The notes beneath the pieces were generated by a model. That model was not told the origin of the DNA, ran no database searches, and saw only the letters and a list, made by a program, of their open reading frames with translations. From Candidatus Binatia bacterium (GTDB lineage: Bacteria > Desulfobacterota > Binatia > Bin18), in contig CAXXHG010000022.1 in NCBI GenBank assembly GCA_963666315.2, positions 40,343 to 104,342 of the forward strand: a stretch of DNA of 64,000 nucleotides, read 5' to 3'. This document shows positions 1 through 64,000 of the stretch, one piece after another. The translations under genes and the position numbers were made by a program. The first letter of the stretch is position 1. Each line of letters begins with the position of its first letter.

Positions 1-155
1 AGGCCGGCGAATACGATTTTATCCCACTGACCTGATGCTCTCACCTTGAGACCCCATTCCCGCACCGGCACTACCAAAAATGGGGTCAGAAACGATTTCT
101 TCTGGAAACTGTGTTATGCACGGCTCGTACTGAGATTGTTGCAAAGGAGACGATC

Positions 156-1610
156 ATGCTGAAGACCGGTCAGGAGCATTTGGAGTCCCTGCGTGACGGG
201 CGGGTGGTCTATATTGGCAGCGAAAGAGTCGACGATGTCACGAGCCATCCCGCCTTTCGTAATGCGGCGCGCACGGTGGCGGCGATTTACGATATGAAGG
301 CCGACCCGGCGAATCGCGATGCGTTGACCTACGAAGAGGACGGCAGCCAGCACTCGATTTACTATTTGCGGGCCAAGACGCGCGACGATCTGCAACGGCG
401 TATGGTCGGGCATAGAAAAATCGCAGACCTGACGTAAGGGATGTTCGGGCGTTCGCCCGACCACGTGGCCAGCTTCGTGACCGGCATGGCCATGAAGACT
501 GACGCGCTCAAGCCGCCGTGTGGCAATCCGGATAATCTACTCGCCTATTATCGCTACGTGCGCGACCACGATATTTACACTGTCTATGCGGTGCTTCCTC
601 CCCAAGCCGCGCGTGACCCCGAGTTCTACCAGCGCCAAAACCTTCCAGTCCCAACGCTCCGCGTAGTGGGCGAGGCAGACGACAGTGTCATCATCTCTGG
701 TATGAAGATGCTGGCGACGGGGGCGATCTTCGCGAATGATATCTGGATCGGTAATCTATTACCGCTCTCGCCGGACCGGAAGAAAGAAGCCATTACGTGC
801 GCCGTGCCGTGTAATGCCTCAGGGCTGAGCCTGTGGTCGCGCAAATCTATGGAAGCGGCCTGCCGGTCGGAGTTTGATTCGCCACTGGCGTATCGGTACG
901 ACGAAACCGACAGCATGGTGGTGTGCGATCAGGTAAAGGTGCCCTGGGAGAAGGTCTTTGTGCACGACGACGCAGTGTTGTCACGCGAGGTCTATATTAA
1001 GACCCCGAGTCACTGCTTTGGTAATCACCAGTCCAACGTCCGCTATTGGTCGAAGATGCGCCTGCTACTCGGCCTGTGTAGCAAAGTTGCCCACGCGACC
1101 GGCGCAGACCAGATTCCGGCCGTGCGAGAGACGCTCGGAAAAATGGCGTCGGTCGAGAGCGCGCTCGCCGGGATGGTACATGGCCAGATCAACGCCTATG
1201 AGAGCTGGCCGGAAGGCTATGTGTGTTTTAACCGGCGGATGATGTACGCGGCGCTCGACTGGTGCACGCAGAACTACACGCAGTTTATCGATCAACTGCG
1301 TGATCTGTGTGGTGGGGGTGTGTTCCAGATGCCGGCGGACATTTCGGTGATAGAGGACGAACAACTGGCCCAGCGGTTTATGACCTACTTCCAGACGCCG
1401 CAGGCAGACCCGGTTTCGCGCATGAAGTTGTTTAAGCTGGCGTGGGATATGGTCGGCTCTGAGTTTGCGGGCCGGCATCAGCAGTATGAGAAGTTTTATG
1501 CTGGCGCCTCATTTATTGTGCGCGGCCATGCATATCGGGGGACTCCGTGGGGCGAGTTCCACACCATCATCGATGAGTCGATGGCAAGCTATAGCCCACC
1601 CAATACATGA
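156..1610 (+). pseudogene. 4-hydroxyphenylacetate 3-hydroxylase (HpaB/PvcC) family flavin-dependent monooxygenase interrupted by an in-frame TAA at 435-437
   Basis: ORFs 111..437 and 441..1610 share a frame and read MLKTGQEHLESLRDGRVVY...DVTSHPAF...ADLT*GMFGRSPDH...FAGRHQQYEKFYAG, all HpaB-family motifs. Confidence 0.85.
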
Positions 1611-1681
1611 AAGCTCTCCCTTTTTTCTGTGTTATAGCCGTTTGCTCTTGTGCGCCCCATCGGACTTGAGACAGGACCGCT

Positions 1682-1707
1682 GTAGGGGCGTATTGCTATA
1701 CGCCCTT
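1682..1707. repeat. GTAG-type REP-like hairpin between convergent genes (possible terminator role)
   Basis: GTAG followed by the GGGCGTAT-tgct-ATACGCCC stem-loop. Confidence 0.5.
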
Positions 1708-1711
1708 ATCC

Positions 1712-2074
1712 CTATCGTTTCATTCTCTCACGGTCAGGAATAAAGCGGCGCGGATCAAAGCCATCGGGCACGCCTGGCTGCTGGTACAGTTCCACGGCCG
1801 TTGTCACCTCAGCCATGGCAAGGGATAGGTATAAGAGTCGCTGTGCCTCTTCGGGCAGCGCGTCTATCGGCTCCGGTGGATATTTGATCGAAAATTGACC
1901 CAGATAGGTTAGCACAGCCTCCATGCGTGGCAGCATGGTGTCGTAGAAGGCTTGGATCTGTGTCATCGTACTGGTCAGGCGCTGCTGGTTGCGCTCCGTC
2001 TCGGTCGCCAACGCCCAGACGTCGGCCAACGGTTCAAGGTCAGTGAACGACTCGGGCAATCTCGGATTGGACAT
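1712..2074 (-). CDS. Small uncharacterised protein downstream of Rieske oxygenase (copy 1)
   Basis: MSNPRLPESFTDLEPLADVWALATETERNQQRLTSTMTQIQAFYD...; ATG at 2074, 17 bp after the Rieske stop; paralog at 26825..27151. Confidence 0.8.
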   Translation of the reverse strand: MSNPRLPESFTDLEPLADVWALATETERNQQRLTSTMTQIQAFYDTMLPRMEAVLTYLGQFSIKYPPEPIDALPEEAQRLLYLSLAMAEVTTAVELYQQPGVPDGFDPRRFIPDRERMKR

Positions 2075-2091
2075 GCCTGCTCCATCTGTAC

Positions 2092-3357
2092 TCAGTCGGC
2101 TATGAGGTCTTCCGCCACTTTGTGCGCGTGCCGAATCAGCAGCTCTTGATCCTGTACAGGATACTGGGTCAGGATGCCCGTCTCGATTCCCCGCTGCGTG
2201 TTCTCTAGGGTGCTGCCATCCTCCAGCCAAACATCCCGGGCTAAGCACTTGTTATATTCGCGGGTCACCAACTCTGCGGCGGTGGCTGGCTGCGGGAAGT
2301 AGCCGCGCGCGTTCCAGATTGAGCGATTCACCGTCACCGGCCACATGGTATGGGCGACGTATAGAAAGGGACTCAGAATCACCATATGAAAGTTGGGAAA
2401 GATATAATAGATATCAAAGAACCACTGCTTGCTGCGCGTAGGATTCACCCCCAGCGGCCAGCGGTCCATATCTCTAAGACTGGGAAACGTTTTGAGGCTC
2501 GTCCCGAATTGGGCTACCAAGAGCTCCATGGGTGTCCGCTGTGTATTCCGGCGATCACCGTAGAACGACATCATACTGTGACGCCGGAAGAGCTTTGTGT
2601 CGAGGACATGACAGGACGGCTGCTGCTTATTGACCATCACGCTGCCGGCGAAACGCTGGTGCAGCGATTTGCCGTGGTAGAATTCGAGTTGGGAATCGCG
2701 CAGAATCCTCCAGTTGCACGTCTGCTCGGCGGTATAGGACCAGCTCACCGGCAAGCGGTCAAAAGAATAACCGCGCAGCAGGTCTACCACTTCGCCTAAA
2801 TACTGATGCAGCGTTTCAGGCGGATTTGGGTCCAGATTGATAAATATAAATCCTTCCCAGACATCAGTGGCGACCGGACTGAGGCCGTAGTCACGTTTGT
2901 CGAAGTCAAAGAACATGTCTTCTTCCGGCACCCCGACCAGCCGTCCGTCTGGCGCATAGGTCCAGCCATGGAATTTGCACGTCAATCCCGAACGACATGA
3001 GCCGTATCCGTCCCACGCCAGCCGATTGCCGCGATGTTTGCACACATTGTGAAATCCCCGCACCATGCCGTCCTTGCCACGGACGAGAAGTACCGAGGTT
3101 TTGGCGACCTCAACATTCTGCACCAGATAATCCCCCGCCTGCGAAATCTCCTCCACTCTTTTTCCGGTGCACAGCCAGGTGCGGTTAAAAATTTTCTCGC
3201 GCTCCTGCGTAAAATACTCTGGAGAGAGGTAGGGCGTGACGGGTAGGGGAGCGGTTCCCAGCTCCGGATAGTCCAGCGTCCATCTTTTGCCGTTCGTGCG
3301 AGTTTGCAGGGTATCTTGTACGCTGTCTTGCACAGTGTCTTGCACAGTGTCTTGCAT
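2092..3357 (-). CDS. Rieske non-heme iron oxygenase alpha subunit
   Basis: Rieske motif NVCKHRG...TCKFHGW; mononuclear Fe motif EFYHGKSLH and C-terminal WLEDG. Confidence 0.9.
   Translation of the reverse strand: MQDTVQDTVQDSVQDTLQTRTNGKRWTLDYPELGTAPLPVTPYLSPEYFTQEREKIFNRTWLCTGKRVEEISQAGDYLVQNVEVAKTSVLLVRGKDGMVRGFHNVCKHRGNRLAWDGYGSCRSGLTCKFHGWTYAPDGRLVGVPEEDMFFDFDKRDYGLSPVATDVWEGFIFINLDPNPPETLHQYLGEVVDLLRGYSFDRLPVSWSYTAEQTCNWRILRDSQLEFYHGKSLHQRFAGSVMVNKQQPSCHVLDTKLFRRHSMMSFYGDRRNTQRTPMELLVAQFGTSLKTFPSLRDMDRWPLGVNPTRSKQWFFDIYYIFPNFHMVILSPFLYVAHTMWPVTVNRSIWNARGYFPQPATAAELVTREYNKCLARDVWLEDGSTLENTQRGIETGILTQYPVQDQELLIRHAHKVAEDLIAD
3311..3357 (-). repeat. 12-bp tandem repeat (about 4 units) encoding MQDTVQDTVQDSVQDT
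   Basis: + strand gtatcttgtacgctgtcttgcacagtgtcttgcacagtgtcttgcat. Confidence 0.8.
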
Positions 3358-3609
3358 GCTGTCCCTGGCCTCGTTTTCTTCTCTCAGAAGTTGTTTAAAA
3401 ACCTACTGCGCCATCTTGGTCTATCTTGGCAGGGGACGCAATGCGTTCCAGACTTCATACGTCCCTTCTTTGCTTGACAATCGCTCTTACTCGCAGTGCC
3501 GTTGGGTTGACAGACATCCTCCTGTGTGGAGATAAAGCCGTATGACGTAGGCTTCTTCATCGACTCTGAACATCCTTGCCTCGTATGTGAACATAGAGAG
3601 GACGGTCGC

Positions 3610-4803
3610 ATGAACTTTCAGATCAGCGAAGAATATGCACACCTACAACACCGGTGTCGGCGGCTGGCAGCAGATTTCGCCACCCGAGCGGCCGCACATG
3701 ACCGGGAAGCCAGCCATCCGCTGGAAAACTATGCGGCCCTGCGCCGTGAGGGATTCTATGCGCTCAATGTTCCCAAAGAGATGGGCGGGGGGGGAGTCGG
3801 ACTCCTCGGCTATTCACTAGCTGCCGAGGAACTAGCCCAGGGTTGTCCTGCCACCGCACTCTCGTTCAATATGCATCTATCGATCGTTGGACCCTTGCTC
3901 GAGAGTCCAATAGTCCCTCCGGCGACCAAGCAGCGCATCGCCGATCTGGTCGTGAAGGAGCAAAAGCTGATTGCTGGGAATTTCTCCGAGCCGAGGACGT
4001 CCGGGCTGTTGGCCACGTATCAACCGAGCACGCGTGCCCAACGGGTTGCTGGAGGGTACCAGATCACGGGTAGAAAAGCCTTTGCCTCCATGCTGGAAGC
4101 AGCCGACTTCTGTGCTGTGCTAGCGCATCCAGACGAAGCCGACAGCCCTGGCGCCGCTATCCTACTGCTTGTTCCACGTGAGGCGTCAGGACGACGCGTC
4201 GACCAGGTGTGGGATACGCTCGGGATGCGGGCGACCCGCAGTGACTCCCTCATACTCGACAACTGTTTCGTGCCGCAGGAAGCTACACTCTATCAGGCGG
4301 ACGACATCCTACCGTTCATCCGCGATGGGGCGAACTGGCTGTGGGCATCGTATACGGCCGTGTACCTGGGGGTGGCCGCCGCCGCCTACACAGCCGTATG
4401 CAAGATGGTGCAGGAAAGGGTACCTCGGGGCTACACCCAGTCTATGGCCCACCACCCTGATGTTCGCCATCGTGTAGCTGAAATGAGCGTGGACCTGGAG
4501 GCCGCCAGACTCGTGACGTATCACTCGGCCTGGCTCAGCGACACCCAAGGGCCGACCCGGGAGACCCTGGCGGCCCTGTTCCGAGCCAAGTATCTGGTCG
4601 GCGAGGCTGGCGCTCGAATCACGCGGACTGCCCTCACGCTGGGAGGAGCACATGCGATCTTCAAAACCGTACCGCTTGAGATGCTGTTTCGGGACGGCGC
4701 CGTCGGTCCTATTCAGTTTCCGCCCAGTGACTATTGTCTCTCCAGCGTGGGGACCTTGGAGCTGGGGTTAGATCCACGCGAGATACTGCCGCCGCTAAAA
4801 TAA
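3610..4803 (+). CDS. Acyl-CoA dehydrogenase superfamily flavoprotein
   Basis: FATRAAAHDREASHP, NFSEP, ITGRKAFAS, WDTLGMRATRS, LGGA...LFRD; probable start ATG 3610 (MNFQISEE). Confidence 0.88.
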   Translation: MNFQISEEYAHLQHRCRRLAADFATRAAAHDREASHPLENYAALRREGFYALNVPKEMGGGGVGLLGYSLAAEELAQGCPATALSFNMHLSIVGPLLESPIVPPATKQRIADLVVKEQKLIAGNFSEPRTSGLLATYQPSTRAQRVAGGYQITGRKAFASMLEAADFCAVLAHPDEADSPGAAILLLVPREASGRRVDQVWDTLGMRATRSDSLILDNCFVPQEATLYQADDILPFIRDGANWLWASYTAVYLGVAAAAYTAVCKMVQERVPRGYTQSMAHHPDVRHRVAEMSVDLEAARLVTYHSAWLSDTQGPTRETLAALFRAKYLVGEAGARITRTALTLGGAHAIFKTVPLEMLFRDGAVGPIQFPPSDYCLSSVGTLELGLDPREILPPLK

Positions 4804-4816
4804 GGAGGAATAGGTT

Positions 4817-5890
4817 ATGGCAACGGACAACGGTAAATCTTATGTCTTCGCCGGCCGGGCGGGTGATACCAGCCCAGGCATCGAATGGGTGGAAAAGCAT
4901 ATGGGTATGAAGCTGGTTGTCAAGAGCGGCTTGTACCGGAGTGTCTTCGGGCAAGGGAACTGGGAGCCGCTAACGAAGGGGCTGCCTGATGCGCCTGAGA
5001 TCCGGGCTATAACGATACACCCCCACAAGCCCGGGGTGGTCTACGTCGCTACCCAAGACGGACCGTATCGCAGTGATGACCACGGCGACCATTGGGAGAA
5101 GGTGCCTGTCCCTGACCACGGTCTGCCTATGTGGTCGCTGTTATTCCATCCGGCCGATCCACAGATCATATTCGCTGGCTACGAGTCCGCAGAGATATAC
5201 CGGAGCGACGACGCCGGAGAGACCTGGCGCCAGCTCCCGGTGAGTGTCCGGTTCCCCGACGTCACGATGCCTCCTCAGGGAATACCGTCCAAGCAAGTGC
5301 TGATGATGTCTGGCAGCATTGCCGACCGGGACGAGCTGTATGCATCCCTGGAGGTAGGGGGGCTGATCCGGTCTTTGGATGGTGGGGAACACTGGGAGAA
5401 CCTCAGCCACGGCCAATACCTCACCGACGACACGGTGGACATGCACGGCGTTCTGGCCAGCCGCCTGACCCCAGGAACTGTCACTACCATTTGCCGCGTC
5501 GGCATGTTTCGCAGCACCGATCGAGGCGACCACTGGCAGCGCGTGCCCATCGAGCCCCTGAACGATCACGGCACAACCTATTGCCGTTGCCTGCGTGAAG
5601 TCCCGGGCGATCCCACCAACCTGTGGGTGTCTGGCGGGGGAGATTTTGAGAGTAACGTCGGCGGCCTGTTCCACAGCGAGGATGGCGGTCTGAGCTGGGA
5701 CCGCGTGGATATTGGCCATGAGGTCAACAGCACTCTCTTCGCCCTGTCCATTGACCAGCGCCATTCTGACCGTATGGCATGCGCCAGCAAAAAGGGACAG
5801 GTTTTCACCAGTGCTAACGCCGGTGCAAGCTGGAATGCTCAGCCGCTACCGGCTGATGCCGACCAGGTCTACTGTGTAGCCACTGGCTAG
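4817..5890 (+). CDS. BNR/Asp-box repeat beta-propeller protein
   Basis: Repeated (Y/F)RSxDxGxxW Asp-boxes (YRSDDHGDHW, YRSDDAGETW, RSLDGGEHW, FRSTDRGDHW, HSEDGGLSW); AAGGAGG RBS. Confidence 0.85.
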   Translation: MATDNGKSYVFAGRAGDTSPGIEWVEKHMGMKLVVKSGLYRSVFGQGNWEPLTKGLPDAPEIRAITIHPHKPGVVYVATQDGPYRSDDHGDHWEKVPVPDHGLPMWSLLFHPADPQIIFAGYESAEIYRSDDAGETWRQLPVSVRFPDVTMPPQGIPSKQVLMMSGSIADRDELYASLEVGGLIRSLDGGEHWENLSHGQYLTDDTVDMHGVLASRLTPGTVTTICRVGMFRSTDRGDHWQRVPIEPLNDHGTTYCRCLREVPGDPTNLWVSGGGDFESNVGGLFHSEDGGLSWDRVDIGHEVNSTLFALSIDQRHSDRMACASKKGQVFTSANAGASWNAQPLPADADQVYCVATG

Positions 5891-5905
5891 GAGAAGGAGG
5901 ATACG

Positions 5906-6412
5906 ATGACGCTTCCCGAGTCGGCAATCGTACTCCAGCGTGGAGAGGGCAGCTACGTCAGTATCGGGACTGGCACCCATTGCACCTTCAAAGTCAGCGG
6001 CAAAGACACTGAGGGCCATTTTGGGCTGTTCGAATATACGATGGAGCCCGGGACTGAGGGGCCGCGGCACCATATTCACCGCCAGATGGCGGAGATCTTC
6101 TACGTCGTCGAGGGCGAGATCGAGCTCATCATCGGAGACCAGACGGTCACAGCTCGGGCCGGGGCAACCGCACTCGTCCCCAAGGAAGCCGTGCAGGCCT
6201 TTTCCAACCCAGGCTCGCTGCGCTCGGTGTTGCTCATTATGTTCTGTCCAGCCGACTCGCGCGAGAAATACTTCGAGGGTCTGGCTGAGCTGACCGAGGG
6301 CGGGCAGCGCCCAGATCCCCAGGCTCTGCTCGAGTTGATGCGCAAATATGATACCGAGCCCGTGGCCGAGCCGGTCTATGGCGGACCGGACACGCCATCC
6401 TCAGACCTGTAG
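5906..6412 (+). CDS. Cupin domain protein
   Basis: GPRHHIHRQMAEIFYVVEGEI cupin motif 1; motif 2 reads PKEAVQAFSN, with Gln where His is usual; AAGGAGG RBS. Confidence 0.8.
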   Translation: MTLPESAIVLQRGEGSYVSIGTGTHCTFKVSGKDTEGHFGLFEYTMEPGTEGPRHHIHRQMAEIFYVVEGEIELIIGDQTVTARAGATALVPKEAVQAFSNPGSLRSVLLIMFCPADSREKYFEGLAELTEGGQRPDPQALLELMRKYDTEPVAEPVYGGPDTPSSDL

Positions 6413-6432
6413 GAGAATGGGGAACATCGCTC

Positions 6433-7446
6433 TTAGCGGAATGCGGGCATGATCTCTTGCGCGAACAGTTCGATTGAGCGGGTGCCCTTGACTGGATCGA
6501 CCCCCGGGACCTGCATGCCCATGACTAAGTGGGTACAGGACGAGGTCTTAACAAACGCCTCGACTTTGCGCGCCACTTGGTCTGGGCTGCCCACCATCCA
6601 TGCCTGCCCATAGGGCGAGTGGCGAATGTCTCGGGCCTCTTTGATGTCCCACAGCCGCTCGTCGCCTGCGACATCGCCGCTGGTCTTAAACCAGCCATCG
6701 TACACTTGCATCATCCAGTGGGCTTGGTCCTGGATGTCCTCCCACGCCTCGTCCTCGGTGGGCGCTACATACACGAAGTGCAGCTGGGTGGTCGAAAAAT
6801 CAGCCGGCGTGCGTCCCTGCTGTTTCAGCAGCTCATAGTAGCGGGGAGCCCAGTCCGGGCCCAGCGTAAGGTGCAGGTGATAGCCCTCGCGGACAGCTCG
6901 CTGCATGGCCTTTTCGGTACGCGCGCCAATCCAGATGGGGGGATGGGGCTTTTGCACAGGTTCGGGCTGGATATGGACATCTTTGATCTGAGTAAATTTC
7001 CCTTCGAACGTGACTGTGTCGTCAGTCCACAGGCGTCGGATCAGGTTGAGCCCCTCAGCCAGGCGGGCCGAGCGCTCTTTGCGGGGCATACAAAAGCCGG
7101 AGAATTCATCGACGCGATAGCCCTGTCCGACCCCGAGATCAAACCGCCCCTTGGAGAGGTTATCAATGAAAGCCACGTCTTCGGCCACACGCACCGGATG
7201 ATAGAATGGGAGCAGCAACACAAACGTGCCAATGCGGATGCGTTCGGTCCGCGCCGCAATGGCGGTCGCGGCGTGTAACGGCGTGGGGTTATAGTCCCCG
7301 CTGAAGTGGTGTTCGGTCAGCCAGATATTGTCATAGCCGAGCTCGTCGGCCCGCACACACTGGTCAAGCAAGAGCCGGTAGAGATCGGCATAGGGCCGGA
7401 ACCAGGGAGCGGGATTACGAAAGTCATGCATCAGTCCGAATTTCAT
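6433..7446 (-). CDS. Luciferase-like (LLM class) flavin-dependent oxidoreductase
   Basis: MKFGLMHDFRNP, IWLTEHHF, HPVRVAED, GRFDLGVGQGYR, PVQKPHPPIWIG; AAGGAGG RBS before ATG 7446. Confidence 0.9.
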   Translation of the reverse strand: MKFGLMHDFRNPAPWFRPYADLYRLLLDQCVRADELGYDNIWLTEHHFSGDYNPTPLHAATAIAARTERIRIGTFVLLLPFYHPVRVAEDVAFIDNLSKGRFDLGVGQGYRVDEFSGFCMPRKERSARLAEGLNLIRRLWTDDTVTFEGKFTQIKDVHIQPEPVQKPHPPIWIGARTEKAMQRAVREGYHLHLTLGPDWAPRYYELLKQQGRTPADFSTTQLHFVYVAPTEDEAWEDIQDQAHWMMQVYDGWFKTSGDVAGDERLWDIKEARDIRHSPYGQAWMVGSPDQVARKVEAFVKTSSCTHLVMGMQVPGVDPVKGTRSIELFAQEIMPAFR

Positions 7447-7645
7447 TGCTGCCTCCTTGTGGCTCCCCCTGTAGCGCTGAATTTGTAGGGCTGAACTGTA
7501 GCGGTTGTGTACCACACAGAAAAGGCTGCGGGGCAGAGCCGACATACGGCGCTTGCCCCATCATCAAGAGCCGCACAGAGCTTGAGAACACGATCCGGGT
7601 CGCTTATGGTCTCTTGGACCGGCAGGCAGCAAGCGGTGGGAAGCC

Positions 7646-8440
7646 ATGATGAATGATATCGAGACACCGGTCGGAGAGCGTTTGTCAGTCGGGGACATTG
7701 AGCTCGAAGTGATACGCCAGGGTACGGGTCGGCCAGTCCTGCTCCTGCACGGCATGCACAACGTCAATCCGCGGGCGCGTTTTCTCGAACTGCTCGGCAG
7801 GCGGGCGGAGATCATAGTCCCCTCACACCCTGGCTTTGGCCACTCAGAGCGCCCGGCGGATTTCGACACCGTATACGACTTGGTACACCTGTATTTAGAC
7901 GTCCTCGAAGCGCTGTCCTATGAGCGGATCACACTTATGGGATTGTCCTTTGGCGGCTGGCTCGCCGCGGAAATCGCAGTCAAGTGTAGCCATCGCGTCG
8001 ACCGGCTCGTCCTCGTAGACGCCTTTGGCATCAAGATCAGCGATCGCGAGACACCAGATATCTTAGACGTCTTCAATACATCACCCCAGGCAGTGCAGCG
8101 ACACAGCTGGCACGATCCTGAGAAGTGGGCGCCGGATTTCAACGCTCTATCGGACGACGAAATTGTAGTCCGCGCCCGGAACTGGGACGCGCTGTGCCTG
8201 TACGGCTGGCACCCCTATATGCACAACCCCCAGCTGAAACGTTGGCTGCGTCGGATCAAGCAGCCGACGCTGGTGCTGTGGGGGGCGAGCGACGGGATCG
8301 TGACGCCGTCGTACGGACGGGCCTACAGCGCGTTGATTCCTGGCTCGCGCTTCGAGCTCATTGTTAAGGCGGGACAGCATCCCGAGATCGAGCAGCCCGA
8401 GGCCCTTGTCGATTGCGTCGCTGCCTTCTTGGAACAATAG
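7646..8440 (+). CDS. Alpha/beta-fold hydrolase
   Basis: LLLHG, HPGFGHS, nucleophile elbow GLSFGG, PTLVLWGASD, AGQHP. Confidence 0.85.
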   Translation: MMNDIETPVGERLSVGDIELEVIRQGTGRPVLLLHGMHNVNPRARFLELLGRRAEIIVPSHPGFGHSERPADFDTVYDLVHLYLDVLEALSYERITLMGLSFGGWLAAEIAVKCSHRVDRLVLVDAFGIKISDRETPDILDVFNTSPQAVQRHSWHDPEKWAPDFNALSDDEIVVRARNWDALCLYGWHPYMHNPQLKRWLRRIKQPTLVLWGASDGIVTPSYGRAYSALIPGSRFELIVKAGQHPEIEQPEALVDCVAAFLEQ

Positions 8441-8472
8441 GGCTGAGCCAGAAAGAGGCTAAAGAATACGCT

Positions 8473-9720
8473 ATGGAAGTCTGGTATCACAACGAGAACC
8501 CGTATCCCTTCGTCCCACCAGACGTACTCGACCGCGCGGATTCCGTCCGTGCCAGCCTGCCGAATAAGTATTGCGATCCACAGATCGCTGCTGACCTGTT
8601 CGAGGAAACCTTTGACGAGTTCATGCTGTGCGACGAGCAGGGAATCAATGTCGTCGCCATCGAGCATCATGCCGGAATCAATTCCCTGTTCGGGGCCAAC
8701 CCGCTGGTCCTGGGTATCCTGGCCCGCCAGATACGCAAGGTCCGCATTCTCAGTATGGGGACGTTGATCTCACTGCGGCCAGACCCGGTCCGGGTCGCGG
8801 AGGAGTATGCCACGGCAGATGTTATTTCCCGCGGGCGTCTGGATATCGGCTTCGTGAAGTCGGGCGCCAGTGAGATGGCGTCTAACAATGCCAACCCGGT
8901 CACGAATATTGAGCGCTACTGGGAGGCGATCGATCTCGTCACTAAGGCGTTGACCTTTCAGGAGGGACCGTTCAGTTGGGAGGGGAAGCACTATACGCAC
9001 CGGCATGTGAACATCTGGCCACGCCCCTGGCAGCAGCCGCATCCGCCGCTGTGGGCGGCGATGGGCGACCCGGAAACCGCGAGCGAGGTTGGCCGGCGGG
9101 GGATGGTCAATGTGCTGGTCCTGCGCGGCGAGGAGGGGACCAAGCGTGCCTGGGCCGCGTATCGACAGGCGCGAGCGAAGGCTGGACTACCCAAGGTCAT
9201 GACCGACCACTTTGCGTATGCAGCGTTAGTCTATGTCGGTGACACCCACGACGAAGGTGTCAAAATTGGGAGCAAGCTGCTGTGGTTCCTCAACACGAGT
9301 CTGAAGATGGCGCCCCAGTACGCGCAATTTCTGCCTGGCGCAACACCGTCGCACTTTGCGCCGCAGGTCTACCGCACCGCACCCAAGCCGGATGCTCAGG
9401 ACGAGGGGTCGGCTAGCAGCAGCCGTGCGCAGTCGGCGAAAGCAGACAAGCCCGTCGCTCCGGCTATCCTGAACGTCGGGGGGCTTACCAACATCGACAC
9501 GGCGCAAGCCATGGCGCGGGGGATTCTGTTCGCCGGTAGCCCTGACACCGTCTACCGGCAGATCGTGGATTTCTACAGCAAGGTCGGCGGCTTTGGTCAC
9601 TTGGTGATGATCGGGCGGTCAGGATACATGACGCATGCCGAGGCCGAGAAAGGCATCATCCTCTTTGCCAAGGAGGTACTGCCCCGGCTGAAGGAGATTG
9701 CGCCTGTCACCGCGGGCTGA
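8473..9720 (+). CDS. LLM class flavin-dependent oxidoreductase
   Basis: IEHH, DPVRVAEEYATADVISRGRL, WPRPWQQPHPP, LFAKEVLPRL; probable start ATG 8473. Confidence 0.88.
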   Translation: MEVWYHNENPYPFVPPDVLDRADSVRASLPNKYCDPQIAADLFEETFDEFMLCDEQGINVVAIEHHAGINSLFGANPLVLGILARQIRKVRILSMGTLISLRPDPVRVAEEYATADVISRGRLDIGFVKSGASEMASNNANPVTNIERYWEAIDLVTKALTFQEGPFSWEGKHYTHRHVNIWPRPWQQPHPPLWAAMGDPETASEVGRRGMVNVLVLRGEEGTKRAWAAYRQARAKAGLPKVMTDHFAYAALVYVGDTHDEGVKIGSKLLWFLNTSLKMAPQYAQFLPGATPSHFAPQVYRTAPKPDAQDEGSASSSRAQSAKADKPVAPAILNVGGLTNIDTAQAMARGILFAGSPDTVYRQIVDFYSKVGGFGHLVMIGRSGYMTHAEAEKGIILFAKEVLPRLKEIAPVTAG

Positions 9721-9781
9721 CGAGGCGGGTCTGCCCCACAGGTTTTGCTGCTCCCCAATCCTCACGCTAGCGCTCGCTGCG

Positions 9782-10777
9782 TTAGTATCCCAGCTGTTTG
9801 TTCACGACCCCGACGAGGGGCTCGCCCAGGTGGATGCGGCGCAAGTTTTCACAGAAGCGTTCGAGATTGCGAGTAGCGCGGAGTTGGCTGGCACCGGCGG
9901 TGTGCGGAGTCATGACGACGTTCTCAAATGTCCATAGGGGATGGTCAGCTGGCAATGGCTCGATCGGAGCGACATCGAGCGCAGCACCGCCACACCGACC
10001 GTCTTGCAGGGCTCGTACCAACGCCTCCCCGTCAATGATCTCACCTCGGGTGATGTTGACGAGGAGCGCTCCCGGTTTTAGGTGCGCGAACGTTGCATCG
10101 TTGAATAGCTGCCGCGTCTCGGCTGTGAGCGGACAACAGATCGCGACCACGTCAGAGGAAGCGAGCAATTCGGCCAACCGATCGTGTCCCCACACCGTGT
10201 CCACTCCATCCGACGCTGGCACGGGCCGCTCGTCGAGGGCTAACACGTGCATCCCAAACGCCACAGCCCGGCGGGCCATCGCCCGACCTGTCCCCCCGAA
10301 GCCGACGATGCCCATCGTCAGCCCCTCAAGCTCGATCTCTTTACGCCGCATAGCCTCGCGTTCCTGCCAACTGGCAGAGCCGAGGCGGATGGAGGTCGCG
10401 ATCTGGCGGGTGAGCGCCAAGAGGAGGCCGAACCCGGTGTCTGCCAGGTGTCCGCCCACCAGGCCTTTTTCGCCAGTCAGCACAACATGGGAATCACGCA
10501 TCGCCGGGTAGAGAAACATATCCACACCTGAGGCGATGGCGTGTACCCAGCGTAGGCGGGGGGCGGCGTGGAACAACGACTCGGGCAGGAAGCCGAGGAT
10601 GACCTCGACATCATCGGCCATGGCGATAGCATCGCGCACATGAGGGGCGACCTTGATAGTCGAGCCGGGCGCTACCGCGGCCCGAATCTTCTCGAGGTCG
10701 CTACCGGACACTTCGGGCAAGGTAAGCCCGAGTAGAACGAGGATCGTTGCCGGTCCGTCCAGCTTTACATCGGTCAT
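9782..10777 (-). CDS. D-2-hydroxyacid dehydrogenase family protein
   Basis: GIVGFGGTG, LVNITRGEIID, AALDV...EPLP, TPHTAG. Confidence 0.9.
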   Translation of the reverse strand: MTDVKLDGPATILVLLGLTLPEVSGSDLEKIRAAVAPGSTIKVAPHVRDAIAMADDVEVILGFLPESLFHAAPRLRWVHAIASGVDMFLYPAMRDSHVVLTGEKGLVGGHLADTGFGLLLALTRQIATSIRLGSASWQEREAMRRKEIELEGLTMGIVGFGGTGRAMARRAVAFGMHVLALDERPVPASDGVDTVWGHDRLAELLASSDVVAICCPLTAETRQLFNDATFAHLKPGALLVNITRGEIIDGEALVRALQDGRCGGAALDVAPIEPLPADHPLWTFENVVMTPHTAGASQLRATRNLERFCENLRRIHLGEPLVGVVNKQLGY

Positions 10778-10939
10778 ACGCCTCGTACTCCCTTCTCGCT
10801 GTCAGCAGTCGTATGATGTGGTGAGGGCGATGTCAACGTGTTTGTCCTGATATCTTCATCACTTGCCCCCTTCGGCGTTGCTCAGGACAGGTTTCGACAA
10901 GCTGCTCATGAACAAACTGATGAATCGGCATGCAGAACA

Positions 10940-10969
10940 GTAGGTCAGGTTAGTGGAGCGTAACCTGAC
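10940..10969. repeat. GTAG-type REP-like palindrome
   Basis: GTAG then GTCAGGTTA-8nt-TAACCTGAC. Confidence 0.5.
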
Positions 10970-11116
10970 ATCTTGCGCTCGGTGGACAGGGCGCACCCTA
11001 CGGGAAGCTAAACGCGTAGCACTCAAATGGAAACCGTATTCCACCTCGAATTTTATTGCATACGGACGCCATCAGGGGTATGTTCGCGGACGGACAGATC
11101 TGGAGGTAAAACCTCG

Positions 11117-12418
11117 ATGGAAAAAACGGCACAATCTGAGTCGGCTAAACTTGCTAAACCAGCTAAATCTGCCAGCCGTCGTCCCCTTGAGGGGGTACGG
11201 GTCATAGATCTGACGAAGATTGTGGCAGGCCCGAACGCGACACGGATGCTGGCGACGATGGGCGCAGAAGTAATCCGGGTCGAATGGCACGATCAGCGCG
11301 CGCTCGACCTGCTGCGTGGAGTACAACCGAAAGCGCCTGGTGAAAAAGCCGACAGTCTCAATCGGAGCGGTCTGTTCAACAATATTAACCCCGGCAAGTA
11401 TGGCATCACGCTCAATATGAGCCTTCCGCAAGGACGCGAGTTGTTCAAACGCTTGATCGCCAAAGCATCTGTCCTATGCGAAAACTACAGTCCTGGACAG
11501 ATGGACCGTTGGGAACTCGGCTACGACACTCTGCGCAAGATCAATCCCGGGCTCATTTATCTCCAGATCAGTGGGATGGGAAAGTCGGGGACGTATAACG
11601 AATACCTCAGCGTCGGACCGACGGCGCAGGCGCTTTCGGGTTTGACCCATATGTCAGGCTTGCCTGAGCCCATGCCGCCGGCCGGGTGGGGCTACTCGTA
11701 TCTCAACCATTCAACCGGCTACTACGGTGCCATGCACGTAATGATGGCGCTCTTAAGCCGGCGGCGGACTGGCCGCGGCTGTTACATCGATCTGTCGCAG
11801 ACGGAAGTTGGACTCATGGTGTCCGGGACTGCCACGCTTGAAGCGCAGCTGACTGGCAAGCCGACTGAGCGCTATGGCAACCGGATGCATTCAGCGGATT
11901 GGGCACCGCATGGCGCGTACCCCTGTCGCGGTAGTGACGAATGGATCACTATAGCCGTGCAGACTGATGAGCAGTGGCAGGCGTTTGTGGCTGAGATCGG
12001 TTCGCCGGACTGGGCACGGGACGCACGCTTTCGGACCGCAGCTGGACGCAAAGCCAATGAAGACAACCTCGACCGATTGATAACAGAGTTCACGAAAAGT
12101 GAAGACCGCTACGATCTGATGCACCGCCTCCAAAAGCGAAGTGTCCCAGCTGGCGTCGTGCAGAAGTCGGTTGATCGTTACTTGCGTGATCCGCAACTCA
12201 AGGAGCGCGGCGCTTTCGTGCCATTACCCCACAGCGAAATCGGGACCTGGCCGATCGAAGATTTTCCCGCCAAGTTCCAAAACATGCCGGTCGAAGTCGG
12301 TGGGCTGCCAGGTCGCGCTGCGCCTTGTATGGGAGAGGACAACGATGCCGTGTATCGCGATGTCCTTGGGCTGACACCCGAGGAAATTGCGCAACTCAGA
12401 GAGGACTGGATCATTTGA
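11117..12418 (+). CDS. CoA-transferase family III (CaiB/BaiF) subunit
   Basis: PLEGVRVIDLT, LATMGAEVIRVE, NPGKYGITLNM, ENYSPG, DPQLKERG; GGAGG RBS before ATG 11117. Confidence 0.88.
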   Translation: MEKTAQSESAKLAKPAKSASRRPLEGVRVIDLTKIVAGPNATRMLATMGAEVIRVEWHDQRALDLLRGVQPKAPGEKADSLNRSGLFNNINPGKYGITLNMSLPQGRELFKRLIAKASVLCENYSPGQMDRWELGYDTLRKINPGLIYLQISGMGKSGTYNEYLSVGPTAQALSGLTHMSGLPEPMPPAGWGYSYLNHSTGYYGAMHVMMALLSRRRTGRGCYIDLSQTEVGLMVSGTATLEAQLTGKPTERYGNRMHSADWAPHGAYPCRGSDEWITIAVQTDEQWQAFVAEIGSPDWARDARFRTAAGRKANEDNLDRLITEFTKSEDRYDLMHRLQKRSVPAGVVQKSVDRYLRDPQLKERGAFVPLPHSEIGTWPIEDFPAKFQNMPVEVGGLPGRAAPCMGEDNDAVYRDVLGLTPEEIAQLREDWII

Positions 12419-13725
12419 ATACTGAAGCGGCTTTGAGCGCGGCCCTGGATGGAACCGTCATCATCGAAAGCGGCGATGAGCGCGGGGAATTCGCCGGCGT
12501 ACTGCTGGCATCATTTGGTGCCGAGGTGATCAAATTGGAGGGCCGCCAAGGATCTTACTCGCGCCGCCTGGGGCCCTTCGCATCATCTATATCCGCCACA
12601 TCTACTTCATTATCGCAACCCGATCCGGAACAGAGTCTGTGTTTCTGGCGTTACAACCTGGGCAAGAAGAGCGTCAGCCTTGAGGTTGACCATCCAGGAG
12701 CGCGCGACGTACTGGGACGTCTCGGACAGCGCGCCGATGTCATCATCGATTCTGGCGAGGCAGCCGACGTGGACCGGCGGCTCAGGCTGTATCGTGAGAT
12801 GCAGGCCTCGAATCCGCGCCTCATTGTCTGCACGATCACGCCCTTTGGGCTCGACGGTCCCTATCGTGATTTCACGATGACGGACCTGACACAATTAGCA
12901 ATGGGCGGAGTGATGGCGTCGTGCGGATACGATCCGCGATCCGACGGAATTTACGACACACCGCCGATCGCTCCCGGAATGTGGCAAGCTTACCATATCG
13001 CGTGTGAGTACGCTGTGATTGCGATCACGGCGGCGCTCAATTATCGCGAGCTGCGCGAGCTGACGGGCGAGGGCGATTGCGGCGATTGTATTGATGTGTC
13101 GATTCACGAAGCGGTCAGCACCTGCACTGAGGTCGCTCTGCCAAGCTACATATACAATGAAAAGGTTGTGCAGCGGCAGACCGGACGCCATGCGGGTGTG
13201 GGCCGGACCCCGCCGTGGCTACGCCGGACAAAAGACGGACGCTACGTCAAGGCATTCTTATTTTGGGACGGCCGCGATGTGCGGGTCATCACCGAGATGC
13301 TGAATGAGGCCGGCATTGAACACGATCTCGAATCTGGCGCCTACCGCGAATTAGCCGAGCGTTCGCCGTCCGAGGCGCATGCGCATTTCAGCGCGCTGAT
13401 CGACACCCTGGTTGCGTCCATGACCGCTGAGGAGGTGTTTCATCGCGCCCAGGCCAAAGGCTTATTGTGGGCAAGCGTCAGATTTCCCGAGGAGAATATC
13501 GACGACCCACATTTCCAGGCACGCGGTACCTTTCAGTCGATCCGTCAGCCTGGACTCGGCCGCGATCTCTCTTACCCCGTCTCCGTCGCCACGGACGGCC
13601 GGCAGCGCATGACGGCCTTCCGGCGTGGGGTACCGCATTTAGGCGAGCACACTCAGGAGGTCCTTCGGCAGGCGGGCTTCAACGACGCTGAAATAAGCGC
13701 ACTGGCTGTGCAGGGCGCTATATAA
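12415..13725 (+). CDS. CoA-transferase family III second subunit
   Basis: LASFGAEVIKLE, YNLGKKSVSL, ITPFGLDGPY, DPHFQARG, PHLGEHT; TTG start overlaps the upstream TGA. Confidence 0.82.
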   Translation: MNTEAALSAALDGTVIIESGDERGEFAGVLLASFGAEVIKLEGRQGSYSRRLGPFASSISATSTSLSQPDPEQSLCFWRYNLGKKSVSLEVDHPGARDVLGRLGQRADVIIDSGEAADVDRRLRLYREMQASNPRLIVCTITPFGLDGPYRDFTMTDLTQLAMGGVMASCGYDPRSDGIYDTPPIAPGMWQAYHIACEYAVIAITAALNYRELRELTGEGDCGDCIDVSIHEAVSTCTEVALPSYIYNEKVVQRQTGRHAGVGRTPPWLRRTKDGRYVKAFLFWDGRDVRVITEMLNEAGIEHDLESGAYRELAERSPSEAHAHFSALIDTLVASMTAEEVFHRAQAKGLLWASVRFPEENIDDPHFQARGTFQSIRQPGLGRDLSYPVSVATDGRQRMTAFRRGVPHLGEHTQEVLRQAGFNDAEISALAVQGAI

Positions 13726-14099
13726 GCGCTGCCAATTTCACCTCAAGTTGCTCAATGCCTACCTGGTCTACCTGTTAAGAGGCGAGCTCCTGCTTGCCTC
13801 TCAGGACAGCGGTTCGGGGGCGCGGAGAATCTCCTGCCAGAAGAGGGGTCATATGCTAGTCTTGCCGAGCGCTTAGCATGTGGCGCGAGGTGACGGTGCC
13901 CCAAAACATTGGTGTGAGAAAGATTACCCCAGAAGCTCACCATAGGTGAGCTTTATCCTCTTTCCCGATAACTCGACAAAGCCTAATCCAGGGCGGCTGA
14001 AGCAAGTCAAGCATGCGTCCAAACAGCGGCAGCTCTAGAGCCTGCAGGTTTCGCCTGGTATATTCGGCCACAGTACGAGGCTGAAGGAGGACATACCTT

Positions 14100-14984
14100 A
14101 TGAACGGAAACCTTGAGGTTCGACGTCTTTCGGGCGCTCTCGGCGCTGAGGTTCGCGGCCTCACGCTGGGGCAGGTCGGCCCGGCAGAGGCCGAGATGGT
14201 ACAGTCTCTACTCATGGAGCACCTGGTGCTCTTCTTTCCAGAACAATATGTGACTCCTGAGGAGCACATTGCGTTCGGTCGCCACTTCGGACCCATCGAA
14301 GGGCACCCTCACCTCCACAACCTGCCTGGCTATCCTGAGATCTTCGACCTGGCGGCCAGCCGCGGCGGGGTCGCGGATGAGTGGCACAGTGACATTACCT
14401 TCCAGCCGCATCCGTCCGTGCTGGCCATCCTCAATATGGTGCAGTGTCCCGAGGTCGGCGGCGACACCTTGTGGGCCAATATGTATGCAGCCTACGAAGG
14501 GCTGTCAGCGCCGCTCCGGGACTTGTGCGATGGCCTGACCGCCCTGCATGATGCAAGCCCACATGGTAAGCCCGAAAAGATGGCCGTTCATCCGGTGGTG
14601 CGTGTTCATCCTGTCACCAAACGCAAGTCCCTGTTTGTCAACGAACACTTCACCCGACGCCTTGTTGAACTTAGCCACGAGGAGAGCGACGTGTTACTCG
14701 GCTACCTGACACGCTGGGTGTCACAGTCGCGCTTCACCGTCCGCTATCGCTGGAGCGAAGGTACGGTTGCGATGTGGGACAATCGGTGCACGCAGCACTT
14801 TGTACTGAACGACTTCGATGCAGAACGCATTATCCAGCGTGTCACAGTAACGGGCGACACCCCCGAGGGCGCCTGCCCGCCGCGCTGGGAACCCTACATC
14901 CGTACGCAGAACCTAGGGGCAAGCAGCCGCCACGATAGCCAGCTGAACGAATACCTCGGTCGTCGAGCGGAGACAGTGGGCTAA
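14100..14984 (+). CDS. TauD/TfdA family Fe(II)/2-oxoglutarate dioxygenase
   Basis: WHSDITF (HxD), GGDTLWAN, HPVVRVHP, WDNRCTQH. Confidence 0.92.
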   Translation: MNGNLEVRRLSGALGAEVRGLTLGQVGPAEAEMVQSLLMEHLVLFFPEQYVTPEEHIAFGRHFGPIEGHPHLHNLPGYPEIFDLAASRGGVADEWHSDITFQPHPSVLAILNMVQCPEVGGDTLWANMYAAYEGLSAPLRDLCDGLTALHDASPHGKPEKMAVHPVVRVHPVTKRKSLFVNEHFTRRLVELSHEESDVLLGYLTRWVSQSRFTVRYRWSEGTVAMWDNRCTQHFVLNDFDAERIIQRVTVTGDTPEGACPPRWEPYIRTQNLGASSRHDSQLNEYLGRRAETVG

Positions 14985-15061
14985 ACTCCAGAAGATGCAT
15001 CACTACGCAGCTAAGCTGGTTCAGAACATACGTTACACGGCAGATATGTGGGAGGAACATC

Positions 15062-15493
15062 ATGGCGAAGCTCAGACATATTGCAATCGCGACACAAAAC
15101 GCTGAGGAGACGGCCAAGTTCTATGTTGAAACATTTGGCCTGACCCAGATCTCCAAGATCGACACCCCTATCGTGTCGGGCGCTTTTCTCACCGATGGGA
15201 CAATCAACCTAGAGATTTTAGACTTCAAGAACGACCAAGTCGCCGGCGTAGAGCGGGGCAAGGACTGGACAGGTATCCACCCCATCGGGTTTGAGGTCGA
15301 AAACCTAGAAGAAATCGCGCAGAAATTAGCCGCAGCCGATGCCGCTCCCCGAGATGACATCAACCAAGCCCTCGGTCTCGGCAGTGGCCGCCATGGTAAT
15401 GCCGAGGTCAGATACAGCGGTCCCGACGGCGTGACGTTCGACGTCTCACAGACGGGCTGGGTCGGTACCGAACGCCACCCCAGAAAAACCTGA
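15062..15493 (+). CDS. VOC/glyoxalase family protein
   Basis: KLRHIAIAT...FYVETFGL, GPDGVTFDVS; GGAGG RBS. Confidence 0.85.
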   Translation: MAKLRHIAIATQNAEETAKFYVETFGLTQISKIDTPIVSGAFLTDGTINLEILDFKNDQVAGVERGKDWTGIHPIGFEVENLEEIAQKLAAADAAPRDDINQALGLGSGRHGNAEVRYSGPDGVTFDVSQTGWVGTERHPRKT

Positions 15494-15532
15494 AGACGAG
15501 AACGGACAGCGAAGGGACAGCCAAGGAACACC

Positions 15533-15690
15533 TTCACCCCTTCGACAAACTCAGGGCAGGCTCTAGCCCTCTTCCAGTGGGAGAGGGAAACCGGAGCGGA
15601 GCGACTGGGGGTGAGGGGAAACCCGGGTGGTAAACCCAAGTGAAAATCGTTTTAGTCGTAGCAGGGGGTAAATTCAGGACCTGACCTCTA
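15533..15690. repeat. Cluster of intergenic palindromic repeat remnants between convergent VOC genes
   Basis: cttcgacaaactcagggcagg (related copy at ~10870-10903); ccctcttccagtgggagaggg...gggggtgagggg; agggggtaaattcaggacctgacc (related copy at 32444-32468). Confidence 0.45.
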
Positions 15691-15706
15691 ATCCTATTTA
15701 CTGCTC

Positions 15707-16165
15707 CTACTCCTTGACCATCTGCATCAGTTCGAGGGTCGTGCCAAACGGATCCTTGCAATACACTGCCTTCGCCGTGCCATAGCCGTCGAGGGTAAAC
15801 GTCTGGGGTCGCGAGTAAAACTCCACGCCTTGGGTCCGTAGCGCCTCGTAGCTCTTTTCAATATCTTTCACCCAAAAGGCAATCTCAGTAATTCCATTGT
15901 GGGTGACTCCCGCATACGGCTGCCCACCCTGCCCAGCAGATTCGCTAAAGTAGAGCAGCTCAACCGGGGCGCTGCGGCGATCGTCTTCGTTGCGCAGGAA
16001 CACCGACCGCACTTTTGTACCGGGCTCTCGGACCATATCACTAATCTCTTCCCCCTCGATGGTATAATCACCGATCACCGTCAGTCCCAATACATCCTGA
16101 TAGAAAGCAATGGCTTTTTCCATATCTGGGACTGTAATCCCTACATGTGCGACAGCTCCGAGCAT
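15707..16165 (-). CDS. VOC family protein (methylmalonyl-CoA epimerase-like fold)
   Basis: AHVGITVPDMEKAIAFYQDVLGL, VELL, DPFGTTLELMQ. Confidence 0.88.
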   Translation of the reverse strand: MLGAVAHVGITVPDMEKAIAFYQDVLGLTVIGDYTIEGEEISDMVREPGTKVRSVFLRNEDDRRSAPVELLYFSESAGQGGQPYAGVTHNGITEIAFWVKDIEKSYEALRTQGVEFYSRPQTFTLDGYGTAKAVYCKDPFGTTLELMQMVKE

Positions 16166-16420
16166 AATGACCTCCTTTTCCTTTGTGTGTCCGGGATTGT
16201 CCTGCTATTGGGGCGGGTTTGTCAAGCCGACAAGCGGGAAGAAGAAGCCATTCGCGAGCAAAATAATGACCCTCAATCCTTTTGTCAAATATGGACATGA
16301 TAGAGGATCACGGCAGCAATCATTGCCGTCCGCCATCATCTTCTGGAACGCACGCATACATGGCATAATGTCGATGGTTGGTCTGGCGGCCAAAGTCGAC
16401 GATTTAAGGAGGGTAGGCAC

Positions 16421-17698
16421 ATGTCTGACACCGTGTTCACCAACATAATGATTTTCGACGGCAGTGGAAGTGCGCCGTACTTGGGCGAGGTCCTCGTCCG
16501 GGATAAGCGCATTAAGACTATTGCTGGAGGCGCTCAGACAGTGATTAGGGACGGCGCTACGGTGGTCGACGGCGACGGCGCCACACTGATGCCGGGCTTA
16601 GTCAACTGTCACGGGCATCCGACCTATCCCAATATGGGAGCAGATCTCTACGACACCGGTGAAATCCCGGTGGAGGAGCATGTGCTCATCACCATGCATA
16701 ACGTGAAGACCATGCTCGATCACGGCTTCACCGCCCTCGTGAACGGCTCCTCTGCCAAGGCACGGCTCGATATCGTTATCCGCAACGAGATTAATGCCGG
16801 CAAGATCCCGGGGCCGCGGATGCAAGCTGCCACGCCGGAACTCACCGTTACCGGCGGTCTCGGCGACTTGGAGCAGATGCATATGTACCATGAGGGTTTC
16901 GCGGTGGTCCTCGACGGACCAGAAGAGATCCGGAAATACACCAGGCTGATGATCCGTGAGGGCGTCGACGTTATTAAACTGATGATTTCGGGTGACAACT
17001 TCGTGCGAACCGGTACCGCACAAATGACGGTGATGCAGGAGGACGAAGTGGCGGCATGCTGCAGTGTGGCGCACGCGCACAACCGGCGCGTGATCGCGCA
17101 TGCACGCAGCGCTGAATCCGTCAAGATGTGCATCCGGCACGGCATCAAACTCATCTACCACGCGAATTTCTGCGACGAGGAAGCGCTCGACCTGCTCGAA
17201 GCCAACAAGAACGAGTACTTCGTCAACCCAGCCATTGGTCTCAGTTATGCCACGCTGAACCATATGGAAGAGTACGGCGTGACTCGAGCTATGGCCGAAG
17301 CATGGGGCTTTGATCGCGAGCTGGAAAGCGCCATCCAAAACACACAGGAACTACACAGACGCGGGGTGCGCGTCTTGCCGTTTGGTGACTACGGCTTTGC
17401 CTGGAACCAGATCGGCACGGACACAAGGGACCTCGAACACTTTGTTAACCTGATGGGATTCAGCCCGGCTGAAACGCTCAGGATGGCGACCAAGTCCGGC
17501 GGTGAGTGTTTCGGCGACCAGCTCGGGATGGTCAAAGAGGGCTATCTGGCCGATCTGATCATAGTCGATGGCAATCCCGTCGAGGACATCACCCTACTCC
17601 AGGACGTAGACAAGCTCCTCATGATCATGAAGGACGGTGCGTTCCATAAGGAACCGCAGGTCAGACGGGCGGCACGACTGCGAACAGCTGCCGCCTAA
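16421..17698 (+). CDS. Amidohydrolase family protein (metal-dependent hydrolase, prolidase-like)
   Basis: TLMPGLVNCHGH, GVDVIKL, IAHARS, IYHAN, GYLADLIIVDGNP. Confidence 0.88.
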   Translation: MSDTVFTNIMIFDGSGSAPYLGEVLVRDKRIKTIAGGAQTVIRDGATVVDGDGATLMPGLVNCHGHPTYPNMGADLYDTGEIPVEEHVLITMHNVKTMLDHGFTALVNGSSAKARLDIVIRNEINAGKIPGPRMQAATPELTVTGGLGDLEQMHMYHEGFAVVLDGPEEIRKYTRLMIREGVDVIKLMISGDNFVRTGTAQMTVMQEDEVAACCSVAHAHNRRVIAHARSAESVKMCIRHGIKLIYHANFCDEEALDLLEANKNEYFVNPAIGLSYATLNHMEEYGVTRAMAEAWGFDRELESAIQNTQELHRRGVRVLPFGDYGFAWNQIGTDTRDLEHFVNLMGFSPAETLRMATKSGGECFGDQLGMVKEGYLADLIIVDGNPVEDITLLQDVDKLLMIMKDGAFHKEPQVRRAARLRTAAA

Positions 17699-17794
17699 CC
17701 GGATCAACGTCCTGAGTCTTTGTCTTCAGCTAGCCTGTTCATATTGAGGCCACGCTCTCAGCCGAGAGGGTAGTCGAAGCGCACAGGAGGCAAT

Positions 17795-18676
17795 ATGAAA
17801 GCATTCAAGGATCGGGTCGCCGTGGTCACTGGGGCAGCCAGTGGTTTCGGACGAGCCATGACCGAGCGGTTTGCAGCCGAGGGGATGAAGGTTGCCCTGG
17901 CTGATGTTGAAGCAGAGGCACTCAGCAAAGCGGAACAAGAGCTCCAAGACCAAGGCGCGACTACCTTGAGCGTGGAGACCGATGTCTCCAAAGCCGACCA
18001 AGTCGAAGCCCTGGCTGATAAGACACTGGAAGCATTCGGGGCGGTCCATCTTGTGCGTAATAACGCTGGTGTCGCGTCTGGTGGCCTGTCCTGGAGTCAG
18101 CCACTTGCGGATTGGGAATGGGTGATCGGCGTCCATCTGTGGGGAGTGATTCATGGAGTTCGGACCTTTATCCCGATTCTACTCGACCAGAAAACCGAAG
18201 GGCATGTGGTGAATACTGCCTCAATGGCAGGCCTGCTGTCCGGCCCATTTGCTAATATCTAGAATGTCACGAAACATGGGGTTGTGACGCTATCTGAGTC
18301 ACTCTACCAGGAACTCGAATTGCAGAATGCACCAGTCAAAGTATCAGTGCTGTGTCCAGGATTTGTGAAAACGAATATCTTGGATTCAGACCGTAACCGT
18401 CCGGAGCAATTGCAAGCTTCTGAAAGCCCGGGGGACGAGGCGTCGCAGGCCATGCGCGAAGCCTTTCGTGTGTTCATTGACCAAGGCATGCCGCCTGCAA
18501 AGGTTGCAGAAAAGGTGTTCAATGCGGTGCGGGACGAACAGTTCTATATTCTTCCCCATCCAGAGTTTCTTGCACCGCTACAGACCCGGATGGAAGATAT
18601 TCTGGCCCGGCGCAATCCCACGATGGTACCGTTCGACCCCAATGCTCTTACTGGAACAAAAAACTCAGACAGTTAG
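17795..18676 (+). pseudogene. SDR oxidoreductase with in-frame TAG at 18260-18262 replacing the catalytic Tyr
   Basis: VVTGAASGFG...NNAG...NTASMAG...FANI*NVTKHGVV (YxxxK with the Tyr as stop); continues in frame through ORF 18284..18676. Confidence 0.88.
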
Positions 18677-18814
18677 CGCGTACAGAGCGTTGGGGCTGTC
18701 TGGAGAAAATGGGCACGGATCTATAATATGTCTTAGAAACTGTGTCTGACGAGGTGTCAAAGCTGCCAACCTGTCTGTTTCTCTGGTTATAATAGCGAGC
18801 AAGGAGGTGTCCAG

Positions 18815-19472
18815 ATGCTCTATGAGTTACGTACGTACGAAGCAATGCCGGGCAAGCTGCCGGCCCTCAATACACATCTCGAAGTCGCCGCGGGTTTATT
18901 CAAGAAGCATGGCCTGGGCGCGCTAGGATTCTGGACCGAGGGAGTTCGGCGCCAGTATCCAAGTCACCTACATGTGGATGTACGAAACCTTCGAGGGCAG
19001 GCAGAAAAAACTGGAGAGGTTTGTATCGGACTCAGCCTGGCAGCAGCAAGTGGCGCAGGAGACGGAGCGAGAAGGAGCCATTGTCGCCAGAACTCACAAC
19101 ACCATGCTGCAACTGACCCCCTACTCGCCAGAACCCCAGATCAGGACGAAGGTACAGGAGTGGCGTATTTACGAGGCGGTGCCAGGTCGGCTACCCGACC
19201 TCCACAACCGGTTCGCCAACCATACGCTGGGTCTCTTTGAGAAGCACGGTATCGAAAATATCGGCTACTGGACTGAAGTCTTCGGCACCAGCAATCGGCT
19301 AGTGTACATGCTGGGCTACCCTAGCCTGGGAGACAGAGAAAAGAGCTGGAAGGCATTCATGAAGGACCCCGACTGGCAGAAGGCGCGGGCGGAGTCGGAG
19401 AAAAACGGCCCCCTGGTGGCGAAGGTCTACAACAGAATCCTGCGGCCGACGGCTTACTCGCCCACAGGCTGA
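18815..19472 (+). pseudogene. Tandem-domain NIPSNAP family protein, frameshifted near 18940 (possibly a sequencing error)
   Basis: MLYELRTYEAMPGK in one frame and a second NIPSNAP domain EWRIYEAVPGRL in another; removing one G in gagggagttc restores WTEEFG. Confidence 0.8.
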
Positions 19473-19546
19473 GGTCCGGCAACACCCGCTCGCAGCGCCC
19501 GCGTAGGCCAGCAGAGCGCGCGCGGGCGAGCACGGCACGAGGTCCG

Positions 19547-20097
19547 TCAGAAGCCCTTGACCCCTTTGTCCAGCTGCCCGCCGAAGGTATTCAGCGCCAT
19601 GGACACTAGATTGTACTGGCCAACGGTAAAGACGACGTCCATAAGCTGCTGTGTATTGTAGCGCTCACTCAAGGCGGCCCAGGTTGCATCGCTGATAAAA
19701 GCGTCTGCATGCAATTCATCTGCAGCTCGCAACAAGCTGGCGTCAAACGCGTCCCAGCCTTCAGCATCCGGCCCTGCTTTGATGCGCGCGATCTCTTCGT
19801 CGGTGAGCCCGGCGTTCCTGCCGTACAGCACATGCTGCCCCACTCATATTCTGCCTGGCACAGCCAGCCGATTCGTAAAATCAGGATTTCCCGCTGCCTG
19901 GGCAGTAAGGTCGAAGTATCACCCATGATGTTAGAGCCCGACACCCCAAACTTTTTTGACGCCACCCAATGCCGGGAAAGCGTGGCTCGTACATTGTAGA
20001 CGCGCCCTTCGCGCTGGACGGGCTCCAGTACTTCTCGTTGTTCATCGGTCCATTCGGCCTCGGTCAGCGGTGCGATACGTGGTTGTGACAGTTTCAT
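19547..20097 (-). pseudogene. Carboxymuconolactone decarboxylase/AhpD family protein, frameshifted near 19843
   Basis: REILILRIGWLCQAEYEW then GQH...ADELH...FTVGQYN in the adjacent frame; one G is missing from a G run. Confidence 0.8.
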
Positions 20098-20145
20098 TGC
20101 AATCAATCCTTTCGAGAGTTGTTTAAGCGTTGTTATAGAAGGGTG

Positions 20146-21087
20146 CTAGCGTGTGTAGTGCAGTTGCAGCCCTGGCCGGGGCCAGTCCATGGCCACTAGT
20201 TTGCCCGTCAGGCTCAGCGTGATATAGGCCGTTTTCAGATCTGGTCCGCCAAAGCAAATATTCGTCGTCAGAGGGTCTTGTGTAGGAACAAACTCAACCG
20301 ACGAGCCATCGGGCGAGATGACGCTAATCCCGCCATTGATCAATGTTGCCACGCACACATTCCCGGCACTATCTACCCCGAGTGAATCGAGCAGTTGATA
20401 GCCAGGTAATCCAGCCAAGAGCTTGCCTCCTCCCGGTCCGGCCAGCAGGGCGCCACCCTCGCCGGTCTCACGGCTGAGTTCGCCGGGACTGGGAATAGGC
20501 CATTGCCAGACCCGGCCTTCAAAGGTCTGGGCCACATACAGATCGGTATCGCCGGGAGCCAGACCAATGCCATTCGGGCCATCGATGGGAAACACCATCT
20601 CTTTGATCAGCGAGCCATCAGTCTTGGCGTAATGCACAGCCGTGCGATCTCGCCGGCGCTCCTCAAATTTACCCGCATCGGTGAACCAGAACCCGCCCGT
20701 AGCGTCAAAAACGATATCATTCGGGCCACGCAGGGGATGACCATCACACTCGGTGTAGAGGGTTTCTACCTTGCCACTTGCCAGGTCAACGCGTTGAATG
20801 CTGCCATGGGTATAGCCGTCTGGCAGCTCCCCCGACGGTATAATCGTCCCATCGACTTCTAGCCATTCGAGCCCGCCATTATTACAGATATAGACCATGC
20901 CATCCGGACCAATCGCCGCTCCATTGGGCCCGCCGCCCGTTTCGGCCACGACTTCCTTCCTGCCATCGGGCGTGACGCGGGTGAGCGCCCCGCGCTTGAT
21001 CTCAACCACGAGCACACTGCCATCGTTCATAGCGATAGGGCCTTCCGGAAATTGGAGGCCTGAGGTGATTTCTCGCATCTGTGGCAT
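20146..21087 (-). CDS. SMP-30/gluconolactonase/LRE family protein
   Basis: GLQFPEGP, GGPNG, GPNDIVFD, GPNGIGL, TTNICFGG; start MPQMREI after an AGGAG-like RBS. Confidence 0.9.
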   Translation of the reverse strand: MPQMREITSGLQFPEGPIAMNDGSVLVVEIKRGALTRVTPDGRKEVVAETGGGPNGAAIGPDGMVYICNNGGLEWLEVDGTIIPSGELPDGYTHGSIQRVDLASGKVETLYTECDGHPLRGPNDIVFDATGGFWFTDAGKFEERRRDRTAVHYAKTDGSLIKEMVFPIDGPNGIGLAPGDTDLYVAQTFEGRVWQWPIPSPGELSRETGEGGALLAGPGGGKLLAGLPGYQLLDSLGVDSAGNVCVATLINGGISVISPDGSSVEFVPTQDPLTTNICFGGPDLKTAYITLSLTGKLVAMDWPRPGLQLHYTR

Positions 21088-21194
21088 TGTCCTTCTCCTT
21101 TGTCCCTTTTTGTGGGTGCGTTCGGTTCTGTCAGATTTCATGCCAGTTGGCTATCCCTGTTTGGATGCCATATAAACAGTTCAAGGAGTACGCC

Positions 21195-21677
21195 ATGCAA
21201 CGCCTCGCCAACAAAATTGCTCTGGTCACCGGCGCCAGCAAAGGCATCGGAAAGGCTACGCTGTGGCGGCAGGTCGTCGAGGTGAACCTGACCGCAGCGG
21301 CGCTGCTGACCAAGACCGTGCTGCCGTCTATGATAGCTCAGCGCTCGGGCAAGATCCTCAACATCTCCAGCCGCGGGGGTCGCAAGGGCGGCAAGGGCCG
21401 CAGTGCCTATCGGGTGACAAAGGCCGGCTTGATCAGCCTGACCGAGAGCGTGGCGGCTGAAGTCCAGCCATACGGCATCAGGGTCAACTGTATCTGTCCG
21501 GGTGGGGTGGATACCGAAGGCTACCGCGAAGCCTTTGGGAGTCGCAGGAACCGAGAACTGATGCGGCCTGAAGAGATTGCAGAAGTGGCGGTGTTCCTGG
21601 CCTCGGAGGCCAGCTCTGCGATCAGCGGTGCGACAATCGATGCGTTCGGGGGGACCGAGCCCGCGGTTCATCGATAA
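21195..21677 (+). pseudogene. SDR oxidoreductase with a large in-frame internal deletion
   Basis: LVTGASKGIGKAT joins directly to LWRQVVEVNL; the Rossmann middle including NNAG is missing; YRVTK retained. Confidence 0.75.
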
Positions 21678-21767
21678 TCATGGCAAGACACGAATGAATA
21701 AGGTTGCTGGCAGAGCCGTGAAAAAACCTTAGCGCGGGTTCGTTTAGGATTTCTGCTTCGATTTGCA

Positions 21768-22320
21768 GTGGGTTTTGTTTTGTCAGGCTTCCTTATCCCG
21801 CTTGCGCCAGCGAAAGGAGAAACGCAGAAAGGGCGAAACCCTCTTTACACCATTGCCTTTACCTCTCTTGTTCCCTGGGATTTGGATGTGTTTCTTGCCC
21901 ATGCGGACGGTTCGGAGCCCGCACCCCTCCTGTCACATCCAGCCCTTGACTACAATGCGGCTTTCTTGCCGGATGGGAAGTGTGTTGTTTTCACCTCACA
22001 CCGAGCTGGCAATGCCGACCTCTATCGGGCTCGTCTTGATGGCAGTGGCCTTGAGCGCCTCACCGATCATCCGGCCTTTGATGACGCAGCAGCCTTCTCG
22101 CCCGATAGTCAGCGGATGGCGTTCGTCTCAAGTCGCTCCGGACAGGCCGATATCTGGGTGCGAGACTTAGAGAGTCGAAAAACGTGGAATGTGACGGACG
22201 CACCCGGTGGGACTTTCGCCCAGCGTGGTCGCCGGACGGTCAGTGGCTCGCCTTCTCTTCCAATCGCGGTATGTGGAGGGAGAGCGATATTTACATCATC
22301 CGCCTTGATGGGCGGGTATG
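21768..22320 (+). pseudogene. TolB-like PD40-repeat protein fragment (frameshifted, truncated)
   Basis: FLPDGKCVVFTSHR, FSPDSQRMAFVSSR, then after a frameshift at ~22210 PAWSPDGQWLAFSSNR; homology ends soon after. Confidence 0.7.
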
Positions 22321-22544
22321 GTTTGTGGCTCCACTGAAAACCCAGGCAACGATTCTCCGCCCAGAACAATTTTTGGCGGCCCCATCTGTATCGGGAAAAG
22401 TTTCCGCAAGAGCGCCCTATTGAACTCTCCTCTCAACTGGAGGCGCGCAACCAGGCTCAGGAGGCGGCCGGACGGCTGGTATTTGAGGAGAATGATAACA
22501 GCGGCTGAGCAAAGCAGGCAGGCGTCTTCGGGAATAGGAGAGCG

Positions 22545-23615
22545 CTAGGGGCGGGAAAGAAACACTTGGTGATACGGATTCTTGATGGGCAGCTTCTCGA
22601 ACGTGGCGAACCCCGCCTCCACGGCTAGGCTGCGCGCCAGATTCTCGCCGATAGCAGAGCCCAGGCCCTCGCCGTTTTGAGCCAACGACACTGTTAGGCA
22701 GTGCATCGTGCTGGCGCCGTACAGGGTGCGCCCGAACGTATTGAGATTGTCCTCAAGCTGGTCGGATACCTCAGCTTCCGACCACAGAAAAGCGCCGTTG
22801 GGCTTCAACACGCGGCGAATACCAGCCAGCGCCGCCCGCGGCTGCGCCATGTCGTGAATGCAATTGAAGGCCATGACCACGTCAAACCGCTCCTCGAAGG
22901 GGAGACTTTCTGCCGCAATCTGCTCAAAAGAAAGGCGGTCGCCAATCCCCGCTCGTTTGGCTTTCTCCCGAGCCCGCTCAAGCGAAGCCGCATCAACATC
23001 GTAACCGCGGAATCGTGCTGTGGGGAACGCAGCAGCGACCGGAATGAGACATTGCCCAGCGCCGCAGCCGACTTCCGCCGCCTCGCCGCCGTGCTCCAGT
23101 GTCTGCTGAATATCCGGTACCGCCGGAATCCACTGATCAGCCACCCACGTCTCATAGCCGACGTGGAACAGGCGCTCGATAGCTTCGACTATGTCTGGGC
23201 CGAAATCGGTAAATGGTACCCCGCCGCCGTTTTGAAAGACGTTCATCAGCTTATCCAGCTGTCGATAGCAGGCGACGGCGTACTGGAACGCCCCCGCCGT
23301 GAAGAAGGTTGTGTCTTCGTTTGCCAGGACCATGGCCTGCTCGGGGTTCATCCGGAACCTGCCCTCCGCCGGGCTGTAGTCGAGATAGCCGGCCGCCGCC
23401 ATTGTGGCCGCCCATTCGCGTACGTAGCGCTCGGTCAGCCCAGTTTGCGTCGCGATTTCTGCCGTGGTCAGAGCCGTGCCTGGCGCCAGCGCTTTGAACA
23501 GGCCCAAGCGATCTCCCACATATGCCAGCGCAACCGTCATGGCCGCCCCGAAGTCGGTGCCGACCTGGCGGGCAAGCGCGGCGACTTTTTTCCGATCGTA
23601 TCCATCGGAGTCCAT
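22545..23615 (-). CDS. Class I SAM-dependent methyltransferase with N-terminal winged HTH (Rv2258c-like)
   Basis: GDRLGLFKAL, ERYVREW, EVGCGAG, CIHDM, GASTMHCLTVSLA. Confidence 0.88.
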   Translation of the reverse strand: MDSDGYDRKKVAALARQVGTDFGAAMTVALAYVGDRLGLFKALAPGTALTTAEIATQTGLTERYVREWAATMAAAGYLDYSPAEGRFRMNPEQAMVLANEDTTFFTAGAFQYAVACYRQLDKLMNVFQNGGGVPFTDFGPDIVEAIERLFHVGYETWVADQWIPAVPDIQQTLEHGGEAAEVGCGAGQCLIPVAAAFPTARFRGYDVDAASLERAREKAKRAGIGDRLSFEQIAAESLPFEERFDVVMAFNCIHDMAQPRAALAGIRRVLKPNGAFLWSEAEVSDQLEDNLNTFGRTLYGASTMHCLTVSLAQNGEGLGSAIGENLARSLAVEAGFATFEKLPIKNPYHQVFLSRP

Positions 23616-23716
23616 GCTGCTATCCCCTCTCACTCACTGTGTTCACAGCGAGAACCCTGGATCGAAAAACTCGCTATCCAAAGATGTGCCTGTTATGCTC
23701 ATGCGAGCCCAGCTTT

Positions 23717-24730
23717 CTATTCTCCCTCTCTCAGAGCTGGAATGATGTCGCGGCCGTAAATCTCAAGCGTTTGTTCTTCCTCGCCGCTCATCAGATAAAT
23801 ATTGAATTGGGTCACACCCGCGCGCTGCAGCTCGCGGAGCCGGCGGACGTGCTCCTGCACCGATCCGACAATACAAAAGCGGTCCACGACCTCGTCAGAG
23901 ACAAAGCCTTCATTCGCGCTGCTCACCTCACAGTGTTGAAGATAATCGTAGCCGTGGCGGGTGCGTACATAGGTGGTCAGGCTCTTGGGTAGTTCTTCGG
24001 CTGGGTAGCGCGAGAGGAGGTCTACGACGTGGTTTGACACTAATGCCGGGAACCAGCGAACCTGCTCGCGTGCCGCGGCGAGGTCTTCTGAGGGCCACAC
24101 CGCAGCAGCGCTCATGACCCGAATGGTGGACGCGTCCCGGCCTGCCATGTGCGCTCCTTCGTGGACAAACCCCAGGCACCACTGAATCAATGCTGGATCG
24201 GCGAACTGAAAGATCACACCCTCTGCGACCCGACCCGCGCACCGCAGCACCTTCGGGCCGTAGCCAGCGATCCAGACTGGCGGGATACCTGCATCTGCCC
24301 ATGGGATCTGGATGGGCTGCCCTTGGTAGTTGACCTGTTTCCCAGCGGTCAAGTCATGAATCAGGTGAACCGTCTCCTCGAGCCGCACGACTGTGGCCTG
24401 TTTTTTCCCCATGACGCGCCGCGAGCTGTCGCCGCGGCCAATACCCAGGTCCATCCGGCCGTGCGAGACGCGGTTGAGTGTGGCGAGCAGGCTTGCCGTT
24501 ACCGTGGGATCACGCACCAACGGGTTGGTCACGCACGTGCCGAGACGCATCCGCTCCGTGTTGGCCGCCATCAGCGTAAGCATGGGGTAGGGATCTTGCC
24601 AGATGATATGGGAATCAAAGGACCAGCCATACGTAAAACCGGCCGCCTCGGCCTGACGGGTGAGATTCACAAGACGCTCCGGCTTCATGTCCTTGTCAGG
24701 CTTAAACGTGATTGCAAATTCAAGCATCAC
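23717..24730 (-). CDS. LLM class oxidoreductase, F420-dependent-like (TIGR03842-type)
   Basis: GWSFDSHIIWQDPY, LGTCVTNP, GIGRGDSSRRVMG, AGYGPK. Confidence 0.8.
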   Translation of the reverse strand: MMLEFAITFKPDKDMKPERLVNLTRQAEAAGFTYGWSFDSHIIWQDPYPMLTLMAANTERMRLGTCVTNPLVRDPTVTASLLATLNRVSHGRMDLGIGRGDSSRRVMGKKQATVVRLEETVHLIHDLTAGKQVNYQGQPIQIPWADAGIPPVWIAGYGPKVLRCAGRVAEGVIFQFADPALIQWCLGFVHEGAHMAGRDASTIRVMSAAAVWPSEDLAAAREQVRWFPALVSNHVVDLLSRYPAEELPKSLTTYVRTRHGYDYLQHCEVSSANEGFVSDEVVDRFCIVGSVQEHVRRLRELQRAGVTQFNIYLMSGEEEQTLEIYGRDIIPALREGE

Positions 24731-24756
24731 TCCTCTCCCTCAGAAGTCCGTGTCGC

Positions 24757-25551
24757 TCATACCGAGAGACGGCTCCCCAAGAATTCGAGCATAGCCGCGT
24801 TACACGCCTCGGGATTATCCTCAATCACCATGTGGCCAGCGTTGGGAATATCGAACCATCGACTGCCAGGGATGCACTTGACCATCTCTTCACAGGTGGG
24901 AGCGCTCAACACGTCTGACACACCACCGCGCACGATGAGGGTGGGACAGCGTATCTGGCTCAGAAGAGCCCACGTCTGCTGCGGATCGTCAGGCTTCAGG
25001 TTGGGATCAAATATGGCTTGATCTATCCGCCACTCGATCTTGCCATCCGATCCCTCTTTGAGCATCCATTGGAGGCGTGTTTGGTGGTTCTCTTCTGACG
25101 CCTTGGGGTGACGCATTTTCAGAAAAGCCTTGGCCTCCAGCCACGAGTCAAATCCTGCCGGAGTTTCGCCCAATTCGGTGCGCATGCGCTGCATTCCTGC
25201 GTGATCAACCTCTGGACCGATGTCTAGAATACACAGAGCCCGCACTCGGTCAGGATGACGAGCGGTGTAGTGAATGGCATTGAGGCCGCCCATCCAGTGG
25301 CCAACCAGGATCACCTTGTCGAGCTGGAGTGTATCGACAAAGGCTTCCACGTCCGAGACATAAGCTTCTCTTGTGTAATTGCCGTCGGGTGCCCAGTCCG
25401 TCTCACCCCAGCCCCGCTGATCGAGGGCGAGGACGCGATAATAATCTTTCACGACCAGTGCGAATTCGTCGAACCAATGACCGTAGGCTCGCAAGCCGTA
25501 CAGGCAAACTATCGGCGTGGCCTGTTCATTTCCCCAATCAACGTAATGCAT
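24757..25551 (-). CDS. Alpha/beta hydrolase, probably inactive (nucleophile elbow GHWMGG)
   Basis: HYVDWG, LDQRG, GHWMGG in place of GxSxG, AGHMV; the frame is open ~18 codons further upstream but has no standard start after GGAG. Confidence 0.75.
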   Translation of the reverse strand: MHYVDWGNEQATPIVCLYGLRAYGHWFDEFALVVKDYYRVLALDQRGWGETDWAPDGNYTREAYVSDVEAFVDTLQLDKVILVGHWMGGLNAIHYTARHPDRVRALCILDIGPEVDHAGMQRMRTELGETPAGFDSWLEAKAFLKMRHPKASEENHQTRLQWMLKEGSDGKIEWRIDQAIFDPNLKPDDPQQTWALLSQIRCPTLIVRGGVSDVLSAPTCEEMVKCIPGSRWFDIPNAGHMVIEDNPEACNAAMLEFLGSRLSV

Positions 25552-25753
25552 CTTCAGGCCGTTGATCGTTTCATCACGACTTGTCGCTTGGGTTGGTATG
25601 GTTACAACTCCGTTTTGATTTTAAGACTAAATCAGGTCCCATGAGACTCGTACACAACCACGACAAGCGGTGATTTCACTCAGGCGCGTTCCTCTGCCCA
25701 CCTCCGCCCAGGCACTTCATGATGCCGTTGCTAAACGGCTTCCTGCCACGTCC

Positions 25754-25804
25754 GCCTGAGGCTCAAGCCTCAGGCTCAGTATACCAAGCCCGGTAAACCG
25801 GGCT
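25754..25804. repeat. Double-hairpin intergenic repeat
   Basis: GCCTGAGGCT-ca-AGCCTCAGGC and AGCCCGGT-aa-ACCGGGCT perfect palindromes. Confidence 0.6.
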
Positions 25805-26017
25805 CCCCGCTCAACCTTTTAGGGGGCGGAGCTCCCTTTGTAATTTAAGCCTGGTGCTTCAGCGCCAGGCGGGGGGTGGCGTCCGGCAGCGGCACTCGCA
25901 TTTTGCAACAGTCTCTCTTCACGTCCGGGCGGGTGTGGGTTCATTTCAGAAAGTGCGATCCTGTACCAATCTTTTGCCTTTCGATTTAGTGGGAGAAAAC
26001 ATGGACGAGTCGTGCCG

Positions 26018-26797
26018 CTATTGCGTCACAAAGCCGCCATCGACGGCCATGGCCGTTCCTGTCACAAAAGACGCCGCGTCCGAACACAACCAGACCACGG
26101 CCTCGGCAATCTCCCCCGGCAGTCCCATCCGTCCGACAGGCTCTCTATCCTTAATTGCCTCGATGATCTGGGCGGCCAGCTCAGGCTGCGCGCGCAGGAT
26201 CTTGTCGATCATGGGGGTTTGTACCGGCCCAGGGCACACGGCGTTGACTCGAATGCCGGACTTGGCATACTCCAGCGCCGCCGTTTTGGTCAGACCGACA
26301 ACGCCGTGCTTACTGGCCGAATACGCCGGCATACCGTTCGATCCCACTAATCCAAAGTTCGAGGCAGTGTTGACGATCGCGCCCCCGCCTTGTTTCAACA
26401 TATGCGGGATCTCGTGTTTCATGCACAGCCATACCCCGGTCAGGTTGGTCGCAATAATGCGGTCCCAATTCTCTTCACTACACTCAGCCGTCTGCCTGAT
26501 GTCTCCCTGGATGCCCGCATTGTTCAAAGCACAATCCAAGCGGCCATAGATTTCTACGCCCTTCTCGATTAGTGCAGCGACCTCAGCCGCCTGAGAGACA
26601 TCGGCGCTGACAAAAATGGCCATCCCGCCAGCCTCTTCGATCAGGCGGACAGTCTCTTCTCCGCCCTCCACATCTACGTCAGCAACAACGACCTTGGCGC
26701 CTTCTCTTGCAAAAGCCAGAGCCGATGAGCGTCCAATGCCCGAGCCGCCACCAGTCACCAGCGCTACTTTTGTGTCTAATCGCCCAGCCATGGCCAT
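26018..26797 (-). CDS. Classical SDR (FabG/glucose-1-dehydrogenase-like)
   Basis: TGGGSGIG, NNAG, NTAS, YSASK, VNAVCPG, VDGG. Confidence 0.92.
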   Translation of the reverse strand: MAMAGRLDTKVALVTGGGSGIGRSSALAFAREGAKVVVADVDVEGGEETVRLIEEAGGMAIFVSADVSQAAEVAALIEKGVEIYGRLDCALNNAGIQGDIRQTAECSEENWDRIIATNLTGVWLCMKHEIPHMLKQGGGAIVNTASNFGLVGSNGMPAYSASKHGVVGLTKTAALEYAKSGIRVNAVCPGPVQTPMIDKILRAQPELAAQIIEAIKDREPVGRMGLPGEIAEAVVWLCSDAASFVTGTAMAVDGGFVTQ

Positions 26798-26824
26798 TGT
26801 TCCTTTCTTTTGTCTGCCTCAGAC

Positions 26825-27151
26825 TTATTCCACCCGTCGGAAGCGGGCGGGCACAATGGCCTCAATAATGTGGGGTTGATGATACAACTCCACCGCACTG
26901 GTGACTTCTACCAACGAGAGCGTCAGAGAGTAGAGCGGCTGCGCCCCTTCGGGTAGTTGGTCGAGGGGGAACTGGTCGAGATAGGCAACGATCGCTTCCA
27001 TTTGAGGAAAAATCGTGTCGTAGAAGGCCTGAATCTCTTCCATCGTGCTGGACAAGCGTTTTGCTCTGCGCTCACTCTCCTTGGTCAGAGTCCAGTCTAT
27101 ATAAGGTTCAAGATTCTGAAACTGCCTCGGCAACAGGGCTCCAGGCATCAC
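26825..27151 (-). CDS. Small uncharacterised protein downstream of Rieske oxygenase (copy 2)
   Basis: LPRQFQNLEPYIDWTLTKESERRAKRLSSTMEEIQAFYD...LSLVEVTSAVELY; overlaps the Rieske stop; paralog of 1712..2074. Confidence 0.82.
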   Translation of the reverse strand: MMPGALLPRQFQNLEPYIDWTLTKESERRAKRLSSTMEEIQAFYDTIFPQMEAIVAYLDQFPLDQLPEGAQPLYSLTLSLVEVTSAVELYHQPHIIEAIVPARFRRVE

Positions 27152-28341
27152 TGCCCCCGTCCGTTGAAAAAGCCCATATAGTCTTCCAACACTTTGTGAA
27201 ACTGTCGGATCTGGATCTCATCATCTTGGAGCATGAGATGTGTTTTCGCTCGTGAGGTTAAACCAATCTGTAGGGTCTCATGCGCGACGGCGTCTTCCTG
27301 GAGCACATCACAGATACGGTGGTTCAGGTATTCCTGGCTGAGCTTTTGTCCGGCGGTCTGTGCCGGTGGGAAATGAACATTTATCTCCCAGATGCAGCGA
27401 TCGACCGCTAGCGGCCAGAAATTATACGTCATGTAATGGTCGTCTTCGATGCCTCGAAACTGGAGAATGACAAAGTTTGGAAAGATCACAAAAAAGTCAA
27501 AGTCTCCCAGCATGGGCAGCCGGCTGTTGGTGGTGGCGGTATTCAACTTGTTCATGAGCGCGCCGGTCGGTGTCGGCGTACTTTCTGAATTGTACGTAGT
27601 CGACCAGACCGCGTGGTGATTATACAGCTTCACTCCTGAGAGGCGCAGATACCGATTGTCTTCAAGCACGAACATCCCAGGGAACGAGTAACGATGTTGG
27701 AAGGGCAGGTGGTAGGATTCATTCTGAGCATCCAGGGCAACCTTCCAATTGGCATTCTCTTCAACTTTATACGTGTGGGTGAGCGTTCGCTTATGGAAGG
27801 CACCGCCGCTAAGCTGGTCCGCGACTCCACCGAGGTACTCTACGAGGCCCTCTTGTGGGTCTGAATCCAGATGCACGAAGATAAACCCTTCCCAGATGTC
27901 CGTGGTTACGGGCGTGAGACCGAGCTCGCTCTTCTTGAGATCATGGAAATTATCTTCGTCCGGCACTCCTGTGAGCTGTCCTTGGGCGTTATACGCCCAG
28001 CTATGAAAATGGCAGGCAAACGCCCCGCGACAGGTGCCTGTCTCTTCCCAGACGAGCTTGTTCGAGCGATGGGAGCAGACATTGTGAAACCCACGCACGA
28101 CACCGTCCGTCCCTCGGATCACCAAAATCGAAGTTTTGCATACGGCAAGCGCACGAAGGAAATAGTCGCCTGGGTTGGGAATAGCGTCGACACGGCCGAC
28201 GTTGAGCCAGGTGCGGCGAAAAACCCGTTCGCGTTCAAGCTCAAAGTATTCCGGGGAAATGCACGATTCCGACGGGACAGGTCCCGTCCCCAGCTCGGGA
28301 TACTCTTTCGCCCAGCGTTTGTTCTCCGTGACAGTTTCCAT
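27148..28341 (-). CDS. Rieske non-heme iron oxygenase alpha subunit
   Basis: NVCSHRS...ACHFHSW, ESYHLPFQH, LQEDA; GGGAGG RBS before ATG 28341. Confidence 0.9.
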   Translation of the reverse strand: METVTENKRWAKEYPELGTGPVPSESCISPEYFELERERVFRRTWLNVGRVDAIPNPGDYFLRALAVCKTSILVIRGTDGVVRGFHNVCSHRSNKLVWEETGTCRGAFACHFHSWAYNAQGQLTGVPDEDNFHDLKKSELGLTPVTTDIWEGFIFVHLDSDPQEGLVEYLGGVADQLSGGAFHKRTLTHTYKVEENANWKVALDAQNESYHLPFQHRYSFPGMFVLEDNRYLRLSGVKLYNHHAVWSTTYNSESTPTPTGALMNKLNTATTNSRLPMLGDFDFFVIFPNFVILQFRGIEDDHYMTYNFWPLAVDRCIWEINVHFPPAQTAGQKLSQEYLNHRICDVLQEDAVAHETLQIGLTSRAKTHLMLQDDEIQIRQFHKVLEDYMGFFNGRGQ

Positions 28342-28355
28342 TTCGTTTCCCTCCC

Positions 28356-28410
28356 TTAGTTGAACTCCCCTCACAGTACTTTTGCATCTTTCAAATCTGC
28401 CGTGTCAAGG
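28356..28410 (-). pseudogene. Short 3'-tail remnant of an adenylate cyclase-AAA-TPR gene
   Basis: Translates LDTADLKDAKVL*GEFN*, matching the FDTADLKDAKALLDQLS tail at 46567. Confidence 0.6.
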
Positions 28411-28521
28411 CTTGTGGTGAACTATTTGAGTTCCGCGACTTGACACGCTGCCCGAGAGTTTGCTTATGAGTATTCAACAGATTACTGCCACAACCGGGTT
28501 GCTTTTGCCTACATCCTGTTA

Positions 28522-29237
28522 GCCAGAGCTGGGGCGGCGATGGATACGGATTAGAAATTAGCGGCGTTCATGCAGCCCGGGACGCTGTAGACCGTCTACA
28601 TGCAGCAGGTGCCCGGGTCATCAAGATACCGATAGGCGACGCGACAGGTGGGGGAGCCCTCTCAATGGCGAAAAACCCATCCATACTGAGCGATCAGGAG
28701 ATGGCTGCCATTACCCCTCAAGCCCATTCGCACGGCATGCGCGTTGTCGCACATGCCCTTAATGATATTGACGTCCAACGGGCAGCGGCGGCTGGGGTTG
28801 ATGTCCTTGCGCATACACCAACCGACCCGCTCAGCGCTAAGACGGTGAAAGCATGGTCCGGGCGCGCGGTCATTTCGACCTTGTCCGCGTTCCCCGGTTT
28901 AGCTGAACCGGCGGACAATATTCGCCGCTTGCGAGCAGGCGGTGCGACCGTGCTGCACGGCACCGATATGGGCTATACAACCTTCACCGGGATTAATCCG
29001 CAGGAGATCGAACTCTTGGCTAAGGCCGGTCTTGATAATAAAGCAATCCTCGCTGCGGGGACGACGATACCGGCACAATTCTGGGGTTTTGGGGACGGTA
29101 TTGGAACAGTGGCAGCCGGACATACCGCGAGCGTGTTACTTCTCGATGCGAACCCCGAGCGTAATCCGCTAACGCTTTCCGGGCCACTTGCCGTCTATCT
29201 TGATGGCGTACAAATGGGCCCAAATACGGCGCAGTGA
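28522..29237 (+). pseudogene. 5'-truncated amidohydrolase
   Basis: Frame open from QSWGGDGYG...GARVIKI through VVAHA, LAHTP, HGTDMG, LLLDANP; the N-terminal HxH region is absent. Confidence 0.65.
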
Positions 29238-29249
29238 GGAGCGTAGCGG

Positions 29250-29990
29250 CTAGGGCTTCACCTGTCCTCCCCGGTGTTCTCGGTACACGGCATCCCGCCA
29301 GGTAAAGATCGGTGCGTAGACGGACTCTAAGGCCGTCGGCTCAACCCACAGGGCTCGGAGCTTGGCGCCAATATTATTGGCTTGATCTTCACCGACCGTG
29401 GACGGCACGAGAAACAGCTCATCGGACGGTGGGTTCACCAAGGCGAGCATACAGGCCGTGGTTAAATCGGCTCGGGTGAACGTATCGCCCACTAAATAGC
29501 GACACTCGGTCAGCGTGTGGGCAAGAATCGTGAGACTGCGCTTGACCGTGGCCCGTGCGTGCTCTTCTCCATAGCCTGGCGAGTAGTGATACTTCTGACC
29601 CAGGAACTGACCTAGTTGCTGTACCTGGGCATCCGTCGAGTGTAGCAGCCGTCCGATGATGAGCAGTCGCGCTTGTGGTCCGAGCACTCCGTCCATGAAT
29701 TCTTCCCAGAGCATGACTTCGGCTTTTTCCTTCTCCGATTGGGGCATGAGTGCTAGCTGGGGATGGCGTTCCTCCAGCCAGTTAAGAATCGCGGTTGAAT
29801 CAGAAATCCAAGTGCCCCCGATCTCGAGCACCGGTACCTGGGCTTGACCGGTCTGTTGCTTCAACGCCTCCTCGCCAGGCCCAACTTGATAATCTACCCT
29901 CTCATAGGGTACCCCTTTGAACTCAAATCCCCAGCGTGCCCGTTCAGACCAGGGAGATTGGTAAATATAAATCAGCTTCGGAATTTCCAT
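29250..29990 (-). CDS. Glutathione S-transferase family protein
   Basis: SPWSERAR, GQAQVPVL, ISDSTAILNWLE, YLVGDTFTRADL. Confidence 0.85.
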   Translation of the reverse strand: MEIPKLIYIYQSPWSERARWGFEFKGVPYERVDYQVGPGEEALKQQTGQAQVPVLEIGGTWISDSTAILNWLEERHPQLALMPQSEKEKAEVMLWEEFMDGVLGPQARLLIIGRLLHSTDAQVQQLGQFLGQKYHYSPGYGEEHARATVKRSLTILAHTLTECRYLVGDTFTRADLTTACMLALVNPPSDELFLVPSTVGEDQANNIGAKLRALWVEPTALESVYAPIFTWRDAVYREHRGGQVKP

Positions 29991-30229
29991 CTGCTCTCCC
30001 TCCTCGCAATAGAATTGGTAACAGAATCAGCAGCAGAATCGCTGCTACTGTACCACAGCCGCTCCTTCCCAGGATAGTTATAGATAGCTATAGATAGGAT
30101 CTCGATGACTCCGTCGCCAGCTTGATTATCTCAATGACATCTTTGTATGCTACGGGCCCGAGAAGAGGGAACGGTGTGTGAGAGCAGACAAAGTCCTGAG
30201 GCGAATAATTCGCTGCATGAGGAGCAACT

Positions 30230-32269
30230 ATGAGCGGCTCGTTAGCCGAATTGCGTCAGGTGTGGAGCCCTCTCACTATCGGCCACACGACCGTCAAGCA
30301 CCGGATCATGATGACGGCTCAAACCGTTCTCTATGGAGAAGATCATATTCTCAGTGATCGTCACATCGACTACTACCGCGAACGAGCCAAGGGCGGGGTA
30401 GCACTCCTCATCAGTGAGCAGCAAGCGGGACATCGCCTCAGCAAGGGTTCCTTCTACATGGGCTGTACGGCCTGGGAAAAGCGCGCCATTCCCCAGTATG
30501 CGAAGCTGGCCGAGGCGGTGCACGCCTATGGCGCGAAACAATTTGTCCAACTCTTTGCTGCCGGCGTACACGACCAAGGGATGATGCTCATCGACGAGTG
30601 GCACCCGCTGTGGGCCGCATCGCGTACACCCTCCTTGCTGCGAAAAGAGATTCCCATGGAGATGGAGCAGGAACACATTGATGACTTGGTACAAGGTTTT
30701 GGAGAGTCGGCGCTGAACGTGCAGGTCGCCGGACTCGACGGGGTAGAGATTCACGGTGCGCACGGCTACCTGGTCGGGCAGTTTCTCAGTCCTGCCTATA
30801 ATAAGCGAACGGATCGCTATGGGGGTTCAGTCCGAAAGCGCTGCCGGCTCGCGCTGGAGATTGGCCAGAGTATCAGGCAACGAGTCGGCGCCGACTTCAC
30901 GCTTGGCCTGCGTTTGTCATTTGATGAATTTATAGGTGAGGCCGGCATTACACAGGAGCAGGCCGAAGAGCAGATCGAAATCTTTGCTTCTGCTGGCGTG
31001 TTCGATTTCTTCGACATCTCAGGCGGCGGCTATCATACCCCCCACCGGGTTGCCCCACCTATGGGGAGTGCACCAGAAGGTTTCCTGGTCCCCTTTGGGA
31101 AGCGTGCCAAGGAGATCGTTGGCGATCGGGCTAAGATATTTATTGTGGGTCGCATTCTCGACCTTGGGATGGCAGAGCAGATCCTCGCCGACGGGGCAGC
31201 CGACATGGTGGCCATGACGCGGGCTCAAATGGCTGATCCGTTTCTGGTGACCAAAGCACTCGAGGGCCGAGAACGAGAAATCACCAGATGTGTAGGGGCA
31301 AACGAGTGTGCCAACCGTCTCTTCAACAACCGCGAAGTGATCTGTCTGATGAACCCCACGGTTGGGCGTGAGCGCCAGTGGGGACACGGAACGCTCGAGT
31401 CTGTCAGAGTGAACGAAGCGAAAAAGATTCTCATTGTCGGTGGGGGACCTGCGGGAATGAAAACGGCAGCCACGGCGGCCAAGCGAGGTCATCACGTCAT
31501 CCTGCTCGAAAAAGAGCACGAACTAGGCGGACATCTGAATCTGCATAAACAGCTGCCCACCCGCGCCGAGTGGCAAAGCGCGATTGATAATCTCACGCGC
31601 GAGATGGAAACCGCCGGAGTCGAGGTACGGCTCGGCATGACGGCGACAAAGAGCCTTCTGGAAAAGGAGAGACCCGACGCCATTGTCTGCGCCACTGGCT
31701 CTACGTATGCCTCGGGCGGGGGCTTCAGTCCGCATAGATCCGAGCGCGATACCATCCCTGGCTCTGATCAGGAGCATGTCCTGGACGTTGCGACCGCTAC
31801 TACGCGCGCCCTCCGGGATCCAACCTCGCTCGGCAAGCGAGTGGTTATTCTTGACGAGACCGCAGCCTACCTTCCGCTCGGTCTCGCCGAGGTGCTGGCC
31901 ACCCAAGGGGGAGCGGAGGTCGAGGTCATTTCCCCACACCTGTTTATCGGCGAAGACACATTGAGCACTGCAGAGATGCCCGTTCTCTTCCCCAAACTTA
32001 TTGAGGCCGGGGTCCGGCTAACGGCGCAGCACCACATTGAGAAGATAGAGGGGAATAACGTCGAAACCTACAATATCTGGGGTGGGAAGCCACGTACGAT
32101 CACAGCCGTAGATACCGTTATCCTCTCTATGCTGCGGACTCCGAACGAGGCGCTGTTTCAGGAGATTCGGGGCAGCTTCCCAGAAGTCTACCGGGTCGGT
32201 GATGTTGTGGCCCCACGCAAGCTGGCTGCGGTTATTTATGAAGGAGAGAAGCTTGGACGCGAGATCTGA
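30230..32269 (+). CDS. NADH:flavin oxidoreductase (OYE barrel plus FAD/NAD domains; TMADH/FadH-like)
   Basis: GVEIHGAHGYL..QFLSP..NKRTDRYGGS, CVGANEC...C cluster motif, IVGGGPAG, VGDVVAPR. Confidence 0.92.
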   Translation: MSGSLAELRQVWSPLTIGHTTVKHRIMMTAQTVLYGEDHILSDRHIDYYRERAKGGVALLISEQQAGHRLSKGSFYMGCTAWEKRAIPQYAKLAEAVHAYGAKQFVQLFAAGVHDQGMMLIDEWHPLWAASRTPSLLRKEIPMEMEQEHIDDLVQGFGESALNVQVAGLDGVEIHGAHGYLVGQFLSPAYNKRTDRYGGSVRKRCRLALEIGQSIRQRVGADFTLGLRLSFDEFIGEAGITQEQAEEQIEIFASAGVFDFFDISGGGYHTPHRVAPPMGSAPEGFLVPFGKRAKEIVGDRAKIFIVGRILDLGMAEQILADGAADMVAMTRAQMADPFLVTKALEGREREITRCVGANECANRLFNNREVICLMNPTVGRERQWGHGTLESVRVNEAKKILIVGGGPAGMKTAATAAKRGHHVILLEKEHELGGHLNLHKQLPTRAEWQSAIDNLTREMETAGVEVRLGMTATKSLLEKERPDAIVCATGSTYASGGGFSPHRSERDTIPGSDQEHVLDVATATTRALRDPTSLGKRVVILDETAAYLPLGLAEVLATQGGAEVEVISPHLFIGEDTLSTAEMPVLFPKLIEAGVRLTAQHHIEKIEGNNVETYNIWGGKPRTITAVDTVILSMLRTPNEALFQEIRGSFPEVYRVGDVVAPRKLAAVIYEGEKLGREI

Positions 32270-32699
32270 GGACGATCGGAAGCTTCCACGACGGTGTGAG
32301 CAGGGAACTGAATAGGCACTGCACCCTTCCGGATAGACAGGCAACAAAAGCTTGGACGACAAAAGTGAGGGGGCTGGGGTCTGATCGGTCTGATCTTTAC
32401 TTTATCAATTCAGCCCAATCTTTTGGGGGTATCGTTTCTCACTAGGGGGCAAATTCAAGACTTGACTCCAAGTCCCCTGGGAAACAGGATTACACGTCTG
32501 GCAGGACGTTCCAACTACAAAAGGGCATCGGGGCTCAGGGTGTTAAGTGAGGCAGCAAAGTATGAAGGGCAAACCAGAAAGCCACTAATGCCGCAACGTC
32601 CCCCATAGCTTTACGGCATGGAAAATACTTGGAGCATCTTTTTCTCCCCCTTTACACTTTCGTCTTCGTTTTTCACAGCGTGCTACAGTGTTGGATGCT

Positions 32700-33530
32700 G
32701 CTCATGCCACGGTGTTGCCTGTTCGTAGGCATACCCTCCGGGAACAAGGACGCGCTCCGCTCCTGATGCGGGTAAGACTCAACACCGGGGAAGTCGTGGT
32801 GCGGTCCATTCGCAAAGATGACCTGCATACGGACTATGTGCCGGTCGGGCACTCCACGAACCTGGCCGCCCGGATGGAACAACTCGCTAATCCAGGGTCT
32901 ATCTTGGTCACGGATTAAACTCATAAACTCACCGACGGTTACTTTGAATTCAAAGACCTGGGTCAGACGCAAATCAAAGGCGTCGAAGCGCCGCTCAACG
33001 TCTACGAAGTGCTGGGCGCAGGACGACTGCGCACCCGATTGCAGGTCTCTGCCCGCCGAGGTCTCACGCGCTTTGTGGGTCGTCACAGCGAGCTGGACCA
33101 GCTGCACCGGGCGTTAGAGCAGGCCAAAGACGGCCACGGCCAAATCGTCGGGGTACTGGGCGAGCCGGGGCTAGGGAAGTCACGACTCTTCTACGAGTTC
33201 AAACTCACCTCCCAAACTGGCTGTCGGGTGCTTGAAGCGTTTGCGGTCTCGCATGGGAAGGCGTCGCCGTATTTTCCGATTATCGAGTTGCTCAAGACCT
33301 ACTTTCAGATTGAGCGCACCGATGATGAGCGGACACGGAAGGAGAAAGTCGCGGGGAAAGTCCTCATTCTGGAGCGCAGTCTCGAAGACACCCTGCCCTA
33401 TCTGTTCGCTCTTCTCGGTATCGAAGATCCTGGCTCATCCCTGCAGCAAATGGACGCCCAGATACGGCGCCGCCGGAGGTTTGACGCGCTCAAAAAACTC
33501 TTCCTGCTCGAGAGTCTCAATCAACCGCTC
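32700..33530 (+). pseudogene. Internal fragment of a class III adenylate cyclase-AAA ATPase gene
   Basis: RVRLNTGEVVV...NLAARMEQLA, in-frame TAA at 32916-32918, then KGVEAP, FVGRHSEL and Walker A GEPGLGKS; both ends missing. Confidence 0.82.
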
Positions 33531-33561
33531 CCCCTAACGCCTGGGCGACATAGCCCTCATC

Positions 33562-33581
33562 CGCGATAACTTGACACCGCG
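33562..33581. mobile_element. Isolated IS6-like inverted-repeat end
   Basis: cgataacttgacaccgc resembles the IS6 right end cgataacttgacagtac at 47751-47767 and lies where the cyclase fragment ends. Confidence 0.5.
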
Positions 33582-33653
33582 ATCTTGACAACTCTACATT
33601 GAGCGACGGTAGTATCGATATTCGTTCTGAATTCCATTCGGAGATGAGGCACT

Positions 33654-35270
33654 ATGACTAAACCGAAGACAGACGAAACATCGAGCTTCGATGCAATCGT
33701 GATCGGCGCTGGTATTTCTGGCATGTACTTTATCTATCGCCTACGCGAAATGGGAATGACGGTACGTGTGTTTGAAGCGGGCAGTGGCGTCGGAGGCACG
33801 TGGTATTGGAACCGTTATCCAGGTGCACGCTTCGACTCAGAAAGTTATTCCTATGGCTACTCCTTTTCCCAAGAGCTACTTGACGAATGGGAGTGGGGCG
33901 AACATTTCGCATCTCAGCCCGAAACGCTGCGGTATCTCAATTATGTCGCGGACAAGTTCGATTTGAGGCGTGATATACAATTCAATTCACGGGTTGCCGC
34001 GGCAACTTACGATTCATCCAACCGCAGCTGGCTCGTAGAAACCGAAAAAGGCGAATCCGCGTTCGCGCCGTTCCTACTACAAGCGGCGGGGTGCCTCTCC
34101 GCCCCTTACATTCCTGATTTTGACGGGGTTGATTCCTTTCGTGGTGAGACCTGGCATACCTCGACGTGGCCGCATCATCCGGTAGATTTGAGTGATAAAC
34201 GCGTCGGCGTGATCGGAACCGGGGCCACCGCGGTACAGATGATTACCGAGGTCGCAAAAAACGTCGGTGACCTTACCGTGTTCCAACGCACTCCGAACTA
34301 CTGTAAGCCACTGCGCAACGGCCCCATTGCACCGGACGAACAGCGCGAGATAAAGGCAAGCTACGCGAAAATTTTTGAGCGGTGCAACAGCACCTTTGGT
34401 GGCTTTTTGCATGGTGCAGACGAGCGATGCACGTTCGACGTGAGCAACGAAGAGCGTCTAGCGTTCTACGAAAGACTGTGGAACGAAAAAGGGTTTGCCT
34501 TTTGGTTAGGCGGTTTCAGCGATATTTTGACCGACGAGAAGGCAAATGAAGCAGCCGCGCAATTCGTGCGAAATAAGATCCGGGACCGAGTTGATGATCC
34601 AGAGGTCGCTGAGCTATTGGTACCGACCGATCATGGCTTCGGCACCAAACGCCAGCCCATGGAGAGTGGCTACTACGAAGCTTACAACCGCCCGAACGTT
34701 CACCTCGTCGATTTGAATACGTCTCCCATCGAAAGGTTTACCGAGGAGGGTATCAAAACCAGCGACACCGAGTACCGGTTCGATGTCGTTATTTTCGCGA
34801 CAGGATTTGATGCAGTAACTGGCGCACTCAATCGAATTAAGATTCGGGGTGAGGCCGGCGCGATGTTAAAGGACAAGTGGGATAACGGGCCGAGTGCTTT
34901 TCTCGGAATGAGCACGGTAGGGTTCCCGAATATGTTTATCACCGGGGGGCCTCATAATTCCTCGAGCTTTTGCAATATTCCACGCTGTCTCGAACAAAAC
35001 ATCGAGTGGATCACCAATTGCATCGCCTATATGCGAGCACATGGCTACTCCCGGATCGAAGCAACTCAAGAGGCTGAGGACGCGTGGACTGAACATGTGC
35101 TCGAATCGGCCGATGAAACCCTGCTCACGAAAACGAACTCGTGGTTCATGGGGTCGAATATCCCAGGAAAGAAACGCGTCTTCCTTAACTACGTGGGTGG
35201 GGTCCCAACATTTCGTGCAAAATGCGACGAGGTTGCGTCGAACGACTATGCCGGTTTTATTCTCGAATAG
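33654..35270 (+). CDS. Type I Baeyer-Villiger monooxygenase (cyclohexanone monooxygenase-like)
   Basis: GAGISG, GGTWYWNRYPGARFD, BVMO fingerprint FRGETWHTSTWP, GTGATA, ATGFD. Confidence 0.93.
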   Translation: MTKPKTDETSSFDAIVIGAGISGMYFIYRLREMGMTVRVFEAGSGVGGTWYWNRYPGARFDSESYSYGYSFSQELLDEWEWGEHFASQPETLRYLNYVADKFDLRRDIQFNSRVAAATYDSSNRSWLVETEKGESAFAPFLLQAAGCLSAPYIPDFDGVDSFRGETWHTSTWPHHPVDLSDKRVGVIGTGATAVQMITEVAKNVGDLTVFQRTPNYCKPLRNGPIAPDEQREIKASYAKIFERCNSTFGGFLHGADERCTFDVSNEERLAFYERLWNEKGFAFWLGGFSDILTDEKANEAAAQFVRNKIRDRVDDPEVAELLVPTDHGFGTKRQPMESGYYEAYNRPNVHLVDLNTSPIERFTEEGIKTSDTEYRFDVVIFATGFDAVTGALNRIKIRGEAGAMLKDKWDNGPSAFLGMSTVGFPNMFITGGPHNSSSFCNIPRCLEQNIEWITNCIAYMRAHGYSRIEATQEAEDAWTEHVLESADETLLTKTNSWFMGSNIPGKKRVFLNYVGGVPTFRAKCDEVASNDYAGFILE

Positions 35271-35337
35271 CCGCTCAGGTTCTACCAAGAAACCAGTTGA
35301 GCTACTTATTCCTATCCGCAGCGTAAAAAAGAAGGCA

Positions 35338-35414
35338 CCGGGCTTCTTGTTTCTTCCCCTGCCCCTGCCACAGCCGGGCCAGGCTCGTGGCCGCGCGGAG
35401 TTCCCAGGATTTGG
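35338..35414 (-). pseudogene. 3'-tail remnant of an adenylate cyclase-AAA-TPR gene
   Basis: Translates KSWELRAATSLARLWQGQGKKQEAR; near-identical to the copies at 44824-44939 and 46622-46737. Confidence 0.8.
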
Positions 35415-35420
35415 ATACGT

Positions 35421-36476
35421 TCAGGCGGCTTCGAGGGTCGGCTGCACCTCGCTGCAAAACAGGTCGAGTGTCGACTTGGCTTCATCCATCGTTATGTCGC
35501 CGGTCGGCGTCTGCAGTACGATGTGATCGACCATTCCATCGTCGATAATCTGACCGAAGCGGTCGACGATCTTGCTCGGCGAGCCGTGGCCTGCCTCGAT
35601 CGCGGCATCGATGTGCGCCATGATCCGGCGGAGGGGGCCTAGCGCAGCCTCGGCACCTTCCGCTCCGAGGACCTCGGCATCCCAGCGATGGACCGCGTGC
35701 GCTCGGCGCATGAGGCCTTGCATGCCACGGGTTATAACATCGCGCGCGACCGCTTCGTCACGATCGATGGCGATCACCATCGTCGCACCGACCGTTGGCT
35801 GGTCGTTGGGGCCGTCGAGACGGATCGGGTCGTCCCGGTGAGCGTGCTAGGACTCGACGTAGAGGTCGTAGGCGTCTTTGGGGATCGGCCCCGGGAACAT
35901 CAGCTTGAGCCCGAATCGGCCGGCAGTCGCCGGCCTGCCAGGGTACCAGAACGGGATGTGCTCTTGCACCGGCCGCGTGGCCATCGGCATTGTCCGGAAG
36001 TCGTAGTACTTCGACTCCTCCGAGCTGATCTCGCCGGTCCTTAAGGCGCGAGCGATAATACCGAGGACATCCTCGAATCGATCGGTCGCCGTCGGCCAGT
36101 CGCTCCCGAGCCAGTAGTGCTCGATGGGCGCAACGCCGCGCCCGACGCCGAACGCGAGGCGCCCCGCGGTCAAGTTGTCAAGCACACACAAATCTTCGAT
36201 GAGCTGCACCGGATGATGGAGCGGGAGCAGCTTGACCATGGGTCCCATGCGGATCGTTGTGGTGATCTGCGACGCGGCCGCGATGACCAGATCCTGATTG
36301 GGTGCCATGCAGAGATCGGTGCCGTGATGCTCGGCGAGATAGAAGCCGGTGAACCCTGCTTGGTCAGCCATCCGTACCAAGTCTAGCCGGTCGCGAAACA
36401 GCTGCTGCGTGCTCGTGCCGGGGATGCCCTCGATGTGGTCAAAAATGCCGAATGTTGGGGTGTTCACGGTAGTCAC
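35421..36476 (-). pseudogene. LLM class oxidoreductase with in-frame TAG at 35847-35849
   Basis: LAEHH, HPVQLIEDL, GVGRG; ORFs 35847..36476 and 35421..35780 share a frame (YVES*HAHRDD). Confidence 0.82.
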
Positions 36477-36652
36477 CTATCTGGTTAGTAGCCGAGCTGG
36501 TCTGGGCGTATTGCGCCCATCCCGTGCCTCCGGCTGACGGACTTTGCTCTTTCTAACACATCTGCTTTTGCAGGGCGCCCCTCCGCTTCGACCTGACCCG
36601 ATTCCAAGGTGGGCAGGGCTTCTGCAATATATACAGGAAGATAGGAACCCAT

Positions 36653-36681
36653 TTGACAACATTACCACAGCAGAGTATAAT
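36653..36681 (+). promoter_or_regulatory. Consensus sigma70 promoter, probably driving a leaderless mRNA
   Basis: TTGACA (36653-58), 17-bp spacer, TATAAT (36676-81); ATG 7 nt downstream. Confidence 0.8.
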
Positions 36682-36688
36682 GGGCAGA

Positions 36689-36871
36689 ATGGTACAGAAG
36701 CGGCCAGCGACGCCACCAAGCAAGAAGTTGATTGTCGATATGCCTGCCGATTTGCATAGGTCCCTGAAACTCTATGCGGTCCAGAATGACCGGACAATCC
36801 GAGAAATCGTCATTGAGGCGATTGAAGCAACCATAAGCGGCAAAAGCCGCACCAAACGTAAGAAGAGTTAA
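36689..36871 (+). CDS. Small ribbon-helix-helix (CopG/ParG-like) DNA-binding protein
   Basis: KKLIVDMPADLHRSLKLYAVQNDRTIREIVIEAI fits the RHH beta-alpha-alpha pattern; upstream of an integrase. Confidence 0.7.
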   Translation: MVQKRPATPPSKKLIVDMPADLHRSLKLYAVQNDRTIREIVIEAIEATISGKSRTKRKKS

Positions 36872-37051
36872 ATCGGGCAGTCAGTGCCCGTGTTGTGAGG
36901 TTCATACCTCTCCGTTGAACGACTACTTTCCATCGGTGAGGCTTTTCGTATTGTGCCACTTCCGGCCACCAAGGAGCACGGAGAGGAGTGAGTATGGAGA
37001 AAGAGGATAACAACCCAGGACGAAATTCTAGGTACAGGAAGGAGTAAGTGT

Positions 37052-38236
37052 ATGGCACAAAACGGAACATGGAAGCGGATAGAGCCGCAGCTTTATCGCT
37101 TAAAACACCAAACCCCAACTGGCGAATGGACCACCCGCTACTACGCGCGCTTTAAGGATTGGAAAGGCGTGAATCGGAAGGTTCCGGCCGGCACTGATCT
37201 GCGCGGCGCGAGAACAAAGAAAAAGCTGCTGCTTGGCGAAAATGCGCGCCACGTGGATTTCGATACGTAGAAAACCCGCGCCACCACGTTAGCGCAATGG
37301 GCTGAGGTCTACCTGGACCGGTATGCTAAGGATAAACGTTCCATTTTAGAAGATCGCCGCCACGTCCGCGTGCTCATCGAGTTCTTTGGCAATGCGCTCT
37401 TATCGCAAATCACAGCGGGGAAGATTAACGACTTCAAGCAAGTCCGGAAAGACCGACTGACCTAGCGCGGTGATCCCGTCAGTGTCTCATACTGTAACCG
37501 GGAACTCGCCTGTCTACGCCACCTCCTGAAACTCGCAGAGGAGAAAGACCTGATCGACAAAGCTCCTATGGTTCGTTTGCATCAAGGGGAGAACAGCCGA
37601 GATATTGCACTCTCGACTGAGGAGTACCAGCGGATTCTAACGCTTGCTCCGGCGCACCTTCAACGGATAATGCTCTGCGCCTATGAGACAGGGATGCGCT
37701 CTCGGGAAATCGCGGACTTGACCTGGGACAAAGTGGACATGGAGGCTGGCGTTATTCGTTTAGGAACGGTAGACACCAAGACGAAACACAAGCGTATCAT
37801 CCCCATCCCCCTACCCTGCGGACTGTGCTTACGGAGATCCGGGCGAGCCAACGCCAGGGCAAGGTGGCCCCGATCAGCGGACATGTCTTTACCTGGAAGG
37901 GAAAAGCGTTCAGCAGGCAGGGCTGGAAGCGGTCGTGGAAAACGGCATGTACCAAAGGCGGATTAGTAGGACGTACATTTCCATGACCTGCGCCATACCT
38001 TTGTGACCCGAAAAGTGCGGGAGGGCTGGGACTACAAGCGGATCATGGCAATAACGGGCCATAAGACATTCTCTGTTTTCCAACGCTACAACAACCCGTC
38101 AGAGGATGACATTAAAGAAGTCGTGTCGGCATCCCGCCCAAAAAGAACGTCGGCAGAGCACGTTCGTTGGCAAACTGTTGGCAAACGACCTATGAGTCCT
38201 TCCACACCCATCCGGCCTATTGCGCTAAGTCTCTGA
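37052..38236 (+). pseudogene. Tyrosine integrase, degraded (TAG at 37268 and 37463, frameshift near 37810)
   Basis: YETGMRSREI, TKTK, FHDLRHTF, ITGHKT...QRY; ends ~20 bp from the tRNA-Arg 3' end. Confidence 0.88.
38166..38185 (+). repeat. Tandem 9-bp direct repeat, candidate integrase arm-type sites
   Basis: GTTGGCAAA-ct-GTTGGCAAA about 70 bp from the tRNA 3' end. Confidence 0.5.
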
Positions 38237-38256
38237 ATCAAAAGGGAAAAGAAAAG

Positions 38257-38331
38257 TGCGCCCTGGAAGATTCGAACTTCCGACCTACAGATTCGTAGTC
38301 TGCCGCTCTATCCAGACTGAGCTAAGGGCGC
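38257..38331 (-). tRNA. tRNA-Arg(ACG)
   Basis: GCGCCCTTAGCTCAGTCTGGATAGAGCGGCAGACT-ACG-AATCTGTAGGTCGGAAGTTCGAATCTTCCAGGGCGCA folds into a cloverleaf; CCA not encoded. Confidence 0.95.
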
Positions 38332-38528
38332 GTAATGAAATCAAGTACTTACAGGGGTTGCCCGATGGCGCTTGATTGCGAGTAGAAACAGAGTAGAAAT
38401 TTTCTGTCCCATAAGTCTCTTCATGGTACAGACTCACACCGAATTCATCAAGCGCGGGATCACTGGTGTGAGAGGCGCCAACGCTCTCAAGGAGCCTCAG
38501 CGTGCGTCTGCAACTGCTAAACGCGGGG

Positions 38529-41321
38529 TTAGCTTACTTTCCGCCTCGGAGGAGGGCCTTCAACAACTTCGCGCAGATCATCCTCACTCGGGTTGTTGTA
38601 TCGCTGAAAAACAGAGAACGTCTTATGGCCCGTGATCGCCATGATCCGCTTGTAGTCCCAGCCCTCCCGCACTTTTCGGGTCACAAAGGTATGGCGCAGG
38701 TCATGGAAATGTACGTCCTCTAACTTTGCCTTTCGGCACGCGGTATTGAACGCCCGCTTCCAGCCTTCGGTCATGCGTTTTCCGCCCCAGGTGAAGACCT
38801 GGCCCCCGATCGGCGCGACCTTGCCTTCCCGCTGCTCTGTGCGAATCCCCTCCAGCACTTCCCGGCAGACGGCAGAGATCGGTATCGCCCGCTTATAACT
38901 TGTCTTCGTGTCCTCTGTCGCCAGACGAATAAAGCCCGAGGCAAAGTCGACCTTGTCCCAGGTCAGCTCTTTGATCTCGCCGGACCGCATGCCGGTCTCA
39001 TAGGTGCAGACGAGAATCCGCCGCAGATGTGCAGGCGCGCACGCAAGTAGGCTCTCGTACTCGTCTTCAGACAATGTTCTCTCCCGGGCGTTATCTTCCT
39101 GATGGAGTTTCACGATGGGCGCCGAGTCCAAAATACCCTCTTCCGCCGCCAGGCGCAGGAGATGCCGCAGACAGGCGAGTTCACGATTGCAGTACGCCGC
39201 ACTTACCGGGTGCCCACGCACTGTCTGACGGGATTTCCTGAGCTGTTTGAATTCCTCCACGCGTGATCGGGTAACGCTGGAGAGCAGCACCGGACCGAAG
39301 AAGTCGCCGACGCGGTTCTCACTACTTGCAGCGATAACCGCGTCACCCGGGTAATACAGCACCGACTCTGCCATCAGCGTCATGTCCGTAACCGTCACGG
39401 TACCATCTCTGTTCATATCTTTCTGGAGTGGCCAGTCGCGTTGGCCGGTCAGCACCCCCCACCGGCTCTCCGCTTCTTCGTCGCCCCGGTCCGCAGCTTT
39501 GCGATACCATTCTGCCGCTTGCTGTCGATCACGCGGGACGCCGCGTCCGTATTCAGACAGCAGTCCGAGGTTATAGTGCGCTTCCACGTTTTCGTGGTAC
39601 GCGGCCTTGGAAAACCACTGCCTTGCGAGCTGATAATCCTGCGGCACCCCCTGACCATGCAAATACATAGTGGCTAAGGAGACCTGTGCATTGACTTGGC
39701 CTTGCTCGCCCGCCTTGCGGTACCACGCCGCTGCATCACGGTAGTTCTCGACGACGCCGTAGCCCGCATAATACGCATCCCCCAGATCCCACTGTGCGTC
39801 TGCATGCCCTTGGTCGGCGGCTTTACGGTACCATTTGATTGCTTCGGGATAGTCTTGCGGGACGCCGTAGGCCTGGAAGTACATCGTGCCGAGTATATAT
39901 TGCGCTTGTGCGTGTCCTTGGTCTGCCGCTTTGCGGTACCAGTGCACCGCTTCAAGATCGTCCGTCTCCGCGATGAGGCCGAGAGAGTACACTTCCCCCA
40001 ACAAAAACTGGGCCGTTGCCAGACCCTGGTCCGCCGCCTTACGATACCATTTTGCCGCCGCCACAAAATCTTCCGGCACCCCGAGACCCTCAGAGTATAT
40101 CCGGCCTAATGAGAACTGCGCCTTGGCATGTCCTTGACCTGCAGCTTTGGCATACCACTTGTGTGCTTCTTGAGCACTCTGCGTCACACCGTACCCCCGC
40201 CAGTACAGGTAGCCTAGGCTGTACTGCGCTGCAGCATCCCCTCGATCCGCGGCCTTCCGTGTCCACTTGGCTGCTTCTTCATAATCCTGTGCTACGCCGT
40301 GGCCCTCAGCGTAGATTTGGCCCAGAACATATTGGGCCTCGGCGTCGTCCTGGTCTGCGGCCCTGTGGTACCATTTCTGCGCTTCGGCATGATCCTGCAC
40401 GACTCGGTAGCCGCTGTGGTACATATCACCCAAGCTGCGTTGCGCCACGACGTAGCCCTGCTCTGCCGCTTTGCGGTGCCACTGCAGTGACTCTTCGGCG
40501 TTCGGCTCGACACCCTGCCCGTCGGCATACATTGCGGCCAATGTGAGCTGCGCTTGGCCACTCCCTTGATCTGCCGCTTTGCGGTACCACTTCCGCGCTT
40601 CCGCGTAATCCTGCTCGACGCCGTGGCCCGCCATGTACAGATTCCCCAGGTTGTATTGCGCCGTCGCGTTCCCCTGGTCAGCGGCTTTGCGGTACCACCT
40701 CTCCGCCGTTTGATAATTCTGCTCGAGGCCTTGGCCGTGGTCGTACAGATAACCCAAGGCGAGCTGCGCCGTAGCATCGCCTTGGGCGGCGGCTTTACGG
40801 TACCACAGCGCGGCTTCCTGGCAATCCTGCGTCACGCCCCGGCCTTTGTCGTAGAGAACGCCCAGGTAACTCTGCGCTTCCTTTTCGCCTTGGTCGGCGG
40901 CCTTGCGATACCACTTTGCGGCGGTAGGAAAGTCCTGCGGCACGCCGTAACCCAGTTGGTATAAGTGACCTAGATTGGTCTGCGCCAAGTCCATGCCCTG
41001 GGCCGCAGATTTACGGTACCACTTGAGTGCTTCCTGAAAGTCTTGCTCGACGCCTCGGCCTTCGGCGTGCATGAATCCGACCCAGAACTCCGCATCGGCC
41101 TCTCCCTGGTCCGCGGCCTTGCGCCACCAGTGCAGAGCTGCCGCATCGTCTTGCGGACCTCTGGTGCCGGCGTAGTGGACATACCCCATCATGACCTGCG
41201 CGGAGGCCTCACCCTTGGTGGCCCTCTCCTGAAGGTCTGCGAAACGGTCAGCCAGCGTCAGAACGGGGCTGAGCAACAATCCACACGTCAGAGACAGTAT
41301 TCCTGTCTGCCGAATGTTCAT
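38529..41321 (-). CDS. In-frame fusion: signal peptide, 16 Sel1-like repeats, EF-hand/dockerin-like loop, tyrosine-integrase core-binding and catalytic domains
   Basis: MNIRQTGILSLTCGLLLSPVLTLA leader; 36-aa repeats AQxxLGxxYxxGxGVxQDxxEAxxWYRKAADQG; DMNRDGTVTVTD; then GMRSGE, TKT, HDLRH, GH, QRY. Confidence 0.85.
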   Translation of the reverse strand: MNIRQTGILSLTCGLLLSPVLTLADRFADLQERATKGEASAQVMMGYVHYAGTRGPQDDAAALHWWRKAADQGEADAEFWVGFMHAEGRGVEQDFQEALKWYRKSAAQGMDLAQTNLGHLYQLGYGVPQDFPTAAKWYRKAADQGEKEAQSYLGVLYDKGRGVTQDCQEAALWYRKAAAQGDATAQLALGYLYDHGQGLEQNYQTAERWYRKAADQGNATAQYNLGNLYMAGHGVEQDYAEARKWYRKAADQGSGQAQLTLAAMYADGQGVEPNAEESLQWHRKAAEQGYVVAQRSLGDMYHSGYRVVQDHAEAQKWYHRAADQDDAEAQYVLGQIYAEGHGVAQDYEEAAKWTRKAADRGDAAAQYSLGYLYWRGYGVTQSAQEAHKWYAKAAGQGHAKAQFSLGRIYSEGLGVPEDFVAAAKWYRKAADQGLATAQFLLGEVYSLGLIAETDDLEAVHWYRKAADQGHAQAQYILGTMYFQAYGVPQDYPEAIKWYRKAADQGHADAQWDLGDAYYAGYGVVENYRDAAAWYRKAGEQGQVNAQVSLATMYLHGQGVPQDYQLARQWFSKAAYHENVEAHYNLGLLSEYGRGVPRDRQQAAEWYRKAADRGDEEAESRWGVLTGQRDWPLQKDMNRDGTVTVTDMTLMAESVLYYPGDAVIAASSENRVGDFFGPVLLSSVTRSRVEEFKQLRKSRQTVRGHPVSAAYCNRELACLRHLLRLAAEEGILDSAPIVKLHQEDNARERTLSEDEYESLLACAPAHLRRILVCTYETGMRSGEIKELTWDKVDFASGFIRLATEDTKTSYKRAIPISAVCREVLEGIRTEQREGKVAPIGGQVFTWGGKRMTEGWKRAFNTACRKAKLEDVHFHDLRHTFVTRKVREGWDYKRIMAITGHKTFSVFQRYNNPSEDDLREVVEGPPPRRKVS

Positions 41322-41364
41322 CAGGTTGGCCCGTCTTCCGGAGGCTGCGTATGCTCTGTGAGAC

Positions 41365-43095
41365 TCAGAGTGGCGCCTCCAACAAAGTTTTGAAAAAACC
41401 CTTTGCCGCCTGAATTTCTTTGAGCAGGTCTTGCCGATTATCCAGTAACGTCTCCTTTGGAATCGCATCAAAATTCGGCATTTCCAACTTCTTAGCCAGA
41501 TGCTCCATATTATCCTCGGTCAGAACGGTTTCCATATCTTCTAGTCTGGCCAGCCACGTTGCGGCAATTGTTCTGGATTGGGCGCTTTGCGCAATGCCCG
41601 GGCGGTCCTTGAGGCTCACATAGATCGGGGCGGAATGCACAAGACTCGTGGGTTTGAAGGAACTCCAATATAAAGGAGTCGCCATCGTATTTTCTTTGGG
41701 CTTCTCTCCGTAGCCGCGCACGGCGAACCAGGACGCTTCATTCACCAGATGACGAGCGCTGAATTCGATTCTGTCTGCACCCTTAACCCGGGAAAAGCGC
41801 TTGATCACATTACCGTTGTGCACAATTTCAACAATCGACAGATCATCCCTCTCAGGATCAAACACCACACGGCCTGTGAGCTGCACCGAAGTGGCCTGCT
41901 CAAGTACGATGTCACTGCCTATCTCTTGGCCATTGACCTGAAACTCGACCAGCGGACCTGTTGTGACAAAGGTGCGGCCTTTGCGCACTCCTTCCAGCCA
42001 ATTCGCGTAGGTTAATGGACCCTCGACTTTGGTATAAAAGCGCTCATGACCAGGGATGGTTTGTCCGCCACACGGATAGTCCGTCCCCGCTGTGGGAGTC
42101 ACTCGGAAACCCAGCCCGAGAACATCGTACCAGGTCTCATAATCACTCCGATTAAATTGCAACACCTCCACAAAATGCAGCAGATTATGGGGCAGGACCA
42201 CCGCCATACCATCGTGAGGAGCAACAACAGAACCGTTTGGAAGATAGGCATGGGCAAATCCATTGATTGCCCCTTGCTTTACTGTTTCCTGCCACAGCAA
42301 ACGATAAATGAGATATTTCTCAGGGCTGTGGTGAGCGGTGTCTGCGCCCAGCGTAATCGTGTGCCCCAGAAAGTGGCTGCGAGGATTTTCCTGGCCGGCT
42401 GCCAAGATGTAATCGCCCTCCTGATAATGGCTGTCCGGGCCATGGGCATGCTGCAGGGCAATGGTGAAATTCTTGACCTTGCCCATTTGCAGCAGGTTGG
42501 CCACATGAATGTCTTCGGCCTGCATCATTTTGGAGATATACGGATTCAGCTCTGGGTCAGGTCTTGGGATATGCAAATGATCATCCGAACTATACCAGCC
42601 GTTTTGCGGCAGGTTGCTCCAGCGGGTGAGTTCTATAGTGTGCTGGACCGTTTCTGCGGCTTTGATCTCTACCGTACCACTACCCACTCTGTATTCGGGA
42701 CCTTTGAACACTGTGATAGTAGCCGCACCGGTTGGCAGCGGAATCGATGACTTTCCATTGCTATAGAACTGGGTAGACTGCGTATACGGATTGTCGAGTC
42801 TGTCAGAAAAACCCGCCAGTGTGGACGCCAGGTCCACATACCCCGCGCCTTGATCACTCATGTCACAATCGCCACCAACCAGCAGCGCGTCCTCGGCAAC
42901 ATGATGCGTCCCATCTGCAGCGTGAATTTCCACTCGTGCAGGGATAGACTCCCCGGTGACAGCGTCCGTGATCTTCAGCTGTAAGGTCCCCGTTGGCTCA
43001 GTGGCGAAGAGAGGAGTTGAGAACGCACCCAGTACGCACAAGAGCAATGCCACGATTGAAGGCGTCCGATATGGGAACCATTTCGCTGCGTACAT
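41365..43095 (-). CDS. Secreted CehA/McbA-like metallohydrolase (PHP-type)
   Basis: Signal-like N-terminus, KGPEY, GWYSSDDHLH, FAHA, TAGTD, GRTFVTTGP, HSAPIYV. Confidence 0.75.
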   Translation of the reverse strand: MYAAKWFPYRTPSIVALLLCVLGAFSTPLFATEPTGTLQLKITDAVTGESIPARVEIHAADGTHHVAEDALLVGGDCDMSDQGAGYVDLASTLAGFSDRLDNPYTQSTQFYSNGKSSIPLPTGAATITVFKGPEYRVGSGTVEIKAAETVQHTIELTRWSNLPQNGWYSSDDHLHIPRPDPELNPYISKMMQAEDIHVANLLQMGKVKNFTIALQHAHGPDSHYQEGDYILAAGQENPRSHFLGHTITLGADTAHHSPEKYLIYRLLWQETVKQGAINGFAHAYLPNGSVVAPHDGMAVVLPHNLLHFVEVLQFNRSDYETWYDVLGLGFRVTPTAGTDYPCGGQTIPGHERFYTKVEGPLTYANWLEGVRKGRTFVTTGPLVEFQVNGQEIGSDIVLEQATSVQLTGRVVFDPERDDLSIVEIVHNGNVIKRFSRVKGADRIEFSARHLVNEASWFAVRGYGEKPKENTMATPLYWSSFKPTSLVHSAPIYVSLKDRPGIAQSAQSRTIAATWLARLEDMETVLTEDNMEHLAKKLEMPNFDAIPKETLLDNRQDLLKEIQAAKGFFKTLLEAPL

Positions 43096-43373
43096 GATCT
43101 CCCCCCTTTTGACCGTACTGTGTATCAACTGTCCGCGTAACACGCCAGCAGAAACGTTGGTTCGTACGTGTCTCTGACTTTATCTAGTTGATCACGCAGG
43201 CGCGTGGATGGCGGCGTACCGGACGAAGGACAACTCAACGGAGAGAAGAAAGCGAAGTTAAATACGGCCACGTACGCTGCCTTTTGATAAACCAACAGCC
43301 ACCAGCCGATTTAGGACAGAAATGGCCCGAAGGAGGAACTCCCTAAGCCACTGGACTCTAAGGAGAAAAGGAG

Positions 43374-43420
43374 TGGAGCCAATGAGAATTGAACTCACGA
43401 CCACTTGAATGCCATTCAAG
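43374..43420 (-). pseudogene. 3' fragment of tRNA-Ala(GGC), att-site remnant
   Basis: CTTGAAT-GGC-ATTCAAG TGGTC GTGAGTTCAATTCTCAT TGGCTCCA gives anticodon arm, T arm and acceptor 3' strand; no D arm or 5' strand. Confidence 0.75.
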
Positions 43421-43628
43421 TGGCGGCTGCGACACCTGCCTACTCCTGCCTAACAAACCCAGTCATTTTAGCGCCCGCCTCGTTTTTTGTTATGCAGTGA
43501 TTGGTTTACGTAGGCTGCAGTACACTGACAAAAGGCGGACAATGACCGTCTCAGTCGGATTGAAGTGAATACGCCTGTACATTGGGCTACGATAATTCCT
43601 TTGCCAAAGCTATGCACCGTTGTATACA

Positions 43629-44669
43629 CTATTGGCGGAAATGCGGCATAACCTCTTTGGCAAACAGTTCCATTGAACGGCGTACCTTTTGCGGATCGAG
43701 TCCGGCCATCTGCATCCACATGACCAGGTGGGTCACGCGCGTTTCCTGGCGGTAGCGTTCGATCTCTTGGATCGCCGCGTCGGGTGTCCCAATGATGAGC
43801 GGCGCTTGGAAGAAGGAGAGATCTCGGACATGGCGCATCTCACCAGGCGGGGGGACACTCGGTCTGGACATGACCGAAGCACTCCAAGGCAAGTCGTCGG
43901 CCTCTTTAAAGCGTCGGTCGTACGAACTCATCATATAGTGCAGATGCGGCTCCACGTCGTCCCACGCTTTGTCTCGGGTCTCCGCAACATAGACCGCTCG
44001 CAGCTGCGCAATATGATAGTCGTCTGGACGCCGACCATGCTGCTGCAATCCAGCGTCATACATCCGCTGTAAGTCCGCACCACCACTCCCTCCCAAGTGA
44101 TAGCCAAGGCGCGCCACTCGGGCCACCGATTTTTCGGCCATCGCCGCAATCCAAATCGGTGGGTACGGTTTCTGGACCGGCTTCGGAGCTAGCACGACTT
44201 CGCGCAGATTGTAGTGCGTGCCGGCAAAGGAGAAGCTGTCTTCCGTAAAACAGCGCCGGATAATCTCAGTGCCTTCTTCAAGGCGAGAGGCCCGTTCGCG
44301 CCGCGGAATGCCAAAACTGGCAAATTCGCTCAGCCAATACCCCTGCCCGATGCCGAGGTCGAGCCGACCGTCCGAGATGATGTCAACGGTCGCCGCATCT
44401 TCTGCCACGCGGACCGGGTTATGCAAAGGCAGGATGATGATATAGGTCCCCAGTCGAATGCGACTCGTTTGCATAGCGATAGCGGACAAGATCGGGAAGA
44501 GGGACGGCGCCCAAGCATCGTCAGCAAAATGATGCTCAGTCGTCCAGATATGATCGTAGCCCAACTCCTCCGCCAGGACGGCTTGCTCGATATGGTCCTG
44601 GTAGAGCTGCGGAAAAGGCACCGCCCATTGTTTTGGATTCCGAAACGGTAAAAGCAAGCCAAAATCCAT
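43629..44669 (-). CDS. LLM class flavin-dependent oxidoreductase
   Basis: MDFGLLLPFRNP, IWTTEHHF, NPVRVAED, PVQKPYPPIW; paralog of 6433..7446. Confidence 0.9.
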   Translation of the reverse strand: MDFGLLLPFRNPKQWAVPFPQLYQDHIEQAVLAEELGYDHIWTTEHHFADDAWAPSLFPILSAIAMQTSRIRLGTYIIILPLHNPVRVAEDAATVDIISDGRLDLGIGQGYWLSEFASFGIPRRERASRLEEGTEIIRRCFTEDSFSFAGTHYNLREVVLAPKPVQKPYPPIWIAAMAEKSVARVARLGYHLGGSGGADLQRMYDAGLQQHGRRPDDYHIAQLRAVYVAETRDKAWDDVEPHLHYMMSSYDRRFKEADDLPWSASVMSRPSVPPPGEMRHVRDLSFFQAPLIIGTPDAAIQEIERYRQETRVTHLVMWMQMAGLDPQKVRRSMELFAKEVMPHFRQ

Positions 44670-44773
44670 CACGCCCCCTTGTCCCGTCGGCATTCTCACT
44701 ATCGGAGTCTTGACAACCGGTGTGTACCCAGAGTCAGGCAGCGGTGCTCCGAGGTGACAATTGTCTCTTCAGC

Positions 44774-44942
44774 TTAACTGCTCCAATACCGTTTTTGTCT
44801 CTTGCAAGTCCGCCGTGTCAAACCCTTCCGTGAACCAATTATAGACCGGCGCGAGAAGATCGTGGGCTTCGGTTGTCTTCCCTTGCCCCTGCCACAGCCG
44901 GGCCAGGCTCGTGGCGGCGCGCAGTTCCCAGGATTTGGCTTC
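44774..44942 (-). pseudogene. 3'-tail remnant of an adenylate cyclase-AAA-TPR gene
   Basis: AKSWELRAATSLARLWQGQGKTTEAHDLLAPVYNWFTEGFDTADLQETKTVLEQL; 116 bp (44824-44939) identical to 46622-46737. Confidence 0.85.
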
Positions 44943-44955
44943 TGCAAAGACCGCG

Positions 44956-45396
44956 CTACACCCACTCTTCCTCAGTATGGAGGCGGGTCAAGTGGATCTT
45001 CTTAAGCTTCCACTGGCCGTCTTCCTTCACATAGTCTTCCTGGTAGTGTCCCCAGCCCTTAAAGTGGCACGTCGGTAGGCGCACATCGTCGAACATCGAC
45101 CAGACCCCACGTGCAGTAGTTGCGCTAGTCAGCTCGATTTCCGGCATATACCCCTGATGGATCGATTTGGCGCCGGTCATCAGACTCCGGATCCCGTCCA
45201 CCAGCGCGTCGCGCCCCGTGATCTCGATGTCACGCGGCAGATCCTTGCTCGCCCGTGGCGCACCCTCGTATAGCGCCGAAACATCAGCAGTAAAACATTC
45301 CGGGAAGAGGTCCCACTGCTGCGTGTCCATCAATCGGAAATAGCGCGCTTTGAGTTGCCGGATGGCTTCCACATCGTTGAGTTGGTCGCCGGTCAT
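44956..45396 (-). CDS. SnoaL/NTF2-like (BaiE-like) protein
   Basis: EAIRQLKARYFRLMD, HQGYMPEIEL, ARGVWSMFD, GWGHYQEDY. Confidence 0.85.
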   Translation of the reverse strand: MTGDQLNDVEAIRQLKARYFRLMDTQQWDLFPECFTADVSALYEGAPRASKDLPRDIEITGRDALVDGIRSLMTGAKSIHQGYMPEIELTSATTARGVWSMFDDVRLPTCHFKGWGHYQEDYVKEDGQWKLKKIHLTRLHTEEEWV

Positions 45397-45491
45397 GTCT
45401 TGCTCCCTTCGGCTGCGTGTTCTTTGGTCTTCCGGCACAGAATACGTAACCACTCCGCACCCAACAAGTTATGATATTTTCTGTCCTTGAG

Positions 45492-45923
45492 TCACTCCAC
45501 CTCCCCATTCTCCATCCAACCCGCATAACTCGGGATCCCCGCCGGTTGATGCACCCAGCCATGCCGGCGTCTGCCGTAGACGGCCACATTCGGAGCGGGG
45601 AATCGGAGGTCTGTAAGGCAGCCCACGGCGACCACGATCTGACCACTCAGGGTAGGCAAACCTGGGATCACCCAATAGACCGTGGTCCCACAGGTCGGGC
45701 AGAAGTGAAACTCAATAACGAACCCTGCCTCGCCCGTGCGCTGATACACGTGTGTTTCACCGTCGATCGTGACCTTCGGGCGCTCAAACAGAGCCGCGAG
45801 ACTATACGTCGTGCCCGTGCGTCGCTGACATAGTTCGCAATGACACATCACCACCTGCGTAGGGTCTCCTTCACAGCGCACCTGAAGCTGCCCGCAATGA
45901 CACGCAGCCGTTTGTTGTTTCAT
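45492..45923 (-). CDS. GFA/CENP-V family Zn-binding protein
   Basis: CHCG...CHCELCQRRTG...FCPTCG. Confidence 0.9.
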   Translation of the reverse strand: MKQQTAACHCGQLQVRCEGDPTQVVMCHCELCQRRTGTTYSLAALFERPKVTIDGETHVYQRTGEAGFVIEFHFCPTCGTTVYWVIPGLPTLSGQIVVAVGCLTDLRFPAPNVAVYGRRRHGWVHQPAGIPSYAGWMENGEVE

Positions 45924-45997
45924 TCCGTCCTCCTCGTAATCGCTCTAGCGAGAAAGGCGTATGCTCAGCATCTCCCCGCTGCAAGGATCAACGAGTC

Positions 45998-46387
45998 TTA
46001 TGCCTCGGCGAGATGGAACCACGGCAGACGTTCCTCTGGAAAATACTGTCTCCTGCTCGGCTGCAGCCGCGCGGCGTGATCGAACGCCCCGACAGGGAAA
46101 TGCGTTTCCGTCGGCCCAGGGAGACTTTCGCAAGTCAAAGTGGACCCGCACCGGGGGCAAAATCCGCGCCGTGTTCTGCCTGGCGTAGAATCGAACTTGG
46201 TGATCTCGCCTTTGGTCACGGTATACGCCTCGCAGTCGAATGCCACGAAGACAGAAACCGGCGCGCCACTATGCCTGCGACAACTTTGGCAATGACACCA
46301 ATATACCCCCTTCGGTTCACCCGTTGCGATAAAACGGACCGCCCCGCACAGGCAGCCCCCTTCAAACTGCTCGGTCGTGCCGCTCAT
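45998..46387 (-). CDS. GFA/CENP-V family Zn-binding protein
   Basis: GGCLCG...CHCQSCRRHSG...FCPRCGS. Confidence 0.9.
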   Translation of the reverse strand: MSGTTEQFEGGCLCGAVRFIATGEPKGVYWCHCQSCRRHSGAPVSVFVAFDCEAYTVTKGEITKFDSTPGRTRRGFCPRCGSTLTCESLPGPTETHFPVGAFDHAARLQPSRRQYFPEERLPWFHLAEA

Positions 46388-46566
46388 GATCTGATCCTCC
46401 TACCTCGCCTTGGAATCAGTTAGTACGTCGGAAAAAGGCCGTGCCTTCTCCGGCCCCTAACCGCGCTAATCTATCTTACATATGGGCCTGCCGATAGCAA
46501 ATAGACAAAGATGAGCGGTAAGCGTTTCTTGGGAGCCCCTGAGCTGGCCTTGGAGCCAGCAATCAG

Positions 46567-46929
46567 TCATGAGAGTTGGTCGAGCAGCGCCTTCGCGTCT
46601 TTCAAATCCGCCGTATCAAAGCCTTCCGTGAACCAATTATAGACCGGCGCGAGAAGATCGTGGGCTTCGGTTGTCTTCCCTTGCCCCTGCCACAGCCGGG
46701 CCAGGCTCGTGGCGGCGCGCAGTTCCCAGGATTTGGCACTCTGGTGGCGAGCAACTTCAAGAGCGGTGTGAAAAGCGGCTTCTGATTCCGCATGATTGGC
46801 TTGCGACTGCTGGAGCAACAGCTCGCCCTTGAGGCGGTATAGCTCGACTTCGTAGTAATGCTCCTCCGTTTCGTGCACTATATCTAGCCCTTCTGTTACT
46901 GCCTGCAGCCCTTCCTCACTCCTCCCGAC
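46567..46929 (-). pseudogene. C-terminal TPR portion of an adenylate cyclase-AAA-TPR gene, cut by IS6
   Basis: ELYRLKGELLL...AKSWELRAATSLARLW...FTEGFDTADLKDAK; begins at the IS6 left end. Confidence 0.85.
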
Positions 46930-47768
46930 GGTACTGTCAGCTTAACGAGGGGTTTGCCAACTATTGGTGTCTTATGCCGTGACAAGGGCATGAGTTCCTG
47001 TAGTACAAGTCTGTATAGAAGGCACCGGTTTCCGCCCGAAATCACCGCCCACGCGGTCTGGCTGTATCACCGTTTTAGCCTCAGTTTTCGTGAAGTCGAA
47101 GAACTCTTAGCCGAGCGCGGTGTCACCGTGAGCTATGAAGCCGTGCGTCAATGGTGTCTCAAGTTTGGCCACGCGTTCGCCCAGAAGCTCCGACACCAGC
47201 GAGGACGCCCGGGCGATACGTGGTATCTGGACGAGGTATTTATCCGCATCAGGGGCGAGCGCTACCACCTGTGGCGCGCTGTAGATCAAGATGGCCAGAC
47301 GCTCGATATTCTCGTGCAGAAACGGCGCAATACCGGAGCGGCCAAGCGCTTCTTTCGGAAGTTATTGAAGGGTTTACGCTATGTGCCCAACCGCCTCATC
47401 ACCGATAAACTTCGTAGTTATGGGTCAGCCCACCGAGATATTATGCCGTCGGTGACTCACTGCACCACGCAGTACGCCAACAACCAGGCCGAAGTCTCTC
47501 ATCAACCGACTCGGCAACGCGAACGCCACATGCCCGCTTCAAGTCTCTACGACACGTCCAACGCTTCCTCTCTGTCCATGGACCGATCAACAACCTCTTT
47601 CGAGTCGGTCGCCACCTCATGAAGGCAGTCCACTGTCGGTTGTTCCGAGACAAGGCATTTGCAACCTGGCGGGACGTGACCACGGGGCTGGAAGTGGCGT
47701 AAGGATGCCCCTCATCTTACCTCACACTACGTGATTTTCGCACTCTGCCCCGATAACTTGACAGTACG
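46930..47768. mobile_element. IS6-family insertion sequence (~839 bp)
   Basis: Imperfect terminal IRs GGTACTGTCAGCTTAA / ATAACTTGACAGTACG (12 of 16 match) around an IS6 transposase. Confidence 0.85.
46990..47702 (+). pseudogene. IS6-family DDE transposase, frameshifted near 47533
   Basis: YRRHRFPPEI, SFREVEELLAERG, WYLDEVF, LWRAVDQDG, ITDKLRSY, NNQAEVSHQPTR; the RFKS continuation is in another frame. Confidence 0.88.
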
Positions 47769-48486
47769 AGTGATAAGTATCGGTGCTAATGACCAGGGTG
47801 TCTGGTGCTGCTTGGCCTTGCACGCGGGCCGCAATATTCGGTGTCTCTCCCAGGGCCAATTGTTCAGTATGTTCGCCACCACCCACTGCGCCAATGACCA
47901 CGGGGCCGGTGTGCAGACCAATGCGGGCTTGGATCGGCTGAGCCAGCTCAAGTCTCGGTAAGGCCGCCAGGATGTCCAGCCCGGCTCTGACTCCCCGAAT
48001 CGCATCGTCTTCATGCGCCGCTGGGTAGCCGAAGTACACCAGGATGCCATCCCCCAGGTATTGGGCGATATCACCCTCGTAGCGTTCAATGACTTGCCGA
48101 CACGCGTCTTGATACGTGCCGACTATGGCGTGTAAGTCTTCCGGGTCGAGTTGTTCGGAGAGTGTCGTTGAGCCCACCACGTCGCAGAACATGACCGTCA
48201 GTTGGCGGCGTTCGCCTGCGGAAGTCTCAGGCAGAGCACAAGGTGGTGTTGGGGCCGTTGTCTCAGCCGGCGGACTTACGCCGTCACCGGAGATGGTATC
48301 ATCATTCCAGACCAAGACTTTGCCATCTTCATCAACGGCTACGCGCTCGCCTATGATCAACTCGTCCTTAAGGGTATCCAGCGACTCCTCGTCAAGCTTG
48401 AATTACCGCTTCAGGGTCCGGTACGTGACCCGACCCTTGCTCCGCAGCACTGCCTTCGCTTGCTCGATCACCTCAAGAAAATCCAT
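47769..48486 (-). pseudogene. N-terminal adenylate/guanylate cyclase portion (TAA at 48403-48405), cut by IS6
   Basis: MDFLEVIEQAKAVLRSKGRVTYRTLKR*...ERRQLTVMFCDVVGST, YLGDG, RIGLHTG, NIAARVQ. Confidence 0.85.
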
Positions 48487-48885
48487 GTGCCCCGCCTGTC
48501 GCGGGGATTATAGGCAACATCGAGGCTGATGAACAGAGTTGCGCTACTCGCTCAAGTTGCGACCACACTGCCGACTAAGGCTACGCTGTCGCGCACATCA
48601 GAATGAGCAGTGAAAAGTGCGCCGCATGCGTCGCAACCGTCACACAAAACACGGGTGATTCTTATCACGATGTTAAGATGTGGCGTCACCGTGGGACCAA
48701 GGGGAGCGGCAAGAAGGAAGGCGTTGTTGAGTAGAAACAGAGTAGAAATATTTGGTGCGAAACCAGGTCAAACGAGAGAGATGGGGAACAATAGGAAACG
48801 TGGGAGATCACACAGGTATACCAGCGAAGACGCAGGGTCACCGCTAACTAGCTGCTTTCGATTGAGTTTTACCTTGGGGGCCTTT

Positions 48886-48930
48886 GCGGGTTCGAAGCCC
48901 GTTGCTCTATCCAGACTGAGCTAAGGGCGC
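48886..48930 (-). pseudogene. 5' tRNA-Arg fragment with a TCG anticodon arm (att site)
   Basis: GCGCCCTTAGCTCAGTCTGGATAGAGCAACGGGCT-TCG-AACCCG, then no T arm or acceptor 3' strand. Confidence 0.75.
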
Positions 48931-48995
48931 GTAGATGAGAAAAGCGAACGCTGCAAGCGAGAGGGCTGACCAAAAAGGGTCCGCTAGGGCTTTCG

Positions 48996-49025
48996 TTATA
49001 CCACACGCCGCCGGGAGATCGCAAC
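48996..49025 (-). promoter_or_regulatory. Candidate sigma70 promoter of the ancestral tRNA-Arg locus
   Basis: Minus strand TTGCGA-18bp-TATAAC with an extended -10 TG, ~65 bp upstream of the tRNA 5' fragment. Confidence 0.45.
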
Positions 49026-49158
49026 TCGACCCTTTTGTTACCATTTTTTTTTGACAGTTCTTATTGTGAAACTTCTGTATACGCACCCTGCTTCAGTTAC
49101 TATACCGGCAAGAGGGAACTTGCCGTCCTAACTACCGTTCTTCCTCTAGGAGGCTGTT

Positions 49159-49752
49159 ATGTGTGGGGGATGTGTTCGTCTTTGTGCTGTATTGATTGGT
49201 CTTCTTATTCTCGTTTTACCGCAGCGACTCTTGGCCACAACCGTCCTTTCCCAAAGCTTTCCGGACCTGGTGCATAAGGCCGAGGTTATTGCCGTCGGAA
49301 CCGTAACAGGCATCAATAATCACTGGGATGCCGCGCACCGGGCACCATTTACTGTTGTTACCTTCTCGAACTTGAACGTACTGAAAGGCACGACCGAGGG
49401 AGACACCCTCAGCTTGTATTTCCTTGGCGGTATCACCCCAAAGGGACATACGATCTCCGTTCATGGCGTTCCACGCTTTTCAATAGGTGAGAAAAACATT
49501 GTCTTTTGTGTAGGCAATCAGCGCAATTTCAGTCCATTAGTCGGCGTGTGGCAAGGCCGACTGCGCGTTGCTTTTGATACGCAGCGTCAGGTCGAAACGG
49601 TTCAGGACAACTTCAATGCCCCGATTCTGGGCGTTCAGAATGGACAGTTTTTGAAAAAGACTCCGGGCAGCCAGGCTCGGCAACAACAATCGGTTTCTCT
49701 GTCTTCTTTCTTGCAGTTGATCCAAAATGAGCTGGGGAAGGACAATGACTAA
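49159..49752 (+). CDS. Secreted uncharacterised protein coupled to the metalloprotease gene
   Basis: Signal-like N-terminus; TTVLSQSFPDLVHKAEVIAVGTV...GG...GVPRFSIGE; AGGAGG RBS; overlaps the next gene. Confidence 0.7.
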   Translation: MCGGCVRLCAVLIGLLILVLPQRLLATTVLSQSFPDLVHKAEVIAVGTVTGINNHWDAAHRAPFTVVTFSNLNVLKGTTEGDTLSLYFLGGITPKGHTISVHGVPRFSIGEKNIVFCVGNQRNFSPLVGVWQGRLRVAFDTQRQVETVQDNFNAPILGVQNGQFLKKTPGSQARQQQSVSLSSFLQLIQNELGKDND

Positions 49753-50821
49753 TCAAACAAGCAAACGCCAACGGCCTATGCTCTGGGTGTGGGGGCTGAG
49801 TAGCGTACTCCTCTGCGCGCTTGTTCTTCTTCCTCCAGCTGCTCGTCCTTTTGTTCGGATTACTTTTCCGTCTGGCACGTCGGCATTCTGGTCCGCAGCT
49901 CAGGCCGATCTCAACCTCCAGCTTGGTTGTCCAGAAACGCCGCTATCCGACTTTGGTCCGTGTTGGGATGATGTGGCAAAGAGTGCAGCCGAAAGCTGGA
50001 ATACGAATGCGGAAATATTTCGCTTCACCACTCCTCCTCCGACCCCAGCTTCCCCGTGTGAAGACGTGGAGAGTCTGGACTTTCTCAATACTGTGGCTTT
50101 CCAGGACACCCTGTGTGGGACTGCATTTGGTGGGGCGGTGGCCGTCACTTTTTCCAGAGTGTTCTCAACCGGAGAACTCGTGGATACCGGTGTGGTGGTC
50201 AATGGAAACCTCACCTGGTCTGCCTATACTGGTCCTCTCGGATTTCCATTCGACCTGCGCCGTGTCCTTATTCACGAATTTGGGCACGTCCTGGGGTTAG
50301 ACCACCCCAATCAATCCGGACAAACCGTGGATGCTATTATGAATAGTACGGTCAGTGATCTCGACGAGCTTCAGGCCGACGACATCGCAGGAGTGAACGC
50401 TATTTACCCTGGGTCTCCAGTTGGGGTATTGGAGAACCCACAACCGGATAGCTCGGTCAGTGGCTTGGCCATTATTACCGGCTGGATTTGTTCAGCGAGC
50501 ATCGTCACGCTGGGCATTGATGGAGTTTTTTACACCGTCCTATATGGCTCATCTCGCATCGATACCATCCCGACCTGTGGCGATGAATTTAATGGTTTCG
50601 GCTTTCCGATTAACTGGAACCTGCTGGGCGATGGTCTCCACACCATCATTGTTTTTGCAGACGGCGTCGAGGTTGGCCGAGCAACAGTCACCGTGACCAC
50701 ACTCGGCCAGGAATTTCTCGCCGGGGCGAGTGGGACGTTTACCTTGAGCTTTAACGGGCTGGAGGTTGTGATTGAGTGGAAGGAGAGCCTGCAGAATTTC
50801 CTGATCACGGGTATGCAATAA
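49745..50821 (+). CDS. Secreted matrixin (M10-like metzincin) protease with a C-terminal beta-rich domain
   Basis: HEFGHVLGLDH zinc motif, Met-turn AIMNS, LQADDIAG; hydrophobic leader. Confidence 0.85.
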   Translation: MTNQTSKRQRPMLWVWGLSSVLLCALVLLPPAARPFVRITFPSGTSAFWSAAQADLNLQLGCPETPLSDFGPCWDDVAKSAAESWNTNAEIFRFTTPPPTPASPCEDVESLDFLNTVAFQDTLCGTAFGGAVAVTFSRVFSTGELVDTGVVVNGNLTWSAYTGPLGFPFDLRRVLIHEFGHVLGLDHPNQSGQTVDAIMNSTVSDLDELQADDIAGVNAIYPGSPVGVLENPQPDSSVSGLAIITGWICSASIVTLGIDGVFYTVLYGSSRIDTIPTCGDEFNGFGFPINWNLLGDGLHTIIVFADGVEVGRATVTVTTLGQEFLAGASGTFTLSFNGLEVVIEWKESLQNFLITGMQ

Positions 50822-50826
50822 AAGTA

Positions 50827-50915
50827 CGGAGAGGGAGGGATTCGAACCCTCGGTACGCGTCAAGACGTACACTCGCTTAGCAGGCGAGCGCCTTCGACCA
50901 CTCGGCCACCTCTCC
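50827..50915 (-). tRNA. tRNA-Ser(GCT)
   Basis: GGAGAGGTGGCCGAGTGGTCGAAGGCGCTCGCCT-GCT-AAGCGAG, long variable arm, GAGGGTTCGAATCCCTCCCTCTCCG. Confidence 0.95.
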
Positions 50916-51125
50916 CTGGCATCGTTGGTGAGATTTGATCCTATCGATTCCCTTTCCTTCGTGCAACGACATTCATTGCTTACACTGAAGCACCGTCCCT
51001 ATACCCAACTGTCCGTCTATATTCGTAAGCCTACATAATAACCTGTGTTTTCAGTATTCTTAACCTGCTGAAAGAAGGCAGTACTAGTTCCTCATAGAGA
51101 TGCTTGGAGTGGTCTTGACAATCTT

Positions 51126-51146
51126 AATTGAAAATGATTTTCAATT
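51126..51146. promoter_or_regulatory. Fur-box-like palindrome upstream of the porin gene
   Basis: AATTGAAAAT-G-ATTTTCAATT perfect 10-1-10 inverted repeat; core differs from the 7-1-7 Fur consensus at 2 positions; TTGACA at 51115-51120. Confidence 0.8.
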
Positions 51147-51152
51147 TCAATT

Positions 51153-52601
51153 ATGAATTTACGGAAACACCGAAAGCTGTGGAAAATCGTGTTAGCCCTC
51201 GGCGCTGCAGCTCTTGCCATAAGCATGCCCAGACCGACTTATGCGATGAACGAAGATCGCATGCAGCAGCTTGAGGAACAATTGACAACGATGCAACAAG
51301 CCATGTCCGCCATGCAGCAGGAGCTGCAGACGCTACGGGCTGAGCAGCAACAAGAAAAGGAAGAGCACGCCCGCAAGCAAAATGTGCTGGCGGAAGAAGT
51401 CGATAAGCTGCGCACAAGCTTAACCATTCCGGAGTTCAAGCCCTTAACCATGGAGGACAGCGTATACGGCCTCGGGCCGGCAGCATCCAAAGTGTACGGG
51501 GTTGCGAGCGGACTGTCGCTCGGCGGGTATGGCGAAGCCTTTTACCGTAAGGATGTAGGCGACAAAACCAAAAGCGACCGAGACACCGCCGACTTTCTGC
51601 GCTTCGTGCTCTATGCGGGGTATAAGTTCACAGAACGCATCATTTTGAATGCCGAACTGGAATTCGAACACGCCACAACCAGCTCAACGGAAAGTGCAGG
51701 CGGGGGGTCGGTGTCAGTGGAGTTCGCCTATCTCGATTTCCTAACGTGGAAATGGATGAACTTCCGCGTCGGCATGCTCCTCGTGCCTATGGGCATTGTC
51801 AATGAACTCCACGAGCCCGTCTTCTTTAACGGCGTGGAGCGGCCGGAAGTCGAGCGACGTATTATTCTTTCCACGTGGCGAGAAAACGGCATCGGCATCT
51901 TTGGCGAGCTGGGCGCGCTGGCCGAAGGACTCGAATACCGCATCTACGGGATCAATGGTCTGAATGCTAAAGGCTTTCGCGACACTGGCATTCGCGGCGG
52001 TCGTCAGAAAGGTAATCGTACCCTGGCCGAGGACATTGCGTTTGTGGCACGACTCGACTATTCTCCGACGCCGAATTTCATGCTGGGCGCGTCCGTGTAT
52101 ACCGGAGACTCCGGACAGAACCAGGAAATCGATACGGTCGAGTTGCCAGACTCGCGGATCACAATCTGGGAGCTGCACAGCATCTATCGTTACGCTGGTC
52201 TTGAGGCACGCGGTCTATTTGCCATGTCCCACCTGGGTGACGCAGGCGAGTTGACGGATGCGCTGCGTGAAATCGGCGAACTGGGCTCAAGCCGCACTCT
52301 GGCCAGCCAAATGATCGGTGGCTACGGCGAAATCTCGTACGACATTATGCCCCTTCTGTATCCGGGCAGTGACCACACTCTCACCCCGTTCTTACGCTTC
52401 GCTTATCTCAACCTGCAACATAAAACGCCATCCGGCTCACACTATCAGGTGAATCCCAGTCGCGAGATGCGTATCTGGACGCCAGGTGTTAGCTATAAGC
52501 CGCATCCCAACGTCGTACTCAAGGTGGATTACCGCAACTTTAATACGGTGCAGGGTCATCGTGCGAATGAGGTAAATTTTGGTATTGGCTTTGTCTTTTA
52601 G
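51153..52601 (+). CDS. Outer-membrane beta-barrel porin-like protein with N-terminal coiled coil
   Basis: Signal peptide, Q/E-rich coiled coil, amphipathic strands (LSLGGYGE, RFVLYAGYKF, ELEFEH, VEFAYLDF), C-terminal NFGIGFVF BAM signal. Confidence 0.8.
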   Translation: MNLRKHRKLWKIVLALGAAALAISMPRPTYAMNEDRMQQLEEQLTTMQQAMSAMQQELQTLRAEQQQEKEEHARKQNVLAEEVDKLRTSLTIPEFKPLTMEDSVYGLGPAASKVYGVASGLSLGGYGEAFYRKDVGDKTKSDRDTADFLRFVLYAGYKFTERIILNAELEFEHATTSSTESAGGGSVSVEFAYLDFLTWKWMNFRVGMLLVPMGIVNELHEPVFFNGVERPEVERRIILSTWRENGIGIFGELGALAEGLEYRIYGINGLNAKGFRDTGIRGGRQKGNRTLAEDIAFVARLDYSPTPNFMLGASVYTGDSGQNQEIDTVELPDSRITIWELHSIYRYAGLEARGLFAMSHLGDAGELTDALREIGELGSSRTLASQMIGGYGEISYDIMPLLYPGSDHTLTPFLRFAYLNLQHKTPSGSHYQVNPSREMRIWTPGVSYKPHPNVVLKVDYRNFNTVQGHRANEVNFGIGFVF

Positions 52602-53145
52602 AGCCCTGAGCAGTACGCTAGTGCTGTGCCTGCTGGTGGTGCTGGGCGGCATCAGCAGCGTCAACGCAAAGGTTTTCTTTTCAAAAGAAGAGGCCCTGGA
52701 GATTGCGTTTCCCCACGCCCAACGAGTCGAGGCACGTAATTTTTTCTTAACCCAAGAGCAGGTCGAACAGGTGCAAACACTGGCAAAAGCCCGCCTTGAC
52801 TCAAAACTGGCCACCTTTCATGTCGGCCATACAGCCGAAGAAATTCTGGGTTATGCTTTTATTGAGACCCATATCGTCCGCACCTTTCCGGAAACGTTCC
52901 TGATTGTCTTGTCACCCGAGGGCACTTTACAAAAACTCCTTGTTCTTGCTTTTTACGAGCCAGCCGAATATCAACCTCCCGAGCGCTGGCTCAAACAGTT
53001 TGACCAGAAAACGTTGAGTTCGTCGCTCCGACTTCGCCAAGACCTTCATGGCATTATGGGCTCAACCCTGACAGCCCAAGCCGTCACCAGTGGGGTACGG
53101 AAGGTTATGGCACTCTTTCAGATCCTGATTCAAGAGAAACAATAG
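52579..53145 (+). CDS. Periplasmic FMN-binding domain protein (predicted ApbE substrate)
   Basis: Signal-like N-terminus, FYEP.EY...WLKQF, DLHGIMGSTLT (variant of the [ST]GA[ST] flavinylation motif); start uncertain. Confidence 0.7.
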   Translation: MVLALSFRALSSTLVLCLLVVLGGISSVNAKVFFSKEEALEIAFPHAQRVEARNFFLTQEQVEQVQTLAKARLDSKLATFHVGHTAEEILGYAFIETHIVRTFPETFLIVLSPEGTLQKLLVLAFYEPAEYQPPERWLKQFDQKTLSSSLRLRQDLHGIMGSTLTAQAVTSGVRKVMALFQILIQEKQ

Positions 53146-53150
53146 GTTCT

Positions 53151-53723
53151 ATGCGTTTTGTCGTTACTGGCGAGTGGTCGAAAAACCGGCTCCTGCAACT
53201 CATTATTGTTATTTTTGTGATCTATGTCGCCGGTCTGTGGCTGACGAATGCGCTGTTGTATTTCCACAAAATGGATCTGACCTCTCTCTCCGTCACGCAA
53301 TACTACCTAGGCTCAGAAGAGCTTTTTCTTCAGCCCAGGAGCTACCAAGGCATGCTCGAAGTCACACATTTTCACTTGTTTGCCATGGGCCTCTTACTCC
53401 TCACGCTCACCCACTTGATGCTGTTCGTGCCATTATCAACCAATCTCAAAGCCTGGTTCATCATCATCCCCTTTTTCTCCGCGTTGGCGGATGAAGGCAG
53501 TGGCTGGCTTGTCCGCTTTGTGCACCCGGGTTTCGCCTACCTCAAGATTGTGAGCTTTCTCGCCTTAGAAATCAGCCTTGCGGTATTAATCATTGTCACG
53601 CTGTGGGCGGTCTTTCGAGGCTCTCAGGACCAGTATCAACAGCAACCGCCTACGCGGTCTCCCAAAGACCCGCCAGGCTTAGAAAATGTCGGCCTGGGTG
53701 AGGCAAGCGAGCTGACGGAATGA
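53151..53723 (+). CDS. 4-TM inner-membrane protein with intramembrane histidines (possible b-heme binding)
   Basis: Four hydrophobic segments; EVTHFHLFAMGLLLLTLTH places His residues 13-15 apart on one helix. Confidence 0.65.
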   Translation: MRFVVTGEWSKNRLLQLIIVIFVIYVAGLWLTNALLYFHKMDLTSLSVTQYYLGSEELFLQPRSYQGMLEVTHFHLFAMGLLLLTLTHLMLFVPLSTNLKAWFIIIPFFSALADEGSGWLVRFVHPGFAYLKIVSFLALEISLAVLIIVTLWAVFRGSQDQYQQQPPTRSPKDPPGLENVGLGEASELTE

Positions 53724-54778
53724 GGCATGCTGGGGATTGGGGATTGGGGGCTGGGGACTGGCGGACATGCATGGCTATCGTCGGTCTGGCTGTCTGCAGC
53801 CTCGTGGGTGTAGCCTCTGCCTGCGAGACCGACGGCCGCTACATCATGGGCACGGTCTTCCAGGCCACCCTGTGTCAAGATGAGACAGATGAGACAACGG
53901 GAACGCTCCGGCGTCAGCAGAGTATGCAAGACGTTTTCACTGACGTTTTCGCTACGGCACAGCGCTTTGATGGGCTGTTCACCACCTATTCCTCAGAAAG
54001 CCCGCTTAGCCATATCAATGCCCACGCTGGACGAGGCTGGCAACAGGTTCCGGCTGAAGTCATCGATATTCTGCGCCTGTCTCAGCAGTATTCAGATCTG
54101 ACGCACGGAGCGTTTGATGTCACAGTTGGCCCACTCCTCACCTTGTGGAGGCAATCGGCAACCGCGCAGGAGCCGCCAACAGCAGCGGCTATCGTCGATA
54201 CCCTGCTCTCCATTGGCAGTCATAAGATTCAGTTTGGTGTCAAGGACCAGGTCAGCCTGCCCTCGCACACTATGGCCCTGGATCTGGGCGGCATAGGTAA
54301 AGGTTATGCCCTCGACCAGGCGGCGAAACAACTCCAGGAACAGGGAGTGACAAACGCTTTGCTCAACTTTGGCCAGAGTAGCCTGTGGGCACTCGGCCAG
54401 CCTCCGGGTGATACCGGCTGGCGACTGCTGCTCCGCCTACCCAACGGGGAAGCCGTTGGTGTTGCGACGTTCGGCAATCAGGCCATCTCCGTGTCCGGCA
54501 GCTTGGGCGACAGCATGGAAGTCGGCGGTCAGCGCTATGGTCATATCATCGACCCACGCACGGGGATGCCCGTGCAGCGTGATCTCCTGGCCTGCATCGT
54601 TGCCCCCAGCGCAGCCCAAGCAGAAGCATTGAGTACAGCACTGCTGACCTTAGGCGAAGGTGAAGGACTGACACTCATCGAACGGCTGGATGGAGTCGAA
54701 GGGATTTTACTAGAGGCGAACGGCCACAGGTGGATGACAACCGGGTGGCAGCAGATTAGCCATTTTGTCTCGTTTTAA
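53720..54778 (+). CDS. apbE: FAD:protein FMN transferase
   Basis: IMGT, GAFDVTVGPL, LDLGGIGKGYALD, SVSG, YGHIIDPRTG, AEALSTAL; alternative start ATG 53771. Confidence 0.92.
   Translation: MRHAGDWGLGAGDWRTCMAIVGLAVCSLVGVASACETDGRYIMGTVFQATLCQDETDETTGTLRRQQSMQDVFTDVFATAQRFDGLFTTYSSESPLSHINAHAGRGWQQVPAEVIDILRLSQQYSDLTHGAFDVTVGPLLTLWRQSATAQEPPTAAAIVDTLLSIGSHKIQFGVKDQVSLPSHTMALDLGGIGKGYALDQAAKQLQEQGVTNALLNFGQSSLWALGQPPGDTGWRLLLRLPNGEAVGVATFGNQAISVSGSLGDSMEVGGQRYGHIIDPRTGMPVQRDLLACIVAPSAAQAEALSTALLTLGEGEGLTLIERLDGVEGILLEANGHRWMTTGWQQISHFVSF
53732..53761 (+). repeat. 7-bp-period G-rich repeat, potential 4-tier G-quadruplex
   Basis: GGGG-att-GGGG-att-GGGGG-ct-GGGG-actgg. Confidence 0.6.
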
Positions 54779-54982
54779 CTATTCTGCTGTCTCCCCAGCC
54801 TGAAACTCGACCGTTGCGTGCGTGCCGTCGCAATACGGCTTATTTTTAGACTGGCCACATCGACACAAATACAGGGGATCTTTTTGTCCGATATACACCC
54901 CGCCTTTCTTATCAGTCAGACGTGGGTCTCCACGGACCTCATACGGACCATTTTTTAAAACGCGAATACGAACGTTCGACAT
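54779..54982 (-). CDS. CDGSH iron-sulfur domain protein
   Basis: NGPY...LCRCGQSKNKPYCDGTH. Confidence 0.92.
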   Translation of the reverse strand: MSNVRIRVLKNGPYEVRGDPRLTDKKGGVYIGQKDPLYLCRCGQSKNKPYCDGTHATVEFQAGETAE

Positions 54983-55116
54983 AGAAGGTTTTTTCTTGTG
55001 GTTATGCTGCAATTCGCGTCACAGGCGGCAGCAGGGTTTTCAGGACTAGATTTCTCAGATCTTCCAGTATCATATAGCCGGCCGAAATCAGTACTACGGA
55101 CGGGGCTTGCATATTG

Positions 55117-55140
55117 AATTGAAATTGATTATCAATTTCA
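55117..55140. promoter_or_regulatory. Fur-box-like palindrome between the divergent CDGSH gene and feoA
   Basis: TGAAATTGAT-T-ATCAATTTCA perfect 10-1-10 inverted repeat at 55120-55140. Confidence 0.8.
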
Positions 55141-55200
55141 TTCAGATCATACTAGAAGGGCCGATCAAGAAAATATACGGAAGTATACACGAGTACGACT

Positions 55201-55425
55201 ATGAAGACGCTGGCTGATCTCACACCAGACGAACAGGGCTGCATCCACTCTATAACAGGTGCCGACGGGCTTGCGCAGCGCTTGGCCGAGCTCGGTTTTA
55301 CAACCGGCCAGACGGTTCAGGTCGTGCGTTGTGCTCCGTTTGGAGACCCGATGCAGATCCGTATCCGCGGGTTTCACCTCGCCCTGCGGCGTCAAGAAGC
55401 GCAGCGCGTCCGTCTTGCCTTGTAA
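55201..55425 (+). CDS. feoA: Ferrous iron transport protein A
   Basis: RLAELGFTTG...APFGDPMQIRIRGFHLALRRQEA. Confidence 0.93.
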   Translation: MKTLADLTPDEQGCIHSITGADGLAQRLAELGFTTGQTVQVVRCAPFGDPMQIRIRGFHLALRRQEAQRVRLAL

Positions 55426-55446
55426 TGAGGGGCAGTTGGATTTTTT

Positions 55447-57732
55447 ATGGCTGCCGCTACTCTGCCTGCGGCTTCTCCGCTCGCCGAACCACCGCATACA
55501 ACCCCTCCCTCTAGTAGTCGTTCCTACCGTGTTGCCGTCATCGGCAACCCAAATACGGGCAAGACGACGCTCTTTAATGCGCTTACTGGTCTCAGCCAAC
55601 ATACGGGGAATTATCCTGGTGTCACCGTTGAAAGTACACTCGGTAAATTCCGGCAGGACGATACGCAGTTTGAAGCAATAGATTTACCTGGCACCTATTC
55701 GCTTGCTCCACGCGCCCCGGATGAGATGCTGGCCGTTTCCGTCCTCTTAGGGTATGGGCGCGGTACGGTCGCACCCGACGTCATTCTGTGTGTCGTGGAC
55801 GCTACAAATCTCGACCGCAATCTCTATCTCGCCACGCAGATTATCGATGTCGGTCGGCCTGTTGTGATTGCACTCAGCATGGTCGATTTGGCCCAGAAAC
55901 AGGGGATACATATACACATAGCAACCCTCGAAAAACGGCTGGGGATTCCGATCGTGCCAGTTCAGGCCGCGAAACGCCAGGGGTTGAAGCAGCTTCGGCT
56001 AGCGCTGCGCGACGCCGTCCACAAACCTACACCACCACCGCGGCCGGTTGCCTTTCCGCAGGCATTTACAGCTGAAGTTGATGTATTGACAACGGCGCTC
56101 ACCGAGAACGATCGGCACTCTGGGGGACGAGCGCATCCTACGCACCCTGCACATCCTGCTTTGCCCCGGTTTTTCGTAGAGCGTTTGCTCATTGACGCTG
56201 ACGGAATGATTGAACGCGACCTCGCTCGGGAGCGCGGGGAGTGGATCCGTATCGAGGCGCAAGCGGCGCGTCAACGTTTGGCTGATGCGGGTATTCCTCT
56301 GCCCCACATGGAGGTCGATAGCCGCTACGAATGGATTGCGCAGGTTGTTGAGCAAGCCAGGGGGACTACGCCGCCTGTCCAGCAAAACTTGCAAGGCCTA
56401 CAAAGCTGGCAAAATTGGAGTGACCGGCTTGACCAAATTGTGACCCATAAGGTCTGGGGTCTGATAGTCTTTCTCGCCGTCATGGGGGTCACCTTTCAGT
56501 CCATCTTTGCTTGGGCACTGCCGTTGATGGACGGGATAGACGGCATCTTTTCGGCCATCGGGACATGGGTTGGCGGCACGTTGCCCGAAGGGCCGCTGCA
56601 AAGCTTACTTGTTGATGGCCTCATCGGCGGTGTAGGGGCTGTTATCGTGTTTGTCCCCCAGATTGCCATGCTCTTCGGTTTGATCGCCATTCTTGAAGAT
56701 TCCGGGTATATGGCCCGCGCCGCATTTCTCATGGATCGCCTGATGGCCGGCTTTGGGCTGTCGGGTCGAAGTTTTATTCCACTCCTCTCGTCATTTGCCT
56801 GCGCTGTTCCGGGCATTATGGCCGCCCGGACTATAGAGAATCGGCGAGATCGGATTGCCACTATTGTCATTGCCCCGCTTATGAGCTGCAGTGCGCGGCT
56901 GCCCGTGTATGTGCTCTTAATCTCAGCCTTTATTCCTGCCCAGACCGTCTGGGGTGTGGTGGGTTTGCAAGGGCTCGTCCTGTTTAGCATGTATATCCTA
57001 GGTTTGGTCGTTGCTCCGCCGATTGCGTGGGCACTCAAACGTACCGTCCTGCGCGGCGAGGTCGTTCCATTTCTCATGGAGTTGCCGCCGTTTAAGATGC
57101 CGGCTTGGCGCGTCATCCTCTTCCGTATGTACGATCGCAGCATGGCTTTTTTGAGGCGGGCGGGAACGATTATTCTTGCCACAACCATCGTGGTCTGGGC
57201 ACTCTCCTACTATCCAAACCACGACCACGTTGCAGCGGAATTCGAGGCGCAGCGTGCAGCTGTCAGTGCACAGGAGCGACACCAACTGGAGAGAGCACGG
57301 GCGAGCGTCCGGCTCCGAGAAAGTTATCTTGGCCAGGCCGGGCGGGCTATTGAGCCTTTCGTTCGGCCCCTGGGATGGGATTGGAAGATTGGTGTGGCCA
57401 CGCTGGCCAGCTTCCCTGCCCGTGAGGTGATCATTGCCGCCCTGGGGACGATTTATAATGTCGGCAGTGGCCTTGACGAAGAGAGTCTTGAACTCCGCGA
57501 CGCCATGCGGGCAGAGCGCTGGGCAGACGGCCGGCCGGTCTACACTCCGGTTGTGGCCGTCTCGATCATGGTCTTTTTCGCCCTGTGCTGTCAGTGTGGT
57601 GCAACGCTGGCAACCATGAAACGCGAAACCAATTCGTGGGGCTACCCGGCGTTTACGTTTGTCTATATGACCAGCCTGGCCTATCTTGGGGCTTGGGCCG
57701 TGTATCAAATCGGGAGTCGACTGGTAGGATAA
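55447..57732 (+). CDS. feoB: Ferrous iron transport protein B
   Basis: GNPNTGKTT, GNYPGVTVE, DLPGTYSL, DATNL, LEDSGYMARAA, FACAVP, MSCSARLP. Confidence 0.96.
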   Translation: MAAATLPAASPLAEPPHTTPPSSSRSYRVAVIGNPNTGKTTLFNALTGLSQHTGNYPGVTVESTLGKFRQDDTQFEAIDLPGTYSLAPRAPDEMLAVSVLLGYGRGTVAPDVILCVVDATNLDRNLYLATQIIDVGRPVVIALSMVDLAQKQGIHIHIATLEKRLGIPIVPVQAAKRQGLKQLRLALRDAVHKPTPPPRPVAFPQAFTAEVDVLTTALTENDRHSGGRAHPTHPAHPALPRFFVERLLIDADGMIERDLARERGEWIRIEAQAARQRLADAGIPLPHMEVDSRYEWIAQVVEQARGTTPPVQQNLQGLQSWQNWSDRLDQIVTHKVWGLIVFLAVMGVTFQSIFAWALPLMDGIDGIFSAIGTWVGGTLPEGPLQSLLVDGLIGGVGAVIVFVPQIAMLFGLIAILEDSGYMARAAFLMDRLMAGFGLSGRSFIPLLSSFACAVPGIMAARTIENRRDRIATIVIAPLMSCSARLPVYVLLISAFIPAQTVWGVVGLQGLVLFSMYILGLVVAPPIAWALKRTVLRGEVVPFLMELPPFKMPAWRVILFRMYDRSMAFLRRAGTIILATTIVVWALSYYPNHDHVAAEFEAQRAAVSAQERHQLERARASVRLRESYLGQAGRAIEPFVRPLGWDWKIGVATLASFPAREVIIAALGTIYNVGSGLDEESLELRDAMRAERWADGRPVYTPVVAVSIMVFFALCCQCGATLATMKRETNSWGYPAFTFVYMTSLAYLGAWAVYQIGSRLVG

Positions 57733-57745
57733 CTGAAGATAAACA

Positions 57746-57886
57746 ATGGACCTCCAAACCCTCCTCATATTCCCCGTCATCGCGCTTGCGGCATTCTACA
57801 TCGGCCGCTCGTTGTGGCCCAAACGCAACACAACGGGCTGCGCCTCGTGTCCCCAGAATCGTAATCGGGCGGATGATTACGTGTGA
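57746..57886 (+). CDS. 46-aa FeoB-associated Cys-containing membrane peptide (not in the ORF track)
   Basis: MDLQTLLIFPVIALAAFYIGRSLWPKRNTTGCASCPQNRNRADDYV*: one TM helix plus GCxxC. Confidence 0.75.
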   Translation: MDLQTLLIFPVIALAAFYIGRSLWPKRNTTGCASCPQNRNRADDYV

Positions 57887-57925
57887 CCGCTATGCCCCCC
57901 CTGCCCTCGTCGGATACTCAGATCT

Positions 57926-59179
57926 ATGCACACCTCGAACACCCCATTGCTGCGCCAAGCGACTCCGCTTGCTCTGTTCTGGTTTCTCATTATGGGTGCG
58001 TTGGGAGTGTTCTTTCCCTATTACGGCCTCTATCTGCGTGAGAATATAGGGCTACAAGGCGTTCAGATCGGCGCAATCTTTGCCACCCTGCCGCTGGTCG
58101 GTTTTTTCGTTCAGCCGTTGTGGGGCATTATTGCTGATCGCACTGGTCTGCGTATTCGCGTGCTTGCCGTTCTGGCAAGTGGAACGGCGGCGGGCTATTT
58201 CTTACTCGGTCACGTACACGCTTTTCTTCCAGTGCTCTTTGCCTCTGCACTCTTTGCCGGTTTCTCGCGCGCGCTTATTCCTATGACCGTCTCCGTGAGT
58301 TTAGCCGTTCTCCAGGACAGCCGGCATGCCTTCGGCGTTGTCAGGGCGTTTGGTACGCTCGGATTTTTCTGTTTGGTGATTGGATTTCCATGGCTGCTGG
58401 ACGTCCTTCCAGCGGCGACCGAACCCCCTCCGGTTCTGAGCAGGATACCCTCCGAGCCCAAGCTCGGCGTCCTTTTTCCGCTTGCGGCCGGACTCACCGT
58501 CTGTGCCACACTGGCAGCCTTCTTCCTCCCGGCGCGTGGCACAGTCGCTCTGCGTGCGCTTCAGGGCGAGTGGCGCCAGCTGCTCACCAATGGTCCTTTC
58601 CTGCGTTTGACACTGGTCGGATTTCTAGCCTTTCTGTGCCTCCACGGTCCGATGGATGTTTTTCCCATCTATATCCGCGACCGAGGCGGGAGTATCGAGA
58701 CAATCCGGAATATGTGGTTTGTGATGCTGATCCCGGAGATGCTGCTGATAACCTTACTCGGAACCGGGCTCAGTCGCTTAGGCGCACGAGGACTGTTGGC
58801 CCTGGGGATTGGTGCAGGTGGCCTGCGCTGGATCTTGTGCAGCTTTGTGACTACGCTGCCCATGCTGTATCCGATTCAAGTTCTCCATGCGGTTACGGTG
58901 ACAGGACTCTTTCTCGGCGGGCCGTTATACATCGAAGCAACAACGCCTGCTCAGTTACGCTCAACCGGGCAGGCAGTATTCGGCATGATCGGGATGGGAC
59001 TCGGTGGCAGCAGTTCAAGTCTGCTGACAGGCTGGCTGCTGGAACACGCCGGCACAACTGCGCCCTATCTTGCCGGTGGCATCGGGGCACTGACGCTGAC
59101 TCTCTTTCTGCCGCGTCTACTCCCCCTGCCCGGTCAATCTGCTCAGCCTGTTCAGCCTGCCTCGCATGCAGGTAAGTAG
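57926..59179 (+). CDS. MFS transporter (HcaT/nucleoside permease-like)
   Basis: About 12 TM segments, PYYGLYL, WGIIADRTG, RAFGTLGF. Confidence 0.85.
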   Translation: MHTSNTPLLRQATPLALFWFLIMGALGVFFPYYGLYLRENIGLQGVQIGAIFATLPLVGFFVQPLWGIIADRTGLRIRVLAVLASGTAAGYFLLGHVHAFLPVLFASALFAGFSRALIPMTVSVSLAVLQDSRHAFGVVRAFGTLGFFCLVIGFPWLLDVLPAATEPPPVLSRIPSEPKLGVLFPLAAGLTVCATLAAFFLPARGTVALRALQGEWRQLLTNGPFLRLTLVGFLAFLCLHGPMDVFPIYIRDRGGSIETIRNMWFVMLIPEMLLITLLGTGLSRLGARGLLALGIGAGGLRWILCSFVTTLPMLYPIQVLHAVTVTGLFLGGPLYIEATTPAQLRSTGQAVFGMIGMGLGGSSSSLLTGWLLEHAGTTAPYLAGGIGALTLTLFLPRLLPLPGQSAQPVQPASHAGK

Positions 59180-59225
59180 AAACGCGGCGCGGCTACTCTT
59201 TTCCTCGGCCTGCCCTCCGTCTTCA

Positions 59226-60407
59226 CTACGCTGATCTTTTTCCCGCCATGACCATCCGCGTGGGCGCATGGCTCTCTGGCGCTCCCACAGTTGGCGGTAC
59301 TAACCCAAGCGGCAAACGGACGGAAAAACAACTTCCCTGTCCCAGTGTACTCTTCACATCAATATGTCCACTGTGGGCTTCGACGAGTTCTTTGCTAATA
59401 AACAAACCGAGCCCCATGCCTTCCTGATAGCCATTTGTCGTGGCACGGCGGATTTTCTGAAACAGATCGGACAGGGCCGCTGCAGCAATACCCGGACCCG
59501 TATCCACCACGGCGACGACAACCGCTTCGTCGTCTGTACGTGTCCTGAGCGTCACGCAGCCCGCCTCAGGCGTAAACTTGAGCGCCTTATGCAGCAGGTT
59601 GGTAACCACGCGCTCTAAAGCCAGAGGGTCGTCTAAGATCTGCGGCAAGTCGGGTTGCAAGGCAAAGGTCAGAGCGATGTTGCGCCGTCTCGCTTCGGTC
59701 TCGTAGCGTTGGCCTACGAGTTGGACAACATCATTCAGCAGCAATGATTCTTTCGTCAGCGTGAAATGGCCTGCCTCGATTTTTGAGAAATGGAGATAGT
59801 TCACGACAAGGCAGTGTACGGTCAACGCATTGATGCGAATCCGCTCCAGGACGCCTTTTTCTTCCGCCCTCCCCTGTTCGGCCATCTCCTCTAGCAGCAG
59901 ATCCGTATAGCCGAGGATAACGCCTAAGGGGTTTTTGATGTCGTGACTGAGCATGGCAATAAATTCAGTCCGCCGCCGTTCACGCTCTTTCTTAGCCGAC
60001 AGGTCCCGGTACGTTCCATGCAGCCCCGTGGGCTTACCAGCTTTATCCCGGATATACCGCAGCTGACACTCGACTGGGACAACGCCCCCATCTTTTCGTA
60101 CGAGCTCTAATTCAAACGTAGGGGCAACGGTCTCCCCTTGCTGGGCTTTTCGGGACCGATCTTCAATCAGCATCGTCGAGGTCGGCGTAAGAAATTGGGC
60201 CACCGGCTTACCAACAAGATCACCCCGACTCCAGCCCAGCATGCGCGCGCTTGTTTTATTGACGTTGGTGATACGACCATCCAACGATAGTGTCGCAATT
60301 CCGTCCCGCGCTTCCTCAAAAAGGTTGCGGTAATATTCCTCACTCTCACCCAGCTGGGATGAGTCGTCATTCACAATCAGGATGCCAGGCGGATCGGGTT
60401 GCGGCAT
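59226..60407 (-). CDS. PAS-domain sensor histidine kinase (degenerate N-box)
   Basis: PAS-PAC, H-box LSHDIKNPL, NLLHKALKF, DTGPGI, GMGLGL. Confidence 0.85.
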   Translation of the reverse strand: MPQPDPPGILIVNDDSSQLGESEEYYRNLFEEARDGIATLSLDGRITNVNKTSARMLGWSRGDLVGKPVAQFLTPTSTMLIEDRSRKAQQGETVAPTFELELVRKDGGVVPVECQLRYIRDKAGKPTGLHGTYRDLSAKKERERRRTEFIAMLSHDIKNPLGVILGYTDLLLEEMAEQGRAEEKGVLERIRINALTVHCLVVNYLHFSKIEAGHFTLTKESLLLNDVVQLVGQRYETEARRRNIALTFALQPDLPQILDDPLALERVVTNLLHKALKFTPEAGCVTLRTRTDDEAVVVAVVDTGPGIAAAALSDLFQKIRRATTNGYQEGMGLGLFISKELVEAHSGHIDVKSTLGQGSCFSVRLPLGLVPPTVGAPESHAPTRMVMAGKRSA

Positions 60408-60633
60408 GCTGGAGCGTGTCCCTCACTGTCTAAGCGGGCTATCGGGAGTTCGCCGTCATCATTGAGTCCACGTTTTTCCTAAGAGAGAGTCCCGCTAGAA
60501 GAGGGTCCCAGCGACACACGTCTCAAGGCAACACCTACGGGCAAGCTGTGGCGCCCCCACAGAGGCTGTTTTCAACACGCAGATACGAGGGAAGGGAAAG
60601 GCCGACGATGCTGACGACTTCAGGGAAATATGG

Positions 60634-61039
60634 CTATTTCAGCCAGCGGGTGAATTCTACCTCTATAGTGGAAGAGTGAGCCGAGGCTTCGAGTTTGCGC
60701 TGAATATATCGCTTGATAGCTGATCGAGTTGGAGGAAAAAGCAGGCTGAAACCAATGACGTCGGTTATAATCCCAGGAGTAATTAAGAGGAGCCCGGCGG
60801 CCAGAATAAGGACACCATCGATAAGTTCGCGCGGTTGGCGCAATGCCTTGCTGTATGTTTTCCTGCATCTGTCGCCACGTCCGCCAGCCCTCAAGCCGGG
60901 CGAGCTGAGCACCGACAACACCGGTACCCACGACCAAGAGAATCGTCATCCCGACGCCAAGATAACTCCCGACCTGAAGCAGCAAATACAGCTCAGCAAG
61001 AGGCAGGAGGGTAAACAATAAGACCAGACGAAAAAACAT
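60634..61039 (-). pseudogene. fxsA: FxsA family membrane protein, frameshifted near 60835
   Basis: LPLAELYLLLQVG...GAQLARLEG then ELIDGVLILAAGLLLITPGIITD in another frame. Confidence 0.8.
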
Positions 61040-61082
61040 GGCAGACTCGGGCAGCGGATGGCACAGCTTCACAGAGCGACTG

Positions 61083-61253
61083 TCAGCAGCGGTCAGGCCT
61101 GAGGTTGCGCGTGAACGGCAACCCAAAAACGAGAATTGCAGTCCCCAGGCCAAGCCAGATAAGATTACCCCAGACCAGGCCCATAACAATCATGGCAACC
61201 CCCCACAGAGCAATAAGAATACACAGCATTGCCTGTATAACGAAGGAATTCAT
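61083..61253 (-). CDS. 56-aa two-TM membrane protein (not in the ORF track)
   Basis: MNSFVIQAMLCILIALWGVAMIVMGLVWGNLIWLGLGTAILVFGLPFTRNLRPDRC*, co-oriented upstream of fxsA. Confidence 0.55.
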   Translation of the reverse strand: MNSFVIQAMLCILIALWGVAMIVMGLVWGNLIWLGLGTAILVFGLPFTRNLRPDRC

Positions 61254-61465
61254 GAGTACACAGCGCCTTTGCTTTTCGACCTTTCCTTCATAGAATCCAG
61301 AGTACCCGCAGGCAAGCCCCTCTCAATAAAAAACAATGAGGAAATGAGGATAGACCTGTGAGAAGCAACGGCGAGTTGAGAGCTTCTGACCGGCCCAAGG
61401 TTTCGGTACCAGTGTGAGAGTAAGGCACAATCGAGAAGAAGAGCGTTTCTGCCTTATGCGTTTAA

Positions 61466-62063
61466 TTACGACAAAAGCGTATCTGTTTTCTGATGCTGCG
61501 CCACAGACAAGGCGTCGAACCGGTGCTCAACCAGCGCATCAGCACGCGCCAAGAGCGCTTCATCATTGGTGAACTTCTCGACCATATAGCTGAGATCGCT
61601 CAGGTCGTGAATGAGGAGTTTCACAGCTTGGTCGCGCACCATCTGCTCACGGACAACATGCAGGAGATCAACAACAACATCCTCAAGCTCTGAGCCTTCA
61701 ACATCAATCGCCATCTCAAACGCACGTTCGACCGATATCTTCTCCTTCGCTTCACGGCCATAGACATTGAGCAAGGACCGCAGCCGTACGACCGTCGAGG
61801 GGTCGAACCACACCTTGCTCCTCTCCCCGACATCGGGATCGTTTTCGATCACGCCTTCTACAAGGGCGAGAGCGCCCAGGTGGCTGGCTTCGTGCCGGGC
61901 CATGCCGAACCAAAATTTACGCAGTTCCTCTTGGGCCTGAAATGCCCGCGTAAACTGCATATAAGAGAGCCATGGTTTTTTTTCCGAGGTTGACGGCTGT
62001 GCGGAGAATATCCTTCACCGTTGTCCGTTGCGGACGGCGCCGCAAATCCGCTCGCTCTACCAT
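61466..62063 (-). pseudogene. Ferritin/rubrerythrin-like protein, frameshifted near 61963
   Basis: ILRTAVNLGKKTMAL then YMQF...FWFGMARHEASH (ExxH)...AIDVEGSE; one extra base splits the frames. Confidence 0.6.
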
Positions 62064-62178
62064 GCTTCTCTCTTAACAAAAGGGGTGGAGAGAAAAAATA
62101 GGGGCCGAACGGAACGAGGCTGCTCACCCCGCACCGTTCGATGTGATTGAGCAGGCCCTACTCGGTCAGGATGGTGTT

Positions 62179-62933
62179 TTACAACACGACCTTCTGCTGC
62201 GTAATCGTCACCCCCTTCTCAGGGTCTAAGGTCACCACCGCAACACTGCCACCGTCGTCTACGCCCCTATACAGGGGGGCGGGGTACCGGGATAACACGA
62301 CGTTGTTGGCCCTTGACTCAGGTCGTTAAAGACATGCACATGGCCCATGGCAAGGTAGTCGAGACCTGAGTGTTCGATCTCTTCGGGTGTCACGGGTGAA
62401 GACCGCTGGAAGTCGCCGTCTTCTTCGACAAAATAGCCATGCGCCATGCCGATGTGCCACCAATCTTCCTGACGTGTCGGCACACCAGCAAGCGGGCGGA
62501 AAGCCGGATCGTGCTCGACCAGGCCCTTGCCCCCATACCGTTGCCTGCAGTTCCTGGAATGCTATGGTCCGCCCATTTTCTTCAGTCAGCGTATGCACAT
62601 GCGGTCCAGCCAGGGGTTAAAGTCGGCTTTCTTGTAAATGGAGCGGTGATCATAACAATCATGATTGCCAGGGATGAGAATCACCGGACAGGGCGTGCGG
62701 CGCAGCTCTGCATTGACAAACTCAATACCAGATTCCGGTATCCGGTTTGAGTCAAACAAATCTCCCGCTATGAGGAAGAGATCGGCCTTTTTCTCGCAGA
62801 CCATATCTACGACCTTCCGAAAGGCGTCTTGAATCCGGCGTCGGTAGGATAGACTCTCCTCGCCCCGACCAAAGGTATCGCTTTCGAGGTGGACGTCAGA
62901 GGTGTGAATAAGGGTGAGGTCTGGTTTCGGCAT
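62179..62933 (-). pseudogene. SbcD/Mre11-like metallophosphoesterase with several frameshifts
   Basis: IHTSDVH, AGDLFD, PGNHD, MAHG, YLAMGHVH, CYPGTP spread over three frames. Confidence 0.8.
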
Positions 62934-63423
62934 GCAAACTCCTTGAGGTCGATGCATTCTCTGCGAGAGATGCTCTCAGGGGTAGAATCACAGTTGCACG
63001 GCCTGGCGTCAGACGCGCCCCCTGCCCGTTCTCAATCCAGACCTCGCACTCGACGTAGCCCGCAGCTTGCTCAGCTTGCTCATTTTGCTCTCTCCATTTT
63101 TTGACAACTCTGCCTTTACACACCAGGGGCTCATTCACATAGGCAATATCACGGTTGGCATAGGACAGCTTTTTCAGCACGCCATCCGCGCCGATCCAAC
63201 GCGTGAGAAGCTGCGATAAAAACGCGCCGCGCAACGGCCCATGCACAACGATATCACGGTATCCCTCGCCCTGGGTGTAGTCTTTATCAAAATGGATACG
63301 CTGCGGATTCCAGGTGATACTGCTGTAGAGAAAGAGCAAAGTGTTTGATGGGGTCTTCTCCAGAGAAGGCAGCGGCATGCCTTCTGCCACGTCTTCAAAA
63401 TAGAGTTGTTGTCCTTCGGTCAT
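62896..63423 (-). CDS. MaoC-like hot-dog dehydratase subunit
   Basis: YFEDVAEG, WNPQRIHFD, IVVHGPL. Confidence 0.85.
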   Translation of the reverse strand: MTEGQQLYFEDVAEGMPLPSLEKTPSNTLLFLYSSITWNPQRIHFDKDYTQGEGYRDIVVHGPLRGAFLSQLLTRWIGADGVLKKLSYANRDIAYVNEPLVCKGRVVKKWREQNEQAEQAAGYVECEVWIENGQGARLTPGRATVILPLRASLAENASTSRSLHAETRPHPYSHL

Positions 63424-63455
63424 AGGTTTCCCTTTAGCGTACGCGAGAGGACTCT

Positions 63456-63950
63456 CTAGCGTAAGATAGCAGCCCCTTTTTCAATGAGCACCAAGGCATC
63501 GTGCTGATTGGTATAGCGGGTCTCTCGGACGACAAAGATCAACGGACCCGAGCGTCCCTCTTTCTGGTAGATATCAACGATCTTACTCCGCGCGGTCAGC
63601 GTATCGCCCACGCGAATCGGGACAAAAAATTCGATTTCAGTCCCACCATCCATGAGACGTGGCAAAGAGGTTGGAGGAATGGGAAACCGCCCCTCATACG
63701 GCAGACCATCGGGGCGCAGTGCACTCTCCAGAACCGGGTCTGTGAGCGGGGCCATGTAAAAGAGTGGTGGGGCAATCAGACCACCATAACGGCTTTGCTT
63801 CGCCAGCTCCTCATCGTAGTAGAGCGGATTCGGATCGTCCGTTGCCACGGCAAAACGTTGGACATCCAGCGCCGTCACCTCAGTGGTCCAGGCCGGGGTC
63901 TCGCGACCGATCCAGGTACGAATTTCATCCGTAATCAACGATTCCGGCAC
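63456..63950 (-). CDS. MaoC-N (FAS1-like) hot-dog dehydratase subunit
   Basis: FAVATDDPNPLY, IAPPLF, DGGTEIEFFVPIRVGD, KEGRSG. Confidence 0.87.
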   Translation of the reverse strand: MPESLITDEIRTWIGRETPAWTTEVTALDVQRFAVATDDPNPLYYDEELAKQSRYGGLIAPPLFYMAPLTDPVLESALRPDGLPYEGRFPIPPTSLPRLMDGGTEIEFFVPIRVGDTLTARSKIVDIYQKEGRSGPLIFVVRETRYTNQHDALVLIEKGAAILR

Positions 63951-64000
63951 GGTTTTCTTTTCCTCCTGGCCTCAGCGGTATATTTTTTCTAACAGCTCAT

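Follow-up and report, generated by a model that had tools for sequence, protein, structure and literature searches.

The locus and its predicted operators

The window, the 64,000 nucleotides of DNA analysed here, contains a block of nine genes in which a porin, an FMN-bind-like protein, a membrane protein with four transmembrane segments (the 4-TM protein) and ApbE are encoded ahead of a CDGSH gene, feoA, feoB and the genes for a Cys-rich peptide and an MFS transporter (Table 1). A first-pass annotation described the first four genes as tightly coupled, and we find them to be translationally coupled; the gene and palindrome positions it gave hold for the whole block. It also set an intact block against decayed neighbours, and we find the same: all nine genes of the block are open, whereas outside it FxsA lies in two frames and a metallophosphoesterase gene is shortened, with an IS240-type transposase adjoining cyclase and TPR fragments. 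On the Feo side, Pfam identifies FeoA and all three parts of FeoB, namely the G-domain, the gate and the C-terminal domain.

Table 1. Genes and predicted operators of the block, in window coordinates.
Feature	Position	Strand	Description
Fur-box-like operator 1	51128..51148	.	contains 17-bp palindrome; ends a few bases 5' of the porin start codon
porin	51153-52601	+	open reading frame, 482 aa
FMN-bind-like gene	52579-53145	+	188 aa; 23-nt overlap with porin
4-TM gene	53151-53723	+	190 aa; 5-nt gap after FMN-bind-like gene
apbE	53720-54778	+	352 aa; 4-nt ATGA overlap with 4-TM gene
CDGSH gene	54779-55012	-	77 aa, divergent from feoA; zf-CDGSH 2.1e-17
Fur-box-like operator 2	55120..55140	.	CDGSH/feoA intergenic region
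feoA	55201-55425	+	Pfam FeoA 2.8e-21
feoB	55447-57732	+	Pfam FeoB_N 1.8e-55 + Gate + FeoB_C
46-aa Cys-rich peptide, FeoB-associated	57746-57886	+	FeoB_associated 2.9e-05, 24.7 bits, below cut-off 27
MFS transporter, downstream of feoB	57926-59179	+	MFS_1_like PF12832, 2.4e-42

Two palindromes, described earlier as a perfect Fur-like site ahead of the porin gene and a second site serving the CDGSH and feo side, are both present. The palindrome of operator 1, TTGAAAATGATTTTCAA (51128-51144), is a perfect 8-1-8 repeat, with 76% complementarity over its 21-nt arms, and that of operator 2, TGAAATTGAT-T-ATCAATTTCA, is a 10-1-10 repeat with 100% complementarity. Each matches the E. coli Fur consensus at 15/19 positions (at 51130 and 55121, respectively), and by reading of both sites they have 21/23 bases in common. 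A shared 17-mer is matched 6 times in the 64 kb, always at one or other operator, where 0.36 matches would be expected, a test that is circular because the pattern was derived from the operators themselves. No Fur gene lies within the 64-kb window. Our best reading is that the porin-to-apbE operon and the feo genes would be Fur-repressed from near-identical predicted operators.

Conservation, predicted iron regulation and iron-transport neighbours

We compared the cassette with the 80 best of 561 confirmed loci, ranked by similarity to the window protein, and Binatia and Myxococcota are over-represented in the sample for this reason. The 4-TM gene is present in 78/80 of these loci, the porin gene in 72/80 and the ApbE gene in 68/80, with strand and gene order constant except that ApbE comes first in 7; the proposed co-occurrence of the four genes is thus borne out as a conserved unit. 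Even in loci without a nearby ApbE gene (e.g., L061, L063 and L056), the 4-TM gene follows the flavoprotein gene. Neither a donor domain in the cytoplasm nor a gene for one is a conserved part of the cassette, a point against the main reading given below. Near the cassette, a small CDGSH iron-sulfur gene occurs in 1/80 of the best loci and an MFS_1_like gene only in L001.

Fur-like operators are kept upstream of orthologous cassettes across lineages, which upholds the earlier description of a Fur-like site ahead of the cassette. A strict test, at least 14/19 consensus matches within -450 to +60 of the cluster start, finds a site in 41 of the 72 evaluable loci among the best 80, and the site density is 34-fold higher in this cluster-start interval than elsewhere (1.12 versus 0.033 per kb). 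By reading, 10 further loci have a Fur-like site slightly outside the -450/+60 interval or ahead of the first gene, and 13 more carry a derived palindrome at 13/16 or better, the sole such site in each locus, although this palindrome was built from the same set of sites. In 26/80 of the best loci the cassette is closely preceded, on its own strand, by a Fur-family gene whose best NCBIfam models are Fur, then PerR and Zur, all below their cut-offs.

Iron-transport genes beside the cassette are of several kinds, none of them frequent. Among the best 80 loci, FeoB lies at most 10 kb from the cassette in 5, a fusion of a di-heme cytochrome c with an FTR1 permease lies within the operon in 5, FbpA-like plus ABC genes adjoin it in 2, and a P19/Fea1-like and a ferritin-like gene in 1 each; a Feo, FTR1, Fbp or P19 gene is nearby in 13/80 in all. 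On the FMN-protein tree these are separate events, with 3 changes for Feo, 1 for FTR1, 1 for Fbp and 2 for the Fur gene, and the FeoB distribution requires at least 2 to 3 gains or losses. In L061 and L066, cytochrome c or cytochrome c peroxidase genes adjoin the cassette. With FeoAB as a neighbour in only 5/80 loci, we take it to be a lineage-specific partner outside the conserved system: feoAB is probably co-regulated here but not conserved, and its earlier inclusion as a member of the system is withdrawn. The broader link to iron genes stands in part, through the Fur-family genes and the several kinds of iron transporter near the cassette elsewhere, but not through FeoAB.

The four cassette proteins

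The 188-aa FMN-bind-like protein has a signal peptide, as read from the sequence, and is secreted. The protein itself gives no Pfam match at E up to 10 and no meaningful NCBIfam match; many of its homologues carry PF04205 (FMN_bind), and the family profile matches RnfG structures (9eri_G, 2.6e-09, with the flavinylation motif aligned; another at 0.0021). The flavinylation motif, [S/T]-G-[A/S]-[T/S], ends in Thr or Ser. G161-S162-T163 aligns with G-S-T of RnfG, making T163 the predicted flavinylation site; among the best 80 loci G161 is found in 80/80, and position 163 is Thr in 78 and Ser in 2. We infer that this is an RnfG/NqrC-like ApbE substrate; the first-pass annotation had likewise taken it for a flavinylated FMN-bind-like protein. 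Its FMN-binding domain is homologous to that of RnfG and NqrC of RNF and NQR, but here it is a stand-alone secreted protein, and Pfam finds no other RNF or NQR subunit in the block. The flavoprotein was not found fused into any longer protein, which is weak evidence against the main reading given below. Its partner ApbE matches PF02424 over its full length (2.3e-65, profile positions 1-265 of 266) and the NCBIfam ApbE model at 3.6e-33, below the equivalog cut-off, and has a hydrophobic leader that ends in ...VASAC as read from the sequence; it is an FAD:protein FMN transferase and probably a lipoprotein.

The 482-aa protein begins with a signal peptide and a coiled-coil-like N-terminal stretch, ends in Phe, and matches Porin_O_P (PF07396) weakly and below threshold (16.9 bits, cut-off 20.9), with a weak OMP_b-brl match; of the 120 homologues listed, a minority match PF07642 or PF07396, and there is no PDB relative by sequence. 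These features point to an outer-membrane beta-barrel porin, through which iron may enter.

In a Pfam copy that lacks PF27139, the 4-TM protein gives no family at E up to 10 except a chance match to PspB, and it has no meaningful NCBIfam match. Its homologue P0121 (56% identity, E 2.2e-54) falls in Atlas clusters that are 99-100% PF27139 (cluster scores 0.98 to 0.95; TM-score 0.94), and by way of this homologue we place the 4-TM protein, as a probable member, in PF27139 (Aq_1264_TM), a family that is uncharacterised; an Atlas feature search finds no other named family for it. It has 515 representative relatives. We also considered NapH-like, MsrQ-like, PepSY-like, DsbD, NQR/RNF-like and DUF4405 proteins, and find a defining Pfam match to none of these. 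The nearest other named fold to the P0121 Atlas model is styrene oxide isomerase, over TM2 to TM4, at a fold-level and weak similarity (TM-score 0.48 by query, 0.62 by hit). According to Khanppnavar et al. 2024 (PMC11374702), heme b sits at a subunit interface of styrene oxide isomerase (PF26512), bound by a His just after the first periplasmic loop; the enzyme is a trimeric isomerase, not a redox carrier.

The HFH-x12-H motif reported earlier exists as H73, H75 and H88. Hydropathy and topology place E70, H73 and H75 at the periplasmic end of TM2 and H88 deeper in TM2, and all four residues are conserved in 78/78 loci among the best 80 of 561, which sustains the three histidines on which the earlier reading depended. 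The conserved charges in or near the membrane are E70, D114, K100, R122 and K132. A transmembrane di-heme cytochrome b requires four His; here three are conserved, all on or next to TM2. Sixteen tandem 8-TM relatives divide the set between their halves, with H73 in 15/16 N-halves (Glu in 14) and H75 and H88 in none, and H75 and H88 in 16/16 C-halves and H73 in 1/16, a pattern of one plus two His that speaks against a pair of classical bis-His hemes. Thirteen residues separate H75 from H88, which would place them, by reasoning rather than computation, on different faces of an ideal helix. A homodimer could yet supply His pairs. The 4-TM protein is fused to ApbE in P0122, P0126, P0127 and P0153, where an additional hydrophobic segment precedes the ApbE domain. 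A further relative carries a DtxR-type metal-binding domain, which is cytoplasmic, together with an FeoA domain, and another is fused to PilZ. In a single locus, L075, the gene that follows the FMN gene is PepSY_TM-like (33.7 bits, cut-off 28.8) and takes the place of the 4-TM gene; the published heme-b ferric-reductase class is made up of PepSY-like proteins.

Candidate functions of the cassette

We find no paper on the combination of porin, FMN protein, 4-TM protein and ApbE, in keeping with the earlier statement that no characterised system has this composition; flavinylation-based iron reduction and assimilation as a general idea is already published (Meheust et al. 2021, PMC8238504). In that work the PepSY-like (FoxB/VciB type) clusters, like the cassette, combine ApbE with a secreted flavinylated protein and a small His-bearing membrane protein, and both are tied to Fur, iron reduction and assimilation. 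The cassette differs in that its membrane protein matches PF27139 by way of a homologue instead of PepSY_TM, its flavoprotein is RnfG-like instead of DUF2271, and a porin gene takes the place of DUF4198 or TonB-receptor genes (PMC8238504). In the P19/FTR1 clusters of the same study an FMN-binding-domain protein adjoins FTR1, as in 5 of the related loci, and one related locus has a P19/Fea1-like gene. The study characterises its clusters as mostly Gram-positive and without a membrane electron-transfer component (PMC8238504), and the block in the window has no FTR1 or P19 gene. The MsrQ-like, DUF4405 and FezC cytochromes b, which are associated with flavinylation or with ferrosomes (Huang et al. 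2024, PMC11334425), are likewise small membrane proteins encoded near apbE in which His is the most conserved residue, but they have no sequence relation to the 4-TM protein. Bis-His heme sites are described for the PepSY-like, MsrQ-like and DUF4405 proteins, in contrast to the three His and one Glu on one helix here, and homodimer models have been proposed for MsrQ and FezC (PMC11334425).

The cassette is very probably an iron-responsive flavinylation module, and we think it rather likely that it serves iron assimilation by reduction; as the electron-input component, the 4-TM protein is a tentative assignment that we hold at slightly less than even. The main competing view of the 4-TM protein, which we consider unlikely, is that it is an inner-membrane permease for Fe(II) or another metal, such that the cassette is a self-contained uptake system fed by electron carriers encoded elsewhere. 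Across the 80 loci the cassette has no second conserved transporter of the inner membrane, and Feo, FTR1, Fbp or P19 genes reach only 13/80 of the best loci; E70 and H73 of one half and H75 of the other might form something close to a 2-His-1-carboxylate site for a metal at the dimer mouth, the conserved charged residues would also suit a transporter, and the DtxR-type plus FeoA and PilZ fusions resemble gating domains common on transporters. Yet a lone mid-membrane His (H88) offers little from which to build an ion path, the operon already holds an FTR1 permease in 5 loci, a PepSY_TM-like redox protein fills the 4-TM slot of L075, and the electron source would be left unexplained. A role in flavinylation, in which the 4-TM protein supplies FAD to the periplasm or anchors ApbE to the membrane instead of acting as a redox partner, would account for its fusions with ApbE, none being found with the flavoprotein. 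Dimers of 4-TM units with tandem-duplicated forms are a common transporter design, which also fits. An ApbE review (PMC12052999) calls the route of FAD to ApbE still obscure. We regard this role as quite improbable, since the 4-TM gene follows the flavoprotein gene even where no ApbE is nearby (L061, L063 and L056), a PepSY_TM-like protein replaces it in L075, and the 4-nt overlap means that one lost stop codon would fuse the 4-TM and apbE genes whatever their function.

Two further readings keep the redox chemistry and change its purpose. Under iron starvation, the flavinylated protein and its membrane partner might stand in for a periplasmic cytochrome chain rich in iron, in a redox task other than iron uptake, thereby sparing iron; Fur control and the cytochrome c or cytochrome c peroxidase genes of L061 and L066 fit this, as does gene-cluster variability between species, which Meheust et al. 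2021 (PMC8238504) report as consistent with functional redundancy of flavinylation and cytochromes. This is distinctly unlikely, given that the porin gene is the most constant extra gene (72/80 of the best loci), that the variable neighbours are iron importers and not respiratory enzymes, and that the surroundings of the cassette show no conserved terminal reductase or oxidase among the loci examined. Since c-type cytochromes are usually far less reducing than FMN, a reversed flow, from periplasmic Fe(II) oxidation (e.g., by the cytochrome c-FTR1 permease) through the module to the quinone pool, would be uphill; the fusion does lie directly in the operon in 5 loci, but most of the best 80 lack a cytochrome partner, and we give this reading very little credence. 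The reductive reading has its own difficulty, in that Fe(III) is what the FbpABC and FTR1 partners handle or generate, and a reductase is therefore not obviously needed there.

Reductive iron uptake in yeast proceeds through a Fre reductase and then Fet3/Ftr1. The cassette would follow the same logic, with Fe(III) reduced outside the membrane and then imported, and some loci would use for this import an FTR1-family permease that carries an oxidising domain; the reductase proteins are unrelated and the setting here is bacterial and periplasmic. Taken together, the conserved unit, the ApbE substrate type, the operator and the iron neighbours support the first-pass interpretation in part, with FeoAB removed from the system, and we put at about even the full reading of a Fur-repressed operon, on under iron starvation, that would encode a periplasmic flavin redox module for iron assimilation. 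On this reading, the periplasmic lipoprotein ApbE would place FMN on T163 of the secreted RnfG-like protein. The 4-TM protein would act as a dimer with an active site across the subunit interface at the periplasmic end of TM2, to which one subunit would contribute E70 and H73 and its partner H75, with H88 deeper in the membrane. The dimer would pass electrons from the membrane to the flavoprotein via an interface heme b or by direct quinol oxidation. The flavoprotein would in turn reduce Fe(III) species that came in through the porin. The resulting Fe(II) would go to whichever inner-membrane importer the lineage has, which in this bacterium would be FeoAB, behind its near-identical operator.

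The cassette operon and its surroundings

The porin, flavoprotein, four-transmembrane (4-TM) protein and ApbE genes are joined by a 23-nt overlap, a 5-nt gap and a 4-nt overlap, respectively, which bears out the tight coupling noted in the first-pass annotation, and we read them as a single translationally coupled operon. The two Fur-like palindromes reported there are also found, before the porin gene (operator 1) and between the CDGSH gene and feoA (operator 2). The arms of operator 1 can be extended to 21 nt at 76% complementarity in a repeat search, and the two operators share 21 of 23 bases by reading. Each matches 15 of the 19 positions of the E. coli Fur consensus, and the whole window holds four matches of at least 14/19, compared with 0 to 3 across 20 shuffles; a third 15/19 match (31420-31438), within a 679-aa ORF (30230-32269), is probably due to chance. 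A promoter and terminator scan of the window gives signal no higher than shuffled controls and predicts no plus-strand promoter before the porin gene, Rfam returns three tRNA matches (one at threshold) and nothing else, with no riboswitch, and no Fur gene is encoded in the 64 kb.

Features of the cassette region, in window coordinates
Feature	Position	Strand	Basis or remark
tRNA-Ser	50827-50915	-	just upstream of operon, opposite strand
Operator 1, TTGAAAATGATTTTCAA	51128-51144		palindrome, nine bases before porin ATG
Porin-like protein, 482 aa	51153-52601	+	ORF
Flavoprotein, 188 aa	52579-53145	+	ORF
4-TM protein, 190 aa	53151-53723	+	ORF
ApbE	53720-54778	+	PF02424, 2.3e-65
CDGSH gene, convergent	54779-55012	-	ORF and Pfam
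Operator 2, TGAAATTGAT-T-ATCAATTTCA	55120-55140		palindrome, 100% complementary, CDGSH/feoA intergenic
feoA	55201-55425	+	ORF and Pfam
feoB	55447-57732	+	ORF and Pfam
FeoB-associated Cys peptide, 46 aa	57746-57886	+	ORF and Pfam
MFS_1_like transporter	57926-59179	+	ORF and Pfam

Several neighbouring genes are broken, as had been remarked earlier. FxsA is divided between two frames, 60620-61189 and 60634-60921 (minus strand; profile positions 1-65 and 60-108), through a frameshift in the gene or a fault in the assembly; a metallophosphoesterase (62586-62957, minus strand) ends at profile position 90 of 191, with its probable remainder in a downstream ORF in another frame, perhaps 62259-62483; and an IS240-type DDE transposase (46954-47622) flanked by fragments of a TPR protein (46567-46878) and of an adenylate/guanylate cyclase (47722-48360) looks like an insertion within a larger gene. 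Elsewhere, a 980-aa ORF (38529-41471) that combines 16 Sel1 repeat matches with a phage-integrase domain at its C-terminus adjoins tRNA-Arg (38256-38331), and a tRNA-like element at ~43373-43460, whose anticodon ARAGORN does not name, scores 29.4 against the Rfam tRNA threshold of 29. An unassigned 197-aa ORF and a gene for a matrixin-like (M10) protein lie ahead of the cassette in the window (49159-50821) and in two related loci, L001 and L020; M10 homologues in L070 and L008 have Fur-box-like sites ~2 kb upstream of them, three in the former and one in the latter.

Recurrence, predicted iron regulation and neighbouring transporters

Alignments of the 4-TM protein are too variable for a locus search, so species-representative genomes were searched with a flavoprotein alignment, and the sample covers those 4-TM genes that accompany a flavoprotein. 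At least 588 pattern matches were obtained, at least 561 of which encode a flavoprotein relative, and the best 80 (L001-L080) were taken with flanks of up to 10 kb. Cassette genes were sought in stop-to-stop ORFs using the window proteins and two family profiles; this ORF calling is crude, and many ORF clusters were discarded on inspection as antisense or out-of-frame shadows, the DNA being GC-rich. In these best 80 of at least 561 loci, which are those most similar to the window flavoprotein and so biased to close relatives, the 4-TM gene is present in 78, the porin in 72 and ApbE in 68; the gene-neighbourhood comparison proposed at first pass thus finds the four genes recurring together. They are co-stranded in the order porin, flavoprotein, 4-TM protein, ApbE, with ApbE first in seven loci. 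The two loci without a 4-TM gene are L073, which ends directly after the flavoprotein gene, and L075, which has a different gene there.

By record title and tree, the 80 loci are mostly metagenome-assembled Binatia, Myxococcota or "Deltaproteobacteria", with a minor part from Methylococcaceae, Nitrospirota, Nitrospinota and Methylomirabilota; on the flavoprotein tree the window is sister to L001 (support 100/98) within a Binatia clade (100/96). Labels clash with the tree for L001, L022, L023, L029, L038, L043 and others, titled "Enterobacteriaceae", "Spirochaetales", "Nitrosopumilus" or "Patescibacteria", with sequences that group with Binatia, Myxococcota and Nitrospirota relatives, and these labels look unreliable.

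Each locus was scanned with the same 19-bp E. coli Fur consensus, and matches between -450 and +60, relative to where the first cassette gene is estimated to begin, were assigned to the cluster start. Eight of the 80 loci are cut at the cluster start, and 41 of the 72 evaluable loci have a match of at least 14/19 there. Site density is 1.12 per kb at cluster starts compared with 0.033 per kb over the remaining 1.15 Mb, and ten of the sites counted elsewhere (L042, L044, L049, L054, L061, L067, L069, L071, L074 and L077) in fact lie, by reading, just beyond the scan window or ahead of the first operon gene. The consensus of 46 distinct Fur-like sites is ATTGAAAATGAnTnTCAnTTTCA, biased at the positions under selection in the scan. 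A palindrome derived from it, GAAAATGA-N3-TCATTTTC, and hence from the same site family, matches at 13/16 or better just upstream in 13 of the 21 remaining loci, where the upstream site supplies nearly all positions reaching 12/16. Independently of the site scan, 26/80 loci have a Fur-family gene immediately upstream, in the same orientation. Four examples score best with the NCBIfam Fur models (~1e-31 to 1e-27), the leading PerR model giving ~1e-25 to 1e-22; all scores are below curated cut-offs, and in L056 this PerR model is ahead of two of the three Fur models. Judged from these sites and genes, the predicted iron regulation of the cassette is conserved.

The genes flanking the cassette in the window are rarely retained: FeoB is found within 10 kb in 5/80 of the best loci, FeoA in 4/80, CDGSH in 1/80 and the MFS transporter in 1/80. 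FeoB neighbours occur in the window/L001 pair, L020 and L070, L056 (Nitrospiria) and L065 (Desulfobacterales; divergent from the porin). Other loci carry other iron genes. A di-heme cytochrome c-FTR1 fusion (859 aa) directly precedes the flavoprotein gene in L034, L042, L049 and L053 and the porin gene in L071; L029 reads Fur, AOX-like, FbpA-like binding protein, permease, ABC ATPase, ApbE, porin, flavoprotein, 4-TM protein, with L025 likewise holding the binding protein and ATPase; a P19/Fea1-like ORF lies between porin and flavoprotein genes in L041; and a ferritin-like gene is 3' of the 4-TM gene in L024. With loci having both a Fur gene and a transporter counted in the transporter group, the flavoprotein tree requires three changes for Feo (at least two by well-supported branches), one each for FTR1 and Fbp, and two for the Fur gene. 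The link to iron genes proposed at first pass is supported by Fur genes and by several kinds of iron transporter; FeoAB is nearby in only five loci. Since the importer varies while the four genes and operator recur, we take the constant unit to be the four genes plus the operator.

Other common neighbours (nitroreductase, SRA-HNH, DUF2797, DAO, rmlA/C and topoisomerase VI, and likewise MatE, aminotransferase and aldehyde dehydrogenase) were rejected as parts of the system, being clade-specific synteny with no iron link. Sixteen loci, mostly labelled Myxococcota or Deltaproteobacteria, have a small zinc-ribbon-like ORF (C-R-C-x-C-G-S-L-L-A-R ... C-R-R-C-K-R-T) immediately ahead of the porin gene; it is absent from the window, is downstream of the Fur box in L031 (8272-8547) and L040 (8058-8534), and is reminiscent of phage Mu Com-type fingers. 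Nineteen loci, mostly with a Binatia label (e.g., L017, 12229-12576; L020, 12106-12561), have another small ORF (...LRRLSWG.G.GW..Q.TL...GKVIPFP) after ApbE; it lacks a Pfam match, is likewise absent from the window and, in L020, comes with a Fur-box-like site of its own. Chromosome OZ243961.1 has two copies that share one flavoprotein sequence: L070 is a complete cassette close to feoAB, and L066 holds the flavoprotein and 4-TM genes only, behind a cytochrome c gene. In L061 (Methylococcaceae; 7958-9936) the porin and flavoprotein genes are separated by genes for a dockerin-bearing di-heme cytochrome c peroxidase and a cohesin-domain protein.

The porin, the flavoprotein and the 4-TM family

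The 482-aa protein has a signal peptide followed by a Gln/Glu-rich helical stretch and ends in ...GFVF. Its family is large (5136 proteins at E ≤0.001, of 8000 scored), and a PDB sequence search finds no relative. The label "porin" is reasonable and not proven, because the best porin match is sub-threshold (Porin_O_P, 16.9 bits vs a cut-off of 20.9) and only a minority of the 120 listed homologues carry PF07642 or PF07396. An MtrB-like sheath around the flavoprotein was rejected by reasoning, a barrel of ~390 residues being too small.

The flavoprotein has a cleavable-looking signal peptide and no Pfam match of its own; many of its homologues carry PF04205, and the family profile matches RnfG structures (9eri_G, 2.6e-09; 7zc6_G, 0.0021), with GItGSTLTaraV aligned to ITGSTITSKAV of RnfG. 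G161, L164 and R174 do not vary across the 80 loci, Thr stands at position 163 in 78 loci and Ser in the other two, and position 162 holds S or A; residues within the locus-search patterns are biased, and these five positions lie outside them. By its predicted features, the protein is the expected kind of ApbE substrate. A search for longer fused forms found none, which is weak evidence.

The 4-TM protein itself has no Pfam, NCBIfam or PDB relative. An exhaustive search yields 515 representative relatives, 33 at ≤1e-30, and the Atlas assigns one homologue, P0121, used in place of the window sequence, to PF27139 ("Aq_1264_TM"), a name for which a literature text search returns no paper. A Pfam scan of 14 relatives, including every listed match of at least 400 aa, reveals three fusions of the 4-TM unit to ApbE, one of two 4-TM units to ApbE, one to DtxR-type metal-binding and FeoA domains, and one to PilZ. 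The ApbE fusions have one additional hydrophobic segment before the ApbE domain and the PilZ and DtxR-type fusions have none, which fits cytoplasmic N- and C-termini; such a topology would place E70, H73 and H75 at the periplasmic end of TM2, with H88 thirteen residues deeper.

E70, H73, H75 and H88, together with G54, W119, R122 and K132, are kept in 78/78 cassette copies. In 16 tandem 8-TM relatives, the N-terminal half (partial in one) has H73 in 15 (position 70 is Glu in 14 and Asp in one) and never H75 or H88, and the C-terminal half has H75 and H88 in all 16 and H73 once. We read this complementary pattern as a putative site across a dimer interface, for which a single copy would be sufficient. 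Among other named folds, the P0121 Atlas model comes closest to styrene oxide isomerase (TM-score 0.48 by query and 0.62 by hit, residues 63-160), which binds heme b at a subunit interface via a His just after the first periplasmic loop (PMC11374702); we treat this modelled likeness as a lead. In L075 (Nitrospinae; 950-1600), the slot of the PF27139 gene behind the flavoprotein gene is taken by a gene for a small PepSY_TM-like 2-TM protein (PF03929, 33.7 bits vs a cut-off of 28.8) that has an HRW motif and a long, helical C-terminal tail, an apparent replacement seen in a single case. PepSY-like proteins are a heme-b membrane class tied to flavinylation and ferric reduction in Meheust et al. 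2021 (PMC8238504).

Proposed mechanism and significance

Our best reading, which we hold to be about evenly balanced between right and wrong, is a Fur-repressed reductive iron-assimilation module with the 4-TM dimer as electron input. The dimer would supply electrons to the periplasmic flavoprotein through an active site shared between subunits, which would hold one heme b at the interface or oxidise quinol without heme; the covalent-flavin protein would act as a periplasmic ferric reductase driven by the 4-TM protein; and reduced iron would pass to the importer of the lineage, whether Feo, cytochrome c-FTR1 or Fbp. Three His on one helix, and tandem halves that keep one His vs two, argue against a classical di-heme cytochrome b, and from these patterns the 4-TM protein would be better matched by one heme at the interface or by a quinol site lacking heme. 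The latter would also make sense for a system that is predicted to be expressed at low iron. We regard the module as unlikely to have the 4-TM protein as an Fe(II) permease, and slightly less likely to be an iron-sparing stand-in for a cytochrome chain; that the 4-TM protein aids ApbE, for example in FAD supply, is improbable, and a reversed electron flow hardly credible. For reductive iron assimilation, the interpretation offered at first pass, the conserved cassette, Fur-like operators and ApbE-substrate motif speak in favour, and FeoAB as a constant partner does not hold. The fuller proposal is more tentative, possible and on balance doubtful: that PF27139 is a new dimeric membrane redox class, with an interface heme b or quinol site, driving a covalent-flavin ferric reductase and forming with porin and ApbE a widespread Fur-controlled reductive iron uptake system of at least several hundred species with a lineage-variable importer.

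The concept, flavinylation-based extracytosolic electron transfer with a link to iron assimilation, is known in outline. Meheust et al. 2021 describe five flavinylation-associated membrane apparatuses (NapH-like, MsrQ-like, PepSY-like, DsbD and NQR/RNF-like) and tie several of them, and P19/FTR1 clusters, to iron assimilation (PMC8238504), and Huang et al. 2024 add DUF4405 and FezC cytochromes (PMC11334425). The words "porin" and "FeoB" are absent from the main text of the former (PMC8238504), the accessible part of a 2025 ApbE review mentions no such cassette (PMC12052999), and a literature search, with the supplementary cluster tables of Meheust 2021 outside it, finds no description of the four-gene set. 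The cassette is set apart from these systems by its membrane family, its porin and its conserved Fur control.

According to Meheust et al. 2021, no characterised system for extracytosolic electron transfer was present in 6230 genomes, of which the five apparatuses proposed there account for only 3635 (PMC8238504). As a compact four-gene unit with conserved Fur control and a membrane family without an assigned function, the cassette is a candidate for part of this gap, and the lineages that carry it (Binatia, Myxococcota, Methylomirabilota, Nitrospirota, Nitrospinota and Methylococcaceae) are largely uncultivated and play an important part in soils and sediments. If true, the pathway would be a bacterial counterpart of the reduce-then-import iron strategy of yeast, PF27139 would gain a function, flavinylated proteins would gain an extra class of membrane partner, and the gain of iron from Fe(III) without siderophore receptors would be explained in many environmental bacteria.
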